Shown: positions 1-64,000 of the stretch, one piece after another
How positions within the stretch are numbered: the first letter of the stretch is position 1
Layout of the letters: every line of letters begins with the position of its first letter
NCBI GenBank assembly: GCA_045806785.1
Contig: JBJMIR010000114.1
Coordinates: 10,913 to 74,912 of the forward strand
DNA length: 64,000 nt
Source: Propionibacteriaceae bacterium
GTDB lineage: Bacteria; Actinomycetota; Actinomycetes; Propionibacteriales; Propionibacteriaceae
Reading direction: 5' to 3'
Notes under the pieces: generated by a model
Told to the model about the DNA's origin: nothing
Database searches by the model: none
The model's input: the letters and a program-made list of their open reading frames with translations, nothing else
Position numbers and translations under genes: made by a program

Positions 1-464
1 CCAGCGGGGCCAAGGGTTTGCACATCTTCGTGCCGCTGGCGAGCGGGACCTCACCGGAGGATGCGGCCGCGGCTACCCGAGCGATCGCCGTACGCGCCGA
101 GCGTATTGATCCGGATCTCGCCACGACCGCCTTCGTCAAGGAGGAACGACAGGGCAAGGTCTTCCTCGACTCCACGCGCGCGGGCGGCGCCACGGTGGTG
201 GCCGCCTACAGTCCACGAATCCGGCCCGGCGTACCCGTCTCTTTTCCGGTTTTGTGGGACGACCTCGACCGGGTGGTGCCTGCCGACTTCACTATTCGCA
301 ACGCGGCCGGTGTGCTGCAGCAGCGAGATCCCTGGGCCGACCAGATGCCGGCAGCGCAGCAGCTCGACGCCGATCTTGTTGCAGAGGGTCACGCGATTCC
401 GGTCGCCCGCGTGCAGGCAATGCATGAGGGCAAACGACGAGCCCGCTCCCGCCGCGACTCCTGA
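1..464 (+). CDS. LigD-type AEP primase-polymerase (NHEJ polymerase domain), C-terminal part; the 5' end lies outside the window
   Basis: Frame is open from position 3 (..SGAKGLHIFVPL..). The GLHIFVPL, KVFLDSTR and AAYSPR segments are typical of LigD polymerase domains. Stop at 462-464. Confidence 0.8.
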   Translation, partial: SGAKGLHIFVPLASGTSPEDAAAATRAIAVRAERIDPDLATTAFVKEERQGKVFLDSTRAGGATVVAAYSPRIRPGVPVSFPVLWDDLDRVVPADFTIRNAAGVLQQRDPWADQMPAAQQLDADLVAEGHAIPVARVQAMHEGKRRARSRRDS

Positions 465-603
465 TCATGCGCGTAGATCCGCGCTGAGCTTCTCGCTTTC
501 AACCGTTTCCCCGCACCATGCCAGGTATCACGGCTAATGGGCCAATTTGACTTCGATATGCGGCTTCGTGCGGAGAAAGGTGAACCTGGGGAAGGATGTG
601 CGC

Positions 604-2103
604 ATGATTCAGATCGACGTCATCCTGCTGGTGGGTGCCGTCGTCTTGATCGCCGCGATCATTGCTGCGCGCATCGGCGCTCGGGTCGGGCTGCCGTCGC
701 TGTTGCTGTTCCTCGGGCTCGGCCTGGTGATGGGCGAATCCGGCATCGGAATCCCGTTCAGCAATGTCGATCTTGCTCAGGCCCTCGGGTTCGCTGCGTT
801 GGTGGTGATTCTCGCTGAGGGCGGTCTGACCACACGGTGGAGCGATATCAGATCCTCGACCATCCTGGCGGCATTGCTTGCCACCGTCGGCGTCGCGATC
901 AGTGTCGGGCTGATGACCCTCTTCGGACACTATGTCCTGGGATTACCGATTTACGTTGCCATGCTGCTCGGCGCGGTCACCTCACCAACTGACGCTGCAG
1001 CGGTCTTCTCGGTACTTCGGAATGTTCCGATCCCGCATCCCTTGCGTGGTGCGCTGGAAGCCGAGTCTGGTCTCAACGATGCACCAACAGTGCTACTCGT
1101 TATGGTCGCCAGCTCTCTGGCGGTGGGCGAACCGATGGAGCTCGGCGTTTTCGGCTTGTTCGGCCTGATCGTCCTCGAGCTGCTTGGCGGCCTCATTATC
1201 GGTGGCGGTCTTGGCTGGGTTGGGGCGCAGATCCTGCGCCGCGTCGCCTTGCCCTCTTCGGGCCTCTACCCCCTGGCAATCCTGGTCTGGACGGTGTTCG
1301 CGTACGGGATCACCGCAATCATCCACGCCAGCGGGTTTGCCGCCGTGTACGTCTGTGCCCTGATTCTCGGAAACGTTCAGCTTCCGCACCGCGCCGCCAC
1401 ACGGTCCTTTGTGGAGGGAATCGGCTGGATCGCGCAAATCGGGCTGTTCGTGATGCTTGGCCTGCTGGCCTTCCCCGATCGCGTCACGCTGCGTGCCGCA
1501 GTTATCGCGATCTCAGCGGGCCTTTTCCTGACGCTGGTTGCCCGCCCTGCCTCGGTAGTTGCCTGTGCGCCATGGTTCAAGACTCCGATCCGGCATCAGG
1601 TGTTTCTGTCTTGGGCGGGTCTTCGCGGGGCCGTGCCGATTGTGCTGGCCACCATTCCGCTGGCGCGGGAGGTCGCGGGGGCGGAGTTCCTCTTCGATGT
1701 CGTCCTGGTTTTCGTCATCGTATTCACCTGCCTACAAGGGCCGACGCTGGCCCTCGCCGCTCGGCTGCTTGGGCTGGTAGACGATGAGTCGGCGCAGGAC
1801 GTCGAAGTCGAAGTTGCGCCTCTGGACAAGATTTCGGCGGATCTGCTGCAGGTGCGTATCCCCGCCAAGTCGCGTCTTGTTGGAGTGGAGGTCCTCGAGC
1901 TGCGGCTGCCCAAGGACACCGTCGTGTCCTTGATCATCCGAGATGACCGGCCCTTCTACCCCGGCGCCCGAGAACGGATTCAGGCAGGCGATGAGCTGCT
2001 GATTGTGACACCTGAGGATCAGCGGGTGAACACCGAGCAACGCCTACGAGCCGTGGGCCAGGGTGGCCGGCTTGCCGGCTGGCGCTCCCGCGCTGAGAGC
2101 TGA
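604..2103 (+). CDS. K+/H+ (cation/proton) antiporter, CPA1 NhaP2-like, with a C-terminal TrkA-C/RCK_C-like domain
   Basis: Multi-TM N-terminal body, then a soluble tail (LRLPKDTVVSLIIRDDRPFYPGARERIQAGDELLIV). ATG at 604 is preceded by GAAGGA. The 547 start of the ORF track looks like an upstream extension. Confidence 0.8.
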   Translation: MIQIDVILLVGAVVLIAAIIAARIGARVGLPSLLLFLGLGLVMGESGIGIPFSNVDLAQALGFAALVVILAEGGLTTRWSDIRSSTILAALLATVGVAISVGLMTLFGHYVLGLPIYVAMLLGAVTSPTDAAAVFSVLRNVPIPHPLRGALEAESGLNDAPTVLLVMVASSLAVGEPMELGVFGLFGLIVLELLGGLIIGGGLGWVGAQILRRVALPSSGLYPLAILVWTVFAYGITAIIHASGFAAVYVCALILGNVQLPHRAATRSFVEGIGWIAQIGLFVMLGLLAFPDRVTLRAAVIAISAGLFLTLVARPASVVACAPWFKTPIRHQVFLSWAGLRGAVPIVLATIPLAREVAGAEFLFDVVLVFVIVFTCLQGPTLALAARLLGLVDDESAQDVEVEVAPLDKISADLLQVRIPAKSRLVGVEVLELRLPKDTVVSLIIRDDRPFYPGARERIQAGDELLIVTPEDQRVNTEQRLRAVGQGGRLAGWRSRAES

Positions 2104-2108
2104 AAGCA

Positions 2109-2204
2109 GTGCACCGGCTGGGAGCTGGCGTAATCCTCGGCAAACAGCGCTGCCATACGTTCAGCGTCATGGGAGTTCAGCGCGTTACGCAACCGCTCCG
2201 GCAC
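2109..2204 (-). pseudogene. 5' remnant (about 32 codons) of an NTF2/SnoaL-like gene
   Basis: Minus frame reads V-PERLRNALNSHDAERMAALFAEDYASSQPVH, a typical SnoaL-like N-terminus. It then runs antisense into the end of the antiporter gene and loses sense. Confidence 0.3.
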
Positions 2205-2229
2205 TTTGGATATGCCGCTCCTAGGTAGA

Positions 2230-2760
2230 TCAGCCGCCGAGGGCTGGGGTGGGGCTCGGCGTCTGAGAGGGCAAACAGACCGTATCGGCGTCCACCTGGT
2301 AGGTGGTCTTGGCTTTCTTGTTGAAGCCGCCGTACTTGTTGCCAACGAGCACATCGACCGTACGATCCACCCGTGCATCGGAGCGTACGACCGACTCCTT
2401 GAAGAACGTCTTGACGAACTTCACCTCGGGATTGTTCACGTCGGCGCCGACGATGACGGTCTTCTGGATCTTCTCAACCGTGTTGGTGGTCAGCGTGACG
2501 CGGAACCCCTTGGTCCGTAGCGATCGGCCGACGTCGGCCGCCAAGCCCTTGCGATCGCCGCCGTTGTACACCTTGACCACGACCTGACTGGTCTTCAGCT
2601 GGCCTTTCGGCACGCTCTGGACGACGCAGGGCTCCGGCGGCAGCGCCGGGACGGGCTTGATGATGTTGTTGTAGCCCCACCATGCCCCGTACAAGAGCAC
2701 ACCGAACAAGATCAGGAGGGTGACCGGGGTTCGCGCCACACGGAAGATCCGACCGATCAA
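2230..2760 (-). CDS. LytR_C (LytR cell-envelope-related C-terminal) domain membrane protein
   Basis: N-terminal TM helix, then VVKVYNGGDRKGLAADVGRSLRTKGFRV and a VLVGNKYGG-type LytR_C core. Confidence 0.7.
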   Translation of the reverse strand: MIGRIFRVARTPVTLLILFGVLLYGAWWGYNNIIKPVPALPPEPCVVQSVPKGQLKTSQVVVKVYNGGDRKGLAADVGRSLRTKGFRVTLTTNTVEKIQKTVIVGADVNNPEVKFVKTFFKESVVRSDARVDRTVDVLVGNKYGGFNKKAKTTYQVDADTVCLPSQTPSPTPALGG

Positions 2761-3000
2761 CGTCGAACTCCTTTACCTCCGCAGCGACCCCGATGCGTGT
2801 TGTGATTGGCACTCTGACGAGCGATCGCGCAATCCGACTCCTTCGTCGCTTGCGGCCGCGGTAACCGACACGTCATAGTCATGCCAGCCGCAAGCTCCTG
2901 CAGTCGTCGGAGCAATAGCTCCTCATAGTGCCTGGAGTTCCCCGAGCTCCTCCCGTGCCCGACTACCCCCCGTGCGGGTGAGCCTACCTGGAGTTCGGCG

Positions 3001-3294
3001 CTACTTCAGGTCAAGCACTCGGGCATGCATGGTCTGCCGCTGCTGAAGCGCGGCGCGCAGCGCGCGATGCAGCCCGTCCTCCAGATAGAGCTCGCCGCGC
3101 CACGACACGACGTGGGCGAAGAGGTCACCATAGAAGGTGGAATCTTCTTCCAGGAGTGCTTCCAGGTCCAACGTCCGCTTTGTGGTAACGAGCTGGTCCA
3201 AGCGCACCTGGTGCGGGGCGATGGCCGCCCACTGCTTCTGGACGTAACCATGATCTGGGTACGGGCGTACGTCTCCGACGCGCTTGAAAATCAC
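3001..3294 (-). CDS. Small ParB/sulfiredoxin-like domain protein (97 aa)
   Basis: VRLDQLVTTKRTLD .. HVVSWRGELYLEDGLHRALRAAL follows the ParB-N/Srx pattern (..y.l.DG.HR..Aa..). Divergent from the DUF853 gene. Confidence 0.5.
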   Translation of the reverse strand: MIFKRVGDVRPYPDHGYVQKQWAAIAPHQVRLDQLVTTKRTLDLEALLEEDSTFYGDLFAHVVSWRGELYLEDGLHRALRAALQQRQTMHARVLDLK

Positions 3295-3354
3295 TGTGAC
3301 ACTCTAATCAAGTTCGGGAGGGCAACTCCACGGTCCGTCGTTACGATTTGGCAC

Positions 3355-4989
3355 ATGAACGAGCCGGTCGCCGAGCAACTCTCCGATGACGTGCAACGGA
3401 TCGTTCAGGGCTACACCTTCGATGAGCCGGCGATCGAGCTCGGCGTGCTGATGGAGAACGACACGCCGGTTCCGGGAGCCGTGGTCCGCATCCCGTTGAG
3501 CATGCTGAACCGGCATGGCTTGGTCGCGGGCGCGACCGGCACGGGCAAGACCAAGACGCTGCAATTGATGGCCGAGCAGATCTCCGCTGCGGGCGTACCG
3601 GTGTTTGCCGCTGACATCAAGGGTGACCTGTCAGGCATTGCCTCCCCTGGGCAGCCGAATGACAAGCTGCTGGCGCGTATCCAGAAGATCGGACAGAACT
3701 GGCAACCTCGGGCGTGTCCGACGGAGTTCTTCGCTCTGGGCGGTCAAGGCAATGGCGTGCCGTTGCGAGCGACCATGAGCTCCTTTGGCCCGGTGCTGCT
3801 GTCGAAGGTGCTGGGACTCAATGAGGTTCAGGAGTCATCGCTGGGCTTGGTGTTTCACTACGCCGATCAAGCCGGGCTGCCGTTGCTTGATCTGAAGGAT
3901 CTGCGGGCGGTACTGACCCATCTCACCAGCGATGAGGGCAAGGCAGAGCTGAAGAGCATCGGCGGCTTGAGCGCCGCTACGGTCGGCGTGATCTTACGGA
4001 CCTTGATCAACTTCGCCGACCAGGGGGCGGAGGCCTTCTTCGGCGAGCCGGAGTTCGATACGGCCGATCTGCTGCGAGTGACCGGTGATGGTCGCGGCGT
4101 CGTCTCGCTGCTCGAGCTGCCCAACTTGATGGACCGGCCGGCGGTGTTCTCCACCTTCTTGATGTGGCTGCTGGCAGATCTGTTTCATGAGCTGCCCGAG
4201 GTCGGCGACATCGACAAGCCCAAGCTGGTCTTCTTCTTCGACGAAGCGCATCTGCTCTTCGACGATGCCTCGAAGGCGTTCCTGGATGCCATCGCTCAGA
4301 CCGTTCGGCTGATTCGCTCCAAGGGTGTGGGCATCTTCTTCGTCACTCAGACCCCGAAGGACGTGCCCGACGACGTACTCGCGCAATTGGGGTCTCGAGT
4401 GCAACATCAGCTCCGGGCCCATACGCCGAACGACGCCAAGGCTCTCAAGCAAACGGTTGCCACTTTTCCCAAGTCGCACTATGACCTTTCTGAAACCTTG
4501 CAGCAGCTCGGCATTGGTGAGGCGATCGTCACGGTGATGGATCCCGACGGTGCACCGACGCCTGTTGCCTGGACTCGGATGCGGGCGCCGGAGTCGCTTA
4601 TGGCGCCGACACCGGATGAGGTACTGCGTCCCGGGATCGCCGCCTCGGCTCTGATGGCCCGGTATGGGCATCCGCTCGATCGTGACTCCGCACACGAGAT
4701 CCTGGCTCGGAAGCTGCAGGCCGGCGCGGAAGAGGCCGAGCGGGAACGACTGGAGAAGGAGGCCGCGGCTCAGGCCGGGGCTGAAGAGAAGGAACGGCAG
4801 AGAGCTCAGGCTCAGGCTGAACGTGACGCTCGGGCTGCGGCGCGGTCACAGTCGGGTACGCAGCAACGACGCGAGAAATCGATGGTGGAGCAGATCACCG
4901 ATTCGAGTGCGTTCAAGCAGTTCGCGCGTACGGCCGGGACGGAGATCGTCCGCAGCATTTTCGGGACGGCGCGGCGTCGCCGCCGCTGA
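3355..4989 (+). CDS. HerA-like helicase/ATPase, DUF853 (YjgR) family
   Basis: NRHGLVAGATGTGKTKTLQLMAEQISAAGVPVFAADIKGDLSG closely matches the E. coli YjgR N-terminus with its Walker A. Walker B is at LVFFFDEAH. Lys/Glu/Arg-rich tail. The ORF-track start at 3025 overlaps the opposite-strand gene, so ATG 3355 is preferred. Confidence 0.85.
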   Translation: MNEPVAEQLSDDVQRIVQGYTFDEPAIELGVLMENDTPVPGAVVRIPLSMLNRHGLVAGATGTGKTKTLQLMAEQISAAGVPVFAADIKGDLSGIASPGQPNDKLLARIQKIGQNWQPRACPTEFFALGGQGNGVPLRATMSSFGPVLLSKVLGLNEVQESSLGLVFHYADQAGLPLLDLKDLRAVLTHLTSDEGKAELKSIGGLSAATVGVILRTLINFADQGAEAFFGEPEFDTADLLRVTGDGRGVVSLLELPNLMDRPAVFSTFLMWLLADLFHELPEVGDIDKPKLVFFFDEAHLLFDDASKAFLDAIAQTVRLIRSKGVGIFFVTQTPKDVPDDVLAQLGSRVQHQLRAHTPNDAKALKQTVATFPKSHYDLSETLQQLGIGEAIVTVMDPDGAPTPVAWTRMRAPESLMAPTPDEVLRPGIAASALMARYGHPLDRDSAHEILARKLQAGAEEAERERLEKEAAAQAGAEEKERQRAQAQAERDARAAARSQSGTQQRREKSMVEQITDSSAFKQFARTAGTEIVRSIFGTARRRRR

Positions 4990-5054
4990 GGGTAAGCCTG
5001 TCGAAGGCCGACCTTGAGCGCTTCGACAGGCTCAACCGGTCCTACCGGGTCCTA

Positions 5055-5219
5055 CTACGCGACCTTGCGGGTGGCTGCATTGGTTTGTTGAAAGGCACGC
5101 TGCTGTTGTACCCGCTGAGCAGCCGCGGCGTTGTGATTGATGATCGCCACGATGACTGCGTACCGTTCGGCCTCCTCGCGGCGCTTCTGTTGCTGGCGGC
5201 GGCGTTCGTCCTCCAACAT
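5055..5219 (-). CDS. Unannotated small ORF, 54 aa (MLEDERRRQQQKRREEAERYAVIVAIINHNAAAAQRVQQQRAFQQTNAATRKVA)
   Basis: Hand-translated. ATG at 5219 is preceded by AAGGAG with a 7-nt spacer. It is below the 60-aa cutoff of the ORF track. No family recognised. Confidence 0.3.
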   Translation of the reverse strand: MLEDERRRQQQKRREEAERYAVIVAIINHNAAAAQRVQQQRAFQQTNAATRKVA

Positions 5220-5633
5220 GGCTGCTCTCCTTATAGATAAGTGAAAGTGGGCGTACTCGACCGAGCGACCGGCAGCGGTCGTCTGGCGAGGAACGGAGCC
5301 AATTGCTGGCGGCGCGTATGACAGATGAGCTAGAGCGCGCTAGCGATTAGCACATGAGCGAGGCATGCCCAAAGGGGGCGAGAAGCGCTACGAGGCGTCG
5401 TCGAGGATGGTGCTCGACCAGCCGGCGCAAGCACGGCTAATGTCGATCTTGGGACTGATCATGATCATGTACATGGTGAGCACCCCCTCTCTGTGAAGAG
5501 CTGCGGTCCCGTGCGGAACGCTTGATGATCAAGAGTAAGCCGTCGAGCCTGGACCCGGCAATCGGATTATTTCGAAGAGGCATAAGGTGAGGATCAGACC
5601 TTGATCACCAACGTGACCGTCAAGGAGCTCCCC

Positions 5634-5849
5634 ATGAGCCTCTCCAGCCCTGACACTCCGCCTACAGACGTACCTGAGGCCGACTGGGCCGAACAGGCAG
5701 TCGCGGCCGACCCGTTAGCTGAGGCCGATGCTGAGGGGGAAGTGAGTCCACGGCCGGCGAACGTTGCCAGCGTGCTACGCGAGGCCGATGACGCCGACCT
5801 GGCCGAGCAGGAGACCGTCGTGTACGTCGATGACGACGATGTCCGCTGA
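5634..5849 (+). CDS. Small acidic protein, 71 aa, with two (E/D)AD(W/L)AEQ motifs
   Basis: ATG 5634 is preceded by AAGGAG. The sequence contains EADWAEQ and DADLAEQ and an Asp-rich C-terminus. No family recognised. Confidence 0.45.
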   Translation: MSLSSPDTPPTDVPEADWAEQAVAADPLAEADAEGEVSPRPANVASVLREADDADLAEQETVVYVDDDDVR

Positions 5850-6078
5850 GGGCGACCACCTCAGCTGATCGCGTCACCGCCCCTTTCCCAGCAAGTGGTC
5901 AGATGCGGCATCTGAATCGCGGATTTCGACGTCGTCTCTGACCACTTTCCATGAGGGTCTGGCCAGGGTGGTGTCCCTGGTCAGGGTCAGTATCCAGCCG
6001 CCTACACCATGTGAGCCGGCCGTCTGACAGCGTCCATGTGGTCTGTATAACCCAGCCCGCTGCATTATCTTGCTACTG

Positions 6079-7638
6079 ATGAAAGCACGCTCGGGGATCG
6101 CCCAAGCGGCGGCGTTGGTGACTGGATTGACCGCCGTGTCGGCTGTTTTGGGTTTCCTTCGAGACGTCGTTATTGCTGGGGTCTTCGGCGCTGGCGGCGA
6201 GCTCGACGCCTACCTGGTCGCACAAGGCCTGATGAATCTGGTGCTCGCCCTCGTGGCAGGTGCCATGGCTAAATCCACCGTGCCGGTGCTCGCCGCACAG
6301 GTCAGCGCGGACGGTGACTCCAACAAGGCAGCCCACACTCTCTCCGTCGTACTGACCGTGACGCTGGTCGTTCTCGGCCTCGGTTCCCTGATCATGGCGT
6401 TAGCCGCGCCTCTGGTGGTCACGGTGCTGGCGCCGGGATTCAGGGGGGCCCAGGCCGACCTCGCCGCCTCGCTGACTCGCATTGTGCTGATCGCGACCGT
6501 CCTGATCTCCGGTACGAACCTGCTCGCCGCGGCGGCGGAAGCTCACCGCCGATTCTTCTGGTCGGCGATGCAGGGCGTTCCCTTCAACCTGATCATGATC
6601 GTGGCCGCAGCGGTGTTCGGCCCGCGGTACGGCGTCTATGCCCTTGCCGTCGGGTTCGTCGTTGGCTCCGGAGCCCGCTTGCTGTGTCAGCTAGTGCCGA
6701 TTCATGCCTTGAAGTTGCGGTTACGCGCCTCGTGGGACCTTAAGGATCCCGGCTTCAGATCGATCGCCAAATTGATTCCACCGCTGCTCGTCGGCAGTGC
6801 GCTCGGCAACGCCAACACCATGGTGGATCGGGCCGTGGGCTCGATGGTCGGTGAGGGCACCATCTCGGCCTTGAGCTATGCCTGGCGCATCATCTCGCTC
6901 GGTCAGACGTTGCTCGTCGCATCGCTGCTCACCGCGCTTTATCCGGCGTTCGGTGCTGCGGCAGGAAGCCGCGATCTCGCTGAGATGCGACGGCTAGTCG
7001 GTCGAGGGCTCTCGACGGTGGCCACGGTACTGATGCCGGTGTGGGGTTTCCTGGTCGTCTGCGCTGTGCCGCTGGTCGCGCTGGTCTTCGAGCACGGCAG
7101 TTTTTCGCCCAGCGATACGCAGCGGACAGCGACCGCGATGTTGTGGTACGCCCCTGCCTTGTTAGCGCTTGGGTGGCGCGAGATGGTGGTACGCGCCTCG
7201 TACGCAATGGGTGATTCCCGCCGCCCAGTGACGGTCTTCGTCATGGCCATGACGATCAATGTTGTCGGTGACTTCACCCTTGGGCTGACCTTCGGCATCG
7301 CCGGGATCGCTGCCTCGACCTCGCTTTCGGTCTTGTTTGCCGCTGTCGCCAACACCTGGTTACTAGGCCGGCGTCACGACGCGGTTGATCTTCGATCGCT
7401 GCCTTTGATGATCGGGCGTACAGCGGCCGCAGCTGCGGCGGGCACCGCTGCGGCCGCTCTGGTCTACTACCTGCTGGATCCGCTTTTGGGCCCGGGATTG
7501 ATCAACGAGATCTTGTTGGTGGCACCAGTCGGCCTGGTCCTCGTAGGCGTATTCATTGGAGCCTTGTACGCGCTACGCGCCCCCGAACGACAACTGCTGA
7601 CAGAAGCCATAGAAGTCGTTGCGCGTCGGCGACGCTGA
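6079..7638 (+). CDS. murJ: Lipid II flippase MurJ (MviN family)
   Basis: About 14 predicted TM helices. The N-terminal SAVLGFLRDVVIAGVFGAGGELDAYLVA motif is typical of MurJ. Confidence 0.8.
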   Translation: MKARSGIAQAAALVTGLTAVSAVLGFLRDVVIAGVFGAGGELDAYLVAQGLMNLVLALVAGAMAKSTVPVLAAQVSADGDSNKAAHTLSVVLTVTLVVLGLGSLIMALAAPLVVTVLAPGFRGAQADLAASLTRIVLIATVLISGTNLLAAAAEAHRRFFWSAMQGVPFNLIMIVAAAVFGPRYGVYALAVGFVVGSGARLLCQLVPIHALKLRLRASWDLKDPGFRSIAKLIPPLLVGSALGNANTMVDRAVGSMVGEGTISALSYAWRIISLGQTLLVASLLTALYPAFGAAAGSRDLAEMRRLVGRGLSTVATVLMPVWGFLVVCAVPLVALVFEHGSFSPSDTQRTATAMLWYAPALLALGWREMVVRASYAMGDSRRPVTVFVMAMTINVVGDFTLGLTFGIAGIAASTSLSVLFAAVANTWLLGRRHDAVDLRSLPLMIGRTAAAAAAGTAAAALVYYLLDPLLGPGLINEILLVAPVGLVLVGVFIGALYALRAPERQLLTEAIEVVARRRR

Positions 7639-7646
7639 GTGTTTGG

Positions 7647-8348
7647 TTAAGCCGGACGAACCAACACAAACGGCGTACTCGTAAGCCGTTGGCCGAGTGG
7701 GTTGTCCCCGAGCACGGCTGCCAGGGTCCCAGCCGAGAGTGACCGAGCAGAGACCGCGCGGATCGAGCCACCGTAGTCATTCAGATCGACGATGCTGACT
7801 CCGATGTCGAGCGCCCGCTCAAGATCGGCACAAAGGCGCTGCGCCACCTTTGTGTCCAAGGGCGGGAACAGCACGTGCTCGTACGGCGGCCGCCCACCGT
7901 CAACGTCGCGGGCAACTGATCCGGCGATCCGATAGAAAGGCCCGTGCATCCCCAACGGCCGCGTAACGGCAGTGGCCATTGCCGCAGTCATGATCCGCCC
8001 GTAGCCGACAGTACGGACCACGTACTCCATCTTTTCGGGGACCTTGAGTCCCTTTGAATCAGTACGCGGGTGAACGTGACGTGCCAGGTACCGAGCCAGA
8101 CGACCAGGCTGCACGGTGCTGATGTCCACCGTCCGGCCGGTAAGCAGGATGGCTACCTTCTCGCTGATAGCTACCGTGTCGCCGGGTTGGGCGATCTGGA
8201 GATGCTCCTTCAGGGCCAATGCCAGATCATCTGTTTCGTCCAACCACCGCGTACGCAGCGGAAGTCGCAGATACTCAACGCCGGATACGTTGACCTTGGT
8301 CCACAGTTGGACCCCTCGATCTGCTTCAGGCTGAGTGGCAAAGCTCAT
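7647..8348 (-). CDS. F420-0:gamma-glutamyl ligase family (CofE-like) protein
   Basis: GDTVAISEKVAILLTGR plus a DLNDYGG-type segment resemble the CofE fold. ATG at 8348 is chosen; the longer 8618 start adds an implausible Ser/Pro/Arg-rich leader. Confidence 0.55.
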   Translation of the reverse strand: MSFATQPEADRGVQLWTKVNVSGVEYLRLPLRTRWLDETDDLALALKEHLQIAQPGDTVAISEKVAILLTGRTVDISTVQPGRLARYLARHVHPRTDSKGLKVPEKMEYVVRTVGYGRIMTAAMATAVTRPLGMHGPFYRIAGSVARDVDGGRPPYEHVLFPPLDTKVAQRLCADLERALDIGVSIVDLNDYGGSIRAVSARSLSAGTLAAVLGDNPLGQRLTSTPFVLVRPA

Positions 8349-8627
8349 GTCGACCCCCGCTAGACGTTGATGCTGTGAAGGAAGTGACGGATGTGACCAC
8401 TTGTGATGATAGGCCGCCTGGAGACCACTAGTAGTCCCCCAGAAATCGGCGTGTCGCGCTGGACGAAGGCGAATTGCACTGATCACAAACGCGATCACAG
8501 TAGCTGATTTGCAGCGAGTTCGTGGCGAGTTCGGAATAAATGACGGACGGCGGGTGGCCAGCAACAAAGACGTGAGAGGTTTCGAGCCTGAGTGGCATGG
8601 GGACATGCAGGCTGACATGATCGGCTT

Positions 8628-8972
8628 GTGGCGTCAGAACCGCGGATGGTTTCGCTCGGTTTCGGCAAGTTCGCGCGATCAGACCGTATTTATGCCTTGG
8701 AGCCGTTGCTGGGTGACGAGCGCGGAGATGGTCACAGAACAAGGGTTTGGGTTGAGGGAATCAAAGATCCGATCGTCGCCGCACGTACTGAGGTCACGAT
8801 CTTGCGCGATATGGGCCAGGAGGCTGCTGCCATCGAGGCGCCCTTCATTGACGAGGCCCTGGACCTGGCGTCGCGACTGGCCGCTGCGGCGGAGGCCGGC
8901 CGAGTTGACCTCAATGATCTTGGAAGGAGAGCTCGCCGGCTGCTAGCCGCGACCACTGGCAGGCGCGAATGA
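8628..8972 (+). CDS. RemA/DUF370-like small protein with an Ala/Arg-rich C-terminal extension
   Basis: The N-terminus MVSLGFGKFARSDRIYAL parallels the B. subtilis RemA LINIGFGNIISANRMISIV. The start is ambiguous (GTG 8628 or ATG 8646). Confidence 0.45.
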   Translation: MASEPRMVSLGFGKFARSDRIYALEPLLGDERGDGHRTRVWVEGIKDPIVAARTEVTILRDMGQEAAAIEAPFIDEALDLASRLAAAAEAGRVDLNDLGRRARRLLAATTGRRE

Positions 8973-9017
8973 CCTGCGCACCTGAGCTTGTCTAAGGGTG
9001 CGCAGGCGCCGACGGGC

Positions 9018-9368
9018 TCAGCTCATATCAGCACGTGACTCACCATCGGTACGCCTCACATCTTTGGCCTTGATCCACATCTGGCGCCCATTCGGACCGC
9101 GTACGCGTCCCCACCATTCACCACGTTCGCGAACCCAATAATCGAGCGTTCCAGCTGCGGCCCATGTCGCGGCTTCGACCTCGACCGGTGGGCGTACCTC
9201 GCGCCGCTCGTCTGCTCCTCGCTGCCCGTACTGGTTGTAGACAAGGTCCATATCCATCGCCATTTGGCATGCTTCGTCTTCGCCAAGATCGACAGCGCGC
9301 CAGCCCATCACGCCCCCGTCGTAGACGCCCCACCGCCCGCTGCCGATGTGTCGCGCCTCAAACCTCAT
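9018..9368 (-). CDS. Hypothetical Trp-rich protein, 116 aa
   Basis: Clean ORF with high GC3. The C-terminal part is YWVRERGEWWGRVRGPNGRQMWIKAKDVR. No family recognised. Confidence 0.45.
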   Translation of the reverse strand: MRFEARHIGSGRWGVYDGGVMGWRAVDLGEDEACQMAMDMDLVYNQYGQRGADERREVRPPVEVEAATWAAAGTLDYWVRERGEWWGRVRGPNGRQMWIKAKDVRRTDGESRADMS

Positions 9369-9397
9369 ACATCTATTAGAACACGAGTGCGATTAAT

Positions 9398-9417
9398 CCG
9401 GCAGAGCAAAATGCCGG
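9398..9417 (-). terminator. Weak hairpin downstream of the SDR gene
   Basis: CCGGCA-N8-TGCCGG lies 35 nt after the stop at 9452. The trailing sequence is AT-rich but not a clean U-tract. Confidence 0.25.
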
Positions 9418-9451
9418 ACCTCAGCGACCAAGAATCCCACGCTGCGTGGGC

Positions 9452-10291
9452 CTACATGTCCATGCCGCCGTTGACGCCCCAGATCTGCCCGGTGATGTAG
9501 GAGGACTCATCGGCGGCAAGGAATCGTACGATCCGCGCGACCTCTTCCGGTCGGCCGAACCGACGCAACGGAATCTGTCCCTTGAGCTTGTCGAGCACCT
9601 TCTCGGGCACCGCGGCGACCATCTCGGTGTAGGTGTAGCCCGGGGTAACGGTGTTGACAGTGAGCCCGATGCTGTCGTCATCGAGCTTCCCGGCGCGTTC
9701 CAGCAAGAAGGCTGCCTCGCGAGCGAACGTCTTGGTCAGCCCGAAGAGGCCAGACTTGGAGGCCGCATAGTTGGCTTGGCCAATGTTGCCGATCTCGCCA
9801 ATGATCGAGCTGACGTTGATGATCCGGCCGCTGCCGCGCTCGACCATGTGTCCCAGCACAGCCTGAGAGAGGAAGAAGGCGCCTGAAAGGTTCACATCCA
9901 GCACCTTGTGCCAGTCATCGTCGGTCAGCTTCAAGATCGTCTTGTCGATGGTGATGCCGGCATTGTTGACCAAGATGTCCAGCCGGCCGTATTGCTCCAT
10001 GACTTCGTTGACCACCCGGCGGCAATCGTCCGGATTAGCAACGTTGCCGCGGTGGGTGCTGACCGGTGTGGACCATCTGGCCGCAAAGTCCTGCGCGAAC
10101 TCCTTTGCCCGCTCCACGTTTCCGCTGAAGCCGGCCGCAACCGTGGCGCCGCGCGATGCGAGCTCTTCGGATATGGCGGCGCCGATTCCCCGGGTACCAC
10201 CGGTGACCAGGGCCACCCGACCGATGAGCTTGGATCCCCTTGCCAGGCCGGCGGGCTCCTCGGCGACGTCGACTGTGGCTGATTCGCTCAT
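9452..10291 (-). CDS. Short-chain dehydrogenase, 3-oxoacyl-ACP / acetoacetyl-CoA reductase-like (FabG family)
   Basis: Contains TGGTRGIGAAI (cofactor loop), NNAG and YAASKSG (catalytic YxxxK). AGGAGG sits 6 nt before ATG 10291. Confidence 0.8.
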   Translation of the reverse strand: MSESATVDVAEEPAGLARGSKLIGRVALVTGGTRGIGAAISEELASRGATVAAGFSGNVERAKEFAQDFAARWSTPVSTHRGNVANPDDCRRVVNEVMEQYGRLDILVNNAGITIDKTILKLTDDDWHKVLDVNLSGAFFLSQAVLGHMVERGSGRIINVSSIIGEIGNIGQANYAASKSGLFGLTKTFAREAAFLLERAGKLDDDSIGLTVNTVTPGYTYTEMVAAVPEKVLDKLKGQIPLRRFGRPEEVARIVRFLAADESSYITGQIWGVNGGMDM

Positions 10292-10387
10292 GTTGTGCCT
10301 CCTGGGATAGCTCACGAAGATGTGATCGGGGGTTTATCTGATCCTCGCGCATTGCCTGATTCAGGCACAACCGGGGGCACCAAGAAG

Positions 10388-11797
10388 TTAAGCGATCAGC
10401 CTGTCTACTTGATCACCGTAGCCGTCCAGGATTCTCGTCGGATCGGCGCCCAGAACATGATCGAGAAGTGTGGCGTAGATCGACCGAAAGTCCGTTCCGG
10501 CCTTCAGGTCGCCGTCATCGAGATCGGTCAGGCTCGGCTCTGCACCGAAGAACCCACCGCGTACGCCGCGACCGAGCAGGAACACTGGGCCGGCGGTACC
10601 ATGATCAGTTCCATCGCTTGCGTTGGCCAGCACTCTGCGGCCGAACTCGGAGTAGATCATGGTGACGACCTGCCGGCCACGCTCGCCCGCGGCAAGCCGG
10701 CGATGAAAGCCGGTCAGCGCCGCATCCAGCTCGGCAAGCAGCCGCTGTTGAGTCGCTCGTTCATCGGAGTGGGTGTCGAAACCACCGAGAGAGACCGAAT
10801 AGACCCGGGTCGGAACGCCCATCTCGATCAAGGTTGCGACCAGGTCCAGCTGTGCCGCCAGCTGACCCTGTCCGCCGGCCGAGGCGCCCTGGTTTTCTTG
10901 ATCATCGGGATCGGTTGTTGGAGTCGCGGATGGCTGTCGATTCTGTGCCGGCCCGAAAGTGCCGACCGCGGCCTGCAGATCGGCGAACGATCGTGCGGCA
11001 CGGGCGCGCCAGACGTCGTCGTCGCTGCTCGGCTTGCCAAGCAGTGCCACAGCGCGATCGAGCACGTTCTTAGGCATCCGAAGACCGCCGATCGGGAACG
11101 ACGCCGCGGCCAGCTTCTCGCCGGCAAGCATGGGCGGGACCAGAGAGTCCACTGAAAGCGCGATCAACGGATTTGTGGTTGTCGCGTCGAGCCAGCGCCC
11201 TAGCCACCCGGTGCTGACGGCAGATTGCGGTGAGGCGCTCTGCCAGATCGCCATTGATCGGAAATGACTGCGGTCGGGGTACGGATAGCCCACGCCGCGT
11301 ACGATGGCGAGCTCCTTGTTGCCCCACAGCTCATGTAGCCCTTTCATGCCCGGATTCAGGCCGAGCCCTTCACCAAGATCGAGTACGTCAGAGGCCGCGT
11401 ACGCCAGCTCCCCGCGGGCGGATTGGTAGGCCGCATCGCCGGCCGGGATGACTGTATTGAGCCCGTCGTTGCCGCCGTAGAGAGTGATGATCACCAGGAC
11501 GCCGTCAGCGGGATCGAGCGGTGTCTTGGCCGCCGCGGATACCAGATCCGACCAGTGCACCTGCGTCGCGCCGGCGGCGATCCCAGCAGCTCCCACAACG
11601 CCGCAGAAGGTAAGGAAGCGGCGCCGGGTGACGGGACTGACGGTCGTCTTGAGTTGTTCTGACTTCGTGATAGCTGGTGACTTGGCTGGCTCGTGCCCTT
11701 CGACAGGCTCAGGACCCGTTCCTGGTGACGGTCCCGGTGGGGGCTGGTGCCACGGCATGGGTGGGCCGGGAGGTCCTGGGATCGGGTTATAGGACAT
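10388..11797 (-). CDS. DUF1501 (sulfatase-like) protein with a twin-arginine signal
   Basis: Contains RRRFLTFCGVVGAAGIAAGA (Tat motif), GGFDTHSDE and YSEFGRR motifs. ATG 11797 lies directly after the DUF1800 stop. The N-terminus is Pro-rich. Confidence 0.75.
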   Translation of the reverse strand: MSYNPIPGPPGPPMPWHQPPPGPSPGTGPEPVEGHEPAKSPAITKSEQLKTTVSPVTRRRFLTFCGVVGAAGIAAGATQVHWSDLVSAAAKTPLDPADGVLVIITLYGGNDGLNTVIPAGDAAYQSARGELAYAASDVLDLGEGLGLNPGMKGLHELWGNKELAIVRGVGYPYPDRSHFRSMAIWQSASPQSAVSTGWLGRWLDATTTNPLIALSVDSLVPPMLAGEKLAAASFPIGGLRMPKNVLDRAVALLGKPSSDDDVWRARAARSFADLQAAVGTFGPAQNRQPSATPTTDPDDQENQGASAGGQGQLAAQLDLVATLIEMGVPTRVYSVSLGGFDTHSDERATQQRLLAELDAALTGFHRRLAAGERGRQVVTMIYSEFGRRVLANASDGTDHGTAGPVFLLGRGVRGGFFGAEPSLTDLDDGDLKAGTDFRSIYATLLDHVLGADPTRILDGYGDQVDRLIA

Positions 11798-11807
11798 GAT
11801 CAAGTTC

Positions 11808-13250
11808 CTAACCGGAGACGATGTATTCGGGTGAACAGGCGGCAACAGCGATTGCCAGGGGGAGCCGGCCGGCAACCTGGCTGATGGCATCCGCACTCCG
11901 CGCCGAAAGATGATCAATGCCAAGGAGTCGGCGGATGTATTCCACCCGCTGCCGAGCAGGCGTCTTTGTTGCCTCACTCGGCAGCACGGCTCGCTCGGTG
12001 ATCAGACGTGCCGTCTGAACTCGAGCCAGTGCGGCACCGGTTGTCAGCCACCCGCCGCCAGATGGCCAGCCGCCCACGCTCGGCGGCAGGAAAGGAAGCT
12101 GGCCCATGCCACGCAGATGTGTCAGCAGCTGGCGAGCCGGCTTGTCTGCCAGCTCGCTTGGCCGTACGGCAAGGGCACGCATCAGGCCGACCGCCCATTC
12201 CACGGGCTGCTTGACCAGCGAATTCTGTTCATCGTGGAACGCTGGTTCGGAGGCAATCGCCTCCAGCAGCGAGGCGATGCCACGCTCGTACGCCCGACGT
12301 AGCCGCGCCTTGGCCTCGGGCGCCGGCGAGGTCGCTGACACGAGTCGGAACCAGACCCGGGAGATGACGAAGCTCGCGCACTCTGGCTGACGAAGAACCA
12401 GCTCGGCGAACGAGGCGGCGTCGAAGTCGCCGTCCTGGCCGAGGATGTGCTTGCTACTGGAGTCGTGCAGCCTTGGCCGGAACATCGCCGAGCCGTCGGT
12501 CCGGTTGACCTTCCAGCCGGTCAGCGCCCGGGCTGCCTGCTTGACGTCGGACTCGGTGTAGGGGCCCTGGCCCAACGTGAAGAGCTCCATGAACTCTCGA
12601 GAGAGGTTCTCGTTGGGCGCTTTTGCGGTGTTGTCGTTGCCGTCGAGCCAGCGCAGCATCGCCGGGTCGACGATCATGGCCTGGGCGAGCGCCGAAAAGT
12701 GGCCGAGACCTAGTCGGCGCAGGCTCTGGTTTTGGCGGAGCATCAAAGAGGCCATCCGTACCTTGCGGATGCTGGTCGCGAAATGGCCGTGCCAAAACCA
12801 GGTCATCCGTTCGCTCAGCTGATCATCGGCTTGCACCATCCGATCCAGCCACCACACGATCAGTTGCTGGCGTTGCTGGCGCATCTGCTGGCGCCACGCC
12901 TTCTTTTCCTCCTCTGGCGGTTTGTTTCCGGGTGCCTTCTTGGGACGCGGGATCCAAGGCAGGTCCGGCGGTGGGATTTGATCGGCACCGACCTCGCCGT
13001 CACCGGGAGACAGGTACTGCTCGAGCGTCGCTGTGAGCCCGCGCTGCTGCACCTCGACAAGCGCACTGCCGGCGAGACCGAATCCAAGTCTGTCGCCCAG
13101 GCGCCGTACGACGGCATCCTCGCTCAGTTGGCTCATGGCGACAGGGTCGGTCAGTCGACTGCGAAATCGGAGTCGCGGCAGGCGATCCTTCAGCAGATCA
13201 ACAGGTTTGCGCCTGCCCGCTCGAGGAAGGGCGAACTTGAGGACGCTCAT
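11808..13250 (-). CDS. DUF1800 family protein
   Basis: FWHGHFATS motif and the RLGFGLAG start region are typical of DUF1800, the usual partner of DUF1501. The start is uncertain (13250 or 13313). Confidence 0.7.
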   Translation of the reverse strand: MSVLKFALPRAGRRKPVDLLKDRLPRLRFRSRLTDPVAMSQLSEDAVVRRLGDRLGFGLAGSALVEVQQRGLTATLEQYLSPGDGEVGADQIPPPDLPWIPRPKKAPGNKPPEEEKKAWRQQMRQQRQQLIVWWLDRMVQADDQLSERMTWFWHGHFATSIRKVRMASLMLRQNQSLRRLGLGHFSALAQAMIVDPAMLRWLDGNDNTAKAPNENLSREFMELFTLGQGPYTESDVKQAARALTGWKVNRTDGSAMFRPRLHDSSSKHILGQDGDFDAASFAELVLRQPECASFVISRVWFRLVSATSPAPEAKARLRRAYERGIASLLEAIASEPAFHDEQNSLVKQPVEWAVGLMRALAVRPSELADKPARQLLTHLRGMGQLPFLPPSVGGWPSGGGWLTTGAALARVQTARLITERAVLPSEATKTPARQRVEYIRRLLGIDHLSARSADAISQVAGRLPLAIAVAACSPEYIVSG

Positions 13251-13390
13251 CCCTACATTCCCGCATCGCGCCTCAGCTATCTCCGCACCAGGCAACGAAT
13301 GAGGCCAGATCACGGCGAAACGTCAGGCATTCGCGACGTTGTGCGGAGAAACACATTGAAGGCGCTCTGCTATGCGGCACACTCGTCGCC

Positions 13391-15094
13391 GTGACAAGCA
13401 CGATTCTGCAAGATCATCAAGTAGCTAGCCAGGCGTCGACAGACTTCTGGCGTACGGCGGTGATCTATCAGATCTATCCACGCAGCTTTGCCGACAGCAA
13501 CGGCGATGGCATCGGTGACCTGCCGGGCATCACGTCGCGAGTGCCGTACTTGAAATCGCTTGGCGTGGACGCCGTCTGGCTGAGCCCGTTCTATCCGTCT
13601 GCACTCGCCGATGGTGGATATGACGTTGATGATCACCGTGATGTCGATCCGCGGCTCGGCACGTTGGCCGACTTCGACGCGATGCTCAGCGCGCTACATG
13701 ACGCCGATATCAAGCTGATCGTCGACATCGTGCCGAACCACACATCCGATCGGCATGCCTGGTTTCTGCAAGCTCTAGCCGCCGGCCACGAGAGTCCCGA
13801 ACGTGATCGTTATCTCTTCCGCGACGGTCGTGGCGCAGCAGGTGAGCTGCCGCCCAACGACTGGGAGTCACTGTTCGGTGGCTCGGCCTGGGCGCCGGTT
13901 GCTGATGGTCAGTGGTACTTCCACTGCTTCGCGGCCGAGCAGCCGGATCTCAACTGGGAGAATGAGGAGGTCCGTGAGGACCTCAGGCGGACGCTACGTT
14001 TTTGGGCCGACCGAGGTGTCGACGGCTTTCGGATAGACGTAGCTCACGGATTGCGTAAGGACTTGTCGGAGCCCTATCCGCCATGGGGTGAGATCGCGGA
14101 CATGATCAGAACCGACGGCTCTCACCCGCTCTGGGACCGCGACGACGTTCACGAGATCTATGCGGACTGGCGGCAGATCTTTGACTCCTATGACCCGCCC
14201 CGGTACGCGGTTGCCGAAGCCGACGTGCACCCGACAAGGCGAGCTCGATACGCGTCTCCGGACAGCCTTGGGCATGCGTTCAACTTCGCGATGCAGGATG
14301 CCGATTGGTACGCGGAGGACTTTCGCGAGGTGATCAACACCGGACTGGCCGACATGATCAATACCGGTTCCACCACGAGCTGGCTGTTGGGTTGCCACGA
14401 CACACCTCGGGTGGCGACTCGGTATGGCTTGCCGATCAACGATGGGCGCCCGGCCCAGCAAGTCGCTCGGGAGTGGCTGCTGAGTGACGGTTCCACGCCT
14501 CACCTGGACCGCGCACTGGGTGAACGGCGTGCCCGCGCGGCGATCATGATGTTGCTGGCGCTGCCCGGTTCGGCCTACGTCTACCAGGGCGACGAACTCG
14601 GGCTGCACGAGGTGGCCGAGTTGCCACGTGAGGCGTTGGAGGATCCGATGGCCAGCCGCTCCACTACCACGAAGGGCCGTGACGGCTGCCGCGTGCCGCT
14701 GCCATGGACGCCGGCGGGACCGTCGTACGGGTTCGGCCGGGCAGTGGCGCATCTGCCACAGCCTGACTGGTTCGGTGGGTACGCAGTGAGCGCTCAGGAG
14801 GCGGATGCTGATTCGACGCTCAATCTCTACCGGCGGGCGTTAGCGCTCCACAGTCGGCTGTTTGCGGACGGCGGCTTTAGCTGGGTCGAGTCCGAGTCAC
14901 CGGTGCTGCATTTTGCGAGGCCTGGTGGCCTACGGTGCCTGACCAATTTCGGCGCCGAGCCGGTCGCCATGCCACCCGGCGAGGTGCTGCTCAGTAACGC
15001 TCCGCTCGAGGATGGCCGGTTACCTACCGACACAACGGTTTGGCTGCGGCTGCGGTACCCCGATCAGTTTGACCACGACGAGGAGTCAACATAG
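13391..15094 (+). CDS. GH13 alpha-glucosidase / oligo-1,6-glucosidase-like glycoside hydrolase
   Basis: Contains YQIYPRSFADSNGDGIGDL, DIVPNHTSD, GVDGFRIDVAHGL and CHDTPR, the conserved GH13 regions. Confidence 0.85.
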   Translation: MTSTILQDHQVASQASTDFWRTAVIYQIYPRSFADSNGDGIGDLPGITSRVPYLKSLGVDAVWLSPFYPSALADGGYDVDDHRDVDPRLGTLADFDAMLSALHDADIKLIVDIVPNHTSDRHAWFLQALAAGHESPERDRYLFRDGRGAAGELPPNDWESLFGGSAWAPVADGQWYFHCFAAEQPDLNWENEEVREDLRRTLRFWADRGVDGFRIDVAHGLRKDLSEPYPPWGEIADMIRTDGSHPLWDRDDVHEIYADWRQIFDSYDPPRYAVAEADVHPTRRARYASPDSLGHAFNFAMQDADWYAEDFREVINTGLADMINTGSTTSWLLGCHDTPRVATRYGLPINDGRPAQQVAREWLLSDGSTPHLDRALGERRARAAIMMLLALPGSAYVYQGDELGLHEVAELPREALEDPMASRSTTTKGRDGCRVPLPWTPAGPSYGFGRAVAHLPQPDWFGGYAVSAQEADADSTLNLYRRALALHSRLFADGGFSWVESESPVLHFARPGGLRCLTNFGAEPVAMPPGEVLLSNAPLEDGRLPTDTTVWLRLRYPDQFDHDEEST

Positions 15095-15125
15095 AGCATG
15101 AGCGAATCGCACCGGGGAGAAAGCA

Positions 15126-16211
15126 ATGAGTGAAGCAGTCGTGCTGGTCGGCACGAGAAAAGGCCTATGGATCGGCCATTCGGACGTAGAACGCCAAGAC
15201 TGGGAGTGGTCGGAGCCGCAATTCCTGATGGAGGCGGTGTACGGAACCGGTATCGACACCCGAGGCCCACAACCGAGACTTCTGGTCGGTGGTACCAGCG
15301 AGCATTGGGGCCCAGGCGTCTACTACTCCGACGACCTGGGCGCCAAGTGGACAGAGGCTCAGGCCGCTCCCGTGCGGTTTCCTCAAGAGCTCGGCAGCAG
15401 TGTGGAGCGCGTTTGGCAAATCCAGCCAGGCGGTCCCCATGATCCCGACGTGATCTATGCCGGCACCGAACCCTCGGCGCTGTTCCGCTCCACCGATCGC
15501 GGTGAGTCGTTCACCCTGATCAGGTCACTATGGGACCACCCGCATCGCGAGCAGTGGCAACCGGGCGGTGGCGGGCAAGCAATCCACACGGTGCTACCCG
15601 ACCCGACCGATTCCGCGCATCTGACCGTGGCGATGTCTACCGGCGGGGTTTATCGGACCTACGACCAGGGTGAGACCTGGGATCCGGCGAACGCCGGCAT
15701 CAGTGTCAAGTTCGCGCCCGATCCCTTCCCTGAGTTTGGACAATGCGTGCACAAGATCGCAGCCCATCCAACTGCGCCAAACCGGATCTTCGCCCAGAAC
15801 CACGGGGGCGTCTACCGCTCCGATGACGGGGGCGACCAGTGGGTCTCGATCGCTGACGGCCTCCCGAGTGACTTCGGATTTCCGATCATGGTTCATCCAC
15901 ATAAGGCGGAGACGGTGTTCGTCTTTCCGCTGACTGCAGACATCCACCGCTTTCCGCCGAACGGCAAGGCGCGCGTCTGGCGTTCTGACGACGCAGGTGA
16001 TACGTGGACGTCGTCTGAGTCTGGTCTGCCGGATGGGTTCTATGCCTCGGTGCTGAGGGACGCCATGACCGCTGACAATGCCGAGCAGACCGGCTTTTAC
16101 TTCGGCGCCCGTGACGGTTCGGTGTTCGTCAGCACCGATGACGGCGCCAATTGGCGGCAGATCGTCGGGCATTTGCCGGACGTGCTATCCGTACGCGCGG
16201 CGGTTGTGTAA
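15126..16211 (+). CDS. BNR/Asp-box repeat beta-propeller protein (sialidase / glycosidase-like)
   Basis: Six SxDxGxxW-type Asp boxes (SDDLGAKW, STDRGESF, TYDQGETW, SDDGGDQW, SDDAGDTW, STDDGANW). Confidence 0.7.
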   Translation: MSEAVVLVGTRKGLWIGHSDVERQDWEWSEPQFLMEAVYGTGIDTRGPQPRLLVGGTSEHWGPGVYYSDDLGAKWTEAQAAPVRFPQELGSSVERVWQIQPGGPHDPDVIYAGTEPSALFRSTDRGESFTLIRSLWDHPHREQWQPGGGGQAIHTVLPDPTDSAHLTVAMSTGGVYRTYDQGETWDPANAGISVKFAPDPFPEFGQCVHKIAAHPTAPNRIFAQNHGGVYRSDDGGDQWVSIADGLPSDFGFPIMVHPHKAETVFVFPLTADIHRFPPNGKARVWRSDDAGDTWTSSESGLPDGFYASVLRDAMTADNAEQTGFYFGARDGSVFVSTDDGANWRQIVGHLPDVLSVRAAVV

Positions 16212-16219
16212 GCGGCGAG

Positions 16220-17329
16220 TCAAGCGGTGTCGTTACGGGCCGGGCCGGTTGTGCCACGCTCCACTAACTCAACCCGGAGTTCGTCCTGCCTTGGCAACGG
16301 ACCGTCATAATCGTCCGCGCCGACCATCTGGATCATCGCGTAGGCAGCTCGCACGCCTTGCTCATGGGCATGCTGGCTGACCGTAGTTAGGCCCCACCAG
16401 CGCGACATCGGATGATCATCAAAAGCCGCGAGGGAGAGATCCTCAGGGCAACGCAGTCCGGCTTCGCGTAGCACCGCCATAGCACCGAATGCCATTTCAT
16501 CGGTGTGGCAGAAGATCGCAGTCGGAAGCTTGCGGCCGCTTGCGAGCAGCTCGTTCATGGCGCGCTGGCCATCAGCAGCGTGGCAGTCGCCTGGTTGCAG
16601 GACATTGCGACTATCCATGTCGAACCCGGCTTCTCGTACGGTGTCGCGCAGCCCATCTGTCCGCTGATCCCAGACGTGATAGTCGTGCTTGCCGGCCATG
16701 CGTCCATCAAACAGACCGATGTCGCGATGACCAAGGGATAACAGATGCTCGGCGATGAGCCGGCCGCCGGCCCGATTGTCGACGAAGATGCTGGACACGC
16801 TGGTAAGCGGCGAGCCAGGCGCCAGGACCGGCACCCGCGCCAAATCGGGATTCTCGTCGTCACGTTCGGTGGAGATGGTGCCCGCGAAGAGAAGCGCGTC
16901 TCGACCTCGCCCGGCGCCGAGCTCTCGAAAGAGCTTGCGGAACTGCGGCGAATCGACCTCCAAGAAATCGGAGTCGACATCTAGATTGATCAGTTCTACC
17001 CGAAATCCCGCGGGGCTGAGGATTTCACTGGCGCCAGACGCGAACTCGCTGAAGTACCAGGAGCGCAATGTCGGCAACACGATGCCGACCGTCCCAGAGT
17101 GCCCACTCGCGAGTGCGGTTGCCAGGTGGGATGCCGAGAAATCGAGCCGGTCGGCGGTCTCGATGATCCGCTCCCGGGTCGACGGGCCGACTCCGGGGAT
17201 GCCGCGCAGGGCGCGCGAGACCGTGCCCTTGTTGACACCTGCTTCCCGTGCGACGTCAGCAATCGTGGTACGACGAGCGGTGGCTTGAGGCCTGGTCGCA
17301 ATCACCCAAGCATGGGTTTCGGCGAGCAC
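16220..17329 (-). CDS. LacI family transcriptional regulator
   Basis: N-terminal HTH TIADVAREAGVNKGTVSRALRG plus a periplasmic-binding-protein-like sugar-binding body. The exact start is uncertain. Confidence 0.85.
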   Translation of the reverse strand: MLAETHAWVIATRPQATARRTTIADVAREAGVNKGTVSRALRGIPGVGPSTRERIIETADRLDFSASHLATALASGHSGTVGIVLPTLRSWYFSEFASGASEILSPAGFRVELINLDVDSDFLEVDSPQFRKLFRELGAGRGRDALLFAGTISTERDDENPDLARVPVLAPGSPLTSVSSIFVDNRAGGRLIAEHLLSLGHRDIGLFDGRMAGKHDYHVWDQRTDGLRDTVREAGFDMDSRNVLQPGDCHAADGQRAMNELLASGRKLPTAIFCHTDEMAFGAMAVLREAGLRCPEDLSLAAFDDHPMSRWWGLTTVSQHAHEQGVRAAYAMIQMVGADDYDGPLPRQDELRVELVERGTTGPARNDTA

Positions 17330-17482
17330 GAGTCAAACTATACGGTGGGCGAACCCTTCAGGCAGCCCCTTCTCTTGGCTCTGACCAGGCTAATCAGTAG
17401 ACTTCGCCTCTGACTTTGCTGACTGCGCCCGCCACGAGACAATGTCACAGGAGCCTGAAGTAGCGAGGCCTGGGGAGGACCG

Positions 17483-18823
17483 ATGACTGCGGCGCTGGGG
17501 CACTGGCGTGCCACGTACACGCCAGGGGAGTGGGTGGTTCTGTCTGGGCCCACCTCTTTGGTACTGCTTGAGCCGCCCACGCACGAATGGGCTGCGTTGA
17601 TCAACACGCTGTGGGACGAGGTCGTCGCCTCGAGCTCTATCGTCGACCTCGCGGCACGGCTGGCGCATTTCAAGATCGATGAGCTGCCGAGTCTCGCCGC
17701 CTTCTTCTGGACCGAAGACGGCATGCGTTCTCTGATCCGGGGCGAGATCTCCGTCGTCGATCTTGCTACCGGCAAGGTGGTAGCGGACGGGCAGGGCATC
17801 CAAACCTGGAGCGAGGTTGGGCTCGGCGGCGTGAACCACATCCGGGTCGAGGTACCACACGATGGAGACGCCACTTTGCTGGAGCTGCCGCTTGTCGTGG
17901 GAGCCGTACGCGCCTCCTCGATAGTCCTCGATGCCTCAGACCAGGCCCAGGTCAGCTCCCCGCAGGGAGAATCCGTGCCGGAGGACACAACGCCCGTCGA
18001 AGCGGAATCAGCGCTCACATCGGACTCAACGACCGAGGCGTTGCCGGAGGCGGTTGCGGCACCGGCAGCGGCCGCTGAGGCCGCACCTGAGCCGTCGGCC
18101 GAAGGAGTAGGCGGTGCGACCGACAGGCCGGTGGAGAAGACCGCTGAGCTGGCGGCAGCAGAGATCGTCGCCCTAGCGAACGCCGAGACCGAGCTAATGC
18201 CCTCACCGTTCGAGGAGGAATCAGAGACCGAGCCAGGGGCTAGCGCGCCACAGCAACTCGAGTCTGCGGTCGTGCCCCAGCTGGCAACCGACCCTGGCGC
18301 CGTGCTGGCCAGTGCTGTGTCACGAGGCTCCAGCGAGACGCCAGATGAGCCGGATCTTCAAGATTCCGCGATCTTGGCCGTGATTTGTCCAAACGGGCAC
18401 GCAAGCCCTCCTAGTGCAACCAGTTGTCGGGTATGCGGCGGTCCGGTCGCCACTCAGGGACCGCAGTTTGTTGCGCACCCAATCCTGGCCGTGCTTCGCG
18501 CTTCCGACGGGAGCAGCGCCGAGCTCGACCGGCCGGTTCGCATCGGCCGCGCACCCTCTATGGATAGATCGAGCAGCCCGTCACCCCGGCTGATGACGGT
18601 CCCCAGCCCGAACTACGACATCAGCCGGACACATCTCGAGGTGGCTCCAGATGACTGGCAGATTGTTGTCACCGATCTGAACTCCACGAACGGAACAATT
18701 CTGGTACGGCCCGGCGGCGGAGATCGTCAGCAGCTCGCCCCAGGTGAGCCGATTCCCGTGCAAGTGGGCAGTGTCATAGAGCTCGGTGACGGAGTTTCTG
18801 TATTGATCGACTTTCCGCAGTAG
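17483..18823 (+). CDS. FHA-domain protein with a central Cys-X3-His...Cys-X2-Cys zinc-ribbon-like motif
   Basis: C-terminal FHA (RIGRAPS .. ISRTHLEV .. VVTDLNSTNGTIL). ICPNGH..CRVCGG lies upstream of it. The linker is Ala/Glu-rich. GGGGAGG sits before the ATG. Confidence 0.75.
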   Translation: MTAALGHWRATYTPGEWVVLSGPTSLVLLEPPTHEWAALINTLWDEVVASSSIVDLAARLAHFKIDELPSLAAFFWTEDGMRSLIRGEISVVDLATGKVVADGQGIQTWSEVGLGGVNHIRVEVPHDGDATLLELPLVVGAVRASSIVLDASDQAQVSSPQGESVPEDTTPVEAESALTSDSTTEALPEAVAAPAAAAEAAPEPSAEGVGGATDRPVEKTAELAAAEIVALANAETELMPSPFEEESETEPGASAPQQLESAVVPQLATDPGAVLASAVSRGSSETPDEPDLQDSAILAVICPNGHASPPSATSCRVCGGPVATQGPQFVAHPILAVLRASDGSSAELDRPVRIGRAPSMDRSSSPSPRLMTVPSPNYDISRTHLEVAPDDWQIVVTDLNSTNGTILVRPGGGDRQQLAPGEPIPVQVGSVIELGDGVSVLIDFPQ

Positions 18824-18866
18824 CGTCTGGTGCTGCGGCAGAGTCACCAACGACGAGGAGCTGTAC

Positions 18867-20162
18867 ATGGAATCGCCTGCCCCGGGTCGCCACCCGAATC
18901 GCGAGACAGGCCTGCCACCGGGGGTGGAGGTGGGCCCGTCCGGCACGCGTTTCCTGGCGTACCTGATCAATATGTCGGTTCCCGTCGTCGTCAGCATCCT
19001 GCTGTTGCTGCTACTGCCGGCGACCGCCGGTGGCGCTCGAACCACACTGCTGGTGATTGGCATGGCCGTCATAGTCGGCTGGGCCGTCTTCGTGTGCTAC
19101 CTGCTCGCTGTCCGTGCAGCCAGTCCTGGTCTGCGCGTCATGAAGCTGCAGCTGGTCGGTTTCCTCGACGGCCGGCCGATCGGCTGGAGTCGGGTCTTGG
19201 TACGGGCCTTGGTGTTCTGGGCTTTGTACGTCACCGGCATCGGCCTGCTCATCATGTTGATCATGGAACTGAGACAGCCGCGTAAACAGGGCTGGCACGA
19301 TCTCGCTGCCACTGCCGTGATGATCAAGGAGCGGGTGCTGGCGCCTCCGATGCAGCCGGCTCGGGCCGCCGCCGCGCAGCAAGGTCCGCCGACCCAGGGC
19401 GGCAATGGATCTTTGCAACCGCAGCCGAATGGCGCCCGTGCGCCGATGTCGTCCGGCTATGGAGGAAGGGAAGAGTACGGCTCTCCTGGCAGCCCTGTGC
19501 CACCTGACCAGCTGGCTCCACCGCCAGGGATGAGCAACTACCCGAGTGGCTCCGCCCCGTACGCGCCCGCCGGTGCACCACAGGGCGGACCGGGCGCGTC
19601 GTATGGAGGCAGTGCGTACGCCACGCCGTTCCCAGGCGCCTCGTACGGACCGCAGCAGCAGTACGGAGCGAGCGGCGAGGCTTATGCTCCCGGGCAGCCG
19701 GGAGGTCCGCTGTCACAGTCGCCCAACGGTTCTCCGTCCGGTCCAGCGTCGGCGTACGAGGGGACGCAACAAGCATCGGCTGGTGAGTATGAAGATCAGA
19801 CCGCTGTCGCGCCCCGGTCTCCCTATGTCCAGGAATGGTCGATCCTGCTAGATGACGGCAGGCGCATTGCGCTGGACGGATTGGTGTTGCTGGGTCGCAA
19901 TCCTCAGCCGAAGGCGGGTGAGGAAGACGCACAGTTGATCAAGATCGCCGACGACACGCGTACGGTCTCCAAATCTCATCTGGCGGTGGGCGTGGATTCT
20001 GGCGGCGTATACGTCGTTGACCGCGGATCCACCAACGGCTCGACCGTCTCTACCACGAACGGGATGTCAACCCGCTGCAAGGCCGGCGAGATGGTCCGGG
20101 TGGGGGAAGGCGCGATCGTTTCCATTGGTGATCACTGGCTGGAAATCACGCGCGGCAGCTAA
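18867..20162 (+). CDS. RDD-family membrane protein fused to a C-terminal FHA domain through a Gly/Pro/Gln/Tyr-rich linker
   Basis: TM-rich N-terminus with an RDD-like layout (GWHD near the last helix). FHA is at LLGRNP .. VSKSHLAV .. VVDRGSTNGS. Confidence 0.7.
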   Translation: MESPAPGRHPNRETGLPPGVEVGPSGTRFLAYLINMSVPVVVSILLLLLLPATAGGARTTLLVIGMAVIVGWAVFVCYLLAVRAASPGLRVMKLQLVGFLDGRPIGWSRVLVRALVFWALYVTGIGLLIMLIMELRQPRKQGWHDLAATAVMIKERVLAPPMQPARAAAAQQGPPTQGGNGSLQPQPNGARAPMSSGYGGREEYGSPGSPVPPDQLAPPPGMSNYPSGSAPYAPAGAPQGGPGASYGGSAYATPFPGASYGPQQQYGASGEAYAPGQPGGPLSQSPNGSPSGPASAYEGTQQASAGEYEDQTAVAPRSPYVQEWSILLDDGRRIALDGLVLLGRNPQPKAGEEDAQLIKIADDTRTVSKSHLAVGVDSGGVYVVDRGSTNGSTVSTTNGMSTRCKAGEMVRVGEGAIVSIGDHWLEITRGS

Positions 20163-20190
20163 GGGCTGCTTGCCGCGGTAGGGTCGCGCC

Positions 20191-20766
20191 GTGTTGCTCT
20201 CCGACCGTGACATCAAAGCCGAAATCGATGCTGGCCGTATCGGGCTGGAACCGTATGCCGTCGATATGGTGCAGCCATCGAGCATCGATGTCCGCCTCGA
20301 CCGCTATTTCCGCGTCTTTGAAAACCATCGCTATCCGCACATCGATCCTTCGGCGGATCAATCAGAGCTGACCCGCGCCGTGGAGCCGATGGGCGAGGAG
20401 CCGTTCATCCTGCATCCAGGCGAGTTCGCCCTGGGCTCGATCTATGAGGTGGTCACACTCCCCGACGACATTGCGGCACGCGTGGAAGGCAAGTCATCGC
20501 TCGGCAGACTGGGACTGCTTACCCATGCCACGGCCGGATTCATCGATCCCGGCTTCAGCGGTCACGTGACACTCGAGCTATCGAATGTCGCCACGCTGCC
20601 GATCAAGCTCTGGCCGGGGATGAAGATCGGTCAGCTGTGCTTCTTCAGACTGACCACGGCGGCCGAGCATCCGTACGGATCGGCTCAGTACGGCTCCCAC
20701 TACCAGGGTCAGCGCGGCCCGACTCCGAGCCGCTCGCATCTCAACTTCCACCGCACGAAGATCTAA
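20191..20766 (+). CDS. dcd: dCTP deaminase
   Basis: [12 protein letters not shown] start and [17 protein letters not shown] motif. 191 aa. Confidence 0.9.
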
Positions 20767-20813
20767 AGTGCGGCCTGGGCTTGTCGAAGGGCGTCACCCC
20801 GGTGCGCGACGGC

Positions 20814-22703
20814 TCAGCGTGCAGATAGGTATGCCGCGGCTTGTAACCGGAATAGTTCTGCATAGTGACCTTCTAGTTCCATGAGCTCCTCATGGGTCCC
20901 TGCTTCTGTGACCCGCCCGCGCTGCAGAACGTAAATGCGATCCGCATGCCGCACGCTGGAAAATCGGTGAGAGATCAGCAGGACGGTACGGCCCGTTAGC
21001 AAGGCCCTGATGCGCTCGAAGAGATCATGCTCGGCTCGGGGATCGAGGGCAGCGGTGGGCTCGTCCAAGATCACGAAAGGGGCCTTACGGAAGAACGCGC
21101 GGGCCAACGCTACGCGTTGCCACTGTCCGACCGAGAGATCCGAGCCGCCTTCGAACTCCGGCCCCAGCACTGTCTGATAGCCATCGGGCAACGCAGTGAG
21201 GAACGCATCCGCGTCAGCCTGCCGCGCCGCCTCACGGATGCCATCAAGATCATCGATGGCATCGACTCGTCCCAGTCCGATGTTGTCTCGAGCACGGAGG
21301 TGAAAGCGGACGAAGTCTTGAAAGATCGCCGCGATATCCGTGCTGAGCTCAGCAGCATTGACGCTGTTGATGTCAACGCCGTCCCAGGTGATGGTGCCGG
21401 CGGCAGGTCGATAGAGGCCTGCCAGGAGTTTCGCGAGCGTCGTCTTACCGGAGCCGTTCTCCCCAACCAATGCCACGATTTCACCGGCACGAATGCTGAG
21501 TGAGACGTCCCGCAGCGCGGATTCCTTGGCGGTTGGATAGGCAAAGCTCAGATTGTTCACCGATATCTCGGCAAATGAGTTCGCTGCAGGATCGTGCGGC
21601 TCCGGCTGCCGTACCCGAGGTAGCAGCTCCACGAACGCAAGGTAATCGTCGACGTACGGTGCTGACTCCGAAAGCGCGCCCGCGGAATAACCCGCCGTAG
21701 TGAGTCGCTGGCCGACGATGGCGACGCCAGCGACCGCAATGCCAGCTGCCGATAGCGGTACGCGCCCGCTCAACGTAAGCCAGCCGACAAAAAGAAGCGT
21801 GACTGCGAGTACAGCCGCAACGCCCAGGTTCGCCAAGAGCGCATACCAGAGTTGCTTGCCCGCGACCCGCTTGAGTTCGCTGATGCGCTCGCTGTAAAGA
21901 ATGCCGTGTCGATCTCGCAAGAACGGTGCCAGACTGAATGCCCGGATTTCCTTGGCGGCGTCACGGTCGGACATCAGCACAGCCAGGTATTGCCGCTCCC
22001 GGTCCCGCGGCGTCATGCGCCAAAAGAATCGCCAGAATGCCTCACCCCGTCGAGACGCCGATAGCCATGCTGGAATGAAAACGATCGACACCATGAGCAC
22101 CAGGACTGGTTGGATGGTGATCAAGGTCACGAGCACGGCGACGATACCGATGGCTGCCCGGATCAGGCCCGACAAACCGAAGATCATGTTCAGCGGTTGG
22201 TGGCTGCTCACCTGCATCCGCTGCACTCGGTTGTGAAAGGCCGGTGTCTCGAAAGCGAGAAGGTCGACCGCGGTTGCGACTTCCAAGACATGTTCCTGGA
22301 TGTGGCGTTGCAACAATTCCCCGAGAATTTCTTGACGTTCGCGCTGGACAGCCCCTACGAACGACTCGATTCCGGCGACGACGGCAATTGCGATTGCCCA
22401 CGGTGCGACTGCTGCCAGCGACTGGCCTTGCTGGAGCGCATTGAGGATCGCTTGCAGGCCTTGTTGTCCGAGGAGCAGGAGCAACGCGATGCCGCCGCCC
22501 CCGATGATCTGCAGCAATGTTGAGATCATGAACTCTCGGGGCGCAGCTGCCCTTGCGAGTCGAAGTGCTTGTCGGGTCAGCCGGGGGAGTGCCCGGACCC
22601 GGACCTTGGTGTCTTCAGCTGACTGGATGTCGTAGATGGTTACCGGGCCGATATCTTCCTCTCCGGCGTCGGTACCAGCAACGAAGTCGCTCATAAAGGG
22701 CAA
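20814..22703 (-). CDS. ABC exporter, fused permease/ATPase
   Basis: Six-TM N-terminal domain. Walker A GENGSGKTT, signature LSVGQWQR, Walker B FVILDEPT. Confidence 0.85.
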   Translation of the reverse strand: MPFMSDFVAGTDAGEEDIGPVTIYDIQSAEDTKVRVRALPRLTRQALRLARAAAPREFMISTLLQIIGGGGIALLLLLGQQGLQAILNALQQGQSLAAVAPWAIAIAVVAGIESFVGAVQRERQEILGELLQRHIQEHVLEVATAVDLLAFETPAFHNRVQRMQVSSHQPLNMIFGLSGLIRAAIGIVAVLVTLITIQPVLVLMVSIVFIPAWLSASRRGEAFWRFFWRMTPRDRERQYLAVLMSDRDAAKEIRAFSLAPFLRDRHGILYSERISELKRVAGKQLWYALLANLGVAAVLAVTLLFVGWLTLSGRVPLSAAGIAVAGVAIVGQRLTTAGYSAGALSESAPYVDDYLAFVELLPRVRQPEPHDPAANSFAEISVNNLSFAYPTAKESALRDVSLSIRAGEIVALVGENGSGKTTLAKLLAGLYRPAAGTITWDGVDINSVNAAELSTDIAAIFQDFVRFHLRARDNIGLGRVDAIDDLDGIREAARQADADAFLTALPDGYQTVLGPEFEGGSDLSVGQWQRVALARAFFRKAPFVILDEPTAALDPRAEHDLFERIRALLTGRTVLLISHRFSSVRHADRIYVLQRGRVTEAGTHEELMELEGHYAELFRLQAAAYLSAR

Positions 22704-22782
22704 GTCTGCCGAACGGCGACGTTCACCGAACCGGAGCAGCGCACGTGGCGCTGTCCCGCAGGCCCGGTTGCGTCACAGGCAA

Positions 22783-23562
22783 TTAGGCGCGGTAGATCCC
22801 GATGTCACCCGAGGCCGTCCGTGCCCGTACCGAGATGTACCGCTCGCCAGGCTCAGGTGGCGTCGTGGACTCGAGTGCAATCCGGATGTCACCGGAGACC
22901 GAGTTGAGATCAAGCCAGGTGGGCAAGTTATCGGCAACACCGACAGTCAGCGAGCCGGAGGCAGACCGCAGATCGACCGATCCGTTAGTCGAGGTAACGC
23001 CGATGTCGCCCGATCCGGAATTGGCTTGCAGGTCAGGGCCTTCCAGCGTCTGCACCACGACATCCCCAGAACCCGATTTCGCAGTGATCGGGCAATGCGC
23101 CTCGCCGACCGATACATCGCCTGAGCCAGAATTCAATCGCGCAAATCTGCCGTCAACCCGGGCGACCGAAATATCGCCGGATCCCGTACTGCACTCAAGA
23201 TCAACGGCTTTGCCGATAGTGACATCGCCGGAGCCACTGACGATCTTCGAGGGACCGATGTCGGCGCTGATCGAGATGCCAGCCGATCCTGTCTTGATCA
23301 CATACGTCAGTCCGTCGGGTACGCCGAGGCGCAGGTGTGCATTGCTGGACCGCAGGAACTGTTGCGGGAAGCTGATCCGCAGCCAGTCCTGATCATGACG
23401 GATGTGGACCTGGTCGACAAACCGCTCATCATCGGCGTCAATCGATGCCTCAACGAGGTCTTGCTGTACGCCGGGTTCCACGGTGATCGATCCAGCACCG
23501 AGGTTGTCGATGACAACGTGCTTGACGCCCTCATAGGCGTTCGTGAGGCTCATCGCACCCAA
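22783..23562 (-). CDS. DUF4097 beta-strand-repeat protein
   Basis: Many SGSGD(I/V) repeats (GSGDVTIG, GSGDISVA, GSGDVSVG, GSGDVVVQ, GSGDIGVT, SGDIRIA, SGDIGIY). The start is 23562 or 23553. Confidence 0.75.
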   Translation of the reverse strand: MGAMSLTNAYEGVKHVVIDNLGAGSITVEPGVQQDLVEASIDADDERFVDQVHIRHDQDWLRISFPQQFLRSSNAHLRLGVPDGLTYVIKTGSAGISISADIGPSKIVSGSGDVTIGKAVDLECSTGSGDISVARVDGRFARLNSGSGDVSVGEAHCPITAKSGSGDVVVQTLEGPDLQANSGSGDIGVTSTNGSVDLRSASGSLTVGVADNLPTWLDLNSVSGDIRIALESTTPPEPGERYISVRARTASGDIGIYRA

Positions 23563-24224
23563 CCCTGAACGTTCCCGCGGGAACGCCTTTCCTCGCGCGC
23601 AGCCCTCCGAAGCCGCTCACCGAAGATGCCGCCGGCGCCGAACGGTCCTCCCGGCCCGAAGACGCCATGTTCTCCAAAGGGGCCACCTGGACCAAAGACC
23701 ACATTGGGCGAGGGCGGGGCCGGCGGATGGGGCGGCTGCGGCCACTCCGGCCGTGAGCTGCTGCGCTCTGCTAAGGCGTCCATGACCGCGCGGATGAGCC
23801 AGGCATTGGTAGAGATTCCCTCAGATGACGCCACCTCATCCACCCGTGTCTTGACCGACTGTGGCAGCCGCAGGGTAATGCGGGCGACTGGCTCGTCCTC
23901 GGCGTCGGTGGTAGATGCTTCCTCGGCGCCTTGACTGGTTTCTTCCGGCTCCGGCATCAGCAGTGTCGGTTCAGCCTCGCCGCTCTGGACGGTGACGACG
24001 AATTCAGGGTCGGTGCCGACCATGCGGAGTTCAACCGAAGACGGTGCCAGCTCCGCGCTGATAGTGCCAGCGGCATCGGAGAGGGCATGGATGAGAGCAA
24101 GGCGTGTGGAGGACTCAAGTGCCGTGCCGAGTCGCTCCGCGACCTGTTGAGTCTGTTCGTCAGCCAGCGAGGTCGCGGTCGAGACGCCTAAGCGGACCGA
24201 TTCGATATACGGTGAAAGATCCAT
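23550..24224 (-). CDS. Ribbon-helix-helix (Arc/HicB-antitoxin-like) protein with a Gly/Pro/Phe-rich tail
   Basis: RITLRLPQSVKTRVDEVASSEGISTNAWLIRAV is an RHH-like segment. The tail has FGPGGPFG repeats. It lies immediately upstream of the DUF4097 gene. Confidence 0.6.
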   Translation of the reverse strand: MDLSPYIESVRLGVSTATSLADEQTQQVAERLGTALESSTRLALIHALSDAAGTISAELAPSSVELRMVGTDPEFVVTVQSGEAEPTLLMPEPEETSQGAEEASTTDAEDEPVARITLRLPQSVKTRVDEVASSEGISTNAWLIRAVMDALAERSSSRPEWPQPPHPPAPPSPNVVFGPGGPFGEHGVFGPGGPFGAGGIFGERLRRAAREERRSRGNVQGWVR

Positions 24225-24277
24225 GACATCACTCTGACGCCATAGTGACGTCAAGTCAAGGTTCTGATGACATCACT
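24223..24277. promoter_or_regulatory. Candidate operator: 11-bp direct repeat ATGACATCACT (x2) around the palindrome TGACGTCA
   Basis: Repeat copies at 24223-24233 (overlapping the RHH start codon) and 24267-24277. AGTGACGTCA at 24244-24253 is the inverted version of the same half-site. Confidence 0.4.
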
Positions 24278-24389
24278 TACAAAGTCCGCAGTGGTCGGAT
24301 TCGAGCCTGAGCCAGTCTCACCCTCGAAAAGTCGACATTGGTCGGAAATTTGACCCTAAGTCTGCGATGCAGCAAGCAGTTAGGGCCGG

Positions 24390-26564
24390 TTATGCGCTGC
24401 GTTTGACCGCCTCGAGCAACAGCTGCGCCACATCGAGCACCTCGGTAGTTTCGGGTGCGGATCCGTCCGCCTGCTTTGCGGTGAGCCCATCGGTCAGCAT
24501 GATTCGGCAGAAGGGACATCCGGTTGCGATCGCATCGTGGCCGTTGCTTTCGGAGGCGGCGAGAGTACCCAGCGCCTCGTCGGTGCGGTTCTCGTTTATT
24601 CGGGTACCGATCCGCTCCTCCATCCACATCCGCGCCCCGCCGGCACCGCAGCAGAAGGAGCGCTCGCGCGTCCGGGGCATCTCGGCGATCGTGGCGCCGG
24701 GCAGTGAGCCGAGCAAATCGCGCGGCGGATCATAGATCTGGTTGTGTCGTCCGAGGTAGCACGCGTCGTGGTAGGTGATCGTCCGTCCGGAAAGCGAGCC
24801 ATCCGGTGGCGGAATCGGCGTCAGCAGGCCGTCGCGTACCAGGCGGTTTAGCAACTGAGTATGGTGCACCACTTCGCAGTTGACGCCAAGTTGCGGATAT
24901 TCGTTCTTCAAGACGTTCAGGCAGTGGGCGCAGGTCACGACGATCTTGGTCGCCTTCGCTTCCTGCAGTGTTTCGACGTTCTGCATCGCGAGTTGCTGAT
25001 AGACGAACTCATTTCCGGCGCGCCGGGCCGGGTCACCGGTACAGGTCTCGCTGTTGCCCAATACGGCGTAGCTGAGGCCGGCGATGTGGAGCAGTTCCGC
25101 GACGGCGCGTGTGGTCTTCTTGGCGCGATCTTCGTACGCGCCGGCGCAGCCAACCCAGAACAGATACTCGACCTCACCAAGGTCCGCAACGTCCTCGCCG
25201 AGCACTGGTACCGGGAAGGGCAGATCCTTGGCCCAGTCCATGCGCCCGCGTGGACTCAGGTTCCATGGATTCCCCTTGCCTTCCAGGCCCTTGAAGAGCC
25301 CGTTCAGCTCGCTCGGGAACTCCGCGGACATCATGACCTCGAAGCGGCGCATATCGAGGATGTGATCGACATGCTCGATGTCGACCGGGCACTGCTGCAC
25401 GCAGGCGCCGCAGGTCGTACACGACCACAGCACATCGGGATCGATAACGCCCGGCACTCCATCCGTTACGTCAATGGGACCAACCAGCGGTCGAGCGGTT
25501 TCCGCCTGGGTCGCCTCGGGCAGCGCATCACGGGCCGACTCGGCCGCCTTCAGATATGGTGCCTTGGCATACGCGTGCTGGCGCAGATCCATGATCACGA
25601 GCTTGGGTGAGAGCGGCTTGCCGGTGTTCCAGGCCGGGCACTGGGACTGACAACGACCGCATTCGGTACATGAGGTGAAGTCGAGCAATCCCTTCCAGGT
25701 AAAGTCCTCCACCTTGCCGATGCCGAGTGAGGCGTCCTCGTCAAGATCGTCGATATCGGCAAAGTCGACGGGCTTGCCCTCGATCATGATCGGTTGCAAT
25801 GCGCCGAGTGCTGGGCGGCCTGACGATTCCCGTTTGAACCAGATATTCGGCCAGACGGTGAAGCGATGCCAGGCAACACCCATCGTGATGTTCAGTCCGA
25901 TGGTGATGAACCAGGCCATCGAGATGATGATCTTGATCGCGGAAACGATCACAATGCCCATCTCGAGTCCCGCGGCAGAGATCCCGGCCGGAAGCAGGAA
26001 CCAGCTCAGCGGAAAATGCAGCCGCGAGGTTCCGGGGCCAAGGAGCTGATACTCCATGGCGCGTAAGGCCAGAACGCAGACGACGATTCCGAGCACGGTG
26101 AACTCGACGTAGTAACCCTGCCAAGATCGTGAGCCAAAGAATCGGGACGCGCGGCCGCGACCTCTGAGCAGGAGTCGAACCAAGATCAAGAAACCGATCG
26201 AGATCAATCCTGCCCAGGCGATGATCTCACTCGCCCATTCGTACACCACCCAGTGCCCGATGATCGGTATGGCGAAGCGAGGATCGAAAAGTTGCCCGTA
26301 CGCGGTGATCAACGTAAAGATCAGAGCACCGAAGGCGATGAACACGAACCAATGCGCAGCGCCAACCTTGGTCCACTGCAACATTCGGGTATGCCCAAGG
26401 GTTTCGGCGAGCATGTGCCGCCAGCGCTGGCCGGGATCATCGCCTCTCCCGGGCGCCGGTTTGCCGAGCTTGATGACGCCGACGATCGCTGCAATGGCGC
26501 GGACGAATAGCACCACGCCGACAACCGAGACGGCCAACGCTACGACGATCGCGGCGACTCTCAC
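24390..26564 (-). CDS. Membrane-anchored (Fe-S)-binding reductase, HdrD/GlpC-like with CCG domains
   Basis: N-terminal TM block, two CxxCxxCxxxCP ferredoxin motifs (CTECGRCQSQCP, CTTCGACVQQCP) and C-terminal Cys-rich CCG-type repeats. GTG start follows GAAGGAGGA. Confidence 0.8.
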   Translation of the reverse strand: MRVAAIVVALAVSVVGVVLFVRAIAAIVGVIKLGKPAPGRGDDPGQRWRHMLAETLGHTRMLQWTKVGAAHWFVFIAFGALIFTLITAYGQLFDPRFAIPIIGHWVVYEWASEIIAWAGLISIGFLILVRLLLRGRGRASRFFGSRSWQGYYVEFTVLGIVVCVLALRAMEYQLLGPGTSRLHFPLSWFLLPAGISAAGLEMGIVIVSAIKIIISMAWFITIGLNITMGVAWHRFTVWPNIWFKRESSGRPALGALQPIMIEGKPVDFADIDDLDEDASLGIGKVEDFTWKGLLDFTSCTECGRCQSQCPAWNTGKPLSPKLVIMDLRQHAYAKAPYLKAAESARDALPEATQAETARPLVGPIDVTDGVPGVIDPDVLWSCTTCGACVQQCPVDIEHVDHILDMRRFEVMMSAEFPSELNGLFKGLEGKGNPWNLSPRGRMDWAKDLPFPVPVLGEDVADLGEVEYLFWVGCAGAYEDRAKKTTRAVAELLHIAGLSYAVLGNSETCTGDPARRAGNEFVYQQLAMQNVETLQEAKATKIVVTCAHCLNVLKNEYPQLGVNCEVVHHTQLLNRLVRDGLLTPIPPPDGSLSGRTITYHDACYLGRHNQIYDPPRDLLGSLPGATIAEMPRTRERSFCCGAGGARMWMEERIGTRINENRTDEALGTLAASESNGHDAIATGCPFCRIMLTDGLTAKQADGSAPETTEVLDVAQLLLEAVKRSA

Positions 26565-26600
26565 GCGCGACTCCTCCTTCTCGAGGGCGATGCAGGATCG

Positions 26601-26624
26601 GAAACCTACGTGCAGGTAGGTTTC
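26601..26624. promoter_or_regulatory. Perfect 9-bp inverted repeat GAAACCTAC-N6-GTAGGTTTC, just upstream of the Fe-S reductase start
   Basis: Read directly from the sequence, 37 nt upstream of the GTG at 26564 on the minus strand. Confidence 0.35.
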
Positions 26625-26913
26625 GGTCGGCTGGCGACCCTCAGCCTAATGCGGCGCTCGAGCGCCCTATTGCACTGGCGGAAGTGGTCGCACGCGACAT
26701 CGGCCACCGCCGGGTCGATGTCGTTGACCGCTTTCGCCAGGGGCTCGCGACTACTGACCACTTCCCGGCGGAAGCCGGCGATTTTCCGACGTTCGCAGCT
26801 CGGAGGCTTGCAGCGAGCGTAAGTTGGGCACGCCGCGCCGCCGTACCCAAATTGTCGGTGCTGGCGACTAGGGTCTTTTTTGTCCTCCGTACGCGGCGGT
26901 CAGTGGTGGGCGG

Positions 26914-26962
26914 TAATGAATGGTGCCGTAATGAATGGTGCGTAATGAATGCTATTGAATGC
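26914..26962. repeat. Tandem array of TAATGAATG(GTGC) units upstream of the opuC-like operon
   Basis: Copies at 26914-26926, 26929-26941 and 26943-26952, plus a degenerate TATTGAATGC at 26953-26962. Bracketed by GGGCGG / CCGCCC. Confidence 0.7.
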
Positions 26963-27018
26963 CCGCCCACGAGAAGCTGTAGAACGAGACCTGTGGGGCC
27001 AAGACCACTGGAGTTGGC

Positions 27019-28725
27019 GTGATCGAGTTCGAGTCAGTCGGCAAAACCTTCCGAGATGGCACGGTAGCGGTCGTTGACCTCGACCTCACAGTGCCGTCCG
27101 GCAAGATCACCGTCATCGTTGGCCCCTCTGGTTGCGGCAAGACCACGACCCTTCGCATGGTCAACCGGATGCTCGAGCCGACGACTGGTCATATCACCTG
27201 GGACGGTGTGGCGCTTCGTTCCAAGCGCAAGACGACGCTGCGCCGCCAGATGGGCTATGTCATCCAGAGTGGCGGGTTGTTCCCGCACCGCACTGTCCTC
27301 GACAACATCGGCACGGTCCCGTCGCTGCTTCACTGGCCGAAGAAGAAGATCCAGAAGCGGTCACTGGAACTCCTCGACAGTGTCGGTCTGGAACGCAATC
27401 TTGCTCATCGTTATCCCGGGCAGCTCTCCGGTGGTCAGCAGCAGCGCGTGGGTGTGGCGCGCGCCCTGGCGGCGGATCCGTTGGTGCTGCTTATGGATGA
27501 GCCGTTCTCGGCCGTAGATCCCGTCGTCCGCAGCGAACTCCAGGAGTTCTTCCTCGGGCTGCAACGTGAGCTGAGCAAGACAATCATCCTGATCACGCAC
27601 GACATCGACGAGGCCATCAAACTGGGTGACCAGGTCGCCGTCATGCGGGTAGGTGGGCATCTCGCTCAGGTTGGTACGCCTCAGCAGTTGCTGGATGAAC
27701 CCACCGATGCGTTCGTTGAGGGTTTCGTCGGTCGCGATCGGGGTTTTCGCTCCCTCTCCTTTCAGCCTGCAAGCGAGCTTCCCCTGCAGAGAGTCAAGGT
27801 GGTCAGGGATGTCGAGACTGCATCCGGCGCCGGCCCCATTCTGGTGGTCGACGGTGATGCGCGACCAGTCGGTTGGGCGGATCCTGAGCGGCCCGGTCGA
27901 GTCTTCCCGTTGGGGTCAACCTTCAGCCCGGAGAAAGATTCACTTCGGGTAGCGCTCGACTCAGCACTCACATCGCCACATGGTCTCGCTGTCGCCGTGA
28001 CGGCCGACACGCAACGTTATGCGGGTGTGGTGGGTGCGGACATGATCCTCGACAGGGTCAGGGACGTACGGATATCGATCGCCGAGTCGATCTCCATTCG
28101 CGAGGCTGAGGCGGCGCAGGAGTACGAGCGACTGGCTGAGCCCGAGCCGGAGTACGAGCCGGTCGGTGAGTCCGATCCAGAGGACCAGCCGGTCGCTGAG
28201 TCGGAGCCCGAGAACGAGCCTGTCGAGCCTGAGCCGGCGGATGCCTCCATCGAGGAAGATGAGCAGGAAGGCACCTCAGCGCACGCCTATGAGTCGAACG
28301 ACGTTGACAGTGCGCCGACGGTGGAGCCTGTCGAGCCGGTCTACAACTGGCAGGACGAAGCGGCGGACGCGTACAGCTGGGAGGAGGACTCTGCCCGGGC
28401 AAGTCAGCCAGCGGAGGAACAGGCCCAGCCGCCCGAACCGCCTCGAGCCGAACCGCCTCGAGCCGAACCGGAGCCGATCAGGGATGTCGATCCCAATGAG
28501 TCCGATGCCGATGACTCGCAGACTGCGGTTCAGCCACGGGCTGATGGTGAGACCCACGAGAACGATGAGCCCACGGTCGCGATCGATTCTCCAGAGTCGG
28601 TTACAGAGCAAGGGCCGGAGCCGACGCCTCCCGGCAAGGCTCACCGTAGGGCGGACACGCACCAGGAGGACTGGGAGGCCATGGGCAAGGCTTTGTATCG
28701 CCGGGGCTCGGGCGTACTGCAGTGA
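27019..28725 (+). CDS. Osmoprotectant (glycine betaine/choline/carnitine-type) ABC transporter ATPase with a CBS region and a long acidic C-terminal tail
   Basis: Walker A GPSGCGKTT, LSGGQQQRV, LLMDEPFSAVD. OpuCA/ProV-like layout. About 220 extra Glu/Pro/Asp-rich residues at the C-terminus. Confidence 0.8.
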   Translation: MIEFESVGKTFRDGTVAVVDLDLTVPSGKITVIVGPSGCGKTTTLRMVNRMLEPTTGHITWDGVALRSKRKTTLRRQMGYVIQSGGLFPHRTVLDNIGTVPSLLHWPKKKIQKRSLELLDSVGLERNLAHRYPGQLSGGQQQRVGVARALAADPLVLLMDEPFSAVDPVVRSELQEFFLGLQRELSKTIILITHDIDEAIKLGDQVAVMRVGGHLAQVGTPQQLLDEPTDAFVEGFVGRDRGFRSLSFQPASELPLQRVKVVRDVETASGAGPILVVDGDARPVGWADPERPGRVFPLGSTFSPEKDSLRVALDSALTSPHGLAVAVTADTQRYAGVVGADMILDRVRDVRISIAESISIREAEAAQEYERLAEPEPEYEPVGESDPEDQPVAESEPENEPVEPEPADASIEEDEQEGTSAHAYESNDVDSAPTVEPVEPVYNWQDEAADAYSWEEDSARASQPAEEQAQPPEPPRAEPPRAEPEPIRDVDPNESDADDSQTAVQPRADGETHENDEPTVAIDSPESVTEQGPEPTPPGKAHRRADTHQEDWEAMGKALYRRGSGVLQ

Positions 28726-29375
28726 ATCTTGACTGGGCATGGATCGAACGCAACCTGTCGATGATCGGCAGTTTGCTGGTGGAGCACGTCATCCTCGCCG
28801 TACTACCGGTTGTCATTGCCTTCGTTGTCTCGCTGCCGCTTGGCTTTCTGGTTTCGAAGACGAGGCGGGCAGCCAACGTCATCCTGGCGTTCTTGGGCGT
28901 CATCTACTCGATTCCATCGCTGGCGCTCTTCGTGATGATGCCGTTGATCCTGGGCACGAGGATCCTCGATCCGGTCAACATCGTCGTCGCCCTGGCCATC
29001 TATTCGACCGCGCTGCTTGTCCGCAGCGTTGTGGATGGACTGCGCGGTGTGTCGCCAGCGGTGAGACAGTCCGCATCTGCTGTCGGCTATGGCTGGCCAC
29101 GGCGGCTCTTTCGCATTGAGCTTCCATTGGCCATGCCGGTCATCTTTGCCGGCCTGCGCGTCGTCACCGTCTCCAACATCGCCCTCGTCAGCGTGGCGGT
29201 TCTGGTGGGAAGCGGGGCACTGGGCAAGCTGTTTGATCTTGGCTTCGCCAGCTACTTCTACACACCGATCATCATCGCGTTGATCTTGATGCTGGCCCTG
29301 TCGTTGATCTTTGACGCCCTCATCCTGGTCATCCAGCGTGGCACGCTGCCATGGTTGAGGAGGCGACCAGCATGA
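28722..29375 (+). CDS. ABC transporter permease (OpuCB-like)
   Basis: About 6 TM helices. The GTG start overlaps the upstream stop (GTGA). Contains a binding-protein-dependent permease loop (VGYGWPRRLFRIELPLA). Confidence 0.8.
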   Translation: MNLDWAWIERNLSMIGSLLVEHVILAVLPVVIAFVVSLPLGFLVSKTRRAANVILAFLGVIYSIPSLALFVMMPLILGTRILDPVNIVVALAIYSTALLVRSVVDGLRGVSPAVRQSASAVGYGWPRRLFRIELPLAMPVIFAGLRVVTVSNIALVSVAVLVGSGALGKLFDLGFASYFYTPIIIALILMLALSLIFDALILVIQRGTLPWLRRRPA

Positions 29376-30088
29376 ACCTCTTCAGCTATCTCTCAGATCC
29401 GGCTAACTGGCAGGGGCCCGACGGGATTTGGAACCTGCTGCTTCAGCATCTTGGCTACACCGTTGCGTCGGTAGGCATCGCCGCCGCCATCGCTATCCCG
29501 CTCGGTATCTTCATCGGCCACACAGGTCGTGGTTCCTTCTTAGTGATCGGCCTGAGCAATGCCGCGAGGGCCATTCCCACGCTGGGTCTGCTGGTCCTGG
29601 TGGTGCTGCTTCTGGGCACCGGAACCGGACCGATCATCGGGGTACTGGCCATCCTCGCCCTGCCCCCGATCCTGACTGCCACAGCGGCCGGTGTCGGCGG
29701 TGCTGATCATGAAGCAGTACATGCTGCGCGTGCGCTCGGCATGGCGCCGCGACAGGTGGTGGCCAAGGTCGAGTGGCCGCTGGCGCTGCCTCTGGTGATC
29801 TCCGGCCTACGAAGTGCGACTCTGCAGGTTGTCGCAACGGCTACGGTCGCTGCGTACAGTTCGGGAGAAGGTCTGGGTCGGCTACTCATTACGGGCAATG
29901 CGACCCGTAACTACTCAGAAATGTTCGCCGGTGCCTTCATGGTTGCCGTGCTTGCCGTGGTACTCGATATTTTGCTGGGCGGCCTTGGCTGGCTTGCTAG
30001 TCGCCATGCCAGCCCAGGACGTCGAGCCCGCCCAATAGGCAGGATGATCAGCGAGCCCACAGGAACCCCACTTAACCTCGTCGGGTAG
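29372..30088 (+). CDS. ABC transporter permease (OpuCD-like)
   Basis: ATGA overlap with the upstream stop. Multi-TM permease, paralogous to the preceding gene. Confidence 0.8.
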   Translation: MNLFSYLSDPANWQGPDGIWNLLLQHLGYTVASVGIAAAIAIPLGIFIGHTGRGSFLVIGLSNAARAIPTLGLLVLVVLLLGTGTGPIIGVLAILALPPILTATAAGVGGADHEAVHAARALGMAPRQVVAKVEWPLALPLVISGLRSATLQVVATATVAAYSSGEGLGRLLITGNATRNYSEMFAGAFMVAVLAVVLDILLGGLGWLASRHASPGRRARPIGRMISEPTGTPLNLVG

Positions 30089-30126
30089 CGGGGTTTGTCC
30101 GCTCACGACAAAAAGAGAGTTCAGGA

Positions 30127-31074
30127 ATGAAGATCAAGCAATCACTTGTCGGTGTCGGCCTCGGTATCGCTGGCCTGCTGCTCGCAGCGTGCGGGGCCAA
30201 TAGCAACCCGCTGAATGAGGCGACGTCTCCCCAGCCCTCTCCGTCGGGTTCGGGAAGCGCGGCGGCACAGAGTGCCCCAATTGTGGTTGGATCGGCCGAC
30301 TTCACCGAATCCAAGATTCTGGCCGAGATCTACTCTCAAGCCTTGAAGGCAAAGGGCATCGAGTCATCGACGAAGCTCGGGATCGGATCGCGGGAGATCT
30401 ACATCAAGGCACTGCAGGATGGGTCCATCACGGCAGTACCTGAATACACCGGCAACCTGCTGCTCAACTTTGACAGCAACGCCACAGCAACCACTGCCGG
30501 AGAGGTCGAGAAATCGCTGCCTGCAGTGCTTCCGCAGGGGCTAAAGGTGCTGAAGGCATCACCAGCTGTCGATCAAGATGTCTACGTCGTCACCAAAGAC
30601 TTTTCGGCGCAGAACGGGATTAACTCGCTCGAGGATCTGAAGAAGATCGCGAGCACCTCCACCCTTGGTGGACCGCCAGAGTTGGAGAAGCGGGCGTACG
30701 GACCTCCAGGGCTGGAAAAGATCTACGGCGCCAAGTTCAAAGCCTTCCGGCCGTACGCGAAGTACCCGCCCAAGATCAGTGACCTCGACAGCAACAAGAT
30801 TCAGGTCGCGACCTTCTTCACCACCGATGCGGTGCTCTCCGAGAAGGGTTACGTCCAGCTGCAAGATCCGCAGTCGATGATCCTTCCGCAGAACGTGATA
30901 CCGCTGGTTCGCTCGGACGTGGCTGACAATGCGACTGCGGTGTCGGCGCTGGATGCCGTTCAGTCGGCGCTGACCACCGATGATCTGATGCAGCTCGATA
31001 AAAAGGTTGACAGCGAACATCAAGATCCTGCTCAGGTGGCCGGCGAGTGGCTGAAGAGCAAGGGCTTGGCGTAG
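30127..31074 (+). CDS. Osmoprotectant-binding lipoprotein (OpuCC/OpuBC-type substrate-binding protein)
   Basis: Signal peptide with lipobox LLAAC. The body starts IVVGSADFTESKILAEIY and continues PEYTGNLL, typical of glycine-betaine-type SBPs. Confidence 0.8.
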   Translation: MKIKQSLVGVGLGIAGLLLAACGANSNPLNEATSPQPSPSGSGSAAAQSAPIVVGSADFTESKILAEIYSQALKAKGIESSTKLGIGSREIYIKALQDGSITAVPEYTGNLLLNFDSNATATTAGEVEKSLPAVLPQGLKVLKASPAVDQDVYVVTKDFSAQNGINSLEDLKKIASTSTLGGPPELEKRAYGPPGLEKIYGAKFKAFRPYAKYPPKISDLDSNKIQVATFFTTDAVLSEKGYVQLQDPQSMILPQNVIPLVRSDVADNATAVSALDAVQSALTTDDLMQLDKKVDSEHQDPAQVAGEWLKSKGLA

Positions 31075-31082
31075 CTGCTGAG

Positions 31083-31097
31083 ACGCCGACTTGTCAG
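31083..31097. repeat. 15-bp direct repeat ACGCCGACTTGTCAG, copy 1
   Basis: Identical to 32138-32152. The two copies bracket the stand-alone LigD-polymerase gene. Confidence 0.6.
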
Positions 31098-31140
31098 CGT
31101 TGGTGGTCGCCATAGCAACCACTGGGCGCTGACAGGTCGG
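31086..31140. terminator. Long imperfect hairpin between the convergent opuC-like and ligD-pol genes
   Basis: CCGACTTGTCAGCG (31086-31099) pairs with CGCTGACAGGTCGG (31127-31140) at 13 of 14 positions. It lies between two stop codons. Confidence 0.45.
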
Positions 31141-31156
31141 TGCCAATGTGTCCGAA

Positions 31157-32119
31157 TCATTCGGCGTCGGGCGGTGCGGCCTTGTTGTCGCGCTCGTCTC
31201 GGTCCGCCCACTCCAATAGCTCATCTAGCCGGTAGGGGTGTTCGTCGATGTCGGCGTGCAGATCACCGACCTCGGCGTACCGGCCCGGCATGGTAGCGAT
31301 GGTGAAGTCCTTCGGATCGGCGTCGGCGATCTCCTGCCAGCGGAGCGGTGCCGAGACCACTCCCTCCGGGGTGCCGCGTACCGAGTACGCGCTGGCAATG
31401 GTGTGATCACGGGCGTTCTGGTTGTAGTCCACGAACACCGAACCGGGATCACGATCTTTACGCCACCACGTCAGATCGACCATGCCGTGTGCTCGACGCT
31501 CGACCTCGCGAGCGAAGGCCCACGCCGCACGGCGTACGTCGGGGTGTCCATGATCAGGAAAGATCCGTACGTAGATGTGTAAGCCCTTGCCGCCAGAGGT
31601 CTTCGGGTAGCCCACCGCCCCAAGTTCATCCAGCAGTTCGTGCGCGATCACCGAGACCCGCTTGACGTCCTGGTAACTGGCGACTGGCATCGGGTCAAGA
31701 TCGATTCGCCACTCATCAGGAGATTCCACGTCATCGCGCCGCGAGTTCCAGGGATGGAACTCCACCGTCGACATCTGCACTGCCCAGATCACGTCCGCCA
31801 CATGGTTGACACACAGTTCATCGGCATCTCGATTGAACCGCGGAAAGTGCACCCGTACGGTCTCGATCCACGGCGGCGCGCCATGCGGTAACCGTTTCTG
31901 GTGGACTTTCTCGCCATCGACACCGTCGGGAAAGCGGTGCAGCATGCAGGGCCTGTGATAGAGGGCTTTGACGATGCCGTCGGAGACTGAAAGGTAGTAC
32001 CGAGCAAGATCAAGCTTGGTCTCGCCGCGCGCCGAGAAGTAGATCCGGTCAGGATTGCTGATCTTGACGACCCGATCTTCGACCTCTAGCTCGATGCGCT
32101 CCGTGGCCATGTCCGCCAC
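31157..32119 (-). CDS. Stand-alone LigD-type AEP primase-polymerase (polymerase domain only, 320 aa)
   Basis: Contains KISNPDRIYFSARGETKLDLARYY, RFPDGVDGEKVHQKRLP and TSGGKGLHIYVRI. No ligase or nuclease domain is attached. Confidence 0.85.
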   Translation of the reverse strand: MADMATERIELEVEDRVVKISNPDRIYFSARGETKLDLARYYLSVSDGIVKALYHRPCMLHRFPDGVDGEKVHQKRLPHGAPPWIETVRVHFPRFNRDADELCVNHVADVIWAVQMSTVEFHPWNSRRDDVESPDEWRIDLDPMPVASYQDVKRVSVIAHELLDELGAVGYPKTSGGKGLHIYVRIFPDHGHPDVRRAAWAFAREVERRAHGMVDLTWWRKDRDPGSVFVDYNQNARDHTIASAYSVRGTPEGVVSAPLRWQEIADADPKDFTIATMPGRYAEVGDLHADIDEHPYRLDELLEWADRDERDNKAAPPDAE

Positions 32120-32137
32120 AGTAACGCCTCATCGCTT

Positions 32138-32152
32138 ACGCCGACTTGTCAG
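32138..32152. repeat. 15-bp direct repeat ACGCCGACTTGTCAG, copy 2
   Basis: Identical to 31083-31097. It lies 19 nt upstream of the ligD-pol start. Confidence 0.6.
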
Positions 32153-32158
32153 AACGTG

Positions 32159-32176
32159 GTTGACCTATAGGTCAAC
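32159..32176. promoter_or_regulatory. Perfect 18-bp palindrome GTTGACCTATAGGTCAAC upstream of ligD-pol
   Basis: Read directly from the sequence, 40 nt upstream of the start codon. It has the size and symmetry of a dimeric repressor operator. Confidence 0.45.
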
Positions 32177-32198
32177 TAGGTTCTGAAGTCGGTGGAAG

Positions 32199-32480
32199 TC
32201 AGCGGGCGCGGAGCCAGGCGAGCACGGCCAGGACTCGGCGGTTGTCAGAGCCGAGGTCGGGCAAATTGATCTTGGCAAAGATGTTGGAGATGTGCTTCTC
32301 CACCGCACCGCCGGTCACCACCAGGCGTTCGGCAATGGCGGCATTGCTGCGGCCTTCGGCCATTAGAGCCAGTACTTCGCGCTCCCGGGTGCTGAGTGCG
32401 CTGAGTGGGTCGGCTCTGCGCCGTGCGACCAGGAGCTGTGCGACGACCTCCGGGTCCAGAACGGTGCCGCCGGCGAAATG
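32199..32480 (-). pseudogene. Remnant of a NarL/LuxR-family response regulator (C-terminal HTH only, receiver domain missing)
   Basis: Hand translation gives GGTVLDPEVVAQLLVARRRADPLSALSTREREVLALMAEGRSNAAIAERLVVTGGAVEKHISNIFAKINL..LAWLRAR-stop. Upstream is an in-frame stop and a frameshift (EALRTISPAAPFW in another frame). Confidence 0.75.
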
Positions 32481-32541
32481 GTCCGCAGAGCCTCAACCAA
32501 GGGCTATAGCACGCTGAGACGCTGACAACTCGGGGTAGGGG

Positions 32542-32895
32542 TCAGGGGGTTTGCGGGATCGTGGCAGTCAGTACGGTTGTGCCTCCGACTGGTGAGGAGA
32601 TCGTCAGGGTGCCGTCGACCAGCAAGCCGATCAACTAGCCCGGGATAAGCCGTGGCCCTTGGCGGATGCGGCTCCGCCGATCCCATCATCGGTGATGTTG
32701 ATCACTGCCAGGGCGCCGATCCGGCGTACCTCGATCGACGCTGAGCGAGCATGACTGTGCTTTTCCATGTTGGCGAGCGCCTCGGCGACTACGAAATACG
32801 CCGCATTTTGTGCCGCGTCCGAGAGCTGCACATCCTCTACCTCCACCGAGGTGGGAATGCTGCCGCGGGCAGCTAGCGCGGTGATCGCGGCGCTA
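32542..32895 (-). pseudogene. Remnant of a NarL-type sensor histidine kinase (HATPase_c part, frameshifted, no sensor/DHp region)
   Basis: AAYFVVAEALANMEKHSHA .. ITDDGIGGA .. GHGL, then the sequence continues in two other frames (GLVDRLAG, then LVDGTLTISSPVGGGTTVLTATIPQTP-stop). Stops lie upstream of about 32895. Confidence 0.75.
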
Positions 32896-32949
32896 AGACC
32901 TTCTTAGTTGATCAGGACGTGCAGCAGATCCCGCCAGGTACGATGGGGC

Positions 32950-33008
32950 TTGCAAATGATAGTATCGCGATATATCTTGATAGTGTCTTTATCGAAAGGA
33001 GACAGATA
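32950..33008 (+). promoter_or_regulatory. AT-rich promoter/operator region of the padR-like gene
   Basis: TGATAGT direct repeat (32957-32963 and 32978-32984, 21 bp apart) and palindrome TATCGCGATA (32963-32972). AAGGAG lies before ATG 33009. Confidence 0.45.
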
Positions 33009-33629
33009 ATGCGTAACAAAGTTCGAGGTCCAATAGGGGAGTTTGAACACCGGGGACGCGGCTGGGAGGCCGACCCTGGACGTAGGGCAGGCCCTCGGGG
33101 TGAGCAACATCATCCGCACGGTCAACGAGAGGGTCGCAGTGGTCGCGGCCGGCCAGGTGGCCGGGGGCGGGGCCGAGCGCAGCGTGGCGATGTGCGGACA
33201 GCAATTCTGCTCTTGCTCACAGATCAGCCGATGCACGGCTATCAGATCATGCAGGCGATGAGCGACCGTACTGGCGGTGCCTGGCACCCGAGTCCAGGCG
33301 CGATCTATCCCACCATTGCGCAACTCGAGGACGAGGGCTTGGTCACCACCAACGAGGAGGGCGGCCGTCGGTTGGTGACCCTGACCGATGAGGGTCGTAC
33401 CTACCTTGAGGAACGCAGCGCGCGACTGGGCGATCCGTTTGCCGACTTTGCCGACGCGCCGAATCGCCCAGATCTGCGAGACCCGTTGCATCAAGTGCAT
33501 GCAGCCGTACGCCAGATCGAGGTCGGCGGTAGCGCCACTCAGCTGGAGGCTGCGGAGCGAATACTGGCGCAGGCCAAGCGATCGCTGTATTTGATCTTGG
33601 CCGGAGAGGGCGAGGACGCCGGCGAGTAG
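33009..33629 (+). CDS. PadR family transcriptional regulator with an Arg/Gly-rich N-terminal extension
   Basis: Contains AILLLLTDQPMHGYQIMQAM .. GAIYPTIAQLEDEGLV (PadR winged helix). ATG 33009 follows AAGGAG. Confidence 0.8.
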   Translation: MRNKVRGPIGEFEHRGRGWEADPGRRAGPRGEQHHPHGQREGRSGRGRPGGRGRGRAQRGDVRTAILLLLTDQPMHGYQIMQAMSDRTGGAWHPSPGAIYPTIAQLEDEGLVTTNEEGGRRLVTLTDEGRTYLEERSARLGDPFADFADAPNRPDLRDPLHQVHAAVRQIEVGGSATQLEAAERILAQAKRSLYLILAGEGEDAGE

Positions 33630-33957
33630 GCAGCTACGCGCCGGCTCCGTGCTGCTCGTTGCGGACTGTTCACAGCCCACTGACAGGTTCAGCACGGGTC
33701 GCACTCAGCGAGGTTTTTGACGATGAAAGCCCATCGACGAGGAGCACCTGATGTGTCCCACGCGTCAAGGTGGTCAGCGTGACGGCGCTGGCCACCACGC
33801 AGCCTCGCGTACCGGTCAACGGCCCAACGGCATTGCTTCCGTGACCGTCATCGCAGTCTTGCCGACCGATCTACAGCGCACTCACCGTGTGGGCCGACGG
33901 TGCGGCGCTGCTTCTCACAGATTTCACCAGTAACTATCTCGGTTGAAAGGACGATTT

Positions 33958-34275
33958 ATGCCTCCACGTTTCCCGCACGATCCCGACGGATGGGAGCAGC
34001 ACTCGGTTTCCATGCTGCCGTTGCTTGGCAACTTCCTCTTCCTGCTCGTGATCTTGGCTTTGGTGCTCACTGGGCTTTATCTGTGGCGAACCGGGAAGCT
34101 GCCGTTAGGCAACCTCGGGAAACGTTCGCCAGAAGAGGACGCTAAGCGGATTCTCGCCGAACGTTTCGCCCGTGGCGACATCACCTCCGATGAGTTCCTG
34201 GAGCGCTCCAGCATTCTCAACTGGACGCCGGGCGCCGAGCCACTTCCGTCCAAGGCTGGCAAAAAGCGCCGCTAG
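33958..34275 (+). CDS. SHOCT-domain membrane protein
   Basis: One TM helix, then ILAERFARGDITSDEFLER (SHOCT motif). ATG 33958 follows GAAAGGA. Confidence 0.7.
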   Translation: MPPRFPHDPDGWEQHSVSMLPLLGNFLFLLVILALVLTGLYLWRTGKLPLGNLGKRSPEEDAKRILAERFARGDITSDEFLERSSILNWTPGAEPLPSKAGKKRR

Positions 34276-34289
34276 TCAGCCGCACACAA

Positions 34290-36029
34290 CTATGACGTGG
34301 ACGGCGCACCCATGCCAGGCACTGCATAGGCCGGCATCATGTGTGCCAGCGGCAGGCGCACCGTAAACTGGGTGCGACCGGGCTGGCTGCTGACGGCAAC
34401 GTTGCCGTGATGGGCGGCGACGACCGCGGCCACAATGGCCAGGCCGAGTCCGGTACTGCCACCGGCCCTCGCGTTCGGCGTACGGGTCCGGCTTGCGTCT
34501 CCGCGAGCGAAGCGTTCGAAGACCCGGTTGGACACCTCCGGTGGGATGCCCGGCCCGTTGTCGGTCACTGTGATCACCGCATCCGGACCGTTGACGGAAA
34601 CCTGAGTCTGTACCCGGGTTCCGGGCGGGGTGTGGGTACGGGCATTAGCCAACAGGTTGGCCATCACCTGCTGCAGCCTGTTCCGGTCGCCATGGGCAAT
34701 CACCGGATACTGCGGCAAGCTGAGCTGCCAGGCATGATCAGGACCGGCCGCCCGGGCATCGCTCACCGCGTTGATCACGATCTCGCTCAGGTCGCACGGC
34801 TGCAGATCAAGATCAGGTCCAGAGTCCAGACGTGCCAGCAGCAGCATGTCTTCCACGAGATGCGACATCCGTTCGGCCTCCGATTCCACGCGCGACATCG
34901 CGTACGCGGCCTCGGTAGGGAGCTGTTCACGATCGCGCCTGGTCAGTTCTGCATAACCGCGGATTGCTGCCAGCGGATTGCGCAGCTCATGTGACGCATC
35001 TGCCACAAACTGGCGCACTTTGGTCTCCGATGCCTGCCGCGCGGCGAGCGCCTCCTCTACGTTGTTGAGCATGTGATTGATCGCCTGCCCAACACGCCCG
35101 ACCTCGGAAGCCGGATTCGCATCTGCAGGCGGCACCCGTACAGCCAGCGCGACCTCGCCGCGATCAAGCTTCAGCTGGGACACCTGCTGGGCTGTTGCAG
35201 CCACCCGATTGAGCGGACGAAGAGTCCGAACGACAAGAGACCGGGACGCGAATATGGTGCCGGCGATGACAAGGAGCGACAGCAGCGCCGCAAGGCCGAC
35301 AAGCTGGAGCACCGTCTCTTCGACCTCGTGCAGCGGTACGCCCACCACCAATGTGCCGAGATCGGTGCCGCCACTCAGCACGATCTGATAACCGACCACC
35401 CGGTAGTGACCTAATCCGCGGAGGGCAATGGAGCTCTTGGTGCTGTCGGTCGGTACGTCAGCGAGCTGATCGACAGCAACCTGTGGTAGCTCTGTGACCG
35501 CGGCGCGTCCCCGTTGTCCGGAGGCGCCAAGCTCGGTGAGCATGCCACCCGCCACCGGCGTGCCGTCGGTGCCGTAGAGCACTGCCAGGGTGCCGATTGG
35601 CTGACCGGGGCGGAGCAGCCCAGTGTCAGGGCCCCCAATGGGCCAGGCGTCGGGGTCGCGTACCCGTGCGGTGACCGCATCTAGCTGCCGATCGAGCTGG
35701 GACATCAAAAGCTGGCGGGTAGCCAGCGCAGTTGCCGTGGTGATCAACAAGGCGGCAATAGCGACCAGCGCTGTTACCCGGATGACGAGCTGGCGGCCCA
35801 GCGTGTGTCGGCCGAACGGTTCTGTCTGTTGCAGGCCGTACGCCGCACCAGGTGCGCCGGCACCTGTGCCGGGACCGGCCGGGCGCAGGTTCAGCTGTTC
35901 AGGCGGTTGCCAGCCTGCGGGCGGGACCGGCTGCCTTGTCGGCTGGCCGGGAACCGGCTGCCAGGTCGCCTCGCCAGGAGCCGACTGCCCACCTATCGGA
36001 GTGGAGCCGGGCTGGCCGCTTTGGCTCAT
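34290..36029 (-). CDS. Sensor histidine kinase (HAMP + HisKA + HATPase_c) with a Pro/Gly/Gln-rich N-terminus
   Basis: H-box FVADASHELRNPLAAIRG, N-box LLANARTHT, G-box GLGLAIV. The start overlaps the regulator stop (ATGA at 36026-36029). Confidence 0.85.
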   Translation of the reverse strand: MSQSGQPGSTPIGGQSAPGEATWQPVPGQPTRQPVPPAGWQPPEQLNLRPAGPGTGAGAPGAAYGLQQTEPFGRHTLGRQLVIRVTALVAIAALLITTATALATRQLLMSQLDRQLDAVTARVRDPDAWPIGGPDTGLLRPGQPIGTLAVLYGTDGTPVAGGMLTELGASGQRGRAAVTELPQVAVDQLADVPTDSTKSSIALRGLGHYRVVGYQIVLSGGTDLGTLVVGVPLHEVEETVLQLVGLAALLSLLVIAGTIFASRSLVVRTLRPLNRVAATAQQVSQLKLDRGEVALAVRVPPADANPASEVGRVGQAINHMLNNVEEALAARQASETKVRQFVADASHELRNPLAAIRGYAELTRRDREQLPTEAAYAMSRVESEAERMSHLVEDMLLLARLDSGPDLDLQPCDLSEIVINAVSDARAAGPDHAWQLSLPQYPVIAHGDRNRLQQVMANLLANARTHTPPGTRVQTQVSVNGPDAVITVTDNGPGIPPEVSNRVFERFARGDASRTRTPNARAGGSTGLGLAIVAAVVAAHHGNVAVSSQPGRTQFTVRLPLAHMMPAYAVPGMGAPSTS

Positions 36030-36763
36030 GCGGCTGCCGGGCGCAATACGTACCCAGCCCCTCGCAATGTATGAATCATCGGCGGGCGATTGGCGTCGAT
36101 CTTCTTGCGAAGATAGGAAATGTACAGCTCCACGACGTTGGCCTGACCACCGAAGTCGTAGTTCCAGACCCGATCCAGGATCTGCGCCTTGCTGAGCACC
36201 CGCTTCGGGTTGCGCATCAGGTAGCGGAGCAGCTCGAACTCGGTAGCGGTGAGCTGGATCTCCACACCACCACGACATACTTCGTGGCTGTCCTCGTCGA
36301 GCGTGAGATCACCGACAACCAGTGTCGAGTCGCTTCTGGCCAGCGCAGCGCCGCTGCGGCGAAGCAGTGCGCGCAGTCGGGCGATCACTTCCTCCAGGCT
36401 GAAAGGTTTGGTGACGTAGTCATCGCCGCCGGCGGTGAGGCCTCCAATGCGATCTTCAACCGAATCCTTGGCGGTGAGGAAGATCACCGGCACGTCAGGA
36501 TCTTCCGCCCGGATCCGGCGCATCACCTCAAGTCCGTTGAAGTCTGGCAGCATCATGTCCAGCACGATGGCATCTGGCCTCGTCTCCCGAGCGGCCTTGA
36601 CGGCCTGTCCGCCAGAAGCTGCCGTGGCAACCTGCCAGCCCTCGTAGCGCATGGCCATCGAAAGCAGTTCAGTCAGACTGGACTCGTCGTCGACGGCCAG
36701 GATGCGAATCGGAGAACCGTCGGGGCGGGTAAGGGGTGCTGCGTTTCCATCAGTGCGAATCAT
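36026..36763 (-). CDS. OmpR/PhoB-family response regulator
   Basis: Receiver domain (ILAVDDE .. DMMLPDFNG .. TAKD) plus winged helix (VWNYDFGG .. VELYISYLRKKID). Confidence 0.9.
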   Translation of the reverse strand: MIRTDGNAAPLTRPDGSPIRILAVDDESSLTELLSMAMRYEGWQVATAASGGQAVKAARETRPDAIVLDMMLPDFNGLEVMRRIRAEDPDVPVIFLTAKDSVEDRIGGLTAGGDDYVTKPFSLEEVIARLRALLRRSGAALARSDSTLVVGDLTLDEDSHEVCRGGVEIQLTATEFELLRYLMRNPKRVLSKAQILDRVWNYDFGGQANVVELYISYLRKKIDANRPPMIHTLRGAGYVLRPAAA

Positions 36764-36854
36764 GCGTCAAGCGTGACATCGGATCTCGCTACTGCCCTGT
36801 GTGATTCCTGTGGCTTACCTGTGAATCTTGAAGCAGACGGTGTCGGTGTGGTGA

Positions 36855-37346
36855 TCAGGTCCTTGCTCTGGCGGCAGATTGATCGGCAAAGTCATCTTCG
36901 TACACGTCGTCGGATTTATTACGCCGGAACAATCGGTCAATGGAGACAGCGCCGCCGCCCATCACGAACAGCAGCAGGCCGAGGAGACCGAGGGCGACGT
37001 TGTACTCATAACCGCCCTTGTACGTGCCATCGGGGTTCAGCAAAGTCGGCGGCCACTTGTACCAGTTCGTGTAGCAGATGATCAAGATTTGCTCGATGAG
37101 CACGCCTAGCCCGACCAGGCGCGTGAGCGCACCGACGATCAGCAACACGCCACCAACGAGTTCGAAGATGATGGCGCCCCAGGCGGCGACCTCGGCGTAC
37201 GGAGTGCGGAACTGCGTCAAGTAGTCGATCTGTGTTTGAACGCCGGCGTTCCAGCGGAGCCACCCGTGCAGCAACAGGATGCCGCCGAGTCCCAGCCGAG
37301 CTATGAGCAGGCCAAAGCTTTTCAGAAAGCTCCAGAAGCCAGACAT
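36855..37346 (-). CDS. DoxX family membrane protein
   Basis: Four TM helices. Contains RLGLGGILLLHGW and ELVGGVLLIVG motifs. GGAGAGG lies before ATG 37346. The longer 37829 start is implausible. Confidence 0.75.
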   Translation of the reverse strand: MSGFWSFLKSFGLLIARLGLGGILLLHGWLRWNAGVQTQIDYLTQFRTPYAEVAAWGAIIFELVGGVLLIVGALTRLVGLGVLIEQILIICYTNWYKWPPTLLNPDGTYKGGYEYNVALGLLGLLLFVMGGGAVSIDRLFRRNKSDDVYEDDFADQSAARART

Positions 37347-37449
37347 GGTTGCCTCTCCTTGCAGGTGAGCTGCATCAAAGCTACGCACGCCTATTCGATC
37401 TATCCAGGAACACGCCGCGTTCGACTGCTCCACTGACACTGCGTGCCAG

Positions 37450-37887
37450 TCAGTCTTCAGCCACGAAGATGCAGAACGGATGTCCCGCCAGGTCGGCGTA
37501 CACGAAGAGTGGCTCATCTGGATCGTCAGATCGATCAAGGAGCAGCCGCGCGCCAAGGTCGAGCGCTCGATGGTGCTGGACGTACAGCTCGCTGAGCGTG
37601 GGAACGGATGTGTCGAGGTGCAGCATCTGCGGCAGCGGACCCTCAGGCCAGGTGGGCTCCGGCAAATGGGACACCTGCTGGAATGCCAGGCGCCTTGAGC
37701 TACCGGCGTCGCAGAGCACCAACCACTCTCGGCCGTTGGTGTCTGGCGACCCGTCGGTGGGTGGCTCGTCCCCTGGACGGTACTGAAAGCCCAGTAAGTG
37801 TCGATAGAACTCAGCCAGCGCCCGGGCATCTTCGCAGTCCAGTACGACCTGGCGGAGAGTGGGCGTCGTCACGTGGGAGTCGTTCAT
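37450..37887 (-). CDS. VOC (glyoxalase/bleomycin-resistance/dioxygenase) family protein
   Basis: Starts LRQVVLDCEDARALAEFYRHLLGF and ends HPFCIFV, typical of small VOC proteins. Confidence 0.7.
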   Translation of the reverse strand: MNDSHVTTPTLRQVVLDCEDARALAEFYRHLLGFQYRPGDEPPTDGSPDTNGREWLVLCDAGSSRRLAFQQVSHLPEPTWPEGPLPQMLHLDTSVPTLSELYVQHHRALDLGARLLLDRSDDPDEPLFVYADLAGHPFCIFVAED

Positions 37888-38018
37888 GTCTGCATGCTCT
37901 CAAAGCACCGGCCCGTAACCTCTATGCCGTGGCCACACGAGTTCGACGGCTGCTCCGGGCGATCATCGCCCGGCTGCTCCCAGGCGCGCCTGCTGGTGGC
38001 GGCGTACCGCAAGCACCG

Positions 38019-38516
38019 ATGACCTGGCTGGAAGCATCGGCGCCTGGCGGATCCGCAATACCTGTGGTACGGCAAGGCGAGGGCCGACCGATCGTCATCG
38101 TGCATGGCGGAAGCGGCGACTTGACGTCGTGGGCCGCAGTCGCGGGTCGACTTCTTGATCAATTCAGCGTCTACCGCTACACCAGGCCCACATACCGGCT
38201 TGGGCCCACACCGCGCGGCGCCGAGGCGATGGCTACCGAGACTGCCGCCGCGCAGATCAGCGACAACGAGGCCATCGAGTCGCTCGGCGTTGGTCTGGAC
38301 AGATATGCCAAGCTGGCCGTCCCAGCGCTGCTCCTCGGCGGCGCCAAGAGTCAGTCTCACTTCCGCGATCGACTTACAGCGTTGGCGAGCGCGCTGCCGG
38401 CTGTTGACTCGGTGGTGTACATGCCCGGCCAGAGTCACGGCGCAAACCTCCGTGGCCCTGATCAGGTTGCTCGGGTGGTAGCTGACTTCGCTGGATCGCT
38501 GCCGAATGCGCAGTAA
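38019..38516 (+). pseudogene. Alpha/beta-hydrolase-like ORF apparently missing its central part, including the nucleophile elbow
   Basis: Has the N-terminal IVIVHGGSGDLTSWAAVAGRL and C-terminal VPALLLGGAKS .. MPGQSHGA segments. I see no GxSxG motif, and it has only 165 aa. Confidence 0.4.
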
Positions 38517-38582
38517 CTGCCCATCCTGATGCGACGGCGTGAGGTGTTACTGCACACTCGGGGCGCCCCGGGCGCGTAGCGG

Positions 38583-39101
38583 TTAGTCGTGCGTCGTTTG
38601 ATCGGCTTCGAGCACCCCAACGAGATGACGCATCGTATCGAGAGCGCTTCGCAACTGCTCAGTACCGACTTCGGCGCCGATCCGGTTGGCGAACGGATGC
38701 TGCACGAGAGTGATTCTGCGGATCGCCCAGTACCCAGCCTCTGTGCAGGCGAGCAGCTTCGCGCGCCGATGATCTGGATTGGGTCGATACTCGGCCAGCC
38801 CGCGTTCCACGAGCAGATCGGCGACTCGCTGTACGCCTTGCCGCGTCATGCCCATGCGGCGCGCGATGCCAGCAACGCTGCGCGGCTGATCCAGAACGCC
38901 GCCAAGTACCTGCCACCAGGCGGCCGTCAGCCCACCGTTCGCTCCGAGCACCTGAGCCACCTCTAAAAGGCGTGCGTTGAGGCGAAACGTGGTGAGAATG
39001 ACCTCCGTCAAGACCGCGCCGGCTTCCGTCTGAGGCACCGGCTCCGGCCACTCTGTGCGGGGCGGAACCGGTCCGCCCCGGCTCTGCAGGGCAGTATTCA
39101 T
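38583..39101 (-). CDS. MarR family transcriptional regulator
   Basis: Winged helix SVAGIARRMGMTRQGVQRVADLLVERGLAEY. ATGA overlap with the upstream DJ-1 gene. Confidence 0.8.
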   Translation of the reverse strand: MNTALQSRGGPVPPRTEWPEPVPQTEAGAVLTEVILTTFRLNARLLEVAQVLGANGGLTAAWWQVLGGVLDQPRSVAGIARRMGMTRQGVQRVADLLVERGLAEYRPNPDHRRAKLLACTEAGYWAIRRITLVQHPFANRIGAEVGTEQLRSALDTMRHLVGVLEADQTTHD

Positions 39102-39727
39102 GCGCTGTTCTGAGCTTGCATAAGTATCGGGAAAGCGGCCGGATCACCTCGATGGAAGAGGGCCTCGTACGCCTCCAGGGTCTGTTCTGATGCCAGACCG
39201 AGCCGCCCGAGCGTGGCACGGGCGAACTGCACGGGCGACTGTGGACCGGCGGTGATGAGATCACCATCCACCACTGCGCGCTCATTGAGGTAGTAGTCGC
39301 TACCGGCGTATCCGGTGGTCATCAGATACTCCGCAGCCCCGCTGGTGTGGCGACGCGTGTCCAAGATGCCAGCCCGGGCGAGCCCGGCTGTTGCGCCACA
39401 GATCGCCGCAACGGGCACTCCCGCTTCCAGAAAGCGGGCGGCGGTCTTGGCGAACGTCTGGCCGCCACCGGCGTCCCAGATGTCCGCGCCAGGCAGGATG
39501 AGCAGATTGCTGGAAGCCGGATCCAAGTCGTCAAGAAGCATGTCCGGCAGGATGCGTACGCCGCCCATTGTGGTGACCGGCTCGGGCGATTCTGCGACCG
39601 TCAGGATGTCCCACGATTGGCCGGTAAAACGGCCAGTTCGCAGCTCTACCAGGAGGTAGCCAACCTCCCAGTCGGCAAGTGTGTCGTAGACGGCAAGGTG
39701 AGCAGTAGATTCGGTCATAGGCAACAT
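39098..39727 (-). CDS. DJ-1/PfpI (type 1 glutamine amidotransferase-like) protein
   Basis: LLILPGADIWD and VAAICGATAGLARAGILD (nucleophile-elbow Cys) motifs. Confidence 0.75.
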   Translation of the reverse strand: MLPMTESTAHLAVYDTLADWEVGYLLVELRTGRFTGQSWDILTVAESPEPVTTMGGVRILPDMLLDDLDPASSNLLILPGADIWDAGGGQTFAKTAARFLEAGVPVAAICGATAGLARAGILDTRRHTSGAAEYLMTTGYAGSDYYLNERAVVDGDLITAGPQSPVQFARATLGRLGLASEQTLEAYEALFHRGDPAAFPILMQAQNSA

Positions 39728-39864
39728 ACTGTCATATAGTCAGCGTACTGTCAAGAGTCGGAACGGCCTCTTGCCGCCGTTTGCCGTCTGGAGACTGCAA
39801 CGAAGTGTCGCGACGCTCGATCGGACCCTCGTTTCCCATCTTGAGATGACTCGCGCCAGGTAAA

Positions 39865-40332
39865 ATGCATACTGCCTGCATGAGCGCATCCCAACCCCTT
39901 GCCAATGTGATCACCCTCGGTGCTCGGGATCTTGCACGCTTGCGCGACTTCTATCGCGCCCTGGGATGGCAACAGATCATCGATGAGGCCGGATTTGCCG
40001 CCTTCGAGCTGCGCGGCATTGTGCTCGCGATCTTTCATATCGCTCAGCTGGCACGGGATGGGAACACTGAACCTGCGCCCAACACGAACGGCATTCGCTT
40101 CACCATCGGCGTCATCGTCGACAGCGCCGACGAGGTCGACCGGCTAACACACCAGATGCGGAGAGCGGGCGCTCAGGTGACCAAGGAGCCGGTAGACGCG
40201 GAGTTCTTTACCGGCCGCTCAGCATATGTATGTGATCCTGAGAGCAACTACTTCGAGATTGCGTGGTCCGAACCAGGTAACCCAATCGTGGACGCGGCCC
40301 GCCGCCTGGTAGGGCATGACGTCCTGCCCTAA
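39865..40332 (+). CDS. VOC (glyoxalase) family protein
   Basis: Contains ITLGARDLARLRDFYRALGW and DPESNYFEIAW motifs. The start is 39865 or ATG 39880. Confidence 0.7.
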   Translation: MHTACMSASQPLANVITLGARDLARLRDFYRALGWQQIIDEAGFAAFELRGIVLAIFHIAQLARDGNTEPAPNTNGIRFTIGVIVDSADEVDRLTHQMRRAGAQVTKEPVDAEFFTGRSAYVCDPESNYFEIAWSEPGNPIVDAARRLVGHDVLP

Positions 40333-40338
40333 GACCTC

Positions 40339-40911
40339 GTGGCTATTTCCAGCGGGGATGATCGACAAGTGCTGGGTCTGCTGACTGTAGGACATGGGAA
40401 CTTGGATAGGGCCGCGCTCGGCGGGCTTCTCCAGGACGCGGCTGTCGATGTCGTCGTCGACGTACGCCGTTATCCGGGCAGCCGGCGTAATCCTGATGTG
40501 CGGCGGGAGGCGTTGGAACGGTGGCTGCCCGAGACTGGTATCCAATACCGATGGGACGAACGGCTAGGCGGCCGCCGCCATCTCCCTGCCGGTGCCATGG
40601 TGATCGATACGTGGTGGACTGACGCCGCGTTCCAGGCGTATGCGGCGCACACCCGAACCGAGGAATTCACTGCCGGAATGGTGGACTTGCTCGCGCTTGT
40701 CCAAACCCACCATGTGGTGATCATGTGCAGTGAGACGCTGTGGTGGCGGTGTCACCGCCGGCTGATCGCCGACGTCACAACCCTCGAGCATCAGATCCCT
40801 GTAGAGCACCTGCTGCCATCTGGCCGCCATGACCGGCACAAACCTGCCGCAGGTGTACGACTGCGGTCCGACGGGCGCGTCGTGTGGGATCTTCCTGCTG
40901 ACAGCGACTGA
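40339..40911 (+). CDS. DUF488 family protein
   Basis: Contains LLTVGHGN .. VVVDVRRYPGSRRNP .. VIMCSETLWWRCHRRLIAD, the conserved DUF488 pattern. Confidence 0.75.
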   Translation: MAISSGDDRQVLGLLTVGHGNLDRAALGGLLQDAAVDVVVDVRRYPGSRRNPDVRREALERWLPETGIQYRWDERLGGRRHLPAGAMVIDTWWTDAAFQAYAAHTRTEEFTAGMVDLLALVQTHHVVIMCSETLWWRCHRRLIADVTTLEHQIPVEHLLPSGRHDRHKPAAGVRLRSDGRVVWDLPADSD

Positions 40912-40943
40912 ATAATGCCGTCGGGGCAGCGGATAGGGCTCTG

Positions 40944-41339
40944 TTACGGCCTCTTGACGTAGTACTCGGTGAACTCCCGGCAGCGTCCTTCGGTGTCGAA
41001 GCGCATCACGAAGCAGTTGTGATAGAGGCGAATGATCGGACCGTCGGGTCGCTCACGATAGCTGGACGTACCTGTCGCGACGACGACGTCATCGTCGACG
41101 GCGACCGGCTCGTAGTGTGCCTGGTACGTGCCGGGCGCATCACGCGTCGAAGCGCCGTCCGAGCTGTCCTCGCCTAACCACGACGCGACCACGGACTCCC
41201 GGCCGACGATTGGGTCGTCGTACGGGTGATACCGGTACACGATGTCCTCTGTGAAGAGTGCTGCAATGTCATTCGCGTCGTAGCAGAGCCAGGCCGCAAC
41301 ATATTTGTCGAGCCAGGCCTGGGCGTCCGCACGGTCCAC
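40944..41339 (-). CDS. NTF2-like (SnoaL-like) protein
   Basis: Starts AQAWLDKYVAAWLCYDANDIAALFTEDIVY. 131 aa. Confidence 0.65.
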   Translation of the reverse strand: MDRADAQAWLDKYVAAWLCYDANDIAALFTEDIVYRYHPYDDPIVGRESVVASWLGEDSSDGASTRDAPGTYQAHYEPVAVDDDVVVATGTSSYRERPDGPIIRLYHNCFVMRFDTEGRCREFTEYYVKRP

Positions 41340-41343
41340 GCAG

Positions 41344-42302
41344 TCACCCTAGGCCGGATATTGGTTCGGAGCGTTCGTACCAGTTCAGCACGCGCAGCGC
41401 TCGAAGAGTGTTCCATCGGCTGGGCTCGCCATCGCCGGCTTCCATAGTGAAGTGGACCCGGCCCGGATGAGTGTTCTCCAGCAGCCAGCTGCAGTCGGCC
41501 TGTTGCTTGGACCGTACGAGATCGACAGCCTCAGCGAGCCGGGGATCGGGGTCGCCTCCGGCCGCCCGGAAGTAGTCCAGCGCCCGCAGCACGTCGTAAT
41601 GCCACCAGGTTGGGAAGGAGAACCATAGCCACTTCGGCTTGACAACCTCGCCTGTGCTCAGGCGCCGGAATAGCCGCCGTTGCAACAGGTACTCCTCCCC
41701 TCGGTGGCGCGCCGCAAGGGACTTCGCTGAACCGCCAGTCGCCCGCTCCTGTTCCAGCAATCCCTCGAGTACGCAGATCGTGGTATGGAAAGAGGAACGC
41801 ACCGATCCGTGCTCTGACTCGCAGTTCCAGCCGCCGTCGGCAAGCTGCTCGCCGAGCAGTCGGCTGACGATGTCGTCGACGTCCACACCGAAGTACGCTC
41901 CGATCGCGACGGTCCGTCCGTTGATGCACGGCTCCACTTCGCCGGCGAAGAACGGCTGGCCGCGTGCTCCCACCGGCAGTTGTCCCGCACCAGTACGACG
42001 GTCTCGCGGATCTGCTCGGCTTCCGGGTCGACCCCGAAATCACGCAGCAGCGTCAACGCCGGAAGTGTTGAGATCCATGGCTGACCCGTGGAGAAGTCAC
42101 CCCGGAAGTCCGCCGGGAAGCAGGCGCCCCCAGCCCACTGGCCGTCATCGTCGCGCAGCGCAAGCAACCGCGCGCCCCAACCCTCGACTGCGACGCGGCC
42201 GCGTTCCGCGGCGACATCGTCCGGCGACGCGTCGGTGAGGTCGCGAAGCACCTGCCAGCGCAGCGCAGAATCAGAGTCGAGTAGCCAGTCGAGAACCGTC
42301 AC
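41344..42302 (-). pseudogene. Prenyltransferase/squalene-cyclase-repeat (alpha-alpha toroid) protein, interrupted by a single frameshift
   Basis: ORF 41658..42302 makes sense up to ..VRDNCRWEHA. ORF 41344..41973 continues as GQPFFAGEVEPCINGRTV.. in another frame. The junction is near 41962-41966 (gcggcc where gcgggcc would restore the frame). Confidence 0.7.
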
Positions 42303-42355
42303 CCGCGAAACCGTAGCGCGAATAAGCAGACTGGGTTCATGCCAGTCTGGGTAGG

Positions 42356-43114
42356 GTGTCGCCGCTCCAACCTGCTCTGCTGCTCGTGAGTGCTGGTGTT
42401 GTGGCCGGAGTGATCGGCAGCGGTGGCGGTGTCACATCACTGGTGTCCTACCCGGCGCTGCTTGCCGTCGGCATTCCGCCGCTGCCTGCGAACATCGCAA
42501 ACCTCGTGGCCGGCGTGGCAATTGCGCCTGGGGCGGCGCTCAGTTCGCGCCGAGAGCTCGCGGACGCTGGGTCATCACTCCTCCGTCTGCTGCCGGTGAC
42601 TGCCGCCGGGACTGTGCTCGGCGCCGGTCTGCTGCTCATTACTTCACCCGGAGTGTTCGCCAGGGTCGTGCCGTTCCTGGTCCTCACCGGCTCAGTGATC
42701 TTGGTCATTCAGCCGGTCTTGTTGAAGCTACGCAGTCGGGATGACGCAGAAGGTAGCCCAGTGTTCCCGGTGGTTCTGCTGGTCGGAGCCGTATCCGTAT
42801 ATGGGGGTTACTTCGGCGCCGGATCCGGCGTGATGCTGCTGGCAGTGCTCCTGCTGCTGGTCGACTCGAGAGTCCCGCCGGCGAATGCCATCAAGAACAT
42901 GTTGCTCGGGATGATGTCCATCGCCGCAGCAGCAGTGTTCATCACCGTGCGATCCGTGCCGTGGAGCGCTGTCATTCCGTTGGCCGGCGGGCTGCTGGTC
43001 GGCAGCTCGGTTGGCCCGATCATCGTCCGGCACCTACCGCCGAGCCTCGTACGCTGGATCGCCGCAGGCTTCGGTCTGATACTCGCCGTGTATCTATGGC
43101 TGCATCCCGGATGA
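42356..43114 (+). CDS. TauE/SafE family sulfite/anion exporter
   Basis: About 8 TM helices with the characteristic Gly-rich helices (GGGVTSLVSYP, YGGYFGAGSGVM). Confidence 0.75.
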   Translation: MSPLQPALLLVSAGVVAGVIGSGGGVTSLVSYPALLAVGIPPLPANIANLVAGVAIAPGAALSSRRELADAGSSLLRLLPVTAAGTVLGAGLLLITSPGVFARVVPFLVLTGSVILVIQPVLLKLRSRDDAEGSPVFPVVLLVGAVSVYGGYFGAGSGVMLLAVLLLLVDSRVPPANAIKNMLLGMMSIAAAAVFITVRSVPWSAVIPLAGGLLVGSSVGPIIVRHLPPSLVRWIAAGFGLILAVYLWLHPG

Positions 43115-43168
43115 GTGGGGAGCCCACAAACTGATGTCAAACTGGGAACAATCCTGCCTCTGGCATAG

Positions 43169-43215
43169 TTGAGCCTAGTACGCTCAAGTACTAAGTTGAG
43201 TGCCACAGACTCAAG
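43169..43215. promoter_or_regulatory. Two HAIR (HspR-associated inverted repeat) operators upstream of dnaK
   Basis: TTGAGC-N7-GCTCAAG (43169-43188) and TTGAGT-N7-ACTCAAG (43196-43215) match the known HAIR consensus CTTGAGT-N7-ACTCAAG. Confidence 0.85.
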
Positions 43216-43251
43216 AACAATCCCAATTTCCTAGCTGGAGGAAACACAATC

Positions 43252-45129
43252 ATGGCTCGTGCAGTCGGCATTGACCTCGGAACGACCAACTCCGTCGTCG
43301 CCGTACTTGAAGGTGGAGAGCCCACCGTCATCCCGAACGCCGAAGGCTCCAGAACCACGCCATCGGTCGTCGCATTTGCGAAGGGCGGCGAGGTACTTGT
43401 TGGCGAGGTCGCCAAGCGCCAGGCCGTCACGAACGTCGATCGCACTATCCGCTCCGTCAAGCGTCATATGGGTTCGGACTGGAAGCAGCGGATCGACGAC
43501 AAGGATTACCGTCCCCAGCAGATCAGCGCCTTCGTCCTGCAGAAGTTGAAGAGGGACGCGGAGGCCTACCTGGGTGAGCAGGTCACCCATGCGGTCGTCA
43601 CCGTGCCCGCCTACTTCTCCGACGCACAGCGCCAGGCCACCAAGGAGGCCGGTGAGATCGCGGGTCTGGTCGTGGACCGGATCATCAACGAGCCGACGGC
43701 CGCCGCGCTCGCGTACGGCCTGGACAAGACCGATCAAGATCAAACGATCTTGGTCTTCGATCTCGGTGGTGGCACCTTCGACGTCTCGCTGCTGGAGATC
43801 GGGGACGGCGTCTTCGAGGTGAAGGCCACCAACGGTGACAACCGGCTCGGTGGCGACGACTGGGATTCCAGGATCGTCGACTGGCTGGTGAAGCAGTTCA
43901 AGAACAAGAACGGCACCGACCTGTCCCAGGACAAGATCGCTCGGCAGCGGCTCCAGGAGGCCGCCGAGAAGGCCAAGATCGAACTCTCCTCGGCCAGTGA
44001 GACCCAGATCAACCTGCCCTACATCACTCTGGGGCAGGCCGGTCCGCTGCACCTGGAGGAGAAGCTGACCCGCTCGGAATTCCAGCGGATGACCTCTGAT
44101 CTTCTTGATCGGTGCCGCGCGCCGTTCCATGCGGTAATCTCCGACGCCAAGATCAGCGTCGGCTCGATCAACCACGTGATCTTGGTCGGTGGATCGACCC
44201 GGATGCCTGCCGTGGTTGAGCTCGTCAAGGAACTGACCGGTGGCAAGGAGCCGCACAAGGGTGTGAACCCGGACGAGGTCGTCGCTCTTGGCGCCAGCCT
44301 GCAGGCCGGTGTGCTGAAGGGCGAGGTCAAGGACGTTCTGTTGCTCGACGTCACCCCGCTGAGTCTCGGCATCGAGACCAAGGGCGGCGTCTTCACCAAG
44401 ATCATCGAGCGCAACACCACGATCCCGACGAAGCGCTCCGAGGTCTTTACCACCGCCGATGACAACCAGCCCTCGGTGATGATCCAGGTCTACCAGGGTG
44501 AGCGTGACTTCGCGAAGGACAACAAGTCGCTCGGCAACTTCGAGCTGACCGGTCTGCCGCCTGCGCCGCGCGGCGTGCCTCAGATCGAGGTCGCCTTCGA
44601 CATCGACGCTAACGGCATCGTGCATGTGAACGCCAAGGACCTGGCGACCGGCAAGGAGCAGTCCATGCAGATCACCGGCGGCTCCGCGCTCGGCAAGGAG
44701 GACATCGACCGGATGGTCAAGGAGGCCGAGTCGCACGCTGAGGAGGACCGCAAGCGGCGCGAGGCCGTCGAGCTCCGCAACGAGGCCGACAACCTGGTCT
44801 TCCGCACCGAGAAGCTGCTCAGCGAAAACGCCGACAAGATCAATGACGACGTCAAGACGCCTGTCGAGGAAGCGATCGCTGAGGTCAAGAGCGCTCTGGA
44901 AGGCGAGGACGACGACCGGGTCAAGGCTGCCGTAGAGAAGCTCAATACGACCAGCGCGCAGCTGGGCCAGGCGATGTACGCGGCGGCGCAGGCCGGGCAG
45001 CAGGCTCCGTCGGAGGCCGGTGGCCCGAGTGAGCACGCCGACTCCAACGGCGAGAGCAGCAGCACTGAGGAGGACGTTGTCGATGCCGAGATCGTGGACG
45101 ACGACCAGACCTCGAGTGAGGCGCGGTGA
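43252..45129 (+). CDS. dnaK: Molecular chaperone DnaK (Hsp70)
   Basis: Contains [23 protein letters not shown] and [11 protein letters not shown]. 625 aa, full length. Confidence 0.98.
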
Positions 45130-45902
45130 GCGTCCCGGAATCTGAGCATCGGCACGCTGAAGCCGAGTTCGAACAGCGAGGCCCGACCGTACGGGATCGG
45201 CGTCGCATCGATCCGGAGACCTACGAGGTACGGGAGCCGCAGGAAACTGCGGCTCCTGCCGCAGCGGCCCCAGAACCTGAAACCCCAGCCCCCGAAACCC
45301 CTCCCGTACCAGATCTCGAGGCGGAAGTGAAAGAACTCACCGACAAGCTCGCCGAGCGGACCTCTGATTTACAGCGGCTCCAGGCTGAGTACGTCAACTA
45401 CAAGCGCCGGGTCGACCGTGATCGTGATCTTGCTCGCAAGGTGACGATCGAAGGTGTGCTGAAGGACTTCCTTTCAGTGCTCGACGACGTTCGTTCGGCT
45501 CGTGAGCATGAAGAGCTCAACGGCGGCTTCAAGGCGGTCGCGGAGGAGATCGAGCGGGTCACCTCCAAGTACGGCCTGGAAAGCTTCGGCGAAGCGGGCG
45601 ATCCATTCAACCCGCACATCCACGAGGCGCTGCTGCATGCGCATGCCGATGGCATCGACGGCCCGACTTGCGTGGAGATCTTGCAGCCCGGCTACCGCAT
45701 CGGTGATCGCATTCTGCGGCCGGCGCGAGTTGCGGTTGCCGAGCCGGAACCGGAGTCGATGCGTGCCGAGCCTGTCGAAGCACGGATCGAGGAGTCTCCG
45801 ACAACCTCAGGCGAAAATGCTGAGAGCTCGGCGGAGCGGCTGGTCGATGCGACAGGTGAGCCAGGTGCCGACAATCCCGATGCCGACGCCGACCAGCGGT
45901 GA
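45126..45902 (+). CDS. grpE: Nucleotide exchange factor GrpE
   Basis: GTGA overlap with the dnaK stop. Contains [15 protein letters not shown] and [16 protein letters not shown] motifs. Confidence 0.95.
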
Positions 45903-45989
45903 GCTGTTCTGCGCCGAAGCAGAGGGACACTGTCTGGAGGAGGAAATCAACCAGGCATCGGTAGTTGATCATCTCGAAGGGAGGCGTGA

Positions 45990-47147
45990 GTGAGTACCAA
46001 GGACTGGATCGAGAAGGATTACTACAAGGTCCTCGGTGTCTCCAAGGACGCCTCCCCTGAGGAGATCAAGAAGGCGTACCGCAAGCTGGCGCGTGCCAAC
46101 CATCCGGATCAAAACCCCGGTAATACGGCAGCCGAGCAGCGCTTCAAGGAGATCTCAGAAGCCAACGACGTGCTGTCCGATACGGCAAAACGCAAGGAGT
46201 ACGACGAAGCTCGGCGGTTGTTCGGCTCCGGTGGCTTCCACTTCCCGCCGCGCAGCGGTGCCCGGACCGGCGGCCCATCGGTCGACGACCTGTTCCGCAA
46301 CGCCGGTGGCGGCCTAGGCGACATCTTCGGCGGCCTGTTCAATGGCGGCCCTACCACCCAGACGACACGCTTCTCCACTGCCCGTGGTCCGCGCCGCGGC
46401 AGCGACGTCGAGGGCGAGGTCATGGTGGACTTCGTGCAGGCGATCGAAGGCGTAACGGTCGGGATGCAGATGGTGTCGGAGACAGCGTGTGAGGCGTGTC
46501 GCGGTACCGGCGCCCGCACTGGAACGATTCCGCGGGTATGCCCCACCTGTGAGGGCAGCGGTATGCAGACCTCGACCTCCGGCGGCGTCTTCGCCGTCAC
46601 CGAGCCGTGCCGTGAGTGTCGTGGTCGGGGAATGATCGTCGACGACCCGTGCCCGGTATGTCTTGGCTCTGGTCGCGGCAAGTCCACCAAGACCATGCAG
46701 GTCCGGATTCCCGCGGGCGTTACCGACGGCCAGCGCATCCGCCTCAAAGGCCGCGGCGGCGCCGGAGAGAACGGTGGCGCTCCTGGCGACCTGTACGTCA
46801 CTGTGCATGTACGGCCGCATCCCATCTTCGGGCGTAAGGGCGACAACCTGACCCTCACCGCGCCGGTCACCTTCCAAGAGGCCGCGCTAGGTGCGGAGAT
46901 CGAGGTGCCAACCCTGCATGGCGCGCCGGTCAAGCTTCGGCTGTCGCCGGGCACTCCCAATGGGCGCACGCTGCGGGTGCGCGGCAAGGGTGTCAGCAAG
47001 CGTGACGGCAGTAAGGGCGATCTGCTCGTCACCGTCGAGGTCTTGGTGCCTCAGGCGCTCAATGAACAGGCTCGGGAGGCCCTGAACTCATACGCGGAGG
47101 CGGTCGGCTCGGTCAATCCCAGGGCGAAGCTCTTCGCCGCGGGATGA
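45990..47147 (+). CDS. dnaJ: Co-chaperone DnaJ
   Basis: J-domain DYYKVLGV .. HPD, Gly-rich linker, and four CxxCxGxG zinc-finger repeats. Confidence 0.97.
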
Positions 47148-47155
47148 GGTGACAG

Positions 47156-47584
47156 GTGCCTGCCCCAGAGCTGCCGCAGCGAATCGATCATGACGCGCCC
47201 GTATTCGTGATCTCGGTTGCAGCTCATCTTGCTGGGATGCACCCGCAGACGTTGCGAACCTACGACCGCATGGGCCTGGTATCGCCACGGCGTACGCCGA
47301 AACGCGGCCGGCGCTATTCGGCGCGGGACATTGCCAGGCTTCGGCTCATCCAGCGGCTTTCCCAAGACGAGGGCATCAACCTCGAGGGCATCCGTCGGAT
47401 TCTGCATATGCAGGACGACATCGATGAGCTCCGAACTCGGGTCGAGCAGCTGACGTCCCTGCTTGCCGCAGTTCAGGAATCGTCCGGGTCGCGGGTGTTC
47501 ACCGCTGATCCGATCGGCGGAGTACATCTCGGCCGGCGGGGGCGCCGGGCGCCGCTTGCTCTGCCCGGCCGGCCCTTGCCCTGA
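47156..47584 (+). CDS. hspR: Heat-shock repressor HspR (MerR family)
   Basis: MerR HTH VFVISVAAHLAGMHPQTLRTYDRMGLVSPRR. It is the last gene of the dnaK operon, as in other actinobacteria. Confidence 0.9.
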   Translation: MPAPELPQRIDHDAPVFVISVAAHLAGMHPQTLRTYDRMGLVSPRRTPKRGRRYSARDIARLRLIQRLSQDEGINLEGIRRILHMQDDIDELRTRVEQLTSLLAAVQESSGSRVFTADPIGGVHLGRRGRRAPLALPGRPLP

Positions 47585-47640
47585 GCTCTGAGCCCTTTCC
47601 TGTAAGGGCCAAGATCGGAATACACGTATTGCGCAAAAAG

Positions 47641-47715
47641 TTGAGTCTATGACGCTCAAGTTTGTCGTTGCGAAGTCAATCTTGGCAGCGCATAGTTGAG
47701 TGAGGCGTACTCAAG
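47641..47715. promoter_or_regulatory. Two HAIR operators upstream of clpB
   Basis: TTGAGT-N7-GCTCAAG (47641-47660) and TTGAGT-N7-ACTCAAG (47696-47715). Confidence 0.85.
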
Positions 47716-47732
47716 TTTGACCCAGAGGAGAC

Positions 47733-50330
47733 ATGGACACCAACAAGCTCACTACCAAGAGTCGTGACGCAGTCTCAGCCGCGATACGGACCGCCCTGAC
47801 GCAGGGCAACCCGTACGCTGAACCGTCCCATCTGCTGCACGCACTGCTGCAGACGTCAAGCAACACTGTCGCGCCGTTGCTCTCCGCTGCGGGCGCTGAC
47901 CCGGCGGTTGTTGCCGCGGCTGCACAGGGTGCGATTTCCAAGCTGCCATCGGCCAAGGGCACCTCGGTGAGCCAGCCGAACCTTTCAGGATCCTTTGCCC
48001 GGGTGCTGGCCGACGCTGAGACGCGTGCCGAGCAACTCGGCGACGCGTACGTGGCAACCGAACACCTCTTGATCTCACTCGCGACGGTCGACTCGGACGC
48101 CAGGAAGGTGCTGTCTCAGCTCAATGTCAAGCCCAATGTGCTAACTCGCGCCTTCAACGAGGCTCGAGGCAGCAAGCGGGTGACTAGCCCGGAGGCTGAG
48201 GCAACCTCCTCAGCGCTCGACCAGTACAGCGTTGACCTCACCGCTATGGCGCGCGACGGCAAACTCGACCCGGTCATCGGTCGCGATGCCGAGATTCGTC
48301 GGGTGGTTCAGGTGCTGGCGCGACGGACCAAGAACAATCCTGTCCTGATCGGCGAGCCTGGCGTAGGCAAGACGGCGGTCGTCGAAGGGCTGGCTCAACG
48401 GCTGGTCGCCGGCGATGTGCCCGACTCGCTGAAGAGCCGTCGGCTGCTGTCCCTCGATCTGCCCTCAATGGTCGCCGGCGCGAAATTCCGTGGCGAGTTC
48501 GAGGAGCGGCTGAAGGCGGTCCTGACCGAGATCAAGGACGCAGCGGGACAGATCATTACCTTCATCGACGAGCTGCACACCGTTGTCGGTGCCGGCGCGA
48601 CCGGCGACTCATCCATGGACGCCGGCAACATGCTCAAGCCGATGCTGGCGCGTGGTGAGCTGCGCATGATCGGGGCTACCACGCTGGACGAATATCGGGA
48701 GCGCATCGAGAAAGACCCGGCGTTTGAGCGACGCTTCCAGCAGGTCTTCGTGGATGAGCCGAGTGTCGAGGACACCATCGCGATCTTGCGTGGTTTGCGG
48801 GAGCGGTACGAGGCCCACCACAAGGTGGCGATCACCGACGGAGCCCTGGTCGCGGCTGCGACTCTGTCACACCGCTACATCACCTCTCGACGGCTCCCGG
48901 ACAAGGCCATCGACTTGGTCGACGAGGCGGCATCCCGGTTGCGGATGGAGATCGACTCCTCCCCGGTGGAGATCGATGCCCTGCGTCGCACCGTCGAGCG
49001 GATGAAGATGCAGAAGTTCGCGTTGGAGAAGGAGTCAGATCCAGGCAGCGTCGAGCGCTTGCATCGGTTGACCGAGGAACTCGCCAACGTGGAGGAGGAG
49101 CTGCGTTCCCTCGAGGCCCGCTGGGAGGCAGAGAAGCAAGGCCTCAACCGGGTCGGTGAGCTGAAGAAGCAGATCGATGAGTTGCGTGTCGCATCTGAGC
49201 GGGCACTCCGCGAAGGCGATCTGGTGAAGGCCAGTGAGATCAACTACGGCGAGATTCCCGCGCTGGAGAAGGAGATGGAGGAGGCGGCCACGGCCGAGAG
49301 CCAGCTGCCCTCGATGGTCTCCGAAGAGGTCGGTCCTAACGATGTGGCCGAGGTCGTCTCAAACTGGACGGGAATCCCGCTAGGCCGCCTGCTGCAAGGT
49401 GAGACCGAGAAGCTGTTGTCGATGGAGTCCCGGATCGGTGAACGGCTGGTTGGTCAGTTGAAGGCCGTTCGAGCCGTTGCCGATGCGGTACGCCGTTCCC
49501 GTGCGGGCATTTCCGATCCCAACCGGCCCACTGGATCGTTCCTGTTCCTCGGACCGACGGGCGTCGGTAAGACGGAGCTGGCCAAGTCGCTTGCCGAGTT
49601 CCTCTTCGACGACGAGCGGGCCATGATCAGGATCGACATGAGCGAGTACTCCGAGAAGCACTCGGTGGCTCGGCTCGTCGGTGCACCTCCCGGCTACATC
49701 GGCTATGAGGAAGGCGGCCAGCTGACTGAGGCTGTGCGACGCCGCCCGTACTCGGTGGTGCTGCTGGATGAGGTGGAGAAGGCGCACAGCGAAGTCTTCG
49801 ACATCTTGCTGCAGGTGCTCGATGATGGCCGGCTGACCGACGGCCAGGGACGTACCGTCGACTTCCGTAACACGATCTTGATCTTGACCTCCAACCTGGG
49901 CTCACAGTTCCTGGCGGACCAGACACTGGACACCGAGACCAAGCGGAATGCCGTCATGGGTGTGGTACGTGGTGCGTTCAAGCCCGAATTCCTGAACCGG
50001 CTCGATGAAATCGTGCTCTTCGACGCCCTCGACACCGAGGAGCTCGCCAAGATCGTGGAGATAACTCTGCGCCGGCTCAACAAGCGGCTCACTGATCGGC
50101 GGATCACCGTGGAGGCTACGCCGGCCGCTAAAGAGTGGCTGGCCCTCACCGGCTTCGATCCGGTTTTCGGGGCCCGTCCGCTACGCCGGCTGATCCAGAC
50201 CACCATCGAAGATCAACTCGCGCAGCGGGTGCTGGCCGGCCAGGTCCACGAGGGCGACACCGTGACCTTCGACGCCGACGAAAGTCGCGACGGCTTGGTC
50301 ATCTTGGAGTCTCAGCCGGCCATCGCCTAA
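47733..50330 (+). CDS. clpB: Disaggregase ClpB
   Basis: Two AAA+ modules ([18 protein letters not shown]) and a long coiled-coil middle domain. 865 aa. Confidence 0.97.
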
Positions 50331-50370
50331 CTGCTCACCTAACCCCCGACAAGTTGGGGGGTTAGGCATG

Positions 50371-51354
50371 TCACCACCAGCCCTGCTTGTGTGCCCAGCG
50401 CAACAAGATCAGCGATATCACAAGCATGATCAATAGCAGCACGCTGAGCGCGACCCAGTGCGTGGATTGGTTGACGATGACGTTCATCCCGAGGACGGAT
50501 GAGAGCGAGGTAATGGGAAGGGTGAGTGCCGCGATGACGGCGAGGCGCTCAGCGGCGATGGTCATCTTGGTGTCGGTACGCGCCCGATGGAACTCCGTGA
50601 CGCCTACCAGGAAGACCAACTGCGCATCGCTGATATGCGCAACGGTCTCGTACTGATCAAGCACGTCCTTCATCAGCGCCAGTCCTTCGGGTGGCGCAAA
50701 CGTGGTGAGCTTGATCGCCCGCCGATAGATCTCGCTGCCCTGTGTGGCCATGGTCTTGATCGTCAACAGCTCATGCCGCGCCGCGAACAGTTGACTGAGG
50801 AACTGCTGCGGCTCCTCGTCGACGTCAGCCATCACCTGCTGCTCCATGAGGCCGACTTCGCGCGCGATCTCAGCCACCATTTCAGCCTCTCGACGCGCAA
50901 TCGAGGAGACGATGGCGTACGTCAGACCGAATGGTGAGGTCGGGTGCAGCCGGCCGCTCTCCATCCGTGCCGCCACCGCATCCGTCTCGCGTAGCGCCGA
51001 CTCCAGCGGCACCTTCGGGTTCACCGGGCCGTGGACGGTGACCAGGAAGTTCTTGCCGACGAACTGGTCCAACTCGAGATAGTGCACATGCCCGCCCGCG
51101 CCGATCTCAGGCGCGTGCACGACGATGAACACGTGGTGCGGATAGACATGGACTCGGGGAATGTGATTGCGGTTGCGGCTTTCCGCGATCGCCATCGGAT
51201 GAAAGTGAAATTCCCGTGTCAGCAGCCCCTCGGCCTCCTCGCTCCACTCCGGAATGTCAAGCCAGAGAAATCCGTCGTTGCGCTTCCGCAGGTCCGGCAG
51301 CTCGGCCAAGCCGTGGCTAGTCACCTCTTTGGAGTCGATCCAGCGCAGGTTCAT
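50371..51354 (-). CDS. corA: CorA-family Mg2+/Co2+ transporter
   Basis: C-terminal two TM helices with the GMN motif (VLGMNVIV). ATG 51354 is preferred over 51393. Confidence 0.8.
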   Translation of the reverse strand: MNLRWIDSKEVTSHGLAELPDLRKRNDGFLWLDIPEWSEEAEGLLTREFHFHPMAIAESRNRNHIPRVHVYPHHVFIVVHAPEIGAGGHVHYLELDQFVGKNFLVTVHGPVNPKVPLESALRETDAVAARMESGRLHPTSPFGLTYAIVSSIARREAEMVAEIAREVGLMEQQVMADVDEEPQQFLSQLFAARHELLTIKTMATQGSEIYRRAIKLTTFAPPEGLALMKDVLDQYETVAHISDAQLVFLVGVTEFHRARTDTKMTIAAERLAVIAALTLPITSLSSVLGMNVIVNQSTHWVALSVLLLIMLVISLILLRWAHKQGWW

Positions 51355-51440
51355 GGCGACTCTCCCTTCCACATTTTTTCTACACCACAGCACCAGGGGT
51401 TTCGCCTGCCTGCACCCGGGCCGGGTGCCAAGGAGCAGGG

Positions 51441-52283
51441 GTGAAGTCGGACAGTCTGGTGCTTCGACCCGGCAGCGAGAGTGCGCTCCTGGTACGCGAT
51501 CTGGCCTACCCGCGCGCCTTCACACTTCGAGTCGGCCGGACCGACCAGTCCTACGTCGATCTTGATGACCCACTGCGGCTGGAGTTCGACTACATGCAAC
51601 GGCTAGTTGATGTTCTGGACAGCGTGGCTGAACCGGGGCAGCGGTTACGCGTCGTGCACGTCGGCGGTGCCGCTATGACCCTGCCGCGTTATGTCGCCGC
51701 GACGCGGCCGACCTCAGCGCAAATAGTCTTAGAGCCTGATACCGAGCTGACCGCCTTTGTTCGGCGGCATCTGCCACTACCGACACGCAGTGGGATCAAG
51801 GTGCGCGGTACCGACGGCCGGCACGGCATCGCCGAGCTGGATGACGGGTTCGCGGATTTGATCATCATCGACGCCTTCGTCGGCGCTCGGGTGCCGGCCG
51901 ATGTTACGACAATAGAGTTCCTCATCGATGCCCGGCGAGCGCTCAATGATCATGGACTGATCATGATCAATCTGACTGATCGCGCGCCGCTGGCATATGC
52001 GCGCCGGGTGTTGGCCAGCGTGAGTCAGAGCTTTCGGCACATGGTGCTTTGTGCGGAATCATCCACCCTGAAAGGCCGCCGGTTCGGGAACGTGATCATT
52101 GGCGGCGGTGCTCGACCACTGCCGTACGCGACGATCGCCGAGCGCGCCGGGCGCTCACCCTTTCCCTATCGGGTGCTACGCGGTGCGCGGCTGAATCAAT
52201 TGCTCGCTGACAGTGCCCCTTTCCGTGACGGGGATGCTCAGCAGTCACCAGAGCCGGGGCGCGAAATGCGGCACCTTGCGTGA
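51441..52283 (+). CDS. Spermidine-synthase-like (class I methyltransferase fold) protein
   Basis: Contains VVHVGGAAMTLPRY .. LIIIDAF motifs. GTG follows AAGGAG. Confidence 0.6.
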   Translation: MKSDSLVLRPGSESALLVRDLAYPRAFTLRVGRTDQSYVDLDDPLRLEFDYMQRLVDVLDSVAEPGQRLRVVHVGGAAMTLPRYVAATRPTSAQIVLEPDTELTAFVRRHLPLPTRSGIKVRGTDGRHGIAELDDGFADLIIIDAFVGARVPADVTTIEFLIDARRALNDHGLIMINLTDRAPLAYARRVLASVSQSFRHMVLCAESSTLKGRRFGNVIIGGGARPLPYATIAERAGRSPFPYRVLRGARLNQLLADSAPFRDGDAQQSPEPGREMRHLA

Positions 52284-52316
52284 TAGACGTGGAAGATCTT
52301 GATCAAGAGCAAAGAC

Positions 52317-52829
52317 TCAGGTGTGATCTTCGACCAGGGCTGCATATCTCGTCAGGTATAGCGGCCAGCCCCGCTCTCCATCGGCCCCCTCGCTGACCGC
52401 CTCCCAGCCTGGACCGTGTCGCTCGATGTAGCGGTGTTCCAGCTCGACGCGGGTCCGCTGTGCGCTCTCAGCGAGAAACTTGACTTCGACCTCACTTGTC
52501 AGCGCCGGGTCGGTCTCCAGCTGCCACTGCGGGCTGATTCCCCAGCTGAACACCACCAAGTTCGGCGGTTCGTAGACCAAGACCCGGGCCCAATGGCACT
52601 CGCTGCCGTCTATGGCACGGTCGTAGATATGGCCGCCGACCCGCGGCTCGAAGACCGTCTCGGCGATCGGTGCCGCGAGCAGATTGTGCTCCGGCGGCTT
52701 GAAGTCACCAAAGCGCTCGGTGAATACCCGAAAGGCTCGGTCCACCGGGGTGTTCACCATGACCTGATGGCGAACCCCCGTGGACTGGGGCTGGGTGGAC
52801 TGGGGCTGGGTGGACTGGGGCTGGGTCAT
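52317..52829 (-). CDS. SRPBCC (Aha1/START-like) protein with an N-terminal (TQPQS)x3 repeat
   Basis: Contains VNTPVDRAFRVFTERFGDF .. GWEAV.. core. ATGA overlap with the arsR-like stop. Confidence 0.7.
   Translation of the reverse strand: MTQPQSTQPQSTQPQSTGVRHQVMVNTPVDRAFRVFTERFGDFKPPEHNLLAAPIAETVFEPRVGGHIYDRAIDGSECHWARVLVYEPPNLVVFSWGISPQWQLETDPALTSEVEVKFLAESAQRTRVELEHRYIERHGPGWEAVSEGADGERGWPLYLTRYAALVEDHT
52781..52825. repeat. Perfect 15-bp tandem repeat x3 (TGGACTGGGGCTGGG), in frame
   Basis: Copies at 52781-52795, 52796-52810 and 52811-52825. It encodes TQPQS three times at the N-terminus of the SRPBCC protein. Confidence 0.9.
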
Positions 52830-53149
52830 GAACTGTCCTCCGTCGTTTCTTCTGCAATTTCTGCGTAGCCGGCGAGCGCTCGCTGCCAAAAGGTGTCCAG
52901 CTGATCGCGCAGGGCGGCTACCGCAGCTGGGTTGAGCCGATAGATCCGTCTGGTACCGGACTGTCGCTCGGTGACCAGACCGGCGTCCTTCAGTACTTTC
53001 AGGTGTTGTGAGACCGCGGACCGAGTGACCGGCAGACGTTCCGCGATCTGCCCGACCGCCTGAGGCCTCTCGGCCAGAGAGGCAACGATGGTGCGCCGCG
53101 TACCGTCCGCCAATGCGTCCCAGGGATCCATTGATCGGTTAGTGTTCAC
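52826..53149 (-). CDS. ArsR/SmtB family transcriptional regulator
   Basis: Winged HTH VGQIAERLPVTRSAVSQHLKVLKDAGLV. The start is 53149 or 53131 (second Met). Confidence 0.85.
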   Translation of the reverse strand: MNTNRSMDPWDALADGTRRTIVASLAERPQAVGQIAERLPVTRSAVSQHLKVLKDAGLVTERQSGTRRIYRLNPAAVAALRDQLDTFWQRALAGYAEIAEETTEDSS

Positions 53150-53169
53150 TAACGGTTAGTCTGCACTAA
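53139..53169. promoter_or_regulatory. Two adjacent palindromes, TTAGTG-N2-CACTAA and TTAGT-N4-ACTAA (candidate ArsR operators)
   Basis: Located at 53139-53152 and 53156-53169, at and just upstream of the arsR-like start. Confidence 0.5.
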
Positions 53170-53188
53170 TAGATGGCAGCCGTCAAGC

Positions 53189-54352
53189 TCAGCTACGCAA
53201 GGTTTTCAGCCTGCTGATCGCCTCATCGAGCACCTGCTGCTGCTTGCAGAAAGCCCAGCGCACGTACGGCCGACCCGCTTCAATGCGGTCGTAGAACACC
53301 TGATGAGGGATCGCCACGACTCCGCAGCGTGTGGGTAGATCCCGACAGAACTCCACGCTGTCGCTGTAACCCAGCGGCCGCACATCGGTGGTCATGAAGT
53401 ATGTGCCTCGAGGAATCACCGGTTCCAGCCCGATCGACCGCAACCCTTCGGCGAATTGATCACGCCGGTCTTGAAGATCAAGTCGAGCCTTCTCCACCCA
53501 CTCATCGCCCTCGTTGAGAGCGCAAGCAACGGCCGGTTGGAACGGCGCGCCAGAGACATAGCTCAGAAACTGCTTCACCGCGGTGATCTCGTTGATCAAC
53601 TCCGCAGTGCCAAGCGCCCAGCCGATCTTCCAGCCGGTCACCGAAAACGTCTTGCCTGCCGACGAGATACGCACGGTCCGTTCCCGCATTCCGGGGAAAC
53701 TCGCCAAGGGCAGGTGTTCGGCGTTATCGAAAGTCAGATGCTCATACACCTCGTCGCAGATAACCACCACATCGTGCTGCACGGCCAGTTCGGCGATCAA
53801 TGCAAGATCAGCGTGATCCAGCACGACTCCTGTCGGGTTATGCGGAGAGTTGATCAACAGCGCCTTGGTCTTGGGCGTGAACGCGGCTCGGATTTCGGCA
53901 TGGTCGAGCCGGAAGTCCGGTCCGAAGAGTCCCACGCCAACGCGTCGCCCGCCCGCCAGCTCGATCGATGCGGCGTAGGAGTCGTAGAAGGGCTCCAAGG
54001 CGATGACCTCGTCGCCTGGGTTGACAAATGCCAAGATCGACGCGGCTAACGCCTCGGTGGCACCCGTGGTGACCAGGACCTCCGTCTCCGGGTCGAAGCT
54101 CAGGCCGTACGTTCGGCTGCTGTGAGCGGCGATGGCCTGTCGCAGCGGCAGGATGCCGCGGCCTGGCGGGTACTGGTTGACACCACTGGCGATCGCCGTC
54201 CGGGCCTCCTCAAGCATGAAGACCGGGCCGTCGGTGTCTGGAAAGCCTTGACCGAGGTTGATCGACTGAGTGGCCAAGGCCCGTGCTGACATCTCGGCGA
54301 AGATGGTGGTCGCCGCCGAGCGAATCCGATCGGCTTTCCAGACAGACGGCAT
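53189..54352 (-). CDS. PLP-dependent class I/II aminotransferase (YbdL / kynurenine-aminotransferase-like; often annotated DapC in actinobacteria)
   Basis: INLGQGFPDTDGP N-terminal motif and SAGKTFSVTGWKIGW (PLP lysine region). 387 aa. Confidence 0.85.
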   Translation of the reverse strand: MPSVWKADRIRSAATTIFAEMSARALATQSINLGQGFPDTDGPVFMLEEARTAIASGVNQYPPGRGILPLRQAIAAHSSRTYGLSFDPETEVLVTTGATEALAASILAFVNPGDEVIALEPFYDSYAASIELAGGRRVGVGLFGPDFRLDHAEIRAAFTPKTKALLINSPHNPTGVVLDHADLALIAELAVQHDVVVICDEVYEHLTFDNAEHLPLASFPGMRERTVRISSAGKTFSVTGWKIGWALGTAELINEITAVKQFLSYVSGAPFQPAVACALNEGDEWVEKARLDLQDRRDQFAEGLRSIGLEPVIPRGTYFMTTDVRPLGYSDSVEFCRDLPTRCGVVAIPHQVFYDRIEAGRPYVRWAFCKQQQVLDEAISRLKTLRS

Positions 54353-54429
54353 AGGTCGACCCTAGCCAACGGCGGCGTGCATGAACGATCACGCATGACC
54401 TGCCGCAGCCAACCCTAATGCTCGAGCAT

Positions 54430-54520
54430 CAGTGCACTGTGAGAAGAAGTGCGCGCTTAAGTCGCCATTGAAAAATCTATTGACATATTAAGTGCAGGTA
54501 GAAATAATTAAGTGCACTTA
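54430..54520 (+). promoter_or_regulatory. Near-consensus sigma70-like promoter embedded in AAGTGC-type palindromes
   Basis: TTGACA (54480-54485), a 17-nt spacer, then AATAAT (54503-54508). Palindromes CAGTGCACTG (54430-54439) and TAAGTGCACTTA (54509-54520). ATTAAGTGCA occurs twice (54487-54496 and 54507-54516). Confidence 0.55.
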
Positions 54521-54551
54521 GCAGCGGTGGCTGCGGAGGGGAGGTGGGGAC

Positions 54552-54659
54552 ATGATCATTCAAGAACTATTCCGCCTTCTTGGCTTTCTGGTCACTTTGG
54601 TGCTCGTCTGCCTCATGATCGGCGCGATCCTAGGGATCTTGCTCCTCATGAGCTTCTGA
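54552..54659 (+). CDS. Small hydrophobic peptide, 35 aa (MIIQELFRLLGFLVTLVLVCLMIGAILGILLLMSF)
   Basis: Hand-translated. GGAGGGGAGGTGGGGA lies directly upstream of the ATG. One predicted TM helix. It is below the ORF-track cutoff. Confidence 0.45.
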   Translation: MIIQELFRLLGFLVTLVLVCLMIGAILGILLLMSF

Positions 54660-54671
54660 GTTGGAGTCCGG

Positions 54672-54773
54672 GTGAGCGTGACTGCGGCATCGAGCGTGGT
54701 ACTGGCGCTTCCCACAGGTTGCGGTCGCCCGCCGCAATTCGTTAGACAGTGGCGCGCATGGGGCTGTCTATGA
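54672..54773 (+). CDS. Second small ORF, 33 aa (VSVTAASSVVLALPTGCGRPPQFVRQWRAWGCL)
   Basis: GTG lies 5 nt after GGAG and 12 nt after the first small-ORF stop. It has a signal-peptide-like start with an imperfect lipobox (PTGC) and two Cys. Speculative. Confidence 0.25.
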   Translation: MSVTAASSVVLALPTGCGRPPQFVRQWRAWGCL

Positions 54774-54819
54774 GCGCGCTTAGCAAGTAAGCTAGCTGCT
54801 TAAGCGCGCACTTGTGCGC
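54774..54819. promoter_or_regulatory. Nested palindromes upstream of the XRE-type gene
   Basis: GCGCGCTTAGCA (54774-54785) faces TGCTTAAGCGCGC (54797-54809). GCGCAC-TT-GTGCGC is at 54806-54819. CTTAAGCGCGCACT (54799-54812) is the exact reverse complement of 54448-54461. Confidence 0.5.
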
Positions 54820-54852
54820 CCCTGACCCGACGAGCAGACATTGAGGTCCAAA

Positions 54853-55791
54853 ATGAAGAGCGTCACTGATGCCGACTTGGACGATCTAGGGCAGTTGCTC
54901 AAAAAGGCGCGAGAGCAGTCAGGGCTATCTCAGCGCAAGGCCGCTGAAGCTGCGAAAATTAGCCCGACCTACGTGCGGACTCTCGAATCTAGTAGCAATC
55001 CCAACACAAATAAGCCGTCGCGGCCGTCTCCGGAAGTGCTCTTGGCAATGGGCAATGCTTTGAAAGTTGATCCGGAGATTCTTTTCGACATGGCCGGCTA
55101 TGATCCCGAATTAACCAAGCAGGTTGCGCCAACGATCGGTGACTCTGCGCAAAGAAGTATCGACTCCGACTTAAGAAGGATGCGGGACGCGACCAAGAAA
55201 TTAGATCAGCGACACGACTTTATCAAGATGCAATCGGTCGAACGTTTCAGCAAGTTCACGAAGGAATTTCTAGCAATGGCCGACGGGACCTTCCGATGTC
55301 GGGCGGAGGAGGAGCCATACCTCACAAGAGTGGCCTACTGGCAGGCCAAGTCAACAATACGGGCCGTAAGCTATCAGGATGAGCAATGGTGGGAAAGTAA
55401 GCGTGGCCGCGACTATCTTAGGCTTCACGATGAAGTCCGCAAGAAGAACAATATAGAGATCACTCGTATCTTCTTGGTTCCCGAGGATAGGCAGCCGGAG
55501 CTGAAGAAGACATTCGAAAAGCATGTGGAGCTGGGGATATCTACATTTGTTATGTCCCCCCGCGACGTGGGGGTCGAGCTTTGTCGAGACCTTGTGCTCT
55601 TCGACGACGAGCTGCTTCGAGTTGGTGGCTCGCCACGAATTGACGATCTCAAGGCGGCTGAGTTTACTGATAATCGTGCTCGTATCGAACAAGCGCGTGG
55701 AGACTTTGAGGCTCTCCATCGAATTGCGAGCAACACTCCTACCGAAGCACAACACATACTCGACTTGATCGATTCAGGCACGCTGGCCTGA
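54853..55791 (+). CDS. XRE-family HTH protein fused to an unrecognised C-terminal alpha/beta domain (312 aa)
   Basis: HTH at LGQLLKKAREQSGLSQRKAAEAAKISPTYVRTLE. C-terminal strand/helix pattern (TIRAVSY, IEITRIFLV, ISTFVMS, RDLVLFDDELLRV). GAGG lies 6 nt before ATG 54853. Codon use is AT-shifted. Confidence 0.75.
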   Translation: MKSVTDADLDDLGQLLKKAREQSGLSQRKAAEAAKISPTYVRTLESSSNPNTNKPSRPSPEVLLAMGNALKVDPEILFDMAGYDPELTKQVAPTIGDSAQRSIDSDLRRMRDATKKLDQRHDFIKMQSVERFSKFTKEFLAMADGTFRCRAEEEPYLTRVAYWQAKSTIRAVSYQDEQWWESKRGRDYLRLHDEVRKKNNIEITRIFLVPEDRQPELKKTFEKHVELGISTFVMSPRDVGVELCRDLVLFDDELLRVGGSPRIDDLKAAEFTDNRARIEQARGDFEALHRIASNTPTEAQHILDLIDSGTLA

Positions 55792-55968
55792 AGATCGACC
55801 GCCTTCGTTATCACTCCAATCGCACATCGCCGAGTCGAGTGGCTTTCAACACACGAGCTGAGCAAACCCCTTAATGTCAGCCTCGTCGCGTGTGGCGGGG
55901 CAGGCGACTCACAAAGTGACGAGTGGGATGCCTGTTCAGAGCTAGGCAGTGCTTGTGGAGTCGGGGGA

Positions 55969-57087
55969 ATGGACACGTGTGTGATTGCTGCTGGTGCTTC
56001 GAAAGCGTCACAACTCGCGGGTCAACAGGTCGTTGTTGTAGGCGCTGGTGTGATTGGTCTGTCTACAGCTATCGAACTGCGGCTCGCGGGTGCGAACGTA
56101 ACGGTCTTCACATCACCGAACTACCCGATGGTCTCGCCAATGGCGTGCGCCCTATTCCTTCCGTGGATGGGACCGGACAGCGCTGTCCTCTGGAGTGGCC
56201 CTCTGGAGCGGGCAGTCGTGAATAGCTGGCACCGCTATGAATCGTTGCTGAATGAGTTCGGCACAACTGCCGGGATACGGTCCGCCACGAACCACGAGTA
56301 CTTAGGAGCTGGGGATCCCGATCCTCCTGACAGGCTTCGCTCTATTCTCACACCGTCCACCATATCACCCTGCAATGTGCAATTTGTCGGAAACTACTAT
56401 GACCGCGTTTGGAAATTCGAAACAATTGTAATTGACATGAGTTGCTATATGTCCTGGCTTGGCATGAAAGCATTGTCTCTGGGCATCGCTATCAAGAAGC
56501 AACATCTGGAATCCCTCAGCGATACTTTCGATCACGAGACGTATGTGATTGTCAATTGCTCCGGACTTGGTGCGAGGACGCTAGCTCCCGACAAGGCCGT
56601 GAGGCCGGTAAGGGGTCAAGTGCTTTTCTTTAAGCCAATAGATCAAGATGTCCTAATCAACTTCGTGGGGATTGGCATAGGCGAGTATTGCCTGATTCCG
56701 CGCATCACTGATGTGGGACTGGGAAGTTTGTTTGAGCAGGAAATCGATTGTGATGAGATTTGGCCCGGACGCTCAGAGCGTAATGAGAGAAGACTTTGGG
56801 CCGCACTCGACGCATTGGTTGAGTTATCTGGTGTGGATCGATCAGCGCTTGAGTTCTCCGGCCGAACGTCAGTTGGTCTTCGTCCTATTCGTGAAGGCGG
56901 TTACAGGCTAGAGGCGCTGTGGCATGGCGACCGTTTGGTCGTACACAATTATGGACATGGTGGCTTGGGAGTAACTGTGGCCTGGGGCTGCGCGAATCAG
57001 GTAGTTGATTTGATACGTAGAGAACTTGCGGGAACAGCGGCAGGAAATCGGGGCCATCGGCGTCCGGAAAGCCTCGACCGAGGTTGA
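55969..57087 (+). CDS. D-amino-acid oxidase (DAO) family FAD-dependent oxidoreductase
   Basis: Rossmann VVVVGAGVIGLSTA. VVHNYGHGGLGVTVAWGCA fits the classical DAO signature [LIVM](2)-H-[NHA]-Y-G-x-[GSA](2)-x-G-x5-G-x-A. The last 12 or so codons read antisense through the aminotransferase remnant. Confidence 0.8.
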   Translation: MDTCVIAAGASKASQLAGQQVVVVGAGVIGLSTAIELRLAGANVTVFTSPNYPMVSPMACALFLPWMGPDSAVLWSGPLERAVVNSWHRYESLLNEFGTTAGIRSATNHEYLGAGDPDPPDRLRSILTPSTISPCNVQFVGNYYDRVWKFETIVIDMSCYMSWLGMKALSLGIAIKKQHLESLSDTFDHETYVIVNCSGLGARTLAPDKAVRPVRGQVLFFKPIDQDVLINFVGIGIGEYCLIPRITDVGLGSLFEQEIDCDEIWPGRSERNERRLWAALDALVELSGVDRSALEFSGRTSVGLRPIREGGYRLEALWHGDRLVVHNYGHGGLGVTVAWGCANQVVDLIRRELAGTAAGNRGHRRPESLDRG

Positions 57088-57125
57088 TCGCCGGCCTGGC
57101 CAGGGCCCATGCGGACAACCCTAGT
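57051..57125 (-). pseudogene. Decayed 5' fragment of a second aminotransferase gene copy
   Basis: The minus strand reads ..LSAWALARPAINLGRGFPDADGP, against ..MSARALATQSINLGQGFPDTDGP in the intact gene. The 15-nt core GACCGAGGTTGATCG is shared (57076-57090 and 54250-54264). The fragment ends abruptly at the islet border. Confidence 0.65.
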
Positions 57126-57146
57126 TCGTCCGCATGCCTCACTGGC

Positions 57147-57566
57147 TCAACTGGCGTCCGCAAGGAAGGAGAGGCGTACCTCGCGGTTCGCGTTATCGAC
57201 GTTGAGATCGACCATGGCAACCGACTGCCACGTACCCAAGGCCATTTCGCCGCGAACGACCGGAATCGTGGCGTACGGCGCGATGAGCGCTGGCATCACA
57301 TGTGACCGGCCATGGCCGCGGGAGCCGTGGGCGTGTCGCCAGCGGTTGTCGGCGGGCAACAGGTCCCGCAGTACAGCCAGCAGGTCGTCGTCGCTGGCTG
57401 AGCCCAGTTCGATTAGCGCGATACCTGCGGTGGCGTGTGGGACGAACACGTGCAGCAGGCCGTCGCCGCCGGCCGCCGCATCGCGCAGAAAGGCCGCGCA
57501 CTGCGGGGTGAGATCGTGGACTGCTTCACTGCGTCCCGTGGTCACCTCGATCACCGTGCTCTTCAT
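57147..57566 (-). CDS. YjbQ/UPF0047 family protein (secondary thiamine-phosphate synthase-like)
   Basis: Contains LLHVFVPHATAGIALIE .. HGRSHVMPAL .. LGTWQSV, the conserved YjbQ pattern. 139 aa. Confidence 0.8.
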   Translation of the reverse strand: MKSTVIEVTTGRSEAVHDLTPQCAAFLRDAAAGGDGLLHVFVPHATAGIALIELGSASDDDLLAVLRDLLPADNRWRHAHGSRGHGRSHVMPALIAPYATIPVVRGEMALGTWQSVAMVDLNVDNANREVRLSFLADAS

Positions 57567-57679
57567 GGCTTTATCTCTTACCCATCGACAGCTGCCGGCA
57601 ACGAAGCCGGGATCTGTCGTCGTAGCGCGGGAGTTAGGCTCGATTGGACGAGGGTGTCGGCAGACCAGGGAGGTTCTTG

Positions 57680-59155
57680 ATGTTGAACGCGACGGAAACG
57701 GACTTGCTGGAGTCAGTACCGGATGGGCTGTTCATCGGCGGTGAATGGCGTTCGGCCGCCTCGGGTTCCACCTTGAAGGTGTACGACCCTGCGACCGCCG
57801 AGGTGATCAAGACCATTGCCGACGCAGGCGTCGAGGACGGTGCCGCAGCCTTGGACGCAGCGGTCGAATCTGCCGCCGACTGGGCCAAAACGCCACCTCG
57901 TGAGAGGGCAGAGATTCTGCGCCGCGCCTTCGAGCTAATCCGAGAGCGCCAGGACGAAGTCGCACTGTTGATGACGCTCGAGATGGGCAAGCCGCTGGCC
58001 GAGTCCAAGGCTGAAGCCACGTACGGCAATGAGTTTCTGCGCTGGTTCTCCGAGGAGGCGGTCCGGATCTTCGGCCGCTACGGCGTCAATCCCGAGAGCA
58101 CCGGCCGGATGATCGTTTCGCAACATCCGGTCGGCCCCTGCTTCTTGATCACTCCATGGAACTTTCCGCTGGCGATGGCGACTCGCAAGACCGGTCCGGC
58201 GCTAGCCGCCGGCTGCACCGTAGTGATCAAGCCTCCGGAGCTGACCCCGTTGACGACGCTGTACTTTGTCAAGGTCCTCGCCGAGGCGGGCCTGCCGCCT
58301 GGGGTTGTCAACGTGGTCACCACGTCAACATCGGGAAAGGTGTCGGCGCCGATCATCGCCGATCCTCGGCTGCGCAAGTTGAGCTTCACTGGCTCTACAG
58401 AGGTAGGTCGCAAGCTCTATGAGCAGGCAGCCGGCAATATCCTCCGGATCTCCATGGAGCTGGGCGGCAACGCACCCTTCCTGATCTTCGACGATGCTGA
58501 TCTTGGCGCGGCCGTCGAGGGTGCCATGCTTGCCAAGTTCCGCAATGTTGGTCAGGCCTGCACGGCCGCCAACCGGTTCATCGTCCATGAGGCGGTTGCC
58601 GACGAATTTGCAGCCCGGGTGACCGAGCGAGTCCAGGCGTTCAAGATTGGCCGCGGCACCGAGGACGGCGTCCAGATCGGTCCGCTGATCAACGACGATG
58701 CGGTCCAGAAGGCCGACGCATTGGTACGAGATGCGACTGAGCGCGGAGCCAAGGTGCTGACCGGTGGTCACCCGATCGATCGGGCCGGCACGTTCTATGA
58801 GCCGACCGTTGTGGCCGGCGTACGACCCGGCAGCGACATCCTCCGCGAGGAGATCTTCGGACCAGTGCTGAGCATCGTGACCTTCAGTGATGAGGCGGAT
58901 GGCATTCGGATCGCCAATGACACCGAATACGGGCTGGTCGCGTACGCATTTACCAAGAATCTGGCGCGCGGCCAGCGCCTCATCGAATCGCTGGAAACCG
59001 GGATGCTGGGCCTGAACGTCGGCGTGGTGTCGAACGCGGCGGCTCCCTTCGGCGGCGTGAAGCAGTCCGGGATCGGGCGCGAGGGCGGCTTCGAGGGAAT
59101 TGAGGAATACCTGTCCACCAGGTACACCTTGACGCCGAATCCGTTCGCCGACTGA
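57680..59155 (+). CDS. gabD: NAD(P)+-dependent succinate-semialdehyde dehydrogenase (aldehyde dehydrogenase family)
   Basis: Contains ITPWNFP, ELGGNAP and GQACTAANR (catalytic Cys) motifs. AGGGAGG lies before ATG 57680. Confidence 0.8.
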   Translation: MLNATETDLLESVPDGLFIGGEWRSAASGSTLKVYDPATAEVIKTIADAGVEDGAAALDAAVESAADWAKTPPRERAEILRRAFELIRERQDEVALLMTLEMGKPLAESKAEATYGNEFLRWFSEEAVRIFGRYGVNPESTGRMIVSQHPVGPCFLITPWNFPLAMATRKTGPALAAGCTVVIKPPELTPLTTLYFVKVLAEAGLPPGVVNVVTTSTSGKVSAPIIADPRLRKLSFTGSTEVGRKLYEQAAGNILRISMELGGNAPFLIFDDADLGAAVEGAMLAKFRNVGQACTAANRFIVHEAVADEFAARVTERVQAFKIGRGTEDGVQIGPLINDDAVQKADALVRDATERGAKVLTGGHPIDRAGTFYEPTVVAGVRPGSDILREEIFGPVLSIVTFSDEADGIRIANDTEYGLVAYAFTKNLARGQRLIESLETGMLGLNVGVVSNAAAPFGGVKQSGIGREGGFEGIEEYLSTRYTLTPNPFAD

Positions 59156-59260
59156 TGAACGGCCCCGCCATGCCAGAGAGTGGTCACAGACGACATCATC
59201 CGGTTCGGGATTCCTCGTTGTTTGCGACCGCTTACTGAGAGGGGCGGGCGGCTGGATACA

Positions 59261-59830
59261 GTGCCGGTCGTGACTACTCCGACTGTTGCCGAGGACACTG
59301 CGGAGCTGACTGAGCGGATTCAGGAGCTGGCGATCATACGCGGGGCCGTCACACTCTCCTCGGGCCGCACCTCCGACTACTACGTCGACATGCGGCGGGT
59401 CACGCTGAACGGCGCAGTGGCGCCCATCATCGGCCGGGTGATGCGCGCCCTGGTCGCCGACTGGGACTTCGAGGCAGTCGGCGGTCTGACGCTCGGTGCC
59501 GACCCGGTTGCCGGAGCCATGATGCACGCAGCCGCAGCCGCCGGTGAGCGACTCGACGCCTTCGTGGTCCGCAAGGAAGGCAAGACCCACGGGTTGCAGC
59601 AGCGCATCGAGGGGCCTTCGGTCAGTGGGCGTCGGGTACTTGCCGTCGAAGACACCAGCACAACCGGTGCTTCGGTGCTGACCGCTGTTACCGCATTGCG
59701 CGAGGAAGGAGCGCAAGTCGTCGGAGTCGCGGTCATCGTTGACCGCAATACCGGCGCCAAGGAGGCCGTCGAGTCCGCTGGACTGCCGTACCGCGCGGCG
59801 ATTTCCGCGCATGACCTGGGCTTGGCGTAA
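59261..59830 (+). CDS. pyrE: Orotate phosphoribosyltransferase
   Basis: Contains LSSGRTSDYYVDMR and the PRPP-binding VLAVEDTSTTGAS. The GTG 59261 start is inferred from the typical length. Confidence 0.85.
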   Translation: MPVVTTPTVAEDTAELTERIQELAIIRGAVTLSSGRTSDYYVDMRRVTLNGAVAPIIGRVMRALVADWDFEAVGGLTLGADPVAGAMMHAAAAAGERLDAFVVRKEGKTHGLQQRIEGPSVSGRRVLAVEDTSTTGASVLTAVTALREEGAQVVGVAVIVDRNTGAKEAVESAGLPYRAAISAHDLGLA

Positions 59831-59942
59831 GGCCTATCGGGTGCCGTGGCCCCTCACCGGTTAGGGTTGATTGCGGCTCGTCGAAACGAGATGCTGCCCT
59901 TCGACAAGCTCAGGGCGCATGCACCCAAGCTAAGGAGATCTG

Positions 59943-60824
59943 ATGGGTACCGCCATCACCGTGATCATCATCATCTTGGTGATCGTCGTCATCCTCGCGC
60001 TCATCGGCATGAGCTCGTACAACGGCTTCGTCAAATCGCGAAACTTGATTCAGGAATCCTGGCGGCAGATCGATGTCGAACTGAACCGCCGTTATGAGCT
60101 GATCCCGAACTTGGTCGAGACGGTTCGGGCGTACGCCGCGCACGAGCGCAACACCCTTGAGGACATCACCAGGCTGCGCAGCCAGGCTCAGCAGTTGTCC
60201 CAGTCTGAGGGCTCACTGCCCAGCCAGCAGCGCGCCGATGTCGAGACAGCGCTCTCCGGAGCGGTCCGGAACTTGATCGTCAGCGTCGAGGCGTACCCCG
60301 ACCTCAAGAGCAACCAGAACTTCCTTGAGCTGCAAAGGCAGCTCGCCGAGACCGAGGATCGGATCGCCGCAGGTCGCCGGTTCTACAACGCCAACGTCCG
60401 GGTCTACAACACCAAGGTGGAGTCGGTGCCGACGAACATCATCGCCAACATGTTCAAGTTCGAAAAGGCCACGTACTTCCAGGTTGACGAACCCGCCGTA
60501 CGCCAAGCGCCAGATGTCAGCTTCGGCGAAATCGCCTACCGTGGCGATCCCGAGCAGCAGCGGCAACTGCCGCCGCAGCAGTCGGCCCCCCAGCAATCGA
60601 CACCGCCGGTGCAGTTCGACAAGCAGAGTGACGACGCGCTCCCCAATCCGCAGGAGTATCAGCAGCCGCCCCAGGCTTACCAGCCACCACAGCAGGGCCA
60701 ATATCAGCCACCTCAGCAGGGTGATTATCAGGCACCGCAGCAGCAGGGCGGCGGTTACCAGGCGCCGCAGCAGGGCGGTTATCTTCCGCCTGAAACTGGG
60801 CAACAGAACCCGAATCAGCGGTAG
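59943..60824 (+). CDS. LemA family protein with a Gln/Pro-rich C-terminal tail
   Basis: N-terminal TM helix. YNGFVKSRNLIQESWRQIDVELNRRYELIPNLV is the LemA core. AAGGAG lies before the ATG. Confidence 0.85.
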   Translation: MGTAITVIIIILVIVVILALIGMSSYNGFVKSRNLIQESWRQIDVELNRRYELIPNLVETVRAYAAHERNTLEDITRLRSQAQQLSQSEGSLPSQQRADVETALSGAVRNLIVSVEAYPDLKSNQNFLELQRQLAETEDRIAAGRRFYNANVRVYNTKVESVPTNIIANMFKFEKATYFQVDEPAVRQAPDVSFGEIAYRGDPEQQRQLPPQQSAPQQSTPPVQFDKQSDDALPNPQEYQQPPQAYQPPQQGQYQPPQQGDYQAPQQQGGGYQAPQQGGYLPPETGQQNPNQR

Positions 60825-60853
60825 TGGTCCGGGGGTCTGACGTGCCCGCGGAA

Positions 60854-61798
60854 ATGACCTATCAGCAGCTTGGGCCCTCGGGGCTGACCGTCTCCACAAT
60901 CGGAATCGGCTGCAACAACTTCGGCTCCCGGATGCCCGACCACGAGGTGCCAAGCGTGGTGAACACCGCGATCGATGCTGGCATCACGTTGTTCGACACT
61001 GCCGATGTCTACGGCAATGCCGGCGGCTCGGAAACCCTGCTCGGCAAGGCCCTCGGCTCTCGGCGCGATGAGGTGATCATCGCGACCAAGTTCGGCTCCG
61101 ATATGCGGGGCGCGAACGGACCGGATTGGGGTGCCCGGGGTTCCCGCCGCTACATCAGGATTGCGGTGGAGAGCAGTCTGCGCCGCCTGGACACGGACTG
61201 GATCGACCTCTATCAGATGCATGAGCCAGATCCCCATACGCCGATCGAGGAGACGCTGGCAGCGCTCAGCGAGATTGTGGCCGAAGGCAAGGTGCGCTAC
61301 ATCGGCTCGTCGAACTTTGCAGGCTGGCAGGTGATGGATGCCGACTGGATATCTCGTACCAGCGGCTACGAGGCCTTTATCTCCGCGCAGAACGAGTACT
61401 CCTGGCTGAACCGCTCCGTCGAACGGGAGCTGGTTCCGGCCCTCGAACACACCGGGCAGAGCCTGCTTCCCTACTTTCCGCTCGCATCCGGATTGCTGAC
61501 CGGCAAATATCACCGCGGCGAGCCGGCGCCACAGGGCAGCCGGCTGGCCCGCAATCGAGTGCGGCTCGATCGGGCGAACTTCGATGTCATCGAGGCGCTC
61601 GAGGCGTACGCGGACGAACGCAACCTCTCCATCCTTCAGGTCGCCATTGGCGGATTGGTCGCGATGCCGACTGTTGGCTCTGTGATAGCGGGTGCTACCT
61701 CGGCCGAGCAGGTGAAACAGAATGTGGAGGCTGGACTGTGGATGCCCAGCGGAGATGATCTTGAGGTGCTGCTGGACATCACCGAGTCACTCGTCTGA
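60854..61798 (+). CDS. Aldo/keto reductase
   Basis: Contains LGPSGLTVSTIGIGCNNFG, FDTADVYG and IDLYQMHEPD motifs. Confidence 0.85.
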   Translation: MTYQQLGPSGLTVSTIGIGCNNFGSRMPDHEVPSVVNTAIDAGITLFDTADVYGNAGGSETLLGKALGSRRDEVIIATKFGSDMRGANGPDWGARGSRRYIRIAVESSLRRLDTDWIDLYQMHEPDPHTPIEETLAALSEIVAEGKVRYIGSSNFAGWQVMDADWISRTSGYEAFISAQNEYSWLNRSVERELVPALEHTGQSLLPYFPLASGLLTGKYHRGEPAPQGSRLARNRVRLDRANFDVIEALEAYADERNLSILQVAIGGLVAMPTVGSVIAGATSAEQVKQNVEAGLWMPSGDDLEVLLDITESLV

Positions 61799-61810
61799 CG
61801 ACGATGCCGA

Positions 61811-62452
61811 TCAGACGGCTGGGGATTCGGATTTGTTGCGACGCCGGTGCCGCAGATACTCGATTCCCATCGGTACCAGTGAGGCGGCCACGATCAAGAC
61901 CAACACCAGATCGATGTTGTTCTTGATGAAGGGGATGTTGCCAAGGAAGTAGCCGGCGATCGTCACGCCGCACACCCAGAGCACGCCACCAATCGCGGTG
62001 TAGGTGATGAAATGCCGGAAATCCATCTTGCCGACGCCTGCCACCAACGTGACGAAGGTACGCACGATGGGCACGAACCGCGCCAGGATCAGGGCCCGGT
62101 TGCCATAGCGCTCGAAGAACGCGTGTGTCCTCTCGACATAGGACTGCTTGAAGATCTTGCCCGCAAGCCCGGGCCGCTCTTTGAACAGCGGCGGCCCGAT
62201 CTTGCGCCCGATCGCATAGCCGCTGACGTTGCCCAATACGGCGGCAACGGTCAGCACGATGCAGACGAACACCAGGTTGTACGGAATCACACCAGCCGCC
62301 ACCAGCAAGCCCACCGTAAACAGCAGTGAATCGCCCGGCAGGATGGCGAAGAGCCCGCACTCGGCGAAGATTACGAACGCGACACCCCACAGCGCGTACG
62401 GCCCGAAGGACTTGATCAGTGCTTCCGGGTCCATCCACGACGGCAGCAGCAT
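61811..62452 (-). CDS. DedA/VTT-domain membrane protein
   Basis: Contains FAECGLFAILPGDSLLFTVG and ARFVPIVRTF motifs. The start is uncertain (62452, or further upstream). Confidence 0.8.
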   Translation of the reverse strand: MLLPSWMDPEALIKSFGPYALWGVAFVIFAECGLFAILPGDSLLFTVGLLVAAGVIPYNLVFVCIVLTVAAVLGNVSGYAIGRKIGPPLFKERPGLAGKIFKQSYVERTHAFFERYGNRALILARFVPIVRTFVTLVAGVGKMDFRHFITYTAIGGVLWVCGVTIAGYFLGNIPFIKNNIDLVLVLIVAASLVPMGIEYLRHRRRNKSESPAV

Positions 62453-62535
62453 TGGGACCAGTGCAGCGGCCTCGAGAGGGGTCACGTGGGCAAACGGTAC
62501 CGTCGCAGACTGTGAGTTTCCTAAGCGACCAGCAG

Positions 62536-63147
62536 ATGACCGAGGCATCTGGCGAGCCCGGTGTCGGACCACATCCGCATCCCTGGCCGAACGACGACCG
62601 ACTTGACCTTGAACTGCTCGAGCAGGGCGACCGGCGCAATGTGATCGATCGCTATCGCTATTGGAAGCTCTCGGCCATCGTTGCTGATCTTGACGCCCGG
62701 CGCCATCCGCTCCAGATCGCGATCCAGAACTGGGAACACGACTTCAACATCGGTTCCATCGTGCGCACCGCGAACGCCTTCAATGTCGCGGGCGTACACA
62801 TCATCGGACGGCGGCGATGGAACCGGCGCGGAGCAATGGTGACTGACCGCTACCTCCGGGTCTCCCATCATCCATCGGTGACTGACTTCGGTGATCAGCT
62901 GGCGGCCGACAACTACGTCGTCATAGGCGTTGACAATCTGCCGGGTGCCCGGCCACTGGAGCCCTACGAGCTACCGCAGCGGACCTGCTTGGTGTTCGGC
63001 TCGGAAGGTCCTGGACTGACCGAGGAACTGGTGGCGATCTGCAAAGATCTGGTCGCCATTAGCCAATATGGATCAACAAGATCGCTTAATGCTGGAGCCG
63101 CAGCGGCTATCGCCATGTACCACTGGGCGCTGCGCTGGGCGAGCTGA
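62536..63147 (+). CDS. TrmH/SpoU-family RNA 2'-O-methyltransferase
   Basis: Contains HDFNIGSIVRTANAF, LVFGSEGPGL and SLNAGAAAAIAMY (SPOUT knot motifs). Confidence 0.8.
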   Translation: MTEASGEPGVGPHPHPWPNDDRLDLELLEQGDRRNVIDRYRYWKLSAIVADLDARRHPLQIAIQNWEHDFNIGSIVRTANAFNVAGVHIIGRRRWNRRGAMVTDRYLRVSHHPSVTDFGDQLAADNYVVIGVDNLPGARPLEPYELPQRTCLVFGSEGPGLTEELVAICKDLVAISQYGSTRSLNAGAAAAIAMYHWALRWAS

Positions 63148-63233
63148 CATCTTGTGGCCCGCCCTCACGGCTGGCGCATACTGACAGTTGCGGTCCAATG
63201 AGCTGGATCGAACCAGGTGGTGAGGAGGCGTAG

Positions 63234-64000
63234 TGCAGTACGACCATGGGCGGGTCGATCTCGCAGGATTCCAGCTTCATCAAGGGGCGACGACCCCCGT
63301 CGGGCTGCCCGCAGCGCTTGATCGCCCATTTTCGGCAACCACCAAACGCGCCCAGGTCCGCGGCATCCTCGAAGATCTGATCGAGACCGAACTCAACCCT
63401 GGCGACGCCATACCCTCAGAGCGCGCGTTGGTGCTGCGCCTCGGTGTCAGCCGGGTGACGGTACGCCAGGCCATCACAGATCTCGTTTCAGCTGGGGTCC
63501 TGGAGCGCGTACACGGCAAAGGCACCTATCTGGCCGGCCCACAAGTGGATTCATGGCTGCATTTGACGTCGTTCTCGCGGGAGATGCGGGCTCGTGGCCT
63601 GGTCCCGGCAACGGTGGTGCTTTCGGCAGCCGAGCAGCCGGCCGACGATGATGTGTCCCACGCGCTGCGCATCCACCCTGGCCAGTTCGTGGTACGCGTG
63701 GAGCGCCTGCGGACCGCAGACGGCACCCCCATGGCGTACGAGGTTGGTCACTATCCGTCCGTGCTGTTCCCCGGGCTGCTGCAACGAGAACTTGGATCAC
63801 TGTATGACGTGTTCGCCAACGAGTACGGCGTCGTGGTGACCAGCGGTGAGCAGACGGTGCGAGCCGAATCGGCGGATGCCCATCGGGCACGCGTGTTGGG
63901 CATCGCAAAGCGGGCGCCGCTGCTCGTCCAGGAGCGGGTGACCTACGCGGGTGATCGGCCGATTGAGATGTCGACCTCGTGGTACCGCGCCGATCGTTAT
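63234..64000 (+). CDS. GntR-family (HutC-like, UTRA domain) transcriptional regulator; the 3' end lies outside the window
   Basis: Hand-translated because it has no stop inside the window. GAGGAGG lies before GTG 63234. Contains SERALVLRLGVSRVTVRQAITDLVSAGVLERVHGKGTYL, then UTRA-like LTSFSREMR .. YEVGHYP. Confidence 0.8.

Follow-up and report, generated by a model that had tools for sequence, protein, structure and literature searches.

The e14 element and phage 21 are reportedly integrated in the icd gene of E. coli, according to accounts by Hill and co-workers from 1989 and later work on phage 21. In both cases, foreign DNA lies between two direct copies of one gene end; the gene is intact, the other copy is a dead fragment, and strains with an empty site exist. 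These elements encode an integrase, the crossover takes place inside the gene, and the 3' end of the latter is replaced in register. Flexible genomic islets, found at recombination hot spots between core genes, are described in the pangenome literature: close relatives carry different genes or none in the same slot, the composition is atypical, mobility genes are lacking, and divergence is highest where the indel lies and homogenised farther out. Finally, incoming DNA with a single region of homology can be integrated without any enzyme of its own, either through the crossover of a circle, which duplicates the homologous segment, or through homology-anchored illegitimate joining, both of which are established fates (PMC3240628). 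The second route, homology-facilitated illegitimate recombination (de Vries and Wackernagel 2002, as cited in PMC5361080), yields a sharp joint of unrelated sequences. Remnants of displaced gene ends are also known from the V. cholerae T6SS effector/immunity arrays and from the orphan 3' ends of Rhs/CDI genes (PMC5361080).

The islet described here resembles e14 and phage 21 in having foreign DNA bracketed by an intact gene and a dead copy of its end, with empty-site strains at hand, but differs in that it lacks an integrase, its joint falls before the start codon, its gene fragment comprises no more than codons 21-46, and the copy that agrees with the empty allele is the working one. As in one-homology integration, no element enzyme is needed and one joint sharply connects unrelated sequences (the 3' end of an oxidase gene and codon 46 of an aminotransferase gene); however, such integration has been seen in laboratory crosses, whereas here it is deduced from a natural product of considerable age, now 67 nt shorter and 19% diverged. 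The T6SS arrays likewise display a conserved anchor gene beside a variable region, successive replacements that leave orphaned gene-end fragments, and a proposed mechanism that is homology-anchored with an illegitimate far end (PMC5361080), but T6SS and Rhs arrays consist of toxin and immunity genes with displaced 3' ends, whereas the islet involves the 5' end of a housekeeping gene and regulatory or metabolic-looking cargo. All of the features listed above for flexible islets are shared by the locus; in contrast to them, its left joint always falls on the same nucleotide of a putative promoter box, and a peptide-plus-regulator pair is conserved while the cargo varies.

Composition and boundaries of the islet

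The window is the whole 64-kb stretch of DNA analysed. Its host genome is that of a soil Propionibacteriaceae, and the relatives compared were metagenome contigs throughout. Upstream of a gene for a class I/II aminotransferase (AT; 53189-54352, minus strand, 387 aa; Pfam Aminotran_1_2, E = 1.9e-62; NCBIfam PRK07777, 601 bits, exceeding the cut-off), a host core gene with syntenic orthologues in more than 20 relatives, lies a three-gene islet of about 2.75 kb, which is a true insertion of compositionally foreign DNA. The preliminary description of this DNA had reported an AT-rich shift from just upstream of the aminotransferase start to about 57050, and formal windowed tests bear this out for both measures: G+C content at 54366-57039 is 53.85%, against a mean of 62.78% (sd 1.01, minimum 60.25) in 554 windows of equal size from the rest of the 64-kb stretch (z = -8.8), and its tetranucleotide profile lies at an L1 distance of 0.403, compared with 0.177 +/- 0.018 (maximum 0.258; z = +12.6). 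GC3 ranges from 0.54 to 0.59 in the islet genes and from 0.75 to 0.78 in the neighbouring genes, and CTAG, which is avoided by the host (0.65 per kb), occurs 3.6 times per kb in the islet.

The 2752 bp at 54366-57117, i.e., the islet plus an AT fragment, are missing from the empty-site allele. The order predicted earlier for such an allele, yjbQ directly followed by the aminotransferase gene, was found in five contigs, with a single ACCCTAG between the two genes: L107 and L015 belong to the same species (flanks 99.3-99.5% identical), and L106, L108 and L111 to a sister clade (88-90% nucleotide identity). L107 follows the window at 99.3% identity for 2729 nt, after which 54365 is connected directly to 57118, and its AT gene is 99.6% identical to the intact one; L015 is 99.5% identical across ALDH and yjbQ (UPF0047; 57147-57566, minus strand; Pfam UPF0047, E = 5.5e-25; 99.5% identical itself) and runs straight into the AT start. 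Since an exact empty site exists both in the same species and in the sister clade, 54366-57117 is a real insertion. Within the species, the islet is a presence/absence polymorphism. Its gain is a well documented, but fairly ordinary case, as the broken gene copy at the far end resembles an old mark of ordinary recombination more than the trace of an element able to integrate itself.

Relative to the empty allele, the insert begins 13 nt upstream of the AT start codon, immediately after the left ACCCTAG (54359-54365; CTAGGGT on the AT coding strand). The TAGGGT in this motif is a -10-like box located 6 nt before the ATG and kept upstream of AT in all three clades, and would serve as the promoter of a leaderless AT mRNA. 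After the right ACCCTAG (57118-57124) come the native TTCGT... and yjbQ, just as they do at the empty site. Both copies of the repeat described below are followed by the motif, as originally noted, and the plus strand of the 64 kb holds only three copies of ACCCTAG, two of which are the islet borders.

The only difference at the AT start that is specific to the islet haplotype is a 4-nt patch (54354-54357) in the 6-nt spacer between box and ATG, which reads AGGTCG in 12/12 islet-bearing contigs and ACCGAG in every same-species or sister-clade empty allele examined, as well as in two more distant ones shown. The probability of haplotype-specific differences clustering at the joint in this way by chance is about 3e-8. 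An allele that is old or was imported should show such a patch if homogenisation of its flanks has reached the joint. On the right side of the joint, positions 57130 and 57132 also differ from the empty alleles.

Gene content

The first islet gene (54552-54659, plus strand), with GGAGG preceding its start, would encode a hydrophobic, single-TM-like peptide of 35 aa (MIIQELFRLLGFLVTLVLVCLMIGAILGILLLMSF). It matched no family in any library searched; the gene is also called in metagenome contigs, and homologous peptides precede the regulator in L097, L098, L101, L112, L113 and L115. Its putative regulatory region (54447-54521, plus strand) contains the operator-like boxes AAGTGCGCGCTTAAG and two ATTAAGTGCA repeats, detected as the inverted and direct repeats I12 and D17; they overlap a TTGACA-17-AATAAT promoter-like site at 54480-54508 (11/12 in the promoter scan). 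A second, palindromic putative operator (54770-54813, plus strand; GAGCGCGCTTAGC ... CTTAAGCGCGCACTT, with an I12 arm) lies upstream of the regulator gene and stands out as conserved columns in an alignment of six island variants.

The second gene (54853-55791, plus strand; ATG at 54853, in a frame open from TTG 54841) encodes a predicted XRE-family regulator of 312 aa, whose N-terminal helix-turn-helix domain matches HTH_31 and HTH_3 above cut-offs. The C-terminal domain is conserved, PLD-fold and DUF6879-like, DUF6879 being matched by 8/16 homologues; only 18 homologues were found among 5.8 billion clusters. TrmB/TrmBL2-type regulators consist of a DNA-binding domain and a non-catalytic PLD-fold sensor domain. 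An AlphaFold model of the islet regulator (pLDDT 79.8) retrieved TrmBL2/TrmB, NucT and Nuc in Foldseek searches, with TrmBL2 as the best structural match, suggesting that its C-terminal domain adopts the same PLD/Nuc fold. However, the DNA-binding domain is of the XRE type rather than winged-helix, and identity is 10-12%.

The third gene (55969-57087, plus strand, 372 aa) would code for a flavoenzyme of the D-amino-acid oxidase family (DAO; Pfam DAO, E = 2e-23) and matches solved D-amino-acid oxidases over their full length (8hy5, E = 3e-21), although its nearest annotated actinobacterial homologues are only 31-36% identical. The conserved part stops near residue 353-357, and the last 16 codons and the stop are the antisense of the AT fragment. 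Such a frame, which runs into the fragment and stops there, is typical of an illegitimate joint. In the relative L118, DAO has its own tail, without any AT fragment.

The decayed copy of the aminotransferase 5' region

The insert had been thought to be bracketed by direct copies of the AT 5' region, matching at 55 of 66 positions. A repeat search confirmed this similarity and extended it to 78 nt (54214-54291 and 57040-57117; 63/78, 81%), whereas 300 dinucleotide shuffles of the right copy reached at best 44/78 (mean 39.7, sd 1.2; window, both strands). The edges of the repeat are sharp: outside them, in-register identity drops to 10-20%. A 15-nt perfect core, previously cited in support, provides no evidence and carries no statistical weight, because 46% of 78-nt alignments with 81% identity should contain a perfect run of at least 15 nt.

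The left copy (minus strand) corresponds to codons 21-46 of the working gene and is identical to the L107 empty-site allele at 78/78 positions. The right copy, hereafter AT' (57040-57117, minus strand), is a fragment covering the same codons in the same orientation as intact AT; it matches the host AT gene at 63/78 positions, the empty-site allele likewise at 63/78, and 90 other AT genes at 45-60/78. It lacks 67 nt corresponding to 54292-54358 (codons 1-20 and the spacer), in line with the 65-70 nt estimated earlier. The suggestion that this copy is decayed also stands: its differences fall on the three codon positions as 5/4/6, against 23/23/123 (73% third-position) among orthologues (P = 0.008), and invariant residues are altered (NLGQG to NLGRG, PDTDG to PDADG). 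AT' has evolved neutrally, as this pattern shows. Its divergence of 19% (Jukes-Cantor distance 0.22) compares with a four-fold-site divergence of 0.014 when islet carriers are set against empty strains and of 0.47 when the sister clade is the reference. The age of AT' is about 25 times that of the separation of carriers from empty strains.

These observations modify the earlier view of an element that integrated into the gene end and supplied a replacement. Bracketing by direct copies is retained; integration inside the gene is not, the joint being 13 nt upstream of the ATG. Nor is there any sign that the 5' end of the intact gene was replaced: its repeat copy is identical to the empty-site allele at 78/78 positions, and the gene as a whole at 99.6%. 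AT', which is out of register (codons 21-46), is not a recently displaced original either, because its neutral divergence is some 25-fold that between islet-bearing and empty strains. An old event, with a donor-supplied promoter-proximal end and a displaced resident 5' end, may nonetheless have occurred; its trace could be gone, because later recombination would homogenise the gene.

The same slot in relatives

Homologous peptide-plus-regulator modules with different cargo occupy the same slot in L096/L097, L098/L099, L101/L102 and L113. These sibling-species modules show 57-72% amino acid identity and start right after ACCCTA(G/A); all island variants begin directly after the left box, and other relatives are empty. 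The right end of the island could be read in four relatives: the complete islands of L097, L098 and L101 lack a second AT fragment, and none was found within 12.5 kb in L113, where a truncated DAO is joined exactly to CCTAGTTCC and genes for an rve-domain protein and a TrwC/TraI relaxase share the slot with an IS. The presence of yjbQ in the slot is variable as well (clade B and L097, but absent from most of clade C). No integrase was detected in the islet or in about eight variants among relatives, and the original statement that integrase, transposase and tRNA are missing agrees with our searches of the islet and window, the 64-kb window yielding no tRNA or tmRNA. The branching of the regulators at this locus does not neatly follow that of the host genes, implying either that the alleles predate the species or that the slot was filled more than once. 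Globally, the site upstream of AT is a hypervariable slot, probably served by general recombination.

Origin of the islet

The reading we prefer, with somewhat better than even confidence, is that of an old horizontally acquired module, devoid of mobility genes, that entered and spreads via general recombination of the host. The module (small membrane peptide, XRE/PLD-fold regulator and DAO) sits immediately upstream of the AT -10-like box, and homologous exchange in the conserved flanking genes would move the whole allele between lineages. Its original joining would have used a single stretch of AT homology, in one of two ways. A donor fragment that started at AT codon 46 and spanned both the promoter box and the island may have closed into a circle and entered by one crossover within the 5' segment of AT; otherwise, recombination may have been anchored by homology at one end and illegitimate at the other (DAO 3' end to AT codon 46). 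Either way, AT codons 1-46 and the box would be duplicated on two sides of the island, the promoter-distal copy would be kept as the working gene start, and AT' would subsequently have lost 67 nt (codons 1-20 and spacer) and drifted neutrally. A comparable model has been proposed for displaced gene ends (PMC5361080). Against this reading, the additional 67-nt deletion has to end exactly before ACCCTAG, the regulators depart from the branching of the host genes, and the occurrence of three joints at a single rare CTAG motif hints at a site preference, for which general recombination offers no explanation.

The remnant of a site-specific integrative element, which crossed over in the AT 5' region, provided a replacement 5' end, left the displaced original beside yjbQ to decay and later had its integrase and remaining parts deleted, would account for the direct AT copies around foreign DNA, the empty site, the contiguity of AT' with the native promoter box and yjbQ, the haplotype-specific spacer beside the working start, and the mobility-related genes of L113. 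We nevertheless regard it as unlikely: comparison with the empty allele places the joint before the ATG and outside the gene, the working copy equals the empty allele across the repeat, AT' lacks codons 1-20, neither the islet nor any of about eight variants contains an integrase, the three complete islands have no second AT fragment, and the 15-nt core is uninformative. Furthermore, the left joint appears older than AT', because the island lineages that have it in common differ from one another far more than AT' does from AT. Another candidate is targeted insertion of integrase-less peptide/regulator cassettes at ACCCTAG through a recombinase or transposase acting in trans, with duplication of the 7-bp site and AT' as a passenger at the cassette end. 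In its favour, five island lineages have an identical left joint, the insert is bracketed by an exact 7-bp direct repeat that is single in the empty allele, L113 again shows CCTAG-TTCC at its right joint, CTAG is rare in the host, and a near-perfect palindrome is centred on the site at the right junction. Yet this explanation is also doubtful, as terminal inverted repeats or conserved ends are lacking, the first bases after the site vary between islands, right ends are entirely different, no candidate enzyme is nearby, the palindrome is missing from the empty site, and a passenger piece of the adjoining gene at the cassette end would be an unexplained coincidence.

It seems improbable that a single microhomology-mediated replication event (template switching, or a tandem duplication with later insertion) copied the AT 5' end onto both sides of foreign DNA, so that both AT copies were initially resident. 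A duplication flanking an insertion is its classic product, and the neutral codon-position pattern fits a copy initially identical to the resident gene, but foreign DNA must then serve as template at the fork, and the left joint common to other islands is left unexplained. The present data do not separate it from general recombination as preferred above: one and the same structure would result from a single circle crossover, from illegitimate joining at either side and from template switching. The chance that no transfer took place, the islet being ancestral, its composition reflecting function and the repeat a chance or convergent similarity, is negligible; the repeat does span the most conserved AT motif (INLGQGFPD), but the 63/78 match against a shuffled maximum of 44, the empty sites in the same species and sister clades, and the deviating G+C and tetranucleotide composition, with CTAG avoidance not seen in the islet, refute this reading.

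The palindrome at the right junction belongs to a hairpin (57095-57150) between the convergent DAO and yjbQ genes, consisting of a perfect 9-bp palindrome, CATGCGGAC / GTCCGCATG, around ACCCTAG and an outer stem. Whereas the empty allele lacks such a fold (z = +0.5), the hairpin has a dG of -27.6 kcal/mol (z = -5.0), and its native arm includes the differences at 57130 and 57132.

An acquired islet and its empty site

The islet that separates the intact class I/II aminotransferase gene (AT; 53189-54352, minus strand) from yjbQ (57147-57566, minus strand) has a G+C content of 53.9% over 54366-57039; the mean of 554 equally long windows elsewhere is 62.8% (sd 1.0, minimum 60.3; z = -8.8). On tetranucleotide frequencies it lies at a distance of 0.40 from the remainder of the window, compared with 0.18 +/- 0.02 (z = +12.6), so that the sharp compositional shift noticed in the preliminary description holds on a formal windowed test. 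GC3 is 0.54-0.59 in the islet genes versus 0.75-0.78 in neighbouring genes, and the islet is the sole dip of its kind across the 64 kb; the second-highest tetranucleotide deviation, at approximately 43200-46200 (L1 0.25-0.26 versus a mean of 0.18, with nucleotide AT skew raised over 43-46 kb), is far weaker. The tetranucleotide CTAG is scarce in the host (50 copies in 64 kb versus approximately 220 expected from base composition; 0.65 per kb), and 10 copies (3.6 per kb) fall in the islet and its borders (54359-57125). The native ACCCTAG box upstream of AT is itself one of very few host CTAG sites in the 50-60 kb region.

Relatives of AT place the window in soil Propionibacteriaceae, within the Microlunatus/Friedmanniella group. 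Nearly every contig whose AT or YjbQ protein is identical shows the same arrangement, at 99.3-99.9% identity; at least 12 of this range carry the islet, and two same-species contigs (99.3-99.5%) are empty. One of these, L107, is 99.3% identical to positions 51637-54365 and then runs straight to 57118, while the other, L015, is 99.5% identical over the ALDH gene and yjbQ and continues into the AT start. A sister clade (L106, L108 and L111; 88-90% nucleotide identity) has yjbQ, a single ACCCTAG and AT, and more distant relatives (80-84%) also lack yjbQ, with AT and ALDH back to back. The predicted empty site, in which yjbQ is directly followed by AT, therefore exists, both within the species and in the sister clade. 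The inserted DNA spans 54366-57117 (2752 bp), with ACCCTAG on both sides; it is almost certainly an acquired insertion, and chance or vertical descent is refuted as an explanation of the arrangement.

The gene yjbQ is variable in the AT-ALDH slot (loci L016-L038 and L103-L111): present in the window species, the 88-90% sister clade and L097, it is missing from most 80-84% genomes, where only about 60-300 nt separate AT from ALDH. On the other side of AT, genes for an ArsR-family regulator and an AHSA1/SRPBCC protein (52317-53149, between SpeE and AT) occur only in this species, including L107, and are missing from the sister clade and the distant relatives, which makes them a second indel across AT, of normal composition. 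The stretch encoding the AHSA1 N-terminus includes three perfect 15-nt tandem copies (GTGGACTGGGGCTGG; repeat at 52780-52826).

A drifted aminotransferase fragment at the right border

A direct repeat of 78 nt (54214-54291 and 57040-57117) flanks the inserted DNA, with 63 of 78 positions identical (81%); shuffles of the right copy reach at most 44/78 anywhere in the window. The similarity originally described over 66 nt is thus real, as is the ACCCTAG after both copies (54359 and 57118), an exact 7-bp repeat, but the 15-nt perfect core, once considered as an attachment core, carries no weight because 81% identity would produce a perfect run this long in about half of cases (46%). The repeat edges are sharp: in-register nucleotide identity left of 57040 is 10-20%, the chance level, on which ground we also rejected a tblastn suggestion that the fragment continues under the oxidase gene. 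The right copy lacks 67 nt present in the left copy, in line with the deletion of roughly 65-70 nt estimated beforehand.

At the left end, the islet starts directly after the box, 13 nt upstream of the AT start codon. At the right end, the decayed copy, AT' (codons 21-46 of AT), abuts the second ACCCTAG, after which come native TTCGT... and yjbQ, just as the empty allele has them. All relatives have CAT-NNNNNN-ACCCTAG-TTC ahead of the AT start on the window plus strand; on the coding strand, this places a TAGGGT hexamer 6 nt before the AT ATG, with no Shine-Dalgarno sequence, and TAGGGT is a putative -10 box of a leaderless AT mRNA.

The left repeat copy matches the empty allele at 78/78 positions and the AT gene as a whole at 99.6%, while the right copy scores 63/78 against the left copy and the empty allele alike. 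As 90 other AT genes score only 45-60/78 against it, AT' is nearest to the AT of this lineage. A remnant of a cargo aminotransferase was considered and rejected, the 407-aa aminotransferase of the L098 island being just 26% identical to AT over 97 residues. Because its 15 differences are spread evenly over codon positions (5/4/6; in real orthologues 73% fall at third positions, P = 0.008) and alter residues invariant in all orthologues (NLGQG to NLGRG, PDTDG to PDADG), AT' is a pseudogene fragment that has drifted without constraint.

The corrected distance of AT' is 0.22 (95% interval on the raw distance 0.11-0.30), and four-fold sites give a divergence of 0.014 for islet-bearing versus empty strains within the species and of 0.47 for the comparison with the sister clade. 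These values make AT' roughly 25 times older than the flank split of the two allele types and about three quarters the age of the sister-clade split. AT' is thus probably not a recently displaced original. It follows from the age of AT' that the islet allele far predates the coalescence of its flanks within the species, being either a long-lived polymorphism or an import from a diverged lineage, after which recombination erased the flank divergence. Such an old or imported allele with homogenised flanks fits a 4-nt patch in the spacer between box and start codon (54354-57, 2-5 nt from the box): the spacer reads AGGTCG in all islet-bearing contigs versus ACCGAG in same-species and sister-clade empty alleles. 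It equally fits two changes shared by the islet-bearing contigs 6-8 nt beyond the right box. Elsewhere islet-bearing and empty alleles differ at 0.5% (clustering P approximately 3e-8 for the spacer patch and 1e-3 for the right-box changes). Two further differences, at 54343/54344, were rejected as donor sequence: there the islet haplotype has the sister-clade state and the same-species empty strains the derived one.

Gene content and predicted functions

The islet contains three genes, all on the plus strand. The first (54552-54659, 35 codons) encodes a hydrophobic peptide and lies downstream of a strong promoter-like site overlapping TTAAGTGC-type repeats; the short peptide consensus ...GEVLGFLVKLALFFLILGVILG... 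is conserved throughout island copies, as is a palindromic operator-like site ahead of the second gene. The latter (54853-55791) encodes an XRE-family regulator matching HTH_31 (41.4 bits, cut-off 27) and HTH_3 (36.8 bits, cut-off 23). Eight of 16 regulator homologues also match DUF6879 (PF21806; best E 1.6e-5), to which the window regulator itself gives no match and of which the literature searched makes no mention. Modelled with fair confidence (pLDDT 79.8), the C-terminal domain of the regulator adopts a PLD/Nuc fold, with archaeal TrmBL2/TrmB regulators as best structural matches and Nuc, NucT and PLD3 among the others. The catalytic HxK(x)4D (HKD) motif is absent from this domain, its sole invariant His being found in K-H-V-E-L, without a Lys two residues on. 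The simplest reading is that the protein is a putative ligand-sensing repressor, which would bind the TTAAGYGC palindromes before its own gene and the peptide gene and so control an amino-acid-oxidising enzyme.

That enzyme, encoded at 55969-57087, is a predicted member of the D-amino-acid oxidase (DAO) family with a full-length match: PF01266 is detected at 83.9 bits (cut-off 27.9, residues 21-348), and residues 12-353 align with 8hy5 and other solved D-amino-acid oxidases (E 3e-21). Inspected for the N-terminal FAD-binding GxGxxG and the C-terminal HNYGHGG, the alignment conserves VVVVGAGVIGLS and HNYGHGGLG. The oxidase gene takes its last 16 codons and its stop from the antisense strand of the AT fragment. 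A DAO relative in L118 has its own tail and no AT', on a contig that ends 15 nt past the stop.

A role for the islet in D-amino-acid or 2-oxo-acid handling is suggested, because the variable partners of the regulator (oxidase, aminotransferase, 2-hydroxyacid dehydrogenase) and the host neighbour, an aminotransferase, all act on amino or 2-oxo acids. Together, the conserved hydrophobic peptide and the XRE/PLD-fold regulator might constitute a novel switch that senses a peptide or ligand and controls a D-amino-acid oxidase. Assignment to a defence system was rejected, PADLOC giving matches only at the HTH level, and so was a phage origin, with no regulator relatives in 2.9 million viral contigs and only generic HTH matches in PHROGs. 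The regulator family is rare, amounting to 18 clusters in 5.8 billion and approximately 20 full-length clusters at 50% identity in 1.8 billion. It is thus an almost unsampled family joining an XRE DNA-binding domain to a PLD-fold domain, always accompanied by a tiny conserved membrane peptide and often by a D-amino-acid oxidase, and the module makes a defined target for functional work.

Variation of the slot among relatives

Members of the regulator family are mostly found in the same slot of sibling species, and the islands always begin right after ACCCTA(G/A). AT, peptide and regulator are followed by yjbQ and ALDH in L096/L097; by 1.1 kb, a second aminotransferase, a 2-hydroxyacid dehydrogenase and ALDH in L098/L099; and by a 311-aa protein and ALDH in L101/L102. 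In other relatives the AT-ALDH slot holds nothing, or yjbQ only. Further copies lie in unrelated contexts (L100, L112 and L114), where the oxidase often occurs with, or fused to, a protein of approximately 300 aa, and the contig of homologue P0004 has the order regulator, 139-aa protein, 347-aa protein, sortase and phosphoribosyltransferase, with no AT end visible. The approximately 300-aa protein, which has no Pfam match, is a third recurrent partner of regulator and oxidase and is missing from the window islet; it is free-standing in L101 (2256-3191) and L114 (9021-9941), fused to the oxidase N-terminus in L112 (3256-5181; 641 aa) and fragmentary in L100 (7167-7610). Upstream in the L101 island, at about 560-700, four tandem repeats of approximately 30 nt (ATGGCGGTCCGAGCCCCTCACATACAGACC) are called as a 46-aa ORF (MAVRAPHIQT repeated).

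In L113, from another organism, AT, peptide and regulator are followed by a truncated oxidase gene, cut at codon ~247 and joined exactly to CCTAGTTCC, a native AT-upstream sequence (2340-2380), and then by G+C-rich DNA that carries an IS (DDE_Tnp_1), an rve_3-domain protein and a TrwC/TraI relaxase (4070-12522). A plasmid-borne islet copy was considered and rejected: because the contig opens with the AT start codon and an ACCTTAG box, L113 represents the same chromosomal slot. Over the sequence covered, up to 12522, it carries no recombinase tied to the ACCCTAG site, the IS transposase, rve_3 protein and relaxase all lying beyond the island.

At 57-72% identity, the regulators have diverged far more than the AT genes beside them (87-90%), and the relationships among them do not simply track the hosts. 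Homologous islands elsewhere are likewise G+C-poor relative to their own hosts. Presence or absence within one species between near-identical flanks, varied gene content in one slot without self-mobility genes, and host-unlike composition are the marks of flexible genomic islets, and the window islet shows all of them. In kind, then, it belongs with the flexible genomic islets of recombination hot spots, and its scar is unusually easy to read.

Origin of the islet

From AT rightwards, the locus can be described as the AT body, a segment H (codons 46-1, spacer and box), the island, a second copy H' and the native upstream sequence. Incoming DNA sharing a single homology stretch with the chromosome would give exactly such a structure, either by circularisation followed by one RecA-dependent crossover in H, or by a homologous anchor on one side and an illegitimate joint on the other. 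Both fates of one-homology DNA have been documented experimentally (PMC3240628), and a similar model has been used for orphaned gene ends in other variable loci (PMC5361080). Four features would be explained by a donor fragment from an island-bearing relative that started at AT codon 46 and reached as far as the oxidase gene's end: the left joint common to other islands, the sharp oxidase/codon-46 joint at which the oxidase lost its own stop, the native sequence after the second box, and the donor-like spacer beside the working AT start. Codons 1-20 and the spacer (67 nt) would afterwards have been deleted from AT', which then drifted, and ordinary homologous exchange in AT and yjbQ/ALDH could later have carried the islet allele from one lineage to another. 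The sharp repeat edges and the DAO frame entering AT' are observed; the 67-nt deletion must be assumed. We give this family of mechanisms slightly better than even odds. Replication template switching would yield an identical product, and we consider it very unlikely.

The preliminary description envisaged an element that integrated into the AT end and supplied a replacement end, its mobilising function being absent or lost. Its observation is confirmed: foreign-looking DNA flanked by gene-end copies, one decayed, has indeed been inserted. Its interpretation is partly supported. The flanking direct repeats (78 nt, 81% identical, with the exact ACCCTAG) and the empty sites in L107, L015, L106, L108 and L111 agree with an ancient integrase-driven event, and later homogenisation would hide a replaced end; every other testable defining feature fails. 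Scars of the e14/icd type have an integrase or its remnant inside the element, whereas the three ORFs here encode peptide, regulator and DAO, and no integrase occurs in island variants L096-L102 and L112-L114 or in the P0004 context. In such scars the crossover lies within the gene and leaves an in-register replacement end; here the insert begins 13 nt ahead of the ATG, codons 1-20 are missing from the fragment, and over the repeat the working copy agrees with the empty allele at all 78 positions. No second AT fragment is found in the three complete sibling-species islands (L097, L098 and L101). As already noticed from the sequence, the islet has neither integrase nor transposase (no family match among its ORFs), and the 64-kb window contains no tRNA target; no Rfam match to a structured RNA occurs within 53000-58000 at E <= 1. 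We therefore regard integrase-driven integration as unlikely. DDE transposons and IS have terminal inverted repeats and a transposase, both lacking here (no inverted repeats link the two ends of 54366-57117); their short target-site duplication is matched by ACCCTAG, of which the empty allele has one copy and the occupied site two, but a duplicated homology segment would end likewise.

Some support exists for a targeted cassette mechanism acting at ACCCTAG. The 7-bp repeat is exact, and three independent joints coincide exactly with this box: the left joint common to five island lineages, the AT'/ACCCTAG joint of the window, where the 67-nt gap also stops exactly before the box, and the fusion of the truncated oxidase to CCTAGTTCC in L113. 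That all three coincide with a single rare CTAG motif is difficult to put down to chance. Set against this, no conserved cassette ends and no enzyme are seen, and nothing explains why a cassette should carry part of the neighbouring gene at its end. If the mechanism held, the CTAG-containing -10-like box would be a genuine recombination site, at which a host or trans-acting enzyme repeatedly breaks and joins DNA, and integrase-less peptide/regulator cassettes would be inserted, trimmed and swapped there, forming a cassette platform in soil Actinomycetota. Under one joint estimate, such a platform and, separately, the peptide-regulator switch are both improbable. CTAGG is the context nicked by very-short-patch repair endonucleases, and such nicking could be a reason for a break-prone box. 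The recurrent joints at one rare CTAG motif pose a small question on recombination hot spots that merits follow-up.

On the favoured one-homology reading, a small module without mobility genes can sit in a genome, persist as a presence/absence polymorphism and pass between lineages by host recombination alone, a route that the exact empty site and datable scar document. For genome scans, the locus is a caution that two gene-end copies around foreign DNA are not by themselves a sign of an integrase-driven element.

Putative promoter box and junction hairpin

The insertion leaves the complete native AT region with the putative promoter at the right junction (minus strand, 57118-57124), facing into the islet. 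There, an ATG (57111-57109) 7 nt past the right TAGGGT box begins an open frame of 36 codons that runs antisense to the oxidase gene's 3' end. The box is retained at the working AT start, with new upstream DNA and the unique spacer patch. The right junction also folds into a hairpin (57095-57150; -27.6 kcal/mol, z = -5) with no counterpart in the empty allele, consisting of a perfect 9-bp palindrome (CATGCGGAC/GTCCGCATG) with ACCCTAG in its loop and of an outer stem. Lying between the convergent oxidase and yjbQ genes, it may act as their terminator. The hairpin was created by two substitutions in the native arm (57130 and 57132) and about two in the AT' arm.

Follow-up and report, generated by a model that had tools for sequence, protein, structure and literature searches.

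The archaeal proteins TrmB and TrmBL2 (PDB 5bpi, 5bpd and 2f5t) have a DNA-binding domain at the N-terminus, followed by a long helix and a non-catalytic C-domain with a PLD fold, and in TrmB the PLD-fold domain binds the effector. PLD nucleases and phospholipases share this fold and carry the catalytic HxK(x)4D motif. In the RNPP/Rgg-SHP systems, an XRE-HTH regulator of about 300 aa with a TPR C-domain adjoins a gene for a short hydrophobic peptide, whose C-terminus is processed into a pheromone. D-amino-acid oxidase (DAAO, EC 1.4.3.3) and D-aspartate oxidase (DDO, EC 1.4.3.1) are the solved enzymes to which the third gene described below is related. We analyzed a 64-kb stretch of DNA from a Propionibacteriaceae bacterium (the window) that holds features of each of these in one 2.8-kb islet. 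Sequence comparisons indicate that the islet is a reduced version of a four-gene cluster, so far undescribed, that is present in at least two bacterial phyla.

The islet is foreign-looking and encodes a tiny membrane peptide, a regulator and a DAAO-family enzyme. As described in an initial annotation of the same DNA, its genes all point in one direction, and every element listed there was found again. Two features had been overlooked. The GC content of the islet is 0.54, about 9 points lower than the 0.62-0.63 of its flanks, and in all close loci the module is similarly low (0.52-0.56 vs 0.62-0.67 in the flanks). In addition, a 78-nt imperfect direct repeat brackets the islet. The left copy (54214..54291; 81% identity to 57040-57117 in a repeat search) lies within an intact aminotransferase gene (53189..54352, minus strand), at about codons 21-46 when aligned with orthologous 5' ends. 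The right copy (57040..57117, minus strand) forms the right islet edge and consists of a lone piece (about codons 21-46) of an aminotransferase orthologue. It is detected by tblastn with the neighboring aminotransferase (2.6e-7), its homology is limited to about 80 nt, and it covers the final 16 codons of the oxidase gene. Synteny with the related locus L002 picks up again at 57156. Direct repeats and a deviant composition are thus shared with integrase-type genomic islands, but neither the ORF list nor Pfam gave a recombinase ORF or domain between the repeats. Since the imperfect repeat is a gene fragment, a recombination scar fits better than an att site. The locus is also hypervariable: the chromosomal site is common to genomes with about 80% identical flanks while the cargo varies among them, and the regulator (57-90% aa identity) diverges faster than the flanking genes (82-91% aa). 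No match to the islet was found among IMG/VR viral contigs and plasmids or in the defense, toxin-antitoxin, phage, plasmid and literature searches.

The near-consensus promoter overlapped by palindromes that was noted earlier stood up to closer analysis. A sigma-70-type promoter, TTGACA-17-AATAAT (54480..54508, plus strand), precedes the peptide gene, matches at 11 of 12 positions and is conserved in L032, the nearest relative; it is the sole sigma-70-like match within 54300-57250. Upstream of its -35 element lies an operator-like site, O1 (AAGTGCGCGCTTAAG, 54447..54461), also conserved in L032, with the half-site GCGCTTA at 54453-54459 and a perfect 15-nt inverted partner at 54799-54813. Another half-site, TAAGTGC (54489-54495), falls inside the promoter spacer. 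The putative operator O2 (54509..54520) is a perfect 12-bp palindrome, TAAGTGCACTTA, with half-sites at 54509 and 54514. It is identical in L032, sits directly 3' of the -10 hexamer and spans the expected transcription start; in L001 and L014 a motif of the same type precedes the peptide gene. The second palindrome cluster of the initial annotation corresponds to a putative operator cluster, O3 (54773..54815), 5' of the HTH gene. The half-sites of O3 lie at 54776-54782 and 54801-54807, and its inverted arms, GAGCGCGCTTAGC and GCTTAAGCGCGCAC, surround the center AGCTAGCT. Inverted arms equivalent to these stand 5' of the regulator gene in L001, L003, L012, L014 and L032, and in L012 both arms are altered jointly, to GTGCACTTAG and CTAAGTGCAC. 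The 7-mer TAAGYGC/GCRCTTA occurs six times in the 64-kb window, all six within 355 bp (54453-54807) and all at the two regulatory regions. The 10-mer TTAAGYGCRC has three matches vs 0.34 expected, and three or more were obtained in 0 of 100 shuffles.

The peptide gene (54552..54659, plus strand; product MIIQELFRLLGFLVTLVLVCLMIGAILGILLLMSF) codes for 35 aa with a single membrane helix. The strong Shine-Dalgarno sequence reported for it was recovered as a GGAGG-type site (54535-54546), with GGAGGGGAGG 5' of the ATG, and the mean Kyte-Doolittle hydropathy across 19 residues is 3.0. At least eight related loci conserve its amino-acid sequence (L001/2, L003/4, L005/6, L012, L014, L021, L023 and L032), where differences at codon positions 1, 2 and 3 (133/59/213) show a coding signature; Pfam and PADLOC gave nothing for it. 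A small transmembrane ORF thus accompanies homologues of the HTH fusion throughout the close clade, and it is confined to that clade. The second tiny ORF (54672..54773, plus strand, GTG start) exists as annotated, but it is not preserved in L001, L003, L005 or L012 and has a 14-nt deletion in L032. Judged by this lack of conservation, it is probably not a gene.

The regulator gene (54853..55791, plus strand; 312 aa) begins at ATG 54853 rather than at TTG 54841, where the mechanical ORF starts, as judged from homologue N-termini and a GAGG Shine-Dalgarno sequence. The earlier description of an HTH protein with an extra domain was correct. An XRE-type HTH (about 54883-55077, plus strand) is matched by Pfam HTH_31 (1.8e-10) and HTH_3 over residues 15-79 only, leaving about 215 further residues uncovered; HTH_31, HTH_3, HTH_25 and HTH_19, within residues 15-82 and all of XRE type, are the only Pfam HTH models matched. 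In an AF2 model (pLDDT 79.8), the HTH is followed by a long linker helix (residues 102-135; about 55144-55245, plus strand) and an alpha/beta C-domain (about 55246-55740, plus strand). With Foldseek, the whole chain best matches TrmBL2 (1e-5), and the C-domain matches Nuc, NucT, PLD3 and the TrmB sugar-binding domain.

The label of an unknown domain can therefore be replaced on the basis of AF2, Foldseek and PF21806: the C-domain is predicted to have a degenerate PLD fold with weak resemblance to DUF6879, with the domains of the protein ordered as in TrmB and TrmBL2. DUF6879 (PF21806) is the only Pfam family touched: nine of the 15 close relatives match it weakly, with 6.9e-6 as the best E; the window regulator itself does not match the profile even at E<=10. 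The precomputed domains of P0003 include DUF6879 as well. No paper in the literature library searched mentions DUF6879 or SCO2522. The HxKx4D motif is not conserved anywhere among 41 family members. What remains of the HKD motif is [R/C/L]-x-D-x4-D, in which 40 of the 41 keep the trailing Asp. With the catalytic His and Lys replaced, PLD-type catalysis is not expected.

A spacer of 177 nt (55792..55968, plus strand) separates the regulator from the oxidase gene. Its first 77 nt are conserved in L032, and it contains no operator half-site, predicted promoter or predicted terminator; the oxidase is presumably co-transcribed with the regulator gene. The oxidase gene (55969..57087, plus strand; 372 aa) had been assigned to the DAO family of flavin oxidases, which its PF01266 match (2e-23) and its relatives in the PDB confirm. 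The match is full length (residues 21-348), the N-terminal GxGxxG motif is present as VVVVGAGVIG, and the 17 relatives retrieved from the PDB are without exception DAAO or DDO (3e-21 to 1e-12; best 79 bits, phmmer), not ThiO, DadA or sarcosine oxidase. NCBIfam ThiO and DadA match only the start of the Rossmann region. The GLRPIR and HNYGHGG motifs align with the 8hy5 DAAO chain and are retained in the cluster homologues. By these sequence features the protein is a genuine DAAO/DDO-family member. Around the active-site tyrosines of the human enzyme (Tyr224 and Tyr228) its sequence is GIGEYCLIP, shifted by one residue, so substrate preference is not readable from it; in the L026 and L029 homologues the Tyr is in register. 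The oxidase is 53% identical to the DAAO portion of a fusion protein in L012.

To place the islet, we compared it with related loci. Relatives of the C-domain carry either an HTH or a two-helix membrane anchor, and their partners are a protein we call X, a D-2-hydroxyacid dehydrogenase and DAAO. Downstream genes could be read in about 22 distinct contexts, of which 13 have DAAO, 15 have X and 11 have the dehydrogenase. These contexts span Actinomycetota-type and Bacteroidota contigs, and the association is seen in Solirubrobacteraceae and Bacteroidota. Homologues of the HTH fusion therefore do occur with a DAO-family gene elsewhere, in 13 of about 22 contexts and two phyla. The order regulator-X-dehydrogenase-DAAO is found in L008, L016, L026/27 and L029, and a class-2 form of the cluster in L009, L010, L018 and L031. 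Class-2 C-domain proteins are anchored in the membrane and lack a DNA-binding domain, and their genes overlap the enzyme genes or lie almost against them (L009, A4); the C-domain thus has a role beyond transcriptional regulation. Tight gene overlaps are seen in L009, L016, L026 and L029. X is fused to DAAO at its N-terminal side in L012 and at its C-terminal side in L009, L010 and L018. From these comparisons, the natural unit, and the one with wide conservation, is the C-domain protein with X, the D-2-hydroxyacid dehydrogenase and DAAO. The three-part module proposed initially is not that unit; the peptide is clade-restricted and the second micro-ORF is unconserved. The window keeps DAAO only, with no remnant of X or the dehydrogenase found, and in its clade no locus has the complete enzyme set. 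The nearest relative, L032, and L013 have DAAO pseudogenes next to intact peptide and regulator genes, and in L002, L014/15 and L021 the pair stands without cargo. Loss or decay of the cargo beside an intact peptide and regulator suggests a role of the pair that does not require the enzymes. L030 pairs a regulator (only 41% identity) with DAAO without X.

The two functions put forward in the initial annotation, a D-amino-acid catabolic switch and an abortive-infection cassette, are both hypothetical; the comparative data favor a regulator with enzyme cargo. Under the explanation we prefer, to which we give about an even chance, the islet is a horizontally acquired, self-regulated accessory oxidoreductase cassette reduced from the conserved four-component cluster. 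We infer that the regulator is a repressor that senses a ligand. It would be a TrmB-like one-component protein made of an XRE HTH, a long dimerizing helix and a dead PLD-fold domain for binding a small molecule. Acting as a dimer or a larger oligomer, the regulator would occupy the TAAGYGC/GCRCTTA palindromes at the peptide promoter and before its own gene, repressing the peptide, itself and, through read-through, the downstream enzyme cargo until the ligand arrives. Cargo of a complete cluster would be X, a possible ATP- or amino-acid-binding protein of the HUP/aaRS-like type, together with the D-2-hydroxyacid dehydrogenase and the DAAO-family oxidase, a set that may center on 2-oxo, 2-hydroxy and D-amino acids. 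From a D-amino-acid-like substrate the window oxidase would presumably form H2O2, ammonia and a 2-oxo acid, and the peptide may be a clade-specific, co-regulated membrane partner. Operator-based self-regulation is supported by the clustering of the half-sites, the position of O2 against the -10 element and the co-variation of the L012 arms. The TrmB-like design is supported by the AF2 model, its Foldseek matches and the degenerated HKD motif. A functional link to the enzymes is supported by their recurrence as neighbors, the fusions and the spread over two phyla, and horizontal acquisition by the low GC, the variable cargo at a common site and the 78-nt repeat. Several observations count against this explanation. 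The window regulator lies below all Pfam thresholds for DUF6879, and no transporter gene was present among the contexts and ORF lists examined, which is atypical for a catabolic operon. The membrane-anchored C-domain of class 2 and, in the clade of the window, the incomplete enzyme sets beside an intact peptide and regulator also speak against it.

Among the rival readings, one that we consider improbable is that the islet is a conflict system for abortive infection, defense or addiction. The sensor domain would detect a cue of infection or stress, and derepression would free the peptide as a depolarizing toxin, along with the H2O2-producing oxidase in loci that have one; the peptide and the regulator would form the selfish, stably retained core. 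That core does stay intact where the cargo is lost or decayed (L002, L014/15, L021, L032 and L013), the peptide promoter is near-consensus and tightly operated, and GC is below that of the host in every locus. Cargo turnover at a hypervariable site and the fast divergence of the regulator also fit, as does the distribution: the family has 586 cluster representatives among 1.84 billion and is patchy and rare across phyla. The neighbors include an Old/GajA-like nuclease in L016 (1.7e-33), a DDE transposase in L010, and, in L009, both a tyrosine integrase and a replication-O-like gene. The HTH is similar to regulators of the CapH type, but the PADLOC matches of the regulator (CapH, HTH_VI, C-protein) are all generic HTH models, and the C-domain, X and the dehydrogenase have no PADLOC match. 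The islet is absent from the viral contigs and plasmids, no antisense or antitoxin feature was detected and Rfam was empty, the toxicity of the peptide is putative, and the enzymes belong to ordinary metabolic families. The peptide is missing from distant class-1 loci and so cannot have been the effector ancestrally.

A second reading, also doubtful in our view, is that the islet is left over from a pathway in which X, the dehydrogenase, DAAO and the PLD-fold protein jointly make or modify a small molecule or macromolecule, with X activating an amino or hydroxy acid. In the window this pathway would be broken, and the oxidase a functionless or re-purposed leftover heading to decay. The X-DAAO fusions in both orientations and the tight overlaps imply one pathway or complex. 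X has a set of strongly conserved polar residues (E41, H44, D86, D87, K88, D113, E118, C157, D160, W164 and R168) and a motif, IE[FLVY][GA]H, reminiscent of HIGH. By its model, X is weakly class-I aaRS-like in fold: the best Foldseek matches are class-I aaRS catalytic cores, but they are weak (best 9.5e-4, TM 0.32-0.35) and the model is of modest quality (pLDDT 60.6). X also weakly resembles the SCO2522 family (NCBIfam NF040566; 1e-5 with the X domain of L018, 0.025 with the X of L005). The missing X and dehydrogenase and the two DAAO pseudogenes suit a pathway in decay. However, the oxidase ORF of the window is intact with all motifs present, and the regulator-DAAO pair of L030 suggests that a reduced form may function in its own right.

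A further proposal, again a thin prospect, is that the window holds a trimmed copy of an unrecognized, horizontally mobile system of several components, which would serve conflict or defense or would produce a bioactive derivative of an amino acid, and would not be a catabolic operon. In this clade the sensor-repressor would be coupled to the peptide, which would act as a toxic effector or as the membrane tether of the regulator. The system would consist of a dead-PLD sensor, tethered to an HTH or to the membrane, together with an aaRS-like X, the D-2-hydroxyacid dehydrogenase and the DAAO-family oxidase. That the three genes are mere neighbors in a variable region and form no functional unit is very improbable and already disfavored: cargo does vary or disappear between close relatives and the spacer before the oxidase has no operator, but the C-domain and DAAO recur in 13 of about 22 contexts from two phyla with fusions and a conserved order, and the peptide and operators are conserved alongside the regulator.

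The islet matches no named toxin-antitoxin, defense or catabolic system, in agreement with the initial annotation; PADLOC yields generic HTH models only, apart from a weak match of the DAAO proteins, in the Rossmann region, to the unrelated FAD desaturase model C3a186. The weak likeness of X to the SCO2522 family (25 bits vs a curated cut-off of 200) concerns a protein absent from the window. Like RNPP/Rgg-SHP systems, the islet pairs an XRE-HTH regulator with a short hydrophobic peptide gene. However, its regulator has an alpha/beta PLD fold by AF2 and Foldseek instead of TPRs, the conserved part of its peptide is the full transmembrane helix and not a processed C-terminus, and it has no export or processing genes. 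The oxidase shares with DAAO and DDO the dinucleotide-binding motif, HNYGHGG and GLRPIR, the counterpart of the GFRPVR context of human R283. It differs in its low identity to solved enzymes and in its relatives' regulator-X-dehydrogenase context, which is not described for known DAAOs. The C-domain has the fold of the PLD enzymes Nuc (1byr, TMt 0.68), NucT (6ehi) and PLD3 but not their catalytic motif, and DUF6879 is a distant relation. TrmB and TrmBL2 share the whole arrangement, and the sugar-binding domain of 2f5t matches the window C-domain at 1.2e-3 (Foldseek). PF01978 does not match the window regulator, and PF11495 gave no match at E<=10 among 15 family members. Where TrmB has a winged helix, the bacterial window regulator has an XRE/Cro-type HTH, and in contrast to TrmB, the window type of C-domain is found in other proteins attached to a two-helix membrane anchor instead of a DNA-binding domain.

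Compared with a conserved and apparently undescribed cluster of four components, the islet is a reduced version; it entered a chromosomal site prone to recombination and was reshuffled there, and the copy in the window is degenerate. Its three genes are co-directional on the forward strand and code for a 35-aa peptide (54552-54659), an XRE-HTH regulator (54841/54853-55791) and a PF01266 flavoenzyme, the oxidase (55969-57087). Both neighbours lie on the reverse strand. To the left is a class-I aminotransferase gene (53189..54352; NCBIfam PRK07777, 7.6e-181) and to the right a YjbQ-family gene (57147..57566) and then the gene for an SSADH-like aldehyde dehydrogenase. The GC content of the islet is 0.54, versus 0.62-0.63 on either flank.

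The start of the regulator gene was placed at ATG 54853 based on the N-termini of homologues and a Shine-Dalgarno sequence. The initial annotation described an HTH protein with an extra domain, and this holds as HTH models match residues 15-79 only. The regulator family is rare, with 18 matches among 5.8 billion clustered proteins, all of them metagenomic. The best match to the regulator in the searched protein collection is 90% identical; among GTDB species representatives the best is 43% identical and from the Solirubrobacteraceae. The C-terminal domain (C-domain) has 586 representatives at E<=1e-3 among 1.84 billion. The metagenome scan for the family used only class-1 sequences, those with the C-domain and an HTH, as query.

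In an AlphaFold model of the regulator (pLDDT 79.8), the HTH is followed by a long helix and then by an alpha/beta domain. With the whole chain, the best Foldseek match was the archaeal TrmBL2 (1e-5), while the C-domain matched Nuc, NucT, PLD3 and the TrmB sugar-binding domain. No sequence homologue of the C-domain was found in the PDB. Pfam DUF6879 matched nine of 15 relatives weakly (best 6.9e-6) and gave no match to the window regulator itself. The PLD catalytic motif, HxKx4D, is conserved in none of the 41 members of the C-domain family alignment (A4). The equivalent strand reads [R/C/L]-x-D-x4-D, retaining the final Asp alone. Given this loss of the HKD motif, a catalytic PLD nuclease was rejected, as was RNPP/Rgg-like peptide signalling on the fold of the regulator. 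As modelled, the domain first listed as unknown has a dead PLD fold and is joined to an XRE HTH, in a layout like that of TrmB. Two regulator homologues from full clusters, L016 (1406-3472) and L026 (5431-6909), carry N-terminal extensions of ~380 and ~190 aa before the HTH, neither with a Pfam match.

Across 54300-57250 a single sigma-70-like promoter was detected, TTGACA-17-AATAAT (54480-54508), which matches at 11/12 positions. The whole 64-kb window has six copies of the heptamer TAAGYGC or its complement, all of them between 54453 and 54807. One half-site is 5' of the -35 hexamer, a second is within the promoter spacer, and the third and fourth form a perfect palindrome (TAAGTGCACTTA) immediately 3' of the -10 hexamer. 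A larger palindrome (54773-54815), 5' of the regulator gene, has the last two as its inverted arms. The 10-mer TTAAGYGCRC has three matches versus 0.34 expected, a number reached in none of 100 shuffles. The same operator arrangement is found 5' of the orthologous genes in other loci, and in the close-clade relative L012 both palindrome arms are altered together (GCGCGCTTAG to GTGCACTTAG). These palindromes look as operators of the adjacent HTH protein should, and we infer that it binds them. A non-coding stretch just 5' of the regulator's operator (54728-54772) is conserved in the window, L014 (249-293) and L032, and carries a short inverted repeat, AGACAG...CTGTCT. For riboswitches and sRNAs, Rfam gave no match at E<=1 in 53900-57400.

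The peptide is predicted to form one strongly hydrophobic helix and has no family match in Pfam or PADLOC. Homologous peptides with the core LGFLV(K/T)L.L..L..G.ILG are encoded just 5' of the regulator gene in related loci (L001/2, L003/4, L005/6, L012, L014, L021, L023 and L032), every one preceded by a GGAGG-type ribosome-binding site. In a 23-codon block from six loci, pairwise differences at codon positions 1/2/3 number 133/59/213, a bias that shows purifying selection on the peptide as a protein. The homologues and this coding signature confirm the 35-aa ORF with its Shine-Dalgarno sequence as a gene. The second tiny ORF proposed with it (a 33-codon GTG ORF, 54672-54773) was rejected, as it is not kept in L001, L003, L005 or L012 and a 14-nt deletion breaks it in L032.

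Every one of the 17 PDB sequence matches to the oxidase (3e-21 to 1e-12) is a D-amino-acid or D-aspartate oxidase. The alignment holds at the dinucleotide-binding motif, at GLRPIR (the context of the carboxylate-binding Arg) and at HNYGHGG; the Tyr224/Tyr228 region is out of register. The earlier call of a flavoenzyme of the D-amino-acid oxidase (DAAO) family is thus upheld, and the assignment to the DAAO/DDO family is sound. The physiological role of bacterial D-amino-acid oxidases has been described as largely unknown (PMC4699246).

Distant relatives of the regulator are 35-45% identical and include proteins from two Solirubrobacteraceae MAGs. The full gene order, regulator, protein X, D-2-hydroxyacid dehydrogenase and DAAO, is found in L008, L016, L026/27 and L029, and L030 has the regulator and DAAO alone. 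A second architectural class has two transmembrane helices in place of the HTH (alignment A4). In Winogradskyella (L009), Mucilaginibacter (L010) and L018 the class-2 gene has the dehydrogenase gene on one side and a DAAO-X fusion on the other; in L031 it lies between the dehydrogenase gene and a DAAO gene running off the contig end. Where gene ends were examined (L009, L018), class-2 genes overlap or abut. Among about 22 distinct contexts with readable downstream DNA, X is encoded in 15, DAAO in 13 and the dehydrogenase in 11. The co-occurrence of HTH fusion and DAAO in the proposed three-part module is therefore borne out, but the trio as a unit is not, being the four-component cluster in reduced form. 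A mere chance neighbourhood is disfavoured and seems to us highly improbable.

Protein X belongs to no Pfam family, has no sequence homologue in the PDB and matches the NCBIfam SCO2522 family weakly (1e-5). It has a strongly conserved polar constellation. Its model is modest (pLDDT 60.6), and the best fold matches, themselves weak, are the catalytic cores of class-I aminoacyl-tRNA synthetases. For the window, tblastn over 54201-57300 detected no trace of either X or the dehydrogenase.

Except in L008 and L016, every locus examined has a module richer in AT than its host, and some loci lie beside mobile or defence genes. In L016 the neighbours (6417-9059) are an Old/GajA-like nuclease (PADLOC Old, 1.7e-33) and a DUF2130 protein. 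Neighbours in L009 (5301-6734, 10434-12341) are a sigma-54 activator whose N-terminal domain is unassigned, a replication-O-like protein and a tyrosine integrase, and L010 has a DDE transposase (3290-4813). A phage origin was rejected with zero relatives in IMG/VR viral contigs, and a plasmid origin with only HTH-level matches in PLSDB.

Contigs with flanks ~80% identical to those of the window share its site, with the peptide and regulator genes lying between those for the aminotransferase and the aldehyde dehydrogenase, and differ in cargo. There is no cargo 3' of the regulator in L002, L014/15 and L021. The cargo is X in L005/6 and L023, and a second aminotransferase with a D-2-hydroxyacid dehydrogenase in L003/4. 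L012, whose flanks are beyond its contig, encodes an X-DAAO fusion. DAAO is intact in the window, and L020 keeps its start region up to the contig end. It has decayed in L013, where it is 5'-truncated and frameshifted (1533-2052), and in L032 (1580-1867), the nearest relative, whose regulator is 90% identical. The L032 pseudogene has a 254-nt deletion, equivalent to window 55869-56122, with in-frame stop codons after it; the peptide and regulator genes beside it are both intact. The L013 regulator is also intact, and its contig starts too near the regulator to show a peptide gene. Gene-free gaps separate regulator and cargo in L003 (2271-3417, 1.1 kb) and L023 (1755-2338, 0.6 kb), and neither gap shows a detectable trace of X, DAAO or the dehydrogenase.

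A direct repeat (78 nt, 81% identity; 54214-54291 and 57040-57117), longer than any other in the region, brackets the islet. Its left copy is inside the aminotransferase gene, which is intact. On the right, the copy is a stand-alone fragment of an aminotransferase orthologue (~codons 21-46), with homology confined to ~80 nt, and includes the final 16 codons of the oxidase gene. Integrase att sites were rejected because the islet encodes no recombinase, identity between the copies is just 81% and the one on the right is an internal gene fragment; a recombination scar is more likely.

Left of the aminotransferase gene, an ArsR-family gene (52826..53149, reverse strand), paired with an AHSA1/SRPBCC-domain gene, has at its start a tandem 17-nt repeat (CGGTTAGTGTTCACTAA / CGGTTAGTCTGCACTAA, 53136-53169) that is probably the ArsR operator. 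The AHSA1-like ORF (52317-52889, reverse strand) opens with a threefold QPQST repeat. A 293-aa ORF (59943-60824, forward strand), which judging by its sequence may be LemA-like, has an N-terminal membrane helix and a long Gln/Pro-rich low-complexity C-terminal tail.

The best-supported mechanism, held with moderate confidence, is a TrmB-like one-component sensor-repressor. The regulator would bind at two places, the palindromes of the peptide promoter and those before its own gene, and would thereby control its own expression along with that of the peptide and of the enzyme cargo further downstream. The chemistry of this cargo would centre on D-amino, 2-oxo and 2-hydroxy acids. Four points argue against a plain catabolic operon. 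No cluster encodes a transporter, one class is membrane-anchored and HTH-less, the tight gene overlaps and X-DAAO fusion suggest a complex, and peptide and regulator persist where the enzymes are decayed or absent. These points keep two rivals alive. A conflict or addiction system, with the peptide, the oxidase or both as effectors, is possible but unlikely; PADLOC-DB gave no specific match, and a known defence or toxin-antitoxin system was rejected. We likewise doubt that the oxidase is left over from a biosynthetic or modifying pathway that has broken down.

One DAAO clade now has a reproducible genetic context across phyla: an uncharacterised, putative sensor domain (DUF6879-like, with a dead PLD fold), the enzyme-like X, in some loci part of one protein with the oxidase, and a D-2-hydroxyacid dehydrogenase. 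This context makes the question of the bacterial DAAO role testable. The analysis further delimits a family of bacterial XRE-HTH regulators with the build of archaeal TrmB and a candidate operator motif. The regulator is accompanied by the conserved gene for the 35-aa membrane peptide, which persists even in loci whose enzymes have decayed. Whichever way the tests fall, several domains now without a function would gain one, and the context is testable for several such families.

The initial annotation recognised no named system, and PADLOC-DB, Rfam, IMG/VR and the searched literature agree. The literature searched gave nothing on DUF6879, SCO2522, or TrmB with PLD and HTH, nor on the domain or cluster. 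We rate the islet, from its sequence, as a putative sensor-repressor-controlled accessory cassette of uncharacterised parts. Rgg-SHP pairs are like it in gene layout only. The C-domain has its fold in common with the PLD superfamily but is missing the catalytic motif. The regulator falls outside TrmB by its DNA-binding domain and sequence, though in the proposed design it would work as TrmB does.

Follow-up and report, generated by a model that had tools for sequence, protein, structure and literature searches.

The segment 54430-54824 of the window (the whole 64-kb stretch of DNA that was analysed) is probably the cis-regulatory region of a two-gene module, in which a self-regulating XRE repressor would guard the promoter of a gene for a small membrane peptide. 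In outline such a mechanism, a local XRE repressor acting on repeated operators, is textbook; the components are undescribed. The elements of the locus are:

54430..54439, no strand assigned: palindrome CAGTGCACTG with a GTGCAC core, a possible outlying operator, weakly conserved
54447..54461, no strand assigned: O1, distal candidate operator AAGTGCGCGCTTAAG, upstream of the P1 -35 and left arm of a 15-bp repeat
54480..54508, plus strand: P1, promoter of the small-peptide gene, with the -35 TTGACA (54480-54485), a 17-nt spacer and the -10 AATAAT (54503-54508)
54488..54500, no strand assigned: O2, candidate operator half-palindrome TTAAGTGCAGGTA, inside the P1 spacer
54509..54520, no strand assigned: O3, perfect palindrome TAAGTGCACTTA, directly 3' of the P1 -10 and over the predicted start
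54521..54551, plus strand: 5' UTR, with a stem-loop GCAGC-GGTG-GCTGC (54521-54534) and the Shine-Dalgarno sequence GGAGGGGAGGTGGGGA (54535-54550)
54552..54659, plus strand: gene of the 35-aa single-pass membrane peptide, MIIQELFRLLGFLVTLVLVCLMIGAILGILLLMSF, with an ATG start preceded by GGAGGGGAGGTGGGGA
54672..54773, plus strand: 33-aa ORF with a GTG start, likely no more than spacer DNA of variable length that separates the peptide gene from P2
54771..54784, no strand assigned: left arm of P2, TGAGCGCGCTTAGC, occupying the place of a -35
54788..54793, plus strand: P2 -10 hexamer TAAGCT (TAnnnT type), promoter of the regulator gene
54798..54813, no strand assigned: right arm of P2, GCTTAAGCGCGCACTT, over the predicted start, and right arm of the 15-bp perfect repeat
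54853..55791, plus strand: XRE regulator of 312 aa, start ATG at 54853, with a conserved GAGG 7 nt upstream
55969..57087, plus strand: FAD-dependent oxidoreductase of the DAO family (Pfam DAO, 2e-23)

The locus was compared with about 12 orthologous loci from soil metagenomes, subsets of 8, 9 or 11 of which entered the individual counts. The chromosomal neighbourhood (ClpB, CorA, aminotransferase ... aldehyde dehydrogenase) is kept in the orthologues, and the peptide gene and both promoters lie at the same chromosomal place in loci whose regulators share 57-90% identity. Wherever the peptide gene was found, an XRE orthologue follows it directly. Peptide and regulator appear to be strictly co-inherited, forming a module that is inherited vertically within a clade of soil bacteria of high GC content.

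The 35-aa ORF is, as judged from the comparison of orthologues, a real gene under coding constraint, since about 25 protein clusters, all unnamed, share its core with the GxxxG motif, a purine-rich Shine-Dalgarno sequence precedes it in eight of eight orthologues, and pairwise dN/dS values lie below 1 (0.13-0.86). Homologues were searched with an alignment of the orthologues rather than with the single 35-aa sequence. The reading frame, on whose conservation a previous sequence-only reading of this DNA had made its proposal depend, is conserved in the orthologues. Conserved features of the peptide are an acidic residue, G-F/L-L and GxxxG, and residues G12, L19, L22, G25 and G29 are invariant in eight orthologues. 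Its hydrophobic core reaches 3.0 on the Kyte-Doolittle scale, and its tail has no charged C-terminus and varies in length and sequence. Searches against Pfam, NCBIfam and PADLOC returned no match for the peptide. The peptide may be toxin-like or holin-like, as the sequence-only reading had suggested from its size and shape; a holin proper was rejected, as the tail is uncharged, no lysin or phage genes lie nearby and the locus is chromosomal and syntenic. Our preferred guess is that the peptide acts on the membrane as an effector and has to be kept from being expressed in a burst.

Both small ORFs were recovered as previously described (35 aa at 54552-54659 and 33 aa at 54672-54773). The second, formerly counted as a component of the cassette, is absent outside the closest relatives and, going by its distribution, is most likely not a gene: tblastn detected it in L053-L055 only, over 18 residues, and not in L015, L052, L040, L042, L017, L044 or L046. 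The spacer between the peptide gene and P2 ranges from 18 to 135 nt among the orthologues, and no terminator-like site was found on its plus strand.

P1 matches the consensus at 11 of 12 positions and was the sole sigma-70-like match when both strands of 54200-56100 were searched; from the sequence, its start is predicted at about 54515. Proposed earlier as TTGACA-17-AATAAT, the promoter is conserved in its -35, spacer length and -10 in nine orthologous loci (TTGACA/T, a spacer of 17-18 nt and NAnAAT), which suggests that it is real in the phylogenetic sense. Each of these nine loci carries a core palindrome in the P1 spacer, another just after the -10, where, in the present locus, a bound repressor had been suspected of blocking initiation, and at least one more upstream. 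The O2 position is occupied by TTAAGCGCAG, GATGCGCAC, GTAAGCGCGCAC, TTATGCGCGCAT or CTATGCGCGCAC, and the O3 position by TAAGTGCACTTA, TAAGTGCACATA, CTAAGTGCGCATAG, CATGCGCATAG or CAATGCGCATAG; the centre of O3 lies 20 bp from that of O2 and 62 bp from that of O1. An operator-like site is located 20-40 bp 5' of the -35 in all orthologues and drifts in sequence (ATAGCGCGCTTAGCT in L015, AAGTCCGCACTTAAG in L053). The left arm, O1, is the least conserved operator and is not complementary to the right arm in the closest relatives L053-L055, where the palindrome at 54430-54439 has only a loose equivalent, TCTGCGCAGT. In the 5' UTRs of L053, L054 and L015, a short stem of differing sequence was recognized by eye in the corresponding position.

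The sites at P2 are held more rigidly. The core of the left arm lies 77-84 nt and that of the right arm 47-54 nt before the XRE start codon in eight of eight orthologues, and in all 11 orthologues the two cores are 30-31 bp apart and at a fixed distance from that codon. Alignment A3, made of 11 sequences, is invariant in both arms, in the T-A...T of the -10 and in some of the Shine-Dalgarno sequence; elsewhere it is diverged, and its mean column identity is 51%. The T, A and final T of the -10 are invariant in 10 of the 11 sequences; L046 aligns there without a TAnnnT. Both arms change together, to GTGCAC in L046 and to ATAGCC in L017. The right end also contains a tighter inverted repeat, GCGCGCTTA (54774-54782) and TAAGCGCGC (54801-54809), 18 nt apart, which the sequence-only reading had missed and which appears from the alignment to be the evolutionarily conserved unit. 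That reading had named the neighbouring XRE protein as the candidate binder, and the bracketing of its own promoter by motif arms at a fixed position in 11 orthologues agrees with this; judged by co-conservation, the regulator is the natural candidate and probably binds the palindromes.

The inverted repeat at 54771-54813 might act as RNA instead, as a hairpin that terminates or stabilises the peptide mRNA or serves as an attenuator, and not as a protein site. RNAalifold does pair the arms in 11 of 11 sequences, with double changes at four pairs, and no RNA contig crosses 54655-54810. Covariation, however, adds only -0.46 kcal/mol, no U-tract follows the stem in any of the orthologues, and the RNA of 54650-54800 shows no excess structure, folding no better than shuffles (z = +0.4). 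The putative loop holds the invariant TAnnnT at a fixed place, and the RNA of the XRE gene begins just past the right arm. Furthermore, the base adjoining the arm core is A or T irrespective of complementarity in four of 11 sequences, as would be expected of protein read-out more than of RNA pairing; the TGA that precedes the left arm and the ACT that follows the right arm are conserved but mutually unpaired; and single, unpaired copies of the motif are found in and around P1, upstream of the -35 as well. We regard a hairpin as quite improbable.

In the segment as a whole, the 14-bp perfect inverted repeat described earlier (AGTGCGCGCTTAAG at 54448-54461, with its reverse complement at 54799-54812 and 337 bp between the arms) was confirmed, and its perfection extends to 15 bp (54447-54461 and 54799-54813). 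The listed palindromes and the duplicated ATTAAGTGCA (at 54487 and 54507) were likewise found in their places, the recurring motif was met again at several places in the region, and the pattern is non-random when compared with shuffles. The 15-bp sequence occurs in two copies in the 64-kb window with up to two mismatches allowed, and two or more copies were reached in 0 of 100 shuffles; TAAGTGCA occurs three times in the window, always within 54430-54824, a number again reached in 0 of 100 shuffles. Nine of the 56 AAGYGC/GCRCTT hexamers of the 64 kb fall within these 395 bp (about 0.35 expected by length), and the 10- and 12-bp palindromes have no good match in the window outside this region; no operator copies were found upstream of the oxidoreductase gene (55792-55968) or elsewhere in the window. 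The two palindrome types, the 10-bp AAGTGCACTT and the 12-bp AAGTGCGCGCTT, stand side by side, so that the site definition is ambiguous.

A perfect 15-bp repeat enclosing 337 bp, within 2.7 kb of DNA with a GC content of about 53-56% versus 62.5% in the flanks, is what the termini of a miniature non-autonomous transposable element carrying both small ORFs could look like, and the sequence-only reading had taken the repeat as the frame of a cassette and possibly as such termini. We consider this highly improbable because no target-site duplication is present (the flanks, CTGTGAGAAG on the left and GTGCGCCCCT on the right, share nothing), a search for other copies of the termini found none within the 64-kb window with two mismatches allowed, and the unit lies at the same locus in all relatives examined, with no presence/absence polymorphism. 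In addition, the right arm is half of the conserved promoter-bracketing pair, and the left arm drifts in close relatives until the arms are no longer complementary. The 15-bp repeat consists of the distal site of P1 and the proximal site of P2, which are one operator present in both orientations; as a long-range repeat it appears lineage-specific and is not the conserved unit. It could support looping between these two sites. A striking perfect inverted repeat can accordingly arise from the reuse of an operator and need not be the end of a mobile element. Recent insertion of the whole low-GC stretch was rejected for the syntenic peptide-regulator pair and retained for the oxidoreductase segment alone.

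Transcription of the regulator gene was evident from contigs of 15 out of 16 soil metatranscriptomes, none of which starts left of 54811; the contig starts are at 54811 (X1) and 54822 (X5), and the stretch 54655-54810 is covered by no RNA contig. The peptide gene was covered in two runs only, a rarity confounded by the short target and the choice of runs. The two contigs (54466-54654 and 54461-54598) are unstranded and begin 50 nt or more ahead of the start predicted for P1, which may mean another promoter or an antisense transcript. The adapter remnant of contig X8 retained 13 nt common to both adapters and gave no strand information.

An antisense transcript would be expected if the peptide were a type-I-like membrane toxin controlled mainly by antisense RNA, the palindromes providing a second layer; for the toxins TisB and DinQ, LexA is the second control layer. 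The size and hydrophobicity of the peptide are those of type I toxins, the two contigs cover 54461-54654 including 50-90 nt of DNA upstream of the P1 start, as antisense RNA would, and their depth of 7-13 is above that of the neighbouring genes. Yet both contigs lack strandedness, the minus strand of 54200-56100 has no promoter-like site, and a minus-strand TAGCTT reading within P2 is not kept in the orthologues. Rfam returned chance-level matches only, whether the region was searched at E <= 1 or the whole window at gathering thresholds, and the peptide tail is uncharged at its C-terminus and variable in length and sequence. We assign antisense control a small probability.

The regulator consists of an N-terminal XRE helix-turn-helix (residues ~6-81), whose NPNTxKPSRPS loop is conserved, two long helices in the middle (residues 95-143) and, in the predicted structure, a C-terminal 7-stranded alpha/beta, phospholipase-D-like domain of the DUF6879 type (~146-310). 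Pfam assigned the N-terminal part to HTH_31 (1.7e-10) and HTH_3 (4e-9), and the AlphaFold2 model has a mean pLDDT of 87.7. Foldseek matched the regulator to TrmBL2/TrmB, Nuc, NucT, Zucchini and PLD3, and its helix-turn-helix to C.AhdI, ClgR, SinR (from the SinR/SinI complex, 1b0n) and CapH. Up to E <= 10, the Pfam family DUF6879 (PF21806) did not match the C-terminal domain of the window's own protein; the relative P0003, with 80% identity, scored 24.9 against a gathering cut-off of 23.9, and wider relatives scored 16.8-20.2, under that cut-off. From the HxKxxxxD motif only H224 is kept, invariantly, and it is followed by V-E-L-G-I, with neither Lys nor Asp where the motif has them. The phospholipase-D-like domain thus lacks the catalytic motif and appears to be non-catalytic, and a catalytic phospholipase D was rejected, the fold alone being matched. 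Elsewhere the C-terminal module occurs in fusions with 2-TM anchors and with a nucleotide cyclase, a pattern that fits a signalling domain. More distant relatives of the regulator occur in Solirubrobacteraceae and Acidimicrobiales MAGs. A full-text literature search across 8 million papers found no mention of the C-terminal DUF, and no characterised example was found of an XRE helix-turn-helix combined with a phospholipase-D-like domain.

Two further identities of the regulator were rejected. PADLOC gave generic helix-turn-helix matches only (CapH, HTH_VI and a control protein at E = 0.0097) and no defence partner genes are present, for which reason a defence system was dropped. A restriction-modification C protein would have ~80 aa rather than 312 aa and would be encoded beside restriction and methylase genes, and the neighbours here are an aminotransferase, the oxidoreductase and YjbQ.

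In the repressor mechanism that we favour, the regulator would be made from its own weak promoter P2 and would limit its own synthesis, because the two inverted arms GAGCGCGCTTAGC and GCTTAAGCGCGCAC, 30-31 bp apart, bracket the P2 -10. The same regulator would bind three P1 sites with a GYGCRC core, one of them 5' of the -35, one in the spacer and one over the start, at distances of 42 and 20 bp, near whole helical turns. Jointly, and by repression rather than activation, the three sites would hold shut a near-consensus promoter followed by a strong ribosome-binding site. A signal sensed by the C-terminal domain would free the regulator from the DNA, P1 would then fire and the peptide would be made. 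Read-through from P1 into the regulator gene (and that of the oxidoreductase), as might be expected with no terminator between the genes, would restore repression.

A different role for the peptide is suggested by the sinI-sinR locus, in which a small gene with its own promoter lies directly upstream of the regulator gene. The peptide gene has the same layout, the helix-turn-helix of the regulator is matched by Foldseek to SinR of 1b0n and the pair is strictly co-inherited. The peptide could accordingly be a membrane partner or anti-repressor that tethers or inactivates the regulator in a SinI/SinR-like manner, with P1 and the regulator forming a bistable switch. Among the wider relatives of the coiled-coil plus PLD-like module, most have two N-terminal transmembrane helices as an anchor, which implies that this module often works at the membrane. 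Against this, the peptide has no detectable homology to the 2-TM anchors (hhalign probability 3%) and more distant XRE-DUF6879 regulators occur without the peptide; we judge an anti-repressor unlikely. An unrecognised membrane-coupled switch, in which the peptide, made once P1 escapes repression, would oligomerise in the membrane and capture or inactivate the regulator via its coiled-coil/PLD-like module and so create positive feedback and bistability, is a similarly tentative proposal and, if true, would amount to SinI/SinR in membrane-bound form. The locus, with five sites and two promoters in 400 bp, is a compact test bed for the control of DNA binding by a PLD-like sensor domain and for the role of a strictly co-inherited small membrane peptide.

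Local repression of neighbouring genes is known for XRE regulators with a sensor domain (PMC7901475). In Pseudomonas, the XRE-cupin regulators ErfA, PsdR and PauR (PMC7901475) likewise combine an XRE helix-turn-helix with a C-terminal domain that does not bind DNA, and their genes lie beside targets with palindromic sites over the target promoters, binding being predicted in the present case. They also share a neighbourhood rich in amino-acid and keto-acid enzymes, represented here by the aminotransferase and the DAO oxidase. In contrast to them, the sensor of our regulator has a phospholipase-D-like, DUF6879-type fold and not a cupin fold, and the best-conserved target is a 35-aa membrane peptide and not an enzyme operon.

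The XRE-type repressor RcoLS20 of the Bacillus plasmid pLS20 acts through multiple operators and autoregulation, and may loop the DNA between separated operators (PMC4207663). As proposed here, it uses cooperative sites in two operator regions, tightly represses a strong promoter and autoregulates its own weak one. The promoters of pLS20 are divergent and overlapping with operators ~85 bp apart, whereas those of the present locus are in tandem ~290 bp apart; looping is only a possibility here, and the regulator is chromosomal with no link to conjugation.

Small hydrophobic toxins such as TisB and DinQ (reviewed in PMC8309996) resemble the peptide in their ~30-60 aa, single transmembrane helix and strong ribosome-binding site, and in a promoter held shut, which for P1 is our proposal. 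The peptide differs from them in having no sequence similarity to known families and in its conserved GxxxG core with a variable, uncharged tail.

The archaeal regulators TrmB and TrmBL2 (PMC4158304; PDB 5bpi, 2f5t), the top Foldseek matches of the regulator (E = 1e-6), are built to the same overall plan, with a DNA-binding domain, a long helix for dimerisation and an effector domain that is phospholipase-D-like. Their DNA-binding domain is a winged helix (PF01978) and that of the regulator an XRE helix-turn-helix, and the regulator sequence gave no match to TrmB domains. Global TM-scores of only 0.33-0.40 indicate that the resemblance is per domain.

In the Rgg/SHP systems of the RRNPP group, an XRE helix-turn-helix regulator of ~300 aa is encoded beside a short hydrophobic peptide gene. 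The present regulator resembles them in size, in its helix-turn-helix and in the adjoining peptide gene. The C-terminal domain of Rgg is all-helical and of the TPR type, whereas that of the regulator is modelled as alpha/beta and PLD-like, and membership of RRNPP/Rgg-SHP was rejected on account of this predicted 7-stranded alpha/beta structure. Similarly, the pheromone of SHP is C-terminal, whereas the conserved part of our peptide is its N-terminal portion and transmembrane core. No processing or transport genes were found near the peptide locus.

The oxidoreductase gene downstream of the regulator is missing in L040, L053 and L054, and an RNA contig (55541-56218) spans the junction of the two genes; the oxidoreductase is a variable passenger and is probably co-transcribed with the regulator. 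In distant relatives of the regulator, a 2-hydroxyacid dehydrogenase is encoded in the neighbourhood.

Every sequence element that the sequence-only reading had listed for the 395-bp segment at 54430-54824 was found where it had been placed, and both of its small ORFs, of 35 and 33 aa, exist as described. The genes around the segment are the following.

Genes flanking the segment
53189-54352, minus strand, class I/II aminotransferase, left of the segment
54853-55791, 312-aa XRE-family protein (the regulator), right of the segment
55969-57087, DAO-family FAD oxidoreductase, right of the XRE gene
beyond the oxidoreductase gene, minus strand, YjbQ/UPF0047 gene
beyond the oxidoreductase gene, with YjbQ/UPF0047, aldehyde dehydrogenase

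The 35-aa ORF (54552-54659) is, by its conservation, a gene. At least 24 metagenomic contigs encode the exact peptide, with an identical gene order. Eight orthologues follow the pattern x-E/D-(V/L/I)-x-G-(F/L)-L-V-(K/T)-L-(A/V)-L-x-x-L-x-(I/V)-G-x-(I/V)-(L/F)-G, with G12, L19, L22, G25 and G29 invariant (G25 and G29 forming a GxxxG motif) and a variable C-terminal tail of 0 to 30 residues; a purine-rich Shine-Dalgarno precedes the ORF in every orthologue. Together with the invariant residues, the pairwise dN/dS values (24 of 24 computable values within 0.13-0.86) show that the reading frame is kept in homologous regions. A profile search placed the peptide in a family of about 25 clusters, none of them named. 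The 33-aa ORF, listed as the second small ORF of the cassette, is most likely not a gene: its tblastn matches are confined to the closest relatives (L053-L055) and span 18 residues, the peptide ORF of locus L015 extends through its space, and the spacer from the peptide gene to the next promoter ranges from 18 to 135 nt.

In a collection of 5.8 billion proteins, 21 relatives of the regulator were detectable, and contigs were recovered for many. Wherever upstream sequence was available, every examined locus with a regulator identity of 57% or more carries a small hydrophobic ORF directly upstream on the same strand. L016 (regulator 62% identical) has a different hydrophobic peptide, outside the peptide family, some 290 nt before the regulator start. 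The order in most loci is ClpB, CorA, a spermidine-synthase-like gene, the opposite-strand aminotransferase, the peptide gene, the regulator, a variable piece and aldehyde dehydrogenase. This shared neighbourhood rules out a recent insertion and marks the peptide-regulator pair as a stable chromosomal module in a clade of uncultured soil bacteria. What varies is the oxidoreductase gene, which is absent from L040, L053 and L054. Its 3' end, adjoining YjbQ, holds a 78-bp copy (57040-57117, 81% identical, same orientation) of 54214-54291, corresponding to aminotransferase codons ~21-46; the copy occurs only in oxidoreductase-bearing loci (the window, L001 and L002). The oxidoreductase segment was probably acquired by recombination from a donor with an adjoining aminotransferase.

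The predicted promoter of the peptide gene, P1 (TTGACA-17-AATAAT, 54480-54508), matches the consensus at 11 of 12 positions and is the sole sigma-70-like match on either strand of 54200-56100. Its -35 and -10 are kept in nine loci (TTGACA/T, a 17-18-nt spacer, NAnAAT), each with one core palindrome in the spacer, another directly after the -10 and at least one further copy 20-40 bp upstream of the -35. The corresponding sites in the window are listed here.

Candidate operators at P1
O1, 54447-54461, upstream of the P1 -35
O2, 54488-54500, within the P1 spacer
O3, 54509-54520, immediately after the P1 -10

The sequence TAAGTGCA occurs three times in the window, always within the segment (expected 0.47), and 9 of the window's 56 AAGYGC/GCRCTT hexamers lie there too; all good palindrome matches across the 64 kb fall inside the segment, and no operator palindromes were found just before the oxidoreductase gene (55792-55968). 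A stem-loop, GCAGC-GGTG-GCTGC (54521-54534), lies at the extreme 5' end of the predicted peptide mRNA, and a stem of other sequence takes its place in L053, L054 and L015. The leader of the peptide gene in L044 exceeds 400 nt, lengthened by a 30-nt unit (encoding MAVRAPHIQT) that is present four times in tandem (~590-720) between P1 and the ORF.

For P2, the predicted promoter of the regulator gene, every orthologue was anchored on the regulator start codon. In all eight, GYGCRC cores lie 77-84 and 47-54 nt upstream of that codon, 30-31 bp apart. The invariant columns of an 11-sequence alignment of this region are both arms (TGAGCGCGCTTAGC ... GCTAAGCGCGCACT), a T-A...T hexamer and part of the Shine-Dalgarno, the remaining columns having diverged; the hexamer, at a fixed place between the arms, reads TAAGCT, TAGGCT, TATGCT, TAGACT or TAGTGT. 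On this alignment, P2 is a promoter whose -10 sits between two inverted copies of a binding motif, the right arm covering the expected start site. The arms might instead act as an RNA hairpin, as RNAalifold pairs them in all sequences. However, the hairpin loop would contain the invariant -10, a U-tract after the stem is absent, the base adjoining the core is A or T irrespective of complementarity in 4 of 11 sequences, and no pairing is possible between the conserved TGA preceding the left arm and the ACT following the right arm. Single copies of the motif also stand at P1, one of them upstream of its -35. Moreover, L046 has GTGCAC and L017 has ATAGCC in both arms, a joint change that fits one protein reading both. 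We thus favour a protein site over a hairpin. From O1 to O2 the centre-to-centre distance is 42 bp and from O2 to O3 it is 20 bp; the P2 arms are separated by 31 bp. All three spacings are near-integral numbers of helical turns. The suggestion of operators bound by a repressor finds strong comparative support in the site positions kept among orthologues at P1 and P2.

The inverted repeat reported as 14 bp is present at the ends of the proposed cassette and proved one base longer: AAGTGCGCGCTTAAG (54447-54461) and CTTAAGCGCGCACTT (54799-54813) form a perfect 15-bp repeat with 337 nt in between. With 2 mismatches tolerated, these two arms are the only copies in the 64-kb window, and 0 of 100 dinucleotide-preserving shuffles reached two. 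Its interpretation as the frame of a cassette or the termini of a miniature element is rejected, since no target-site duplication was found at its flanks and O1 in L053-L055 (AAGTCCGCACTTAAG) has lost complementarity to the P2 arm. In L015, the corresponding pair has 11 bp in common. The frame thus appears to be a by-product of operator reuse, in which a single 15-mer happens, in this lineage, to serve as O1 and, in opposite orientation, as the P2 right arm. A lower-GC stretch of 2.7 kb starts with the segment (53-56% vs 62.5% for the window).

Transcription was followed in assembled contigs of soil metatranscriptomes, which are strandless and whose depth is a poor measure. Contigs from 15 of the 16 runs compared with 53900-57300 lie over the regulator gene and often over the oxidoreductase gene start, and one spans their junction. 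The leftmost begin at 54811 and 54822, 10-20 nt past the predicted P2 start; no contig from these runs covers 54655-54810. A search aimed at 54440-54800 found matches in two runs only, whose contigs X25 and X8 lie over the peptide gene (54466-54654 and 54461-54598, depths 7 and 13). The peptide-gene contig is the sole covered part of 3.4 kb in one run, making DNA carry-over unlikely. The left ends of these strandless contigs lie 50 nt or more upstream of the predicted P1 start, which could reflect an additional upstream promoter or an antisense transcript. Strain polymorphisms (at 54465 in L001 and in the stop-codon region in P0033) fall at the ends of these contigs, which are therefore not transcript ends.

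Pfam recognises the helix-turn-helix alone in the window regulator; an 80% identical relative, P0003, lies above the DUF6879 gathering score. An AlphaFold2 model (mean pLDDT 87.7, from 19 sequences) predicts a helix-turn-helix, two long helices (95-143) and an alpha/beta domain. Foldseek matched this last domain to the phospholipase D (PLD) superfamily (Nuc, TM 0.67; also NucT, Zucchini and PLD3) and the whole chain to archaeal TrmBL2 and TrmB, in which, as in the regulator, a long helix connects a DNA-binding domain with a PLD-like effector domain (PMC4158304). The histidine is all that is retained of the HxKxxxxD catalytic motif, so binding is a likelier role than catalysis. Within the helix-turn-helix, an NPNTxKPSRPS loop that is highly conserved and unstructured may extend the DNA contacts.

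An exhaustive profile search gave about 20 full-length regulator clusters and several hundred further proteins matching only the helices and PLD-like domain. Six of ten examined carry two N-terminal transmembrane helices replacing the helix-turn-helix and one a nucleotide (adenylate/guanylate) cyclase domain; with partners so swapped, the unit behaves as a signalling module. Fusion of the coiled-coil and PLD-like module (P0069-P0082, P0096; motifs SYQDExWW, RIF, H..G and RDFVIYD) to a helix-turn-helix is less common than its fusion to two N-terminal transmembrane helices, and the module appears to represent a signalling domain family not yet characterised. The peptide gene is missing beside more distant XRE-DUF6879 genes, which stand ahead of operons that include a 2-hydroxyacid dehydrogenase and a DAO oxidase; this hints at a metabolite signal. 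Such genes in L047 (3001-6721) and L049 (3001-6535), at 38-44% identity and with the peptide gene absent, are followed by an operon of an unknown 212-229-aa protein and these two enzymes; L043 has an aminotransferase and a 2-hydroxyacid dehydrogenase instead.

The regulator would be made from P2, its own synthesis limited through the bracketing arms, and on O1-O3 it would silence P1, a near-consensus promoter before a strong ribosome-binding site. A signal sensed by the PLD-like domain would release it, and the peptide would be made; as no terminator was found between the peptide and regulator genes, transcription would continue into the latter and restore repression. Precedents exist for XRE regulators with sensor domains as local repressors (PMC7901475) and for an XRE-type repressor with multiple operators, autoregulation and looping (PMC4207663). 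The regulatory logic is ordinary; its parts, the peptide family and an XRE regulator that carries a PLD-like, DUF6879-type domain, are undescribed. Tentatively, the peptide might be a membrane-active effector whose expression in a burst has to be avoided; that it is a membrane partner of the regulator, or a type-I-like toxin with an antisense layer, seems unlikely in about equal measure.

On the other side of the segment, GACCCTAG (54353-54367, minus strand) reads as a TAGGGT -10 located 6-7 nt ahead of the aminotransferase ATG and is kept in ten of ten loci (the window and nine others). The conserved position suggests a leaderless aminotransferase mRNA, and the predicted promoter would not overlap the operators. 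In L053 (3029-3657 of a 177-kb ENA contig), the aminotransferase is called as two fragments of 153 and 56 aa, through either decay or long-read frameshift errors. At 52317-53149 on the minus strand, genes for an ArsR-type regulator and an SRPBCC/AHSA1-like protein, the latter with three TQPQS repeats at its start, overlap by 64 nt; the pair is missing from some syntenic relatives (L041, L054).
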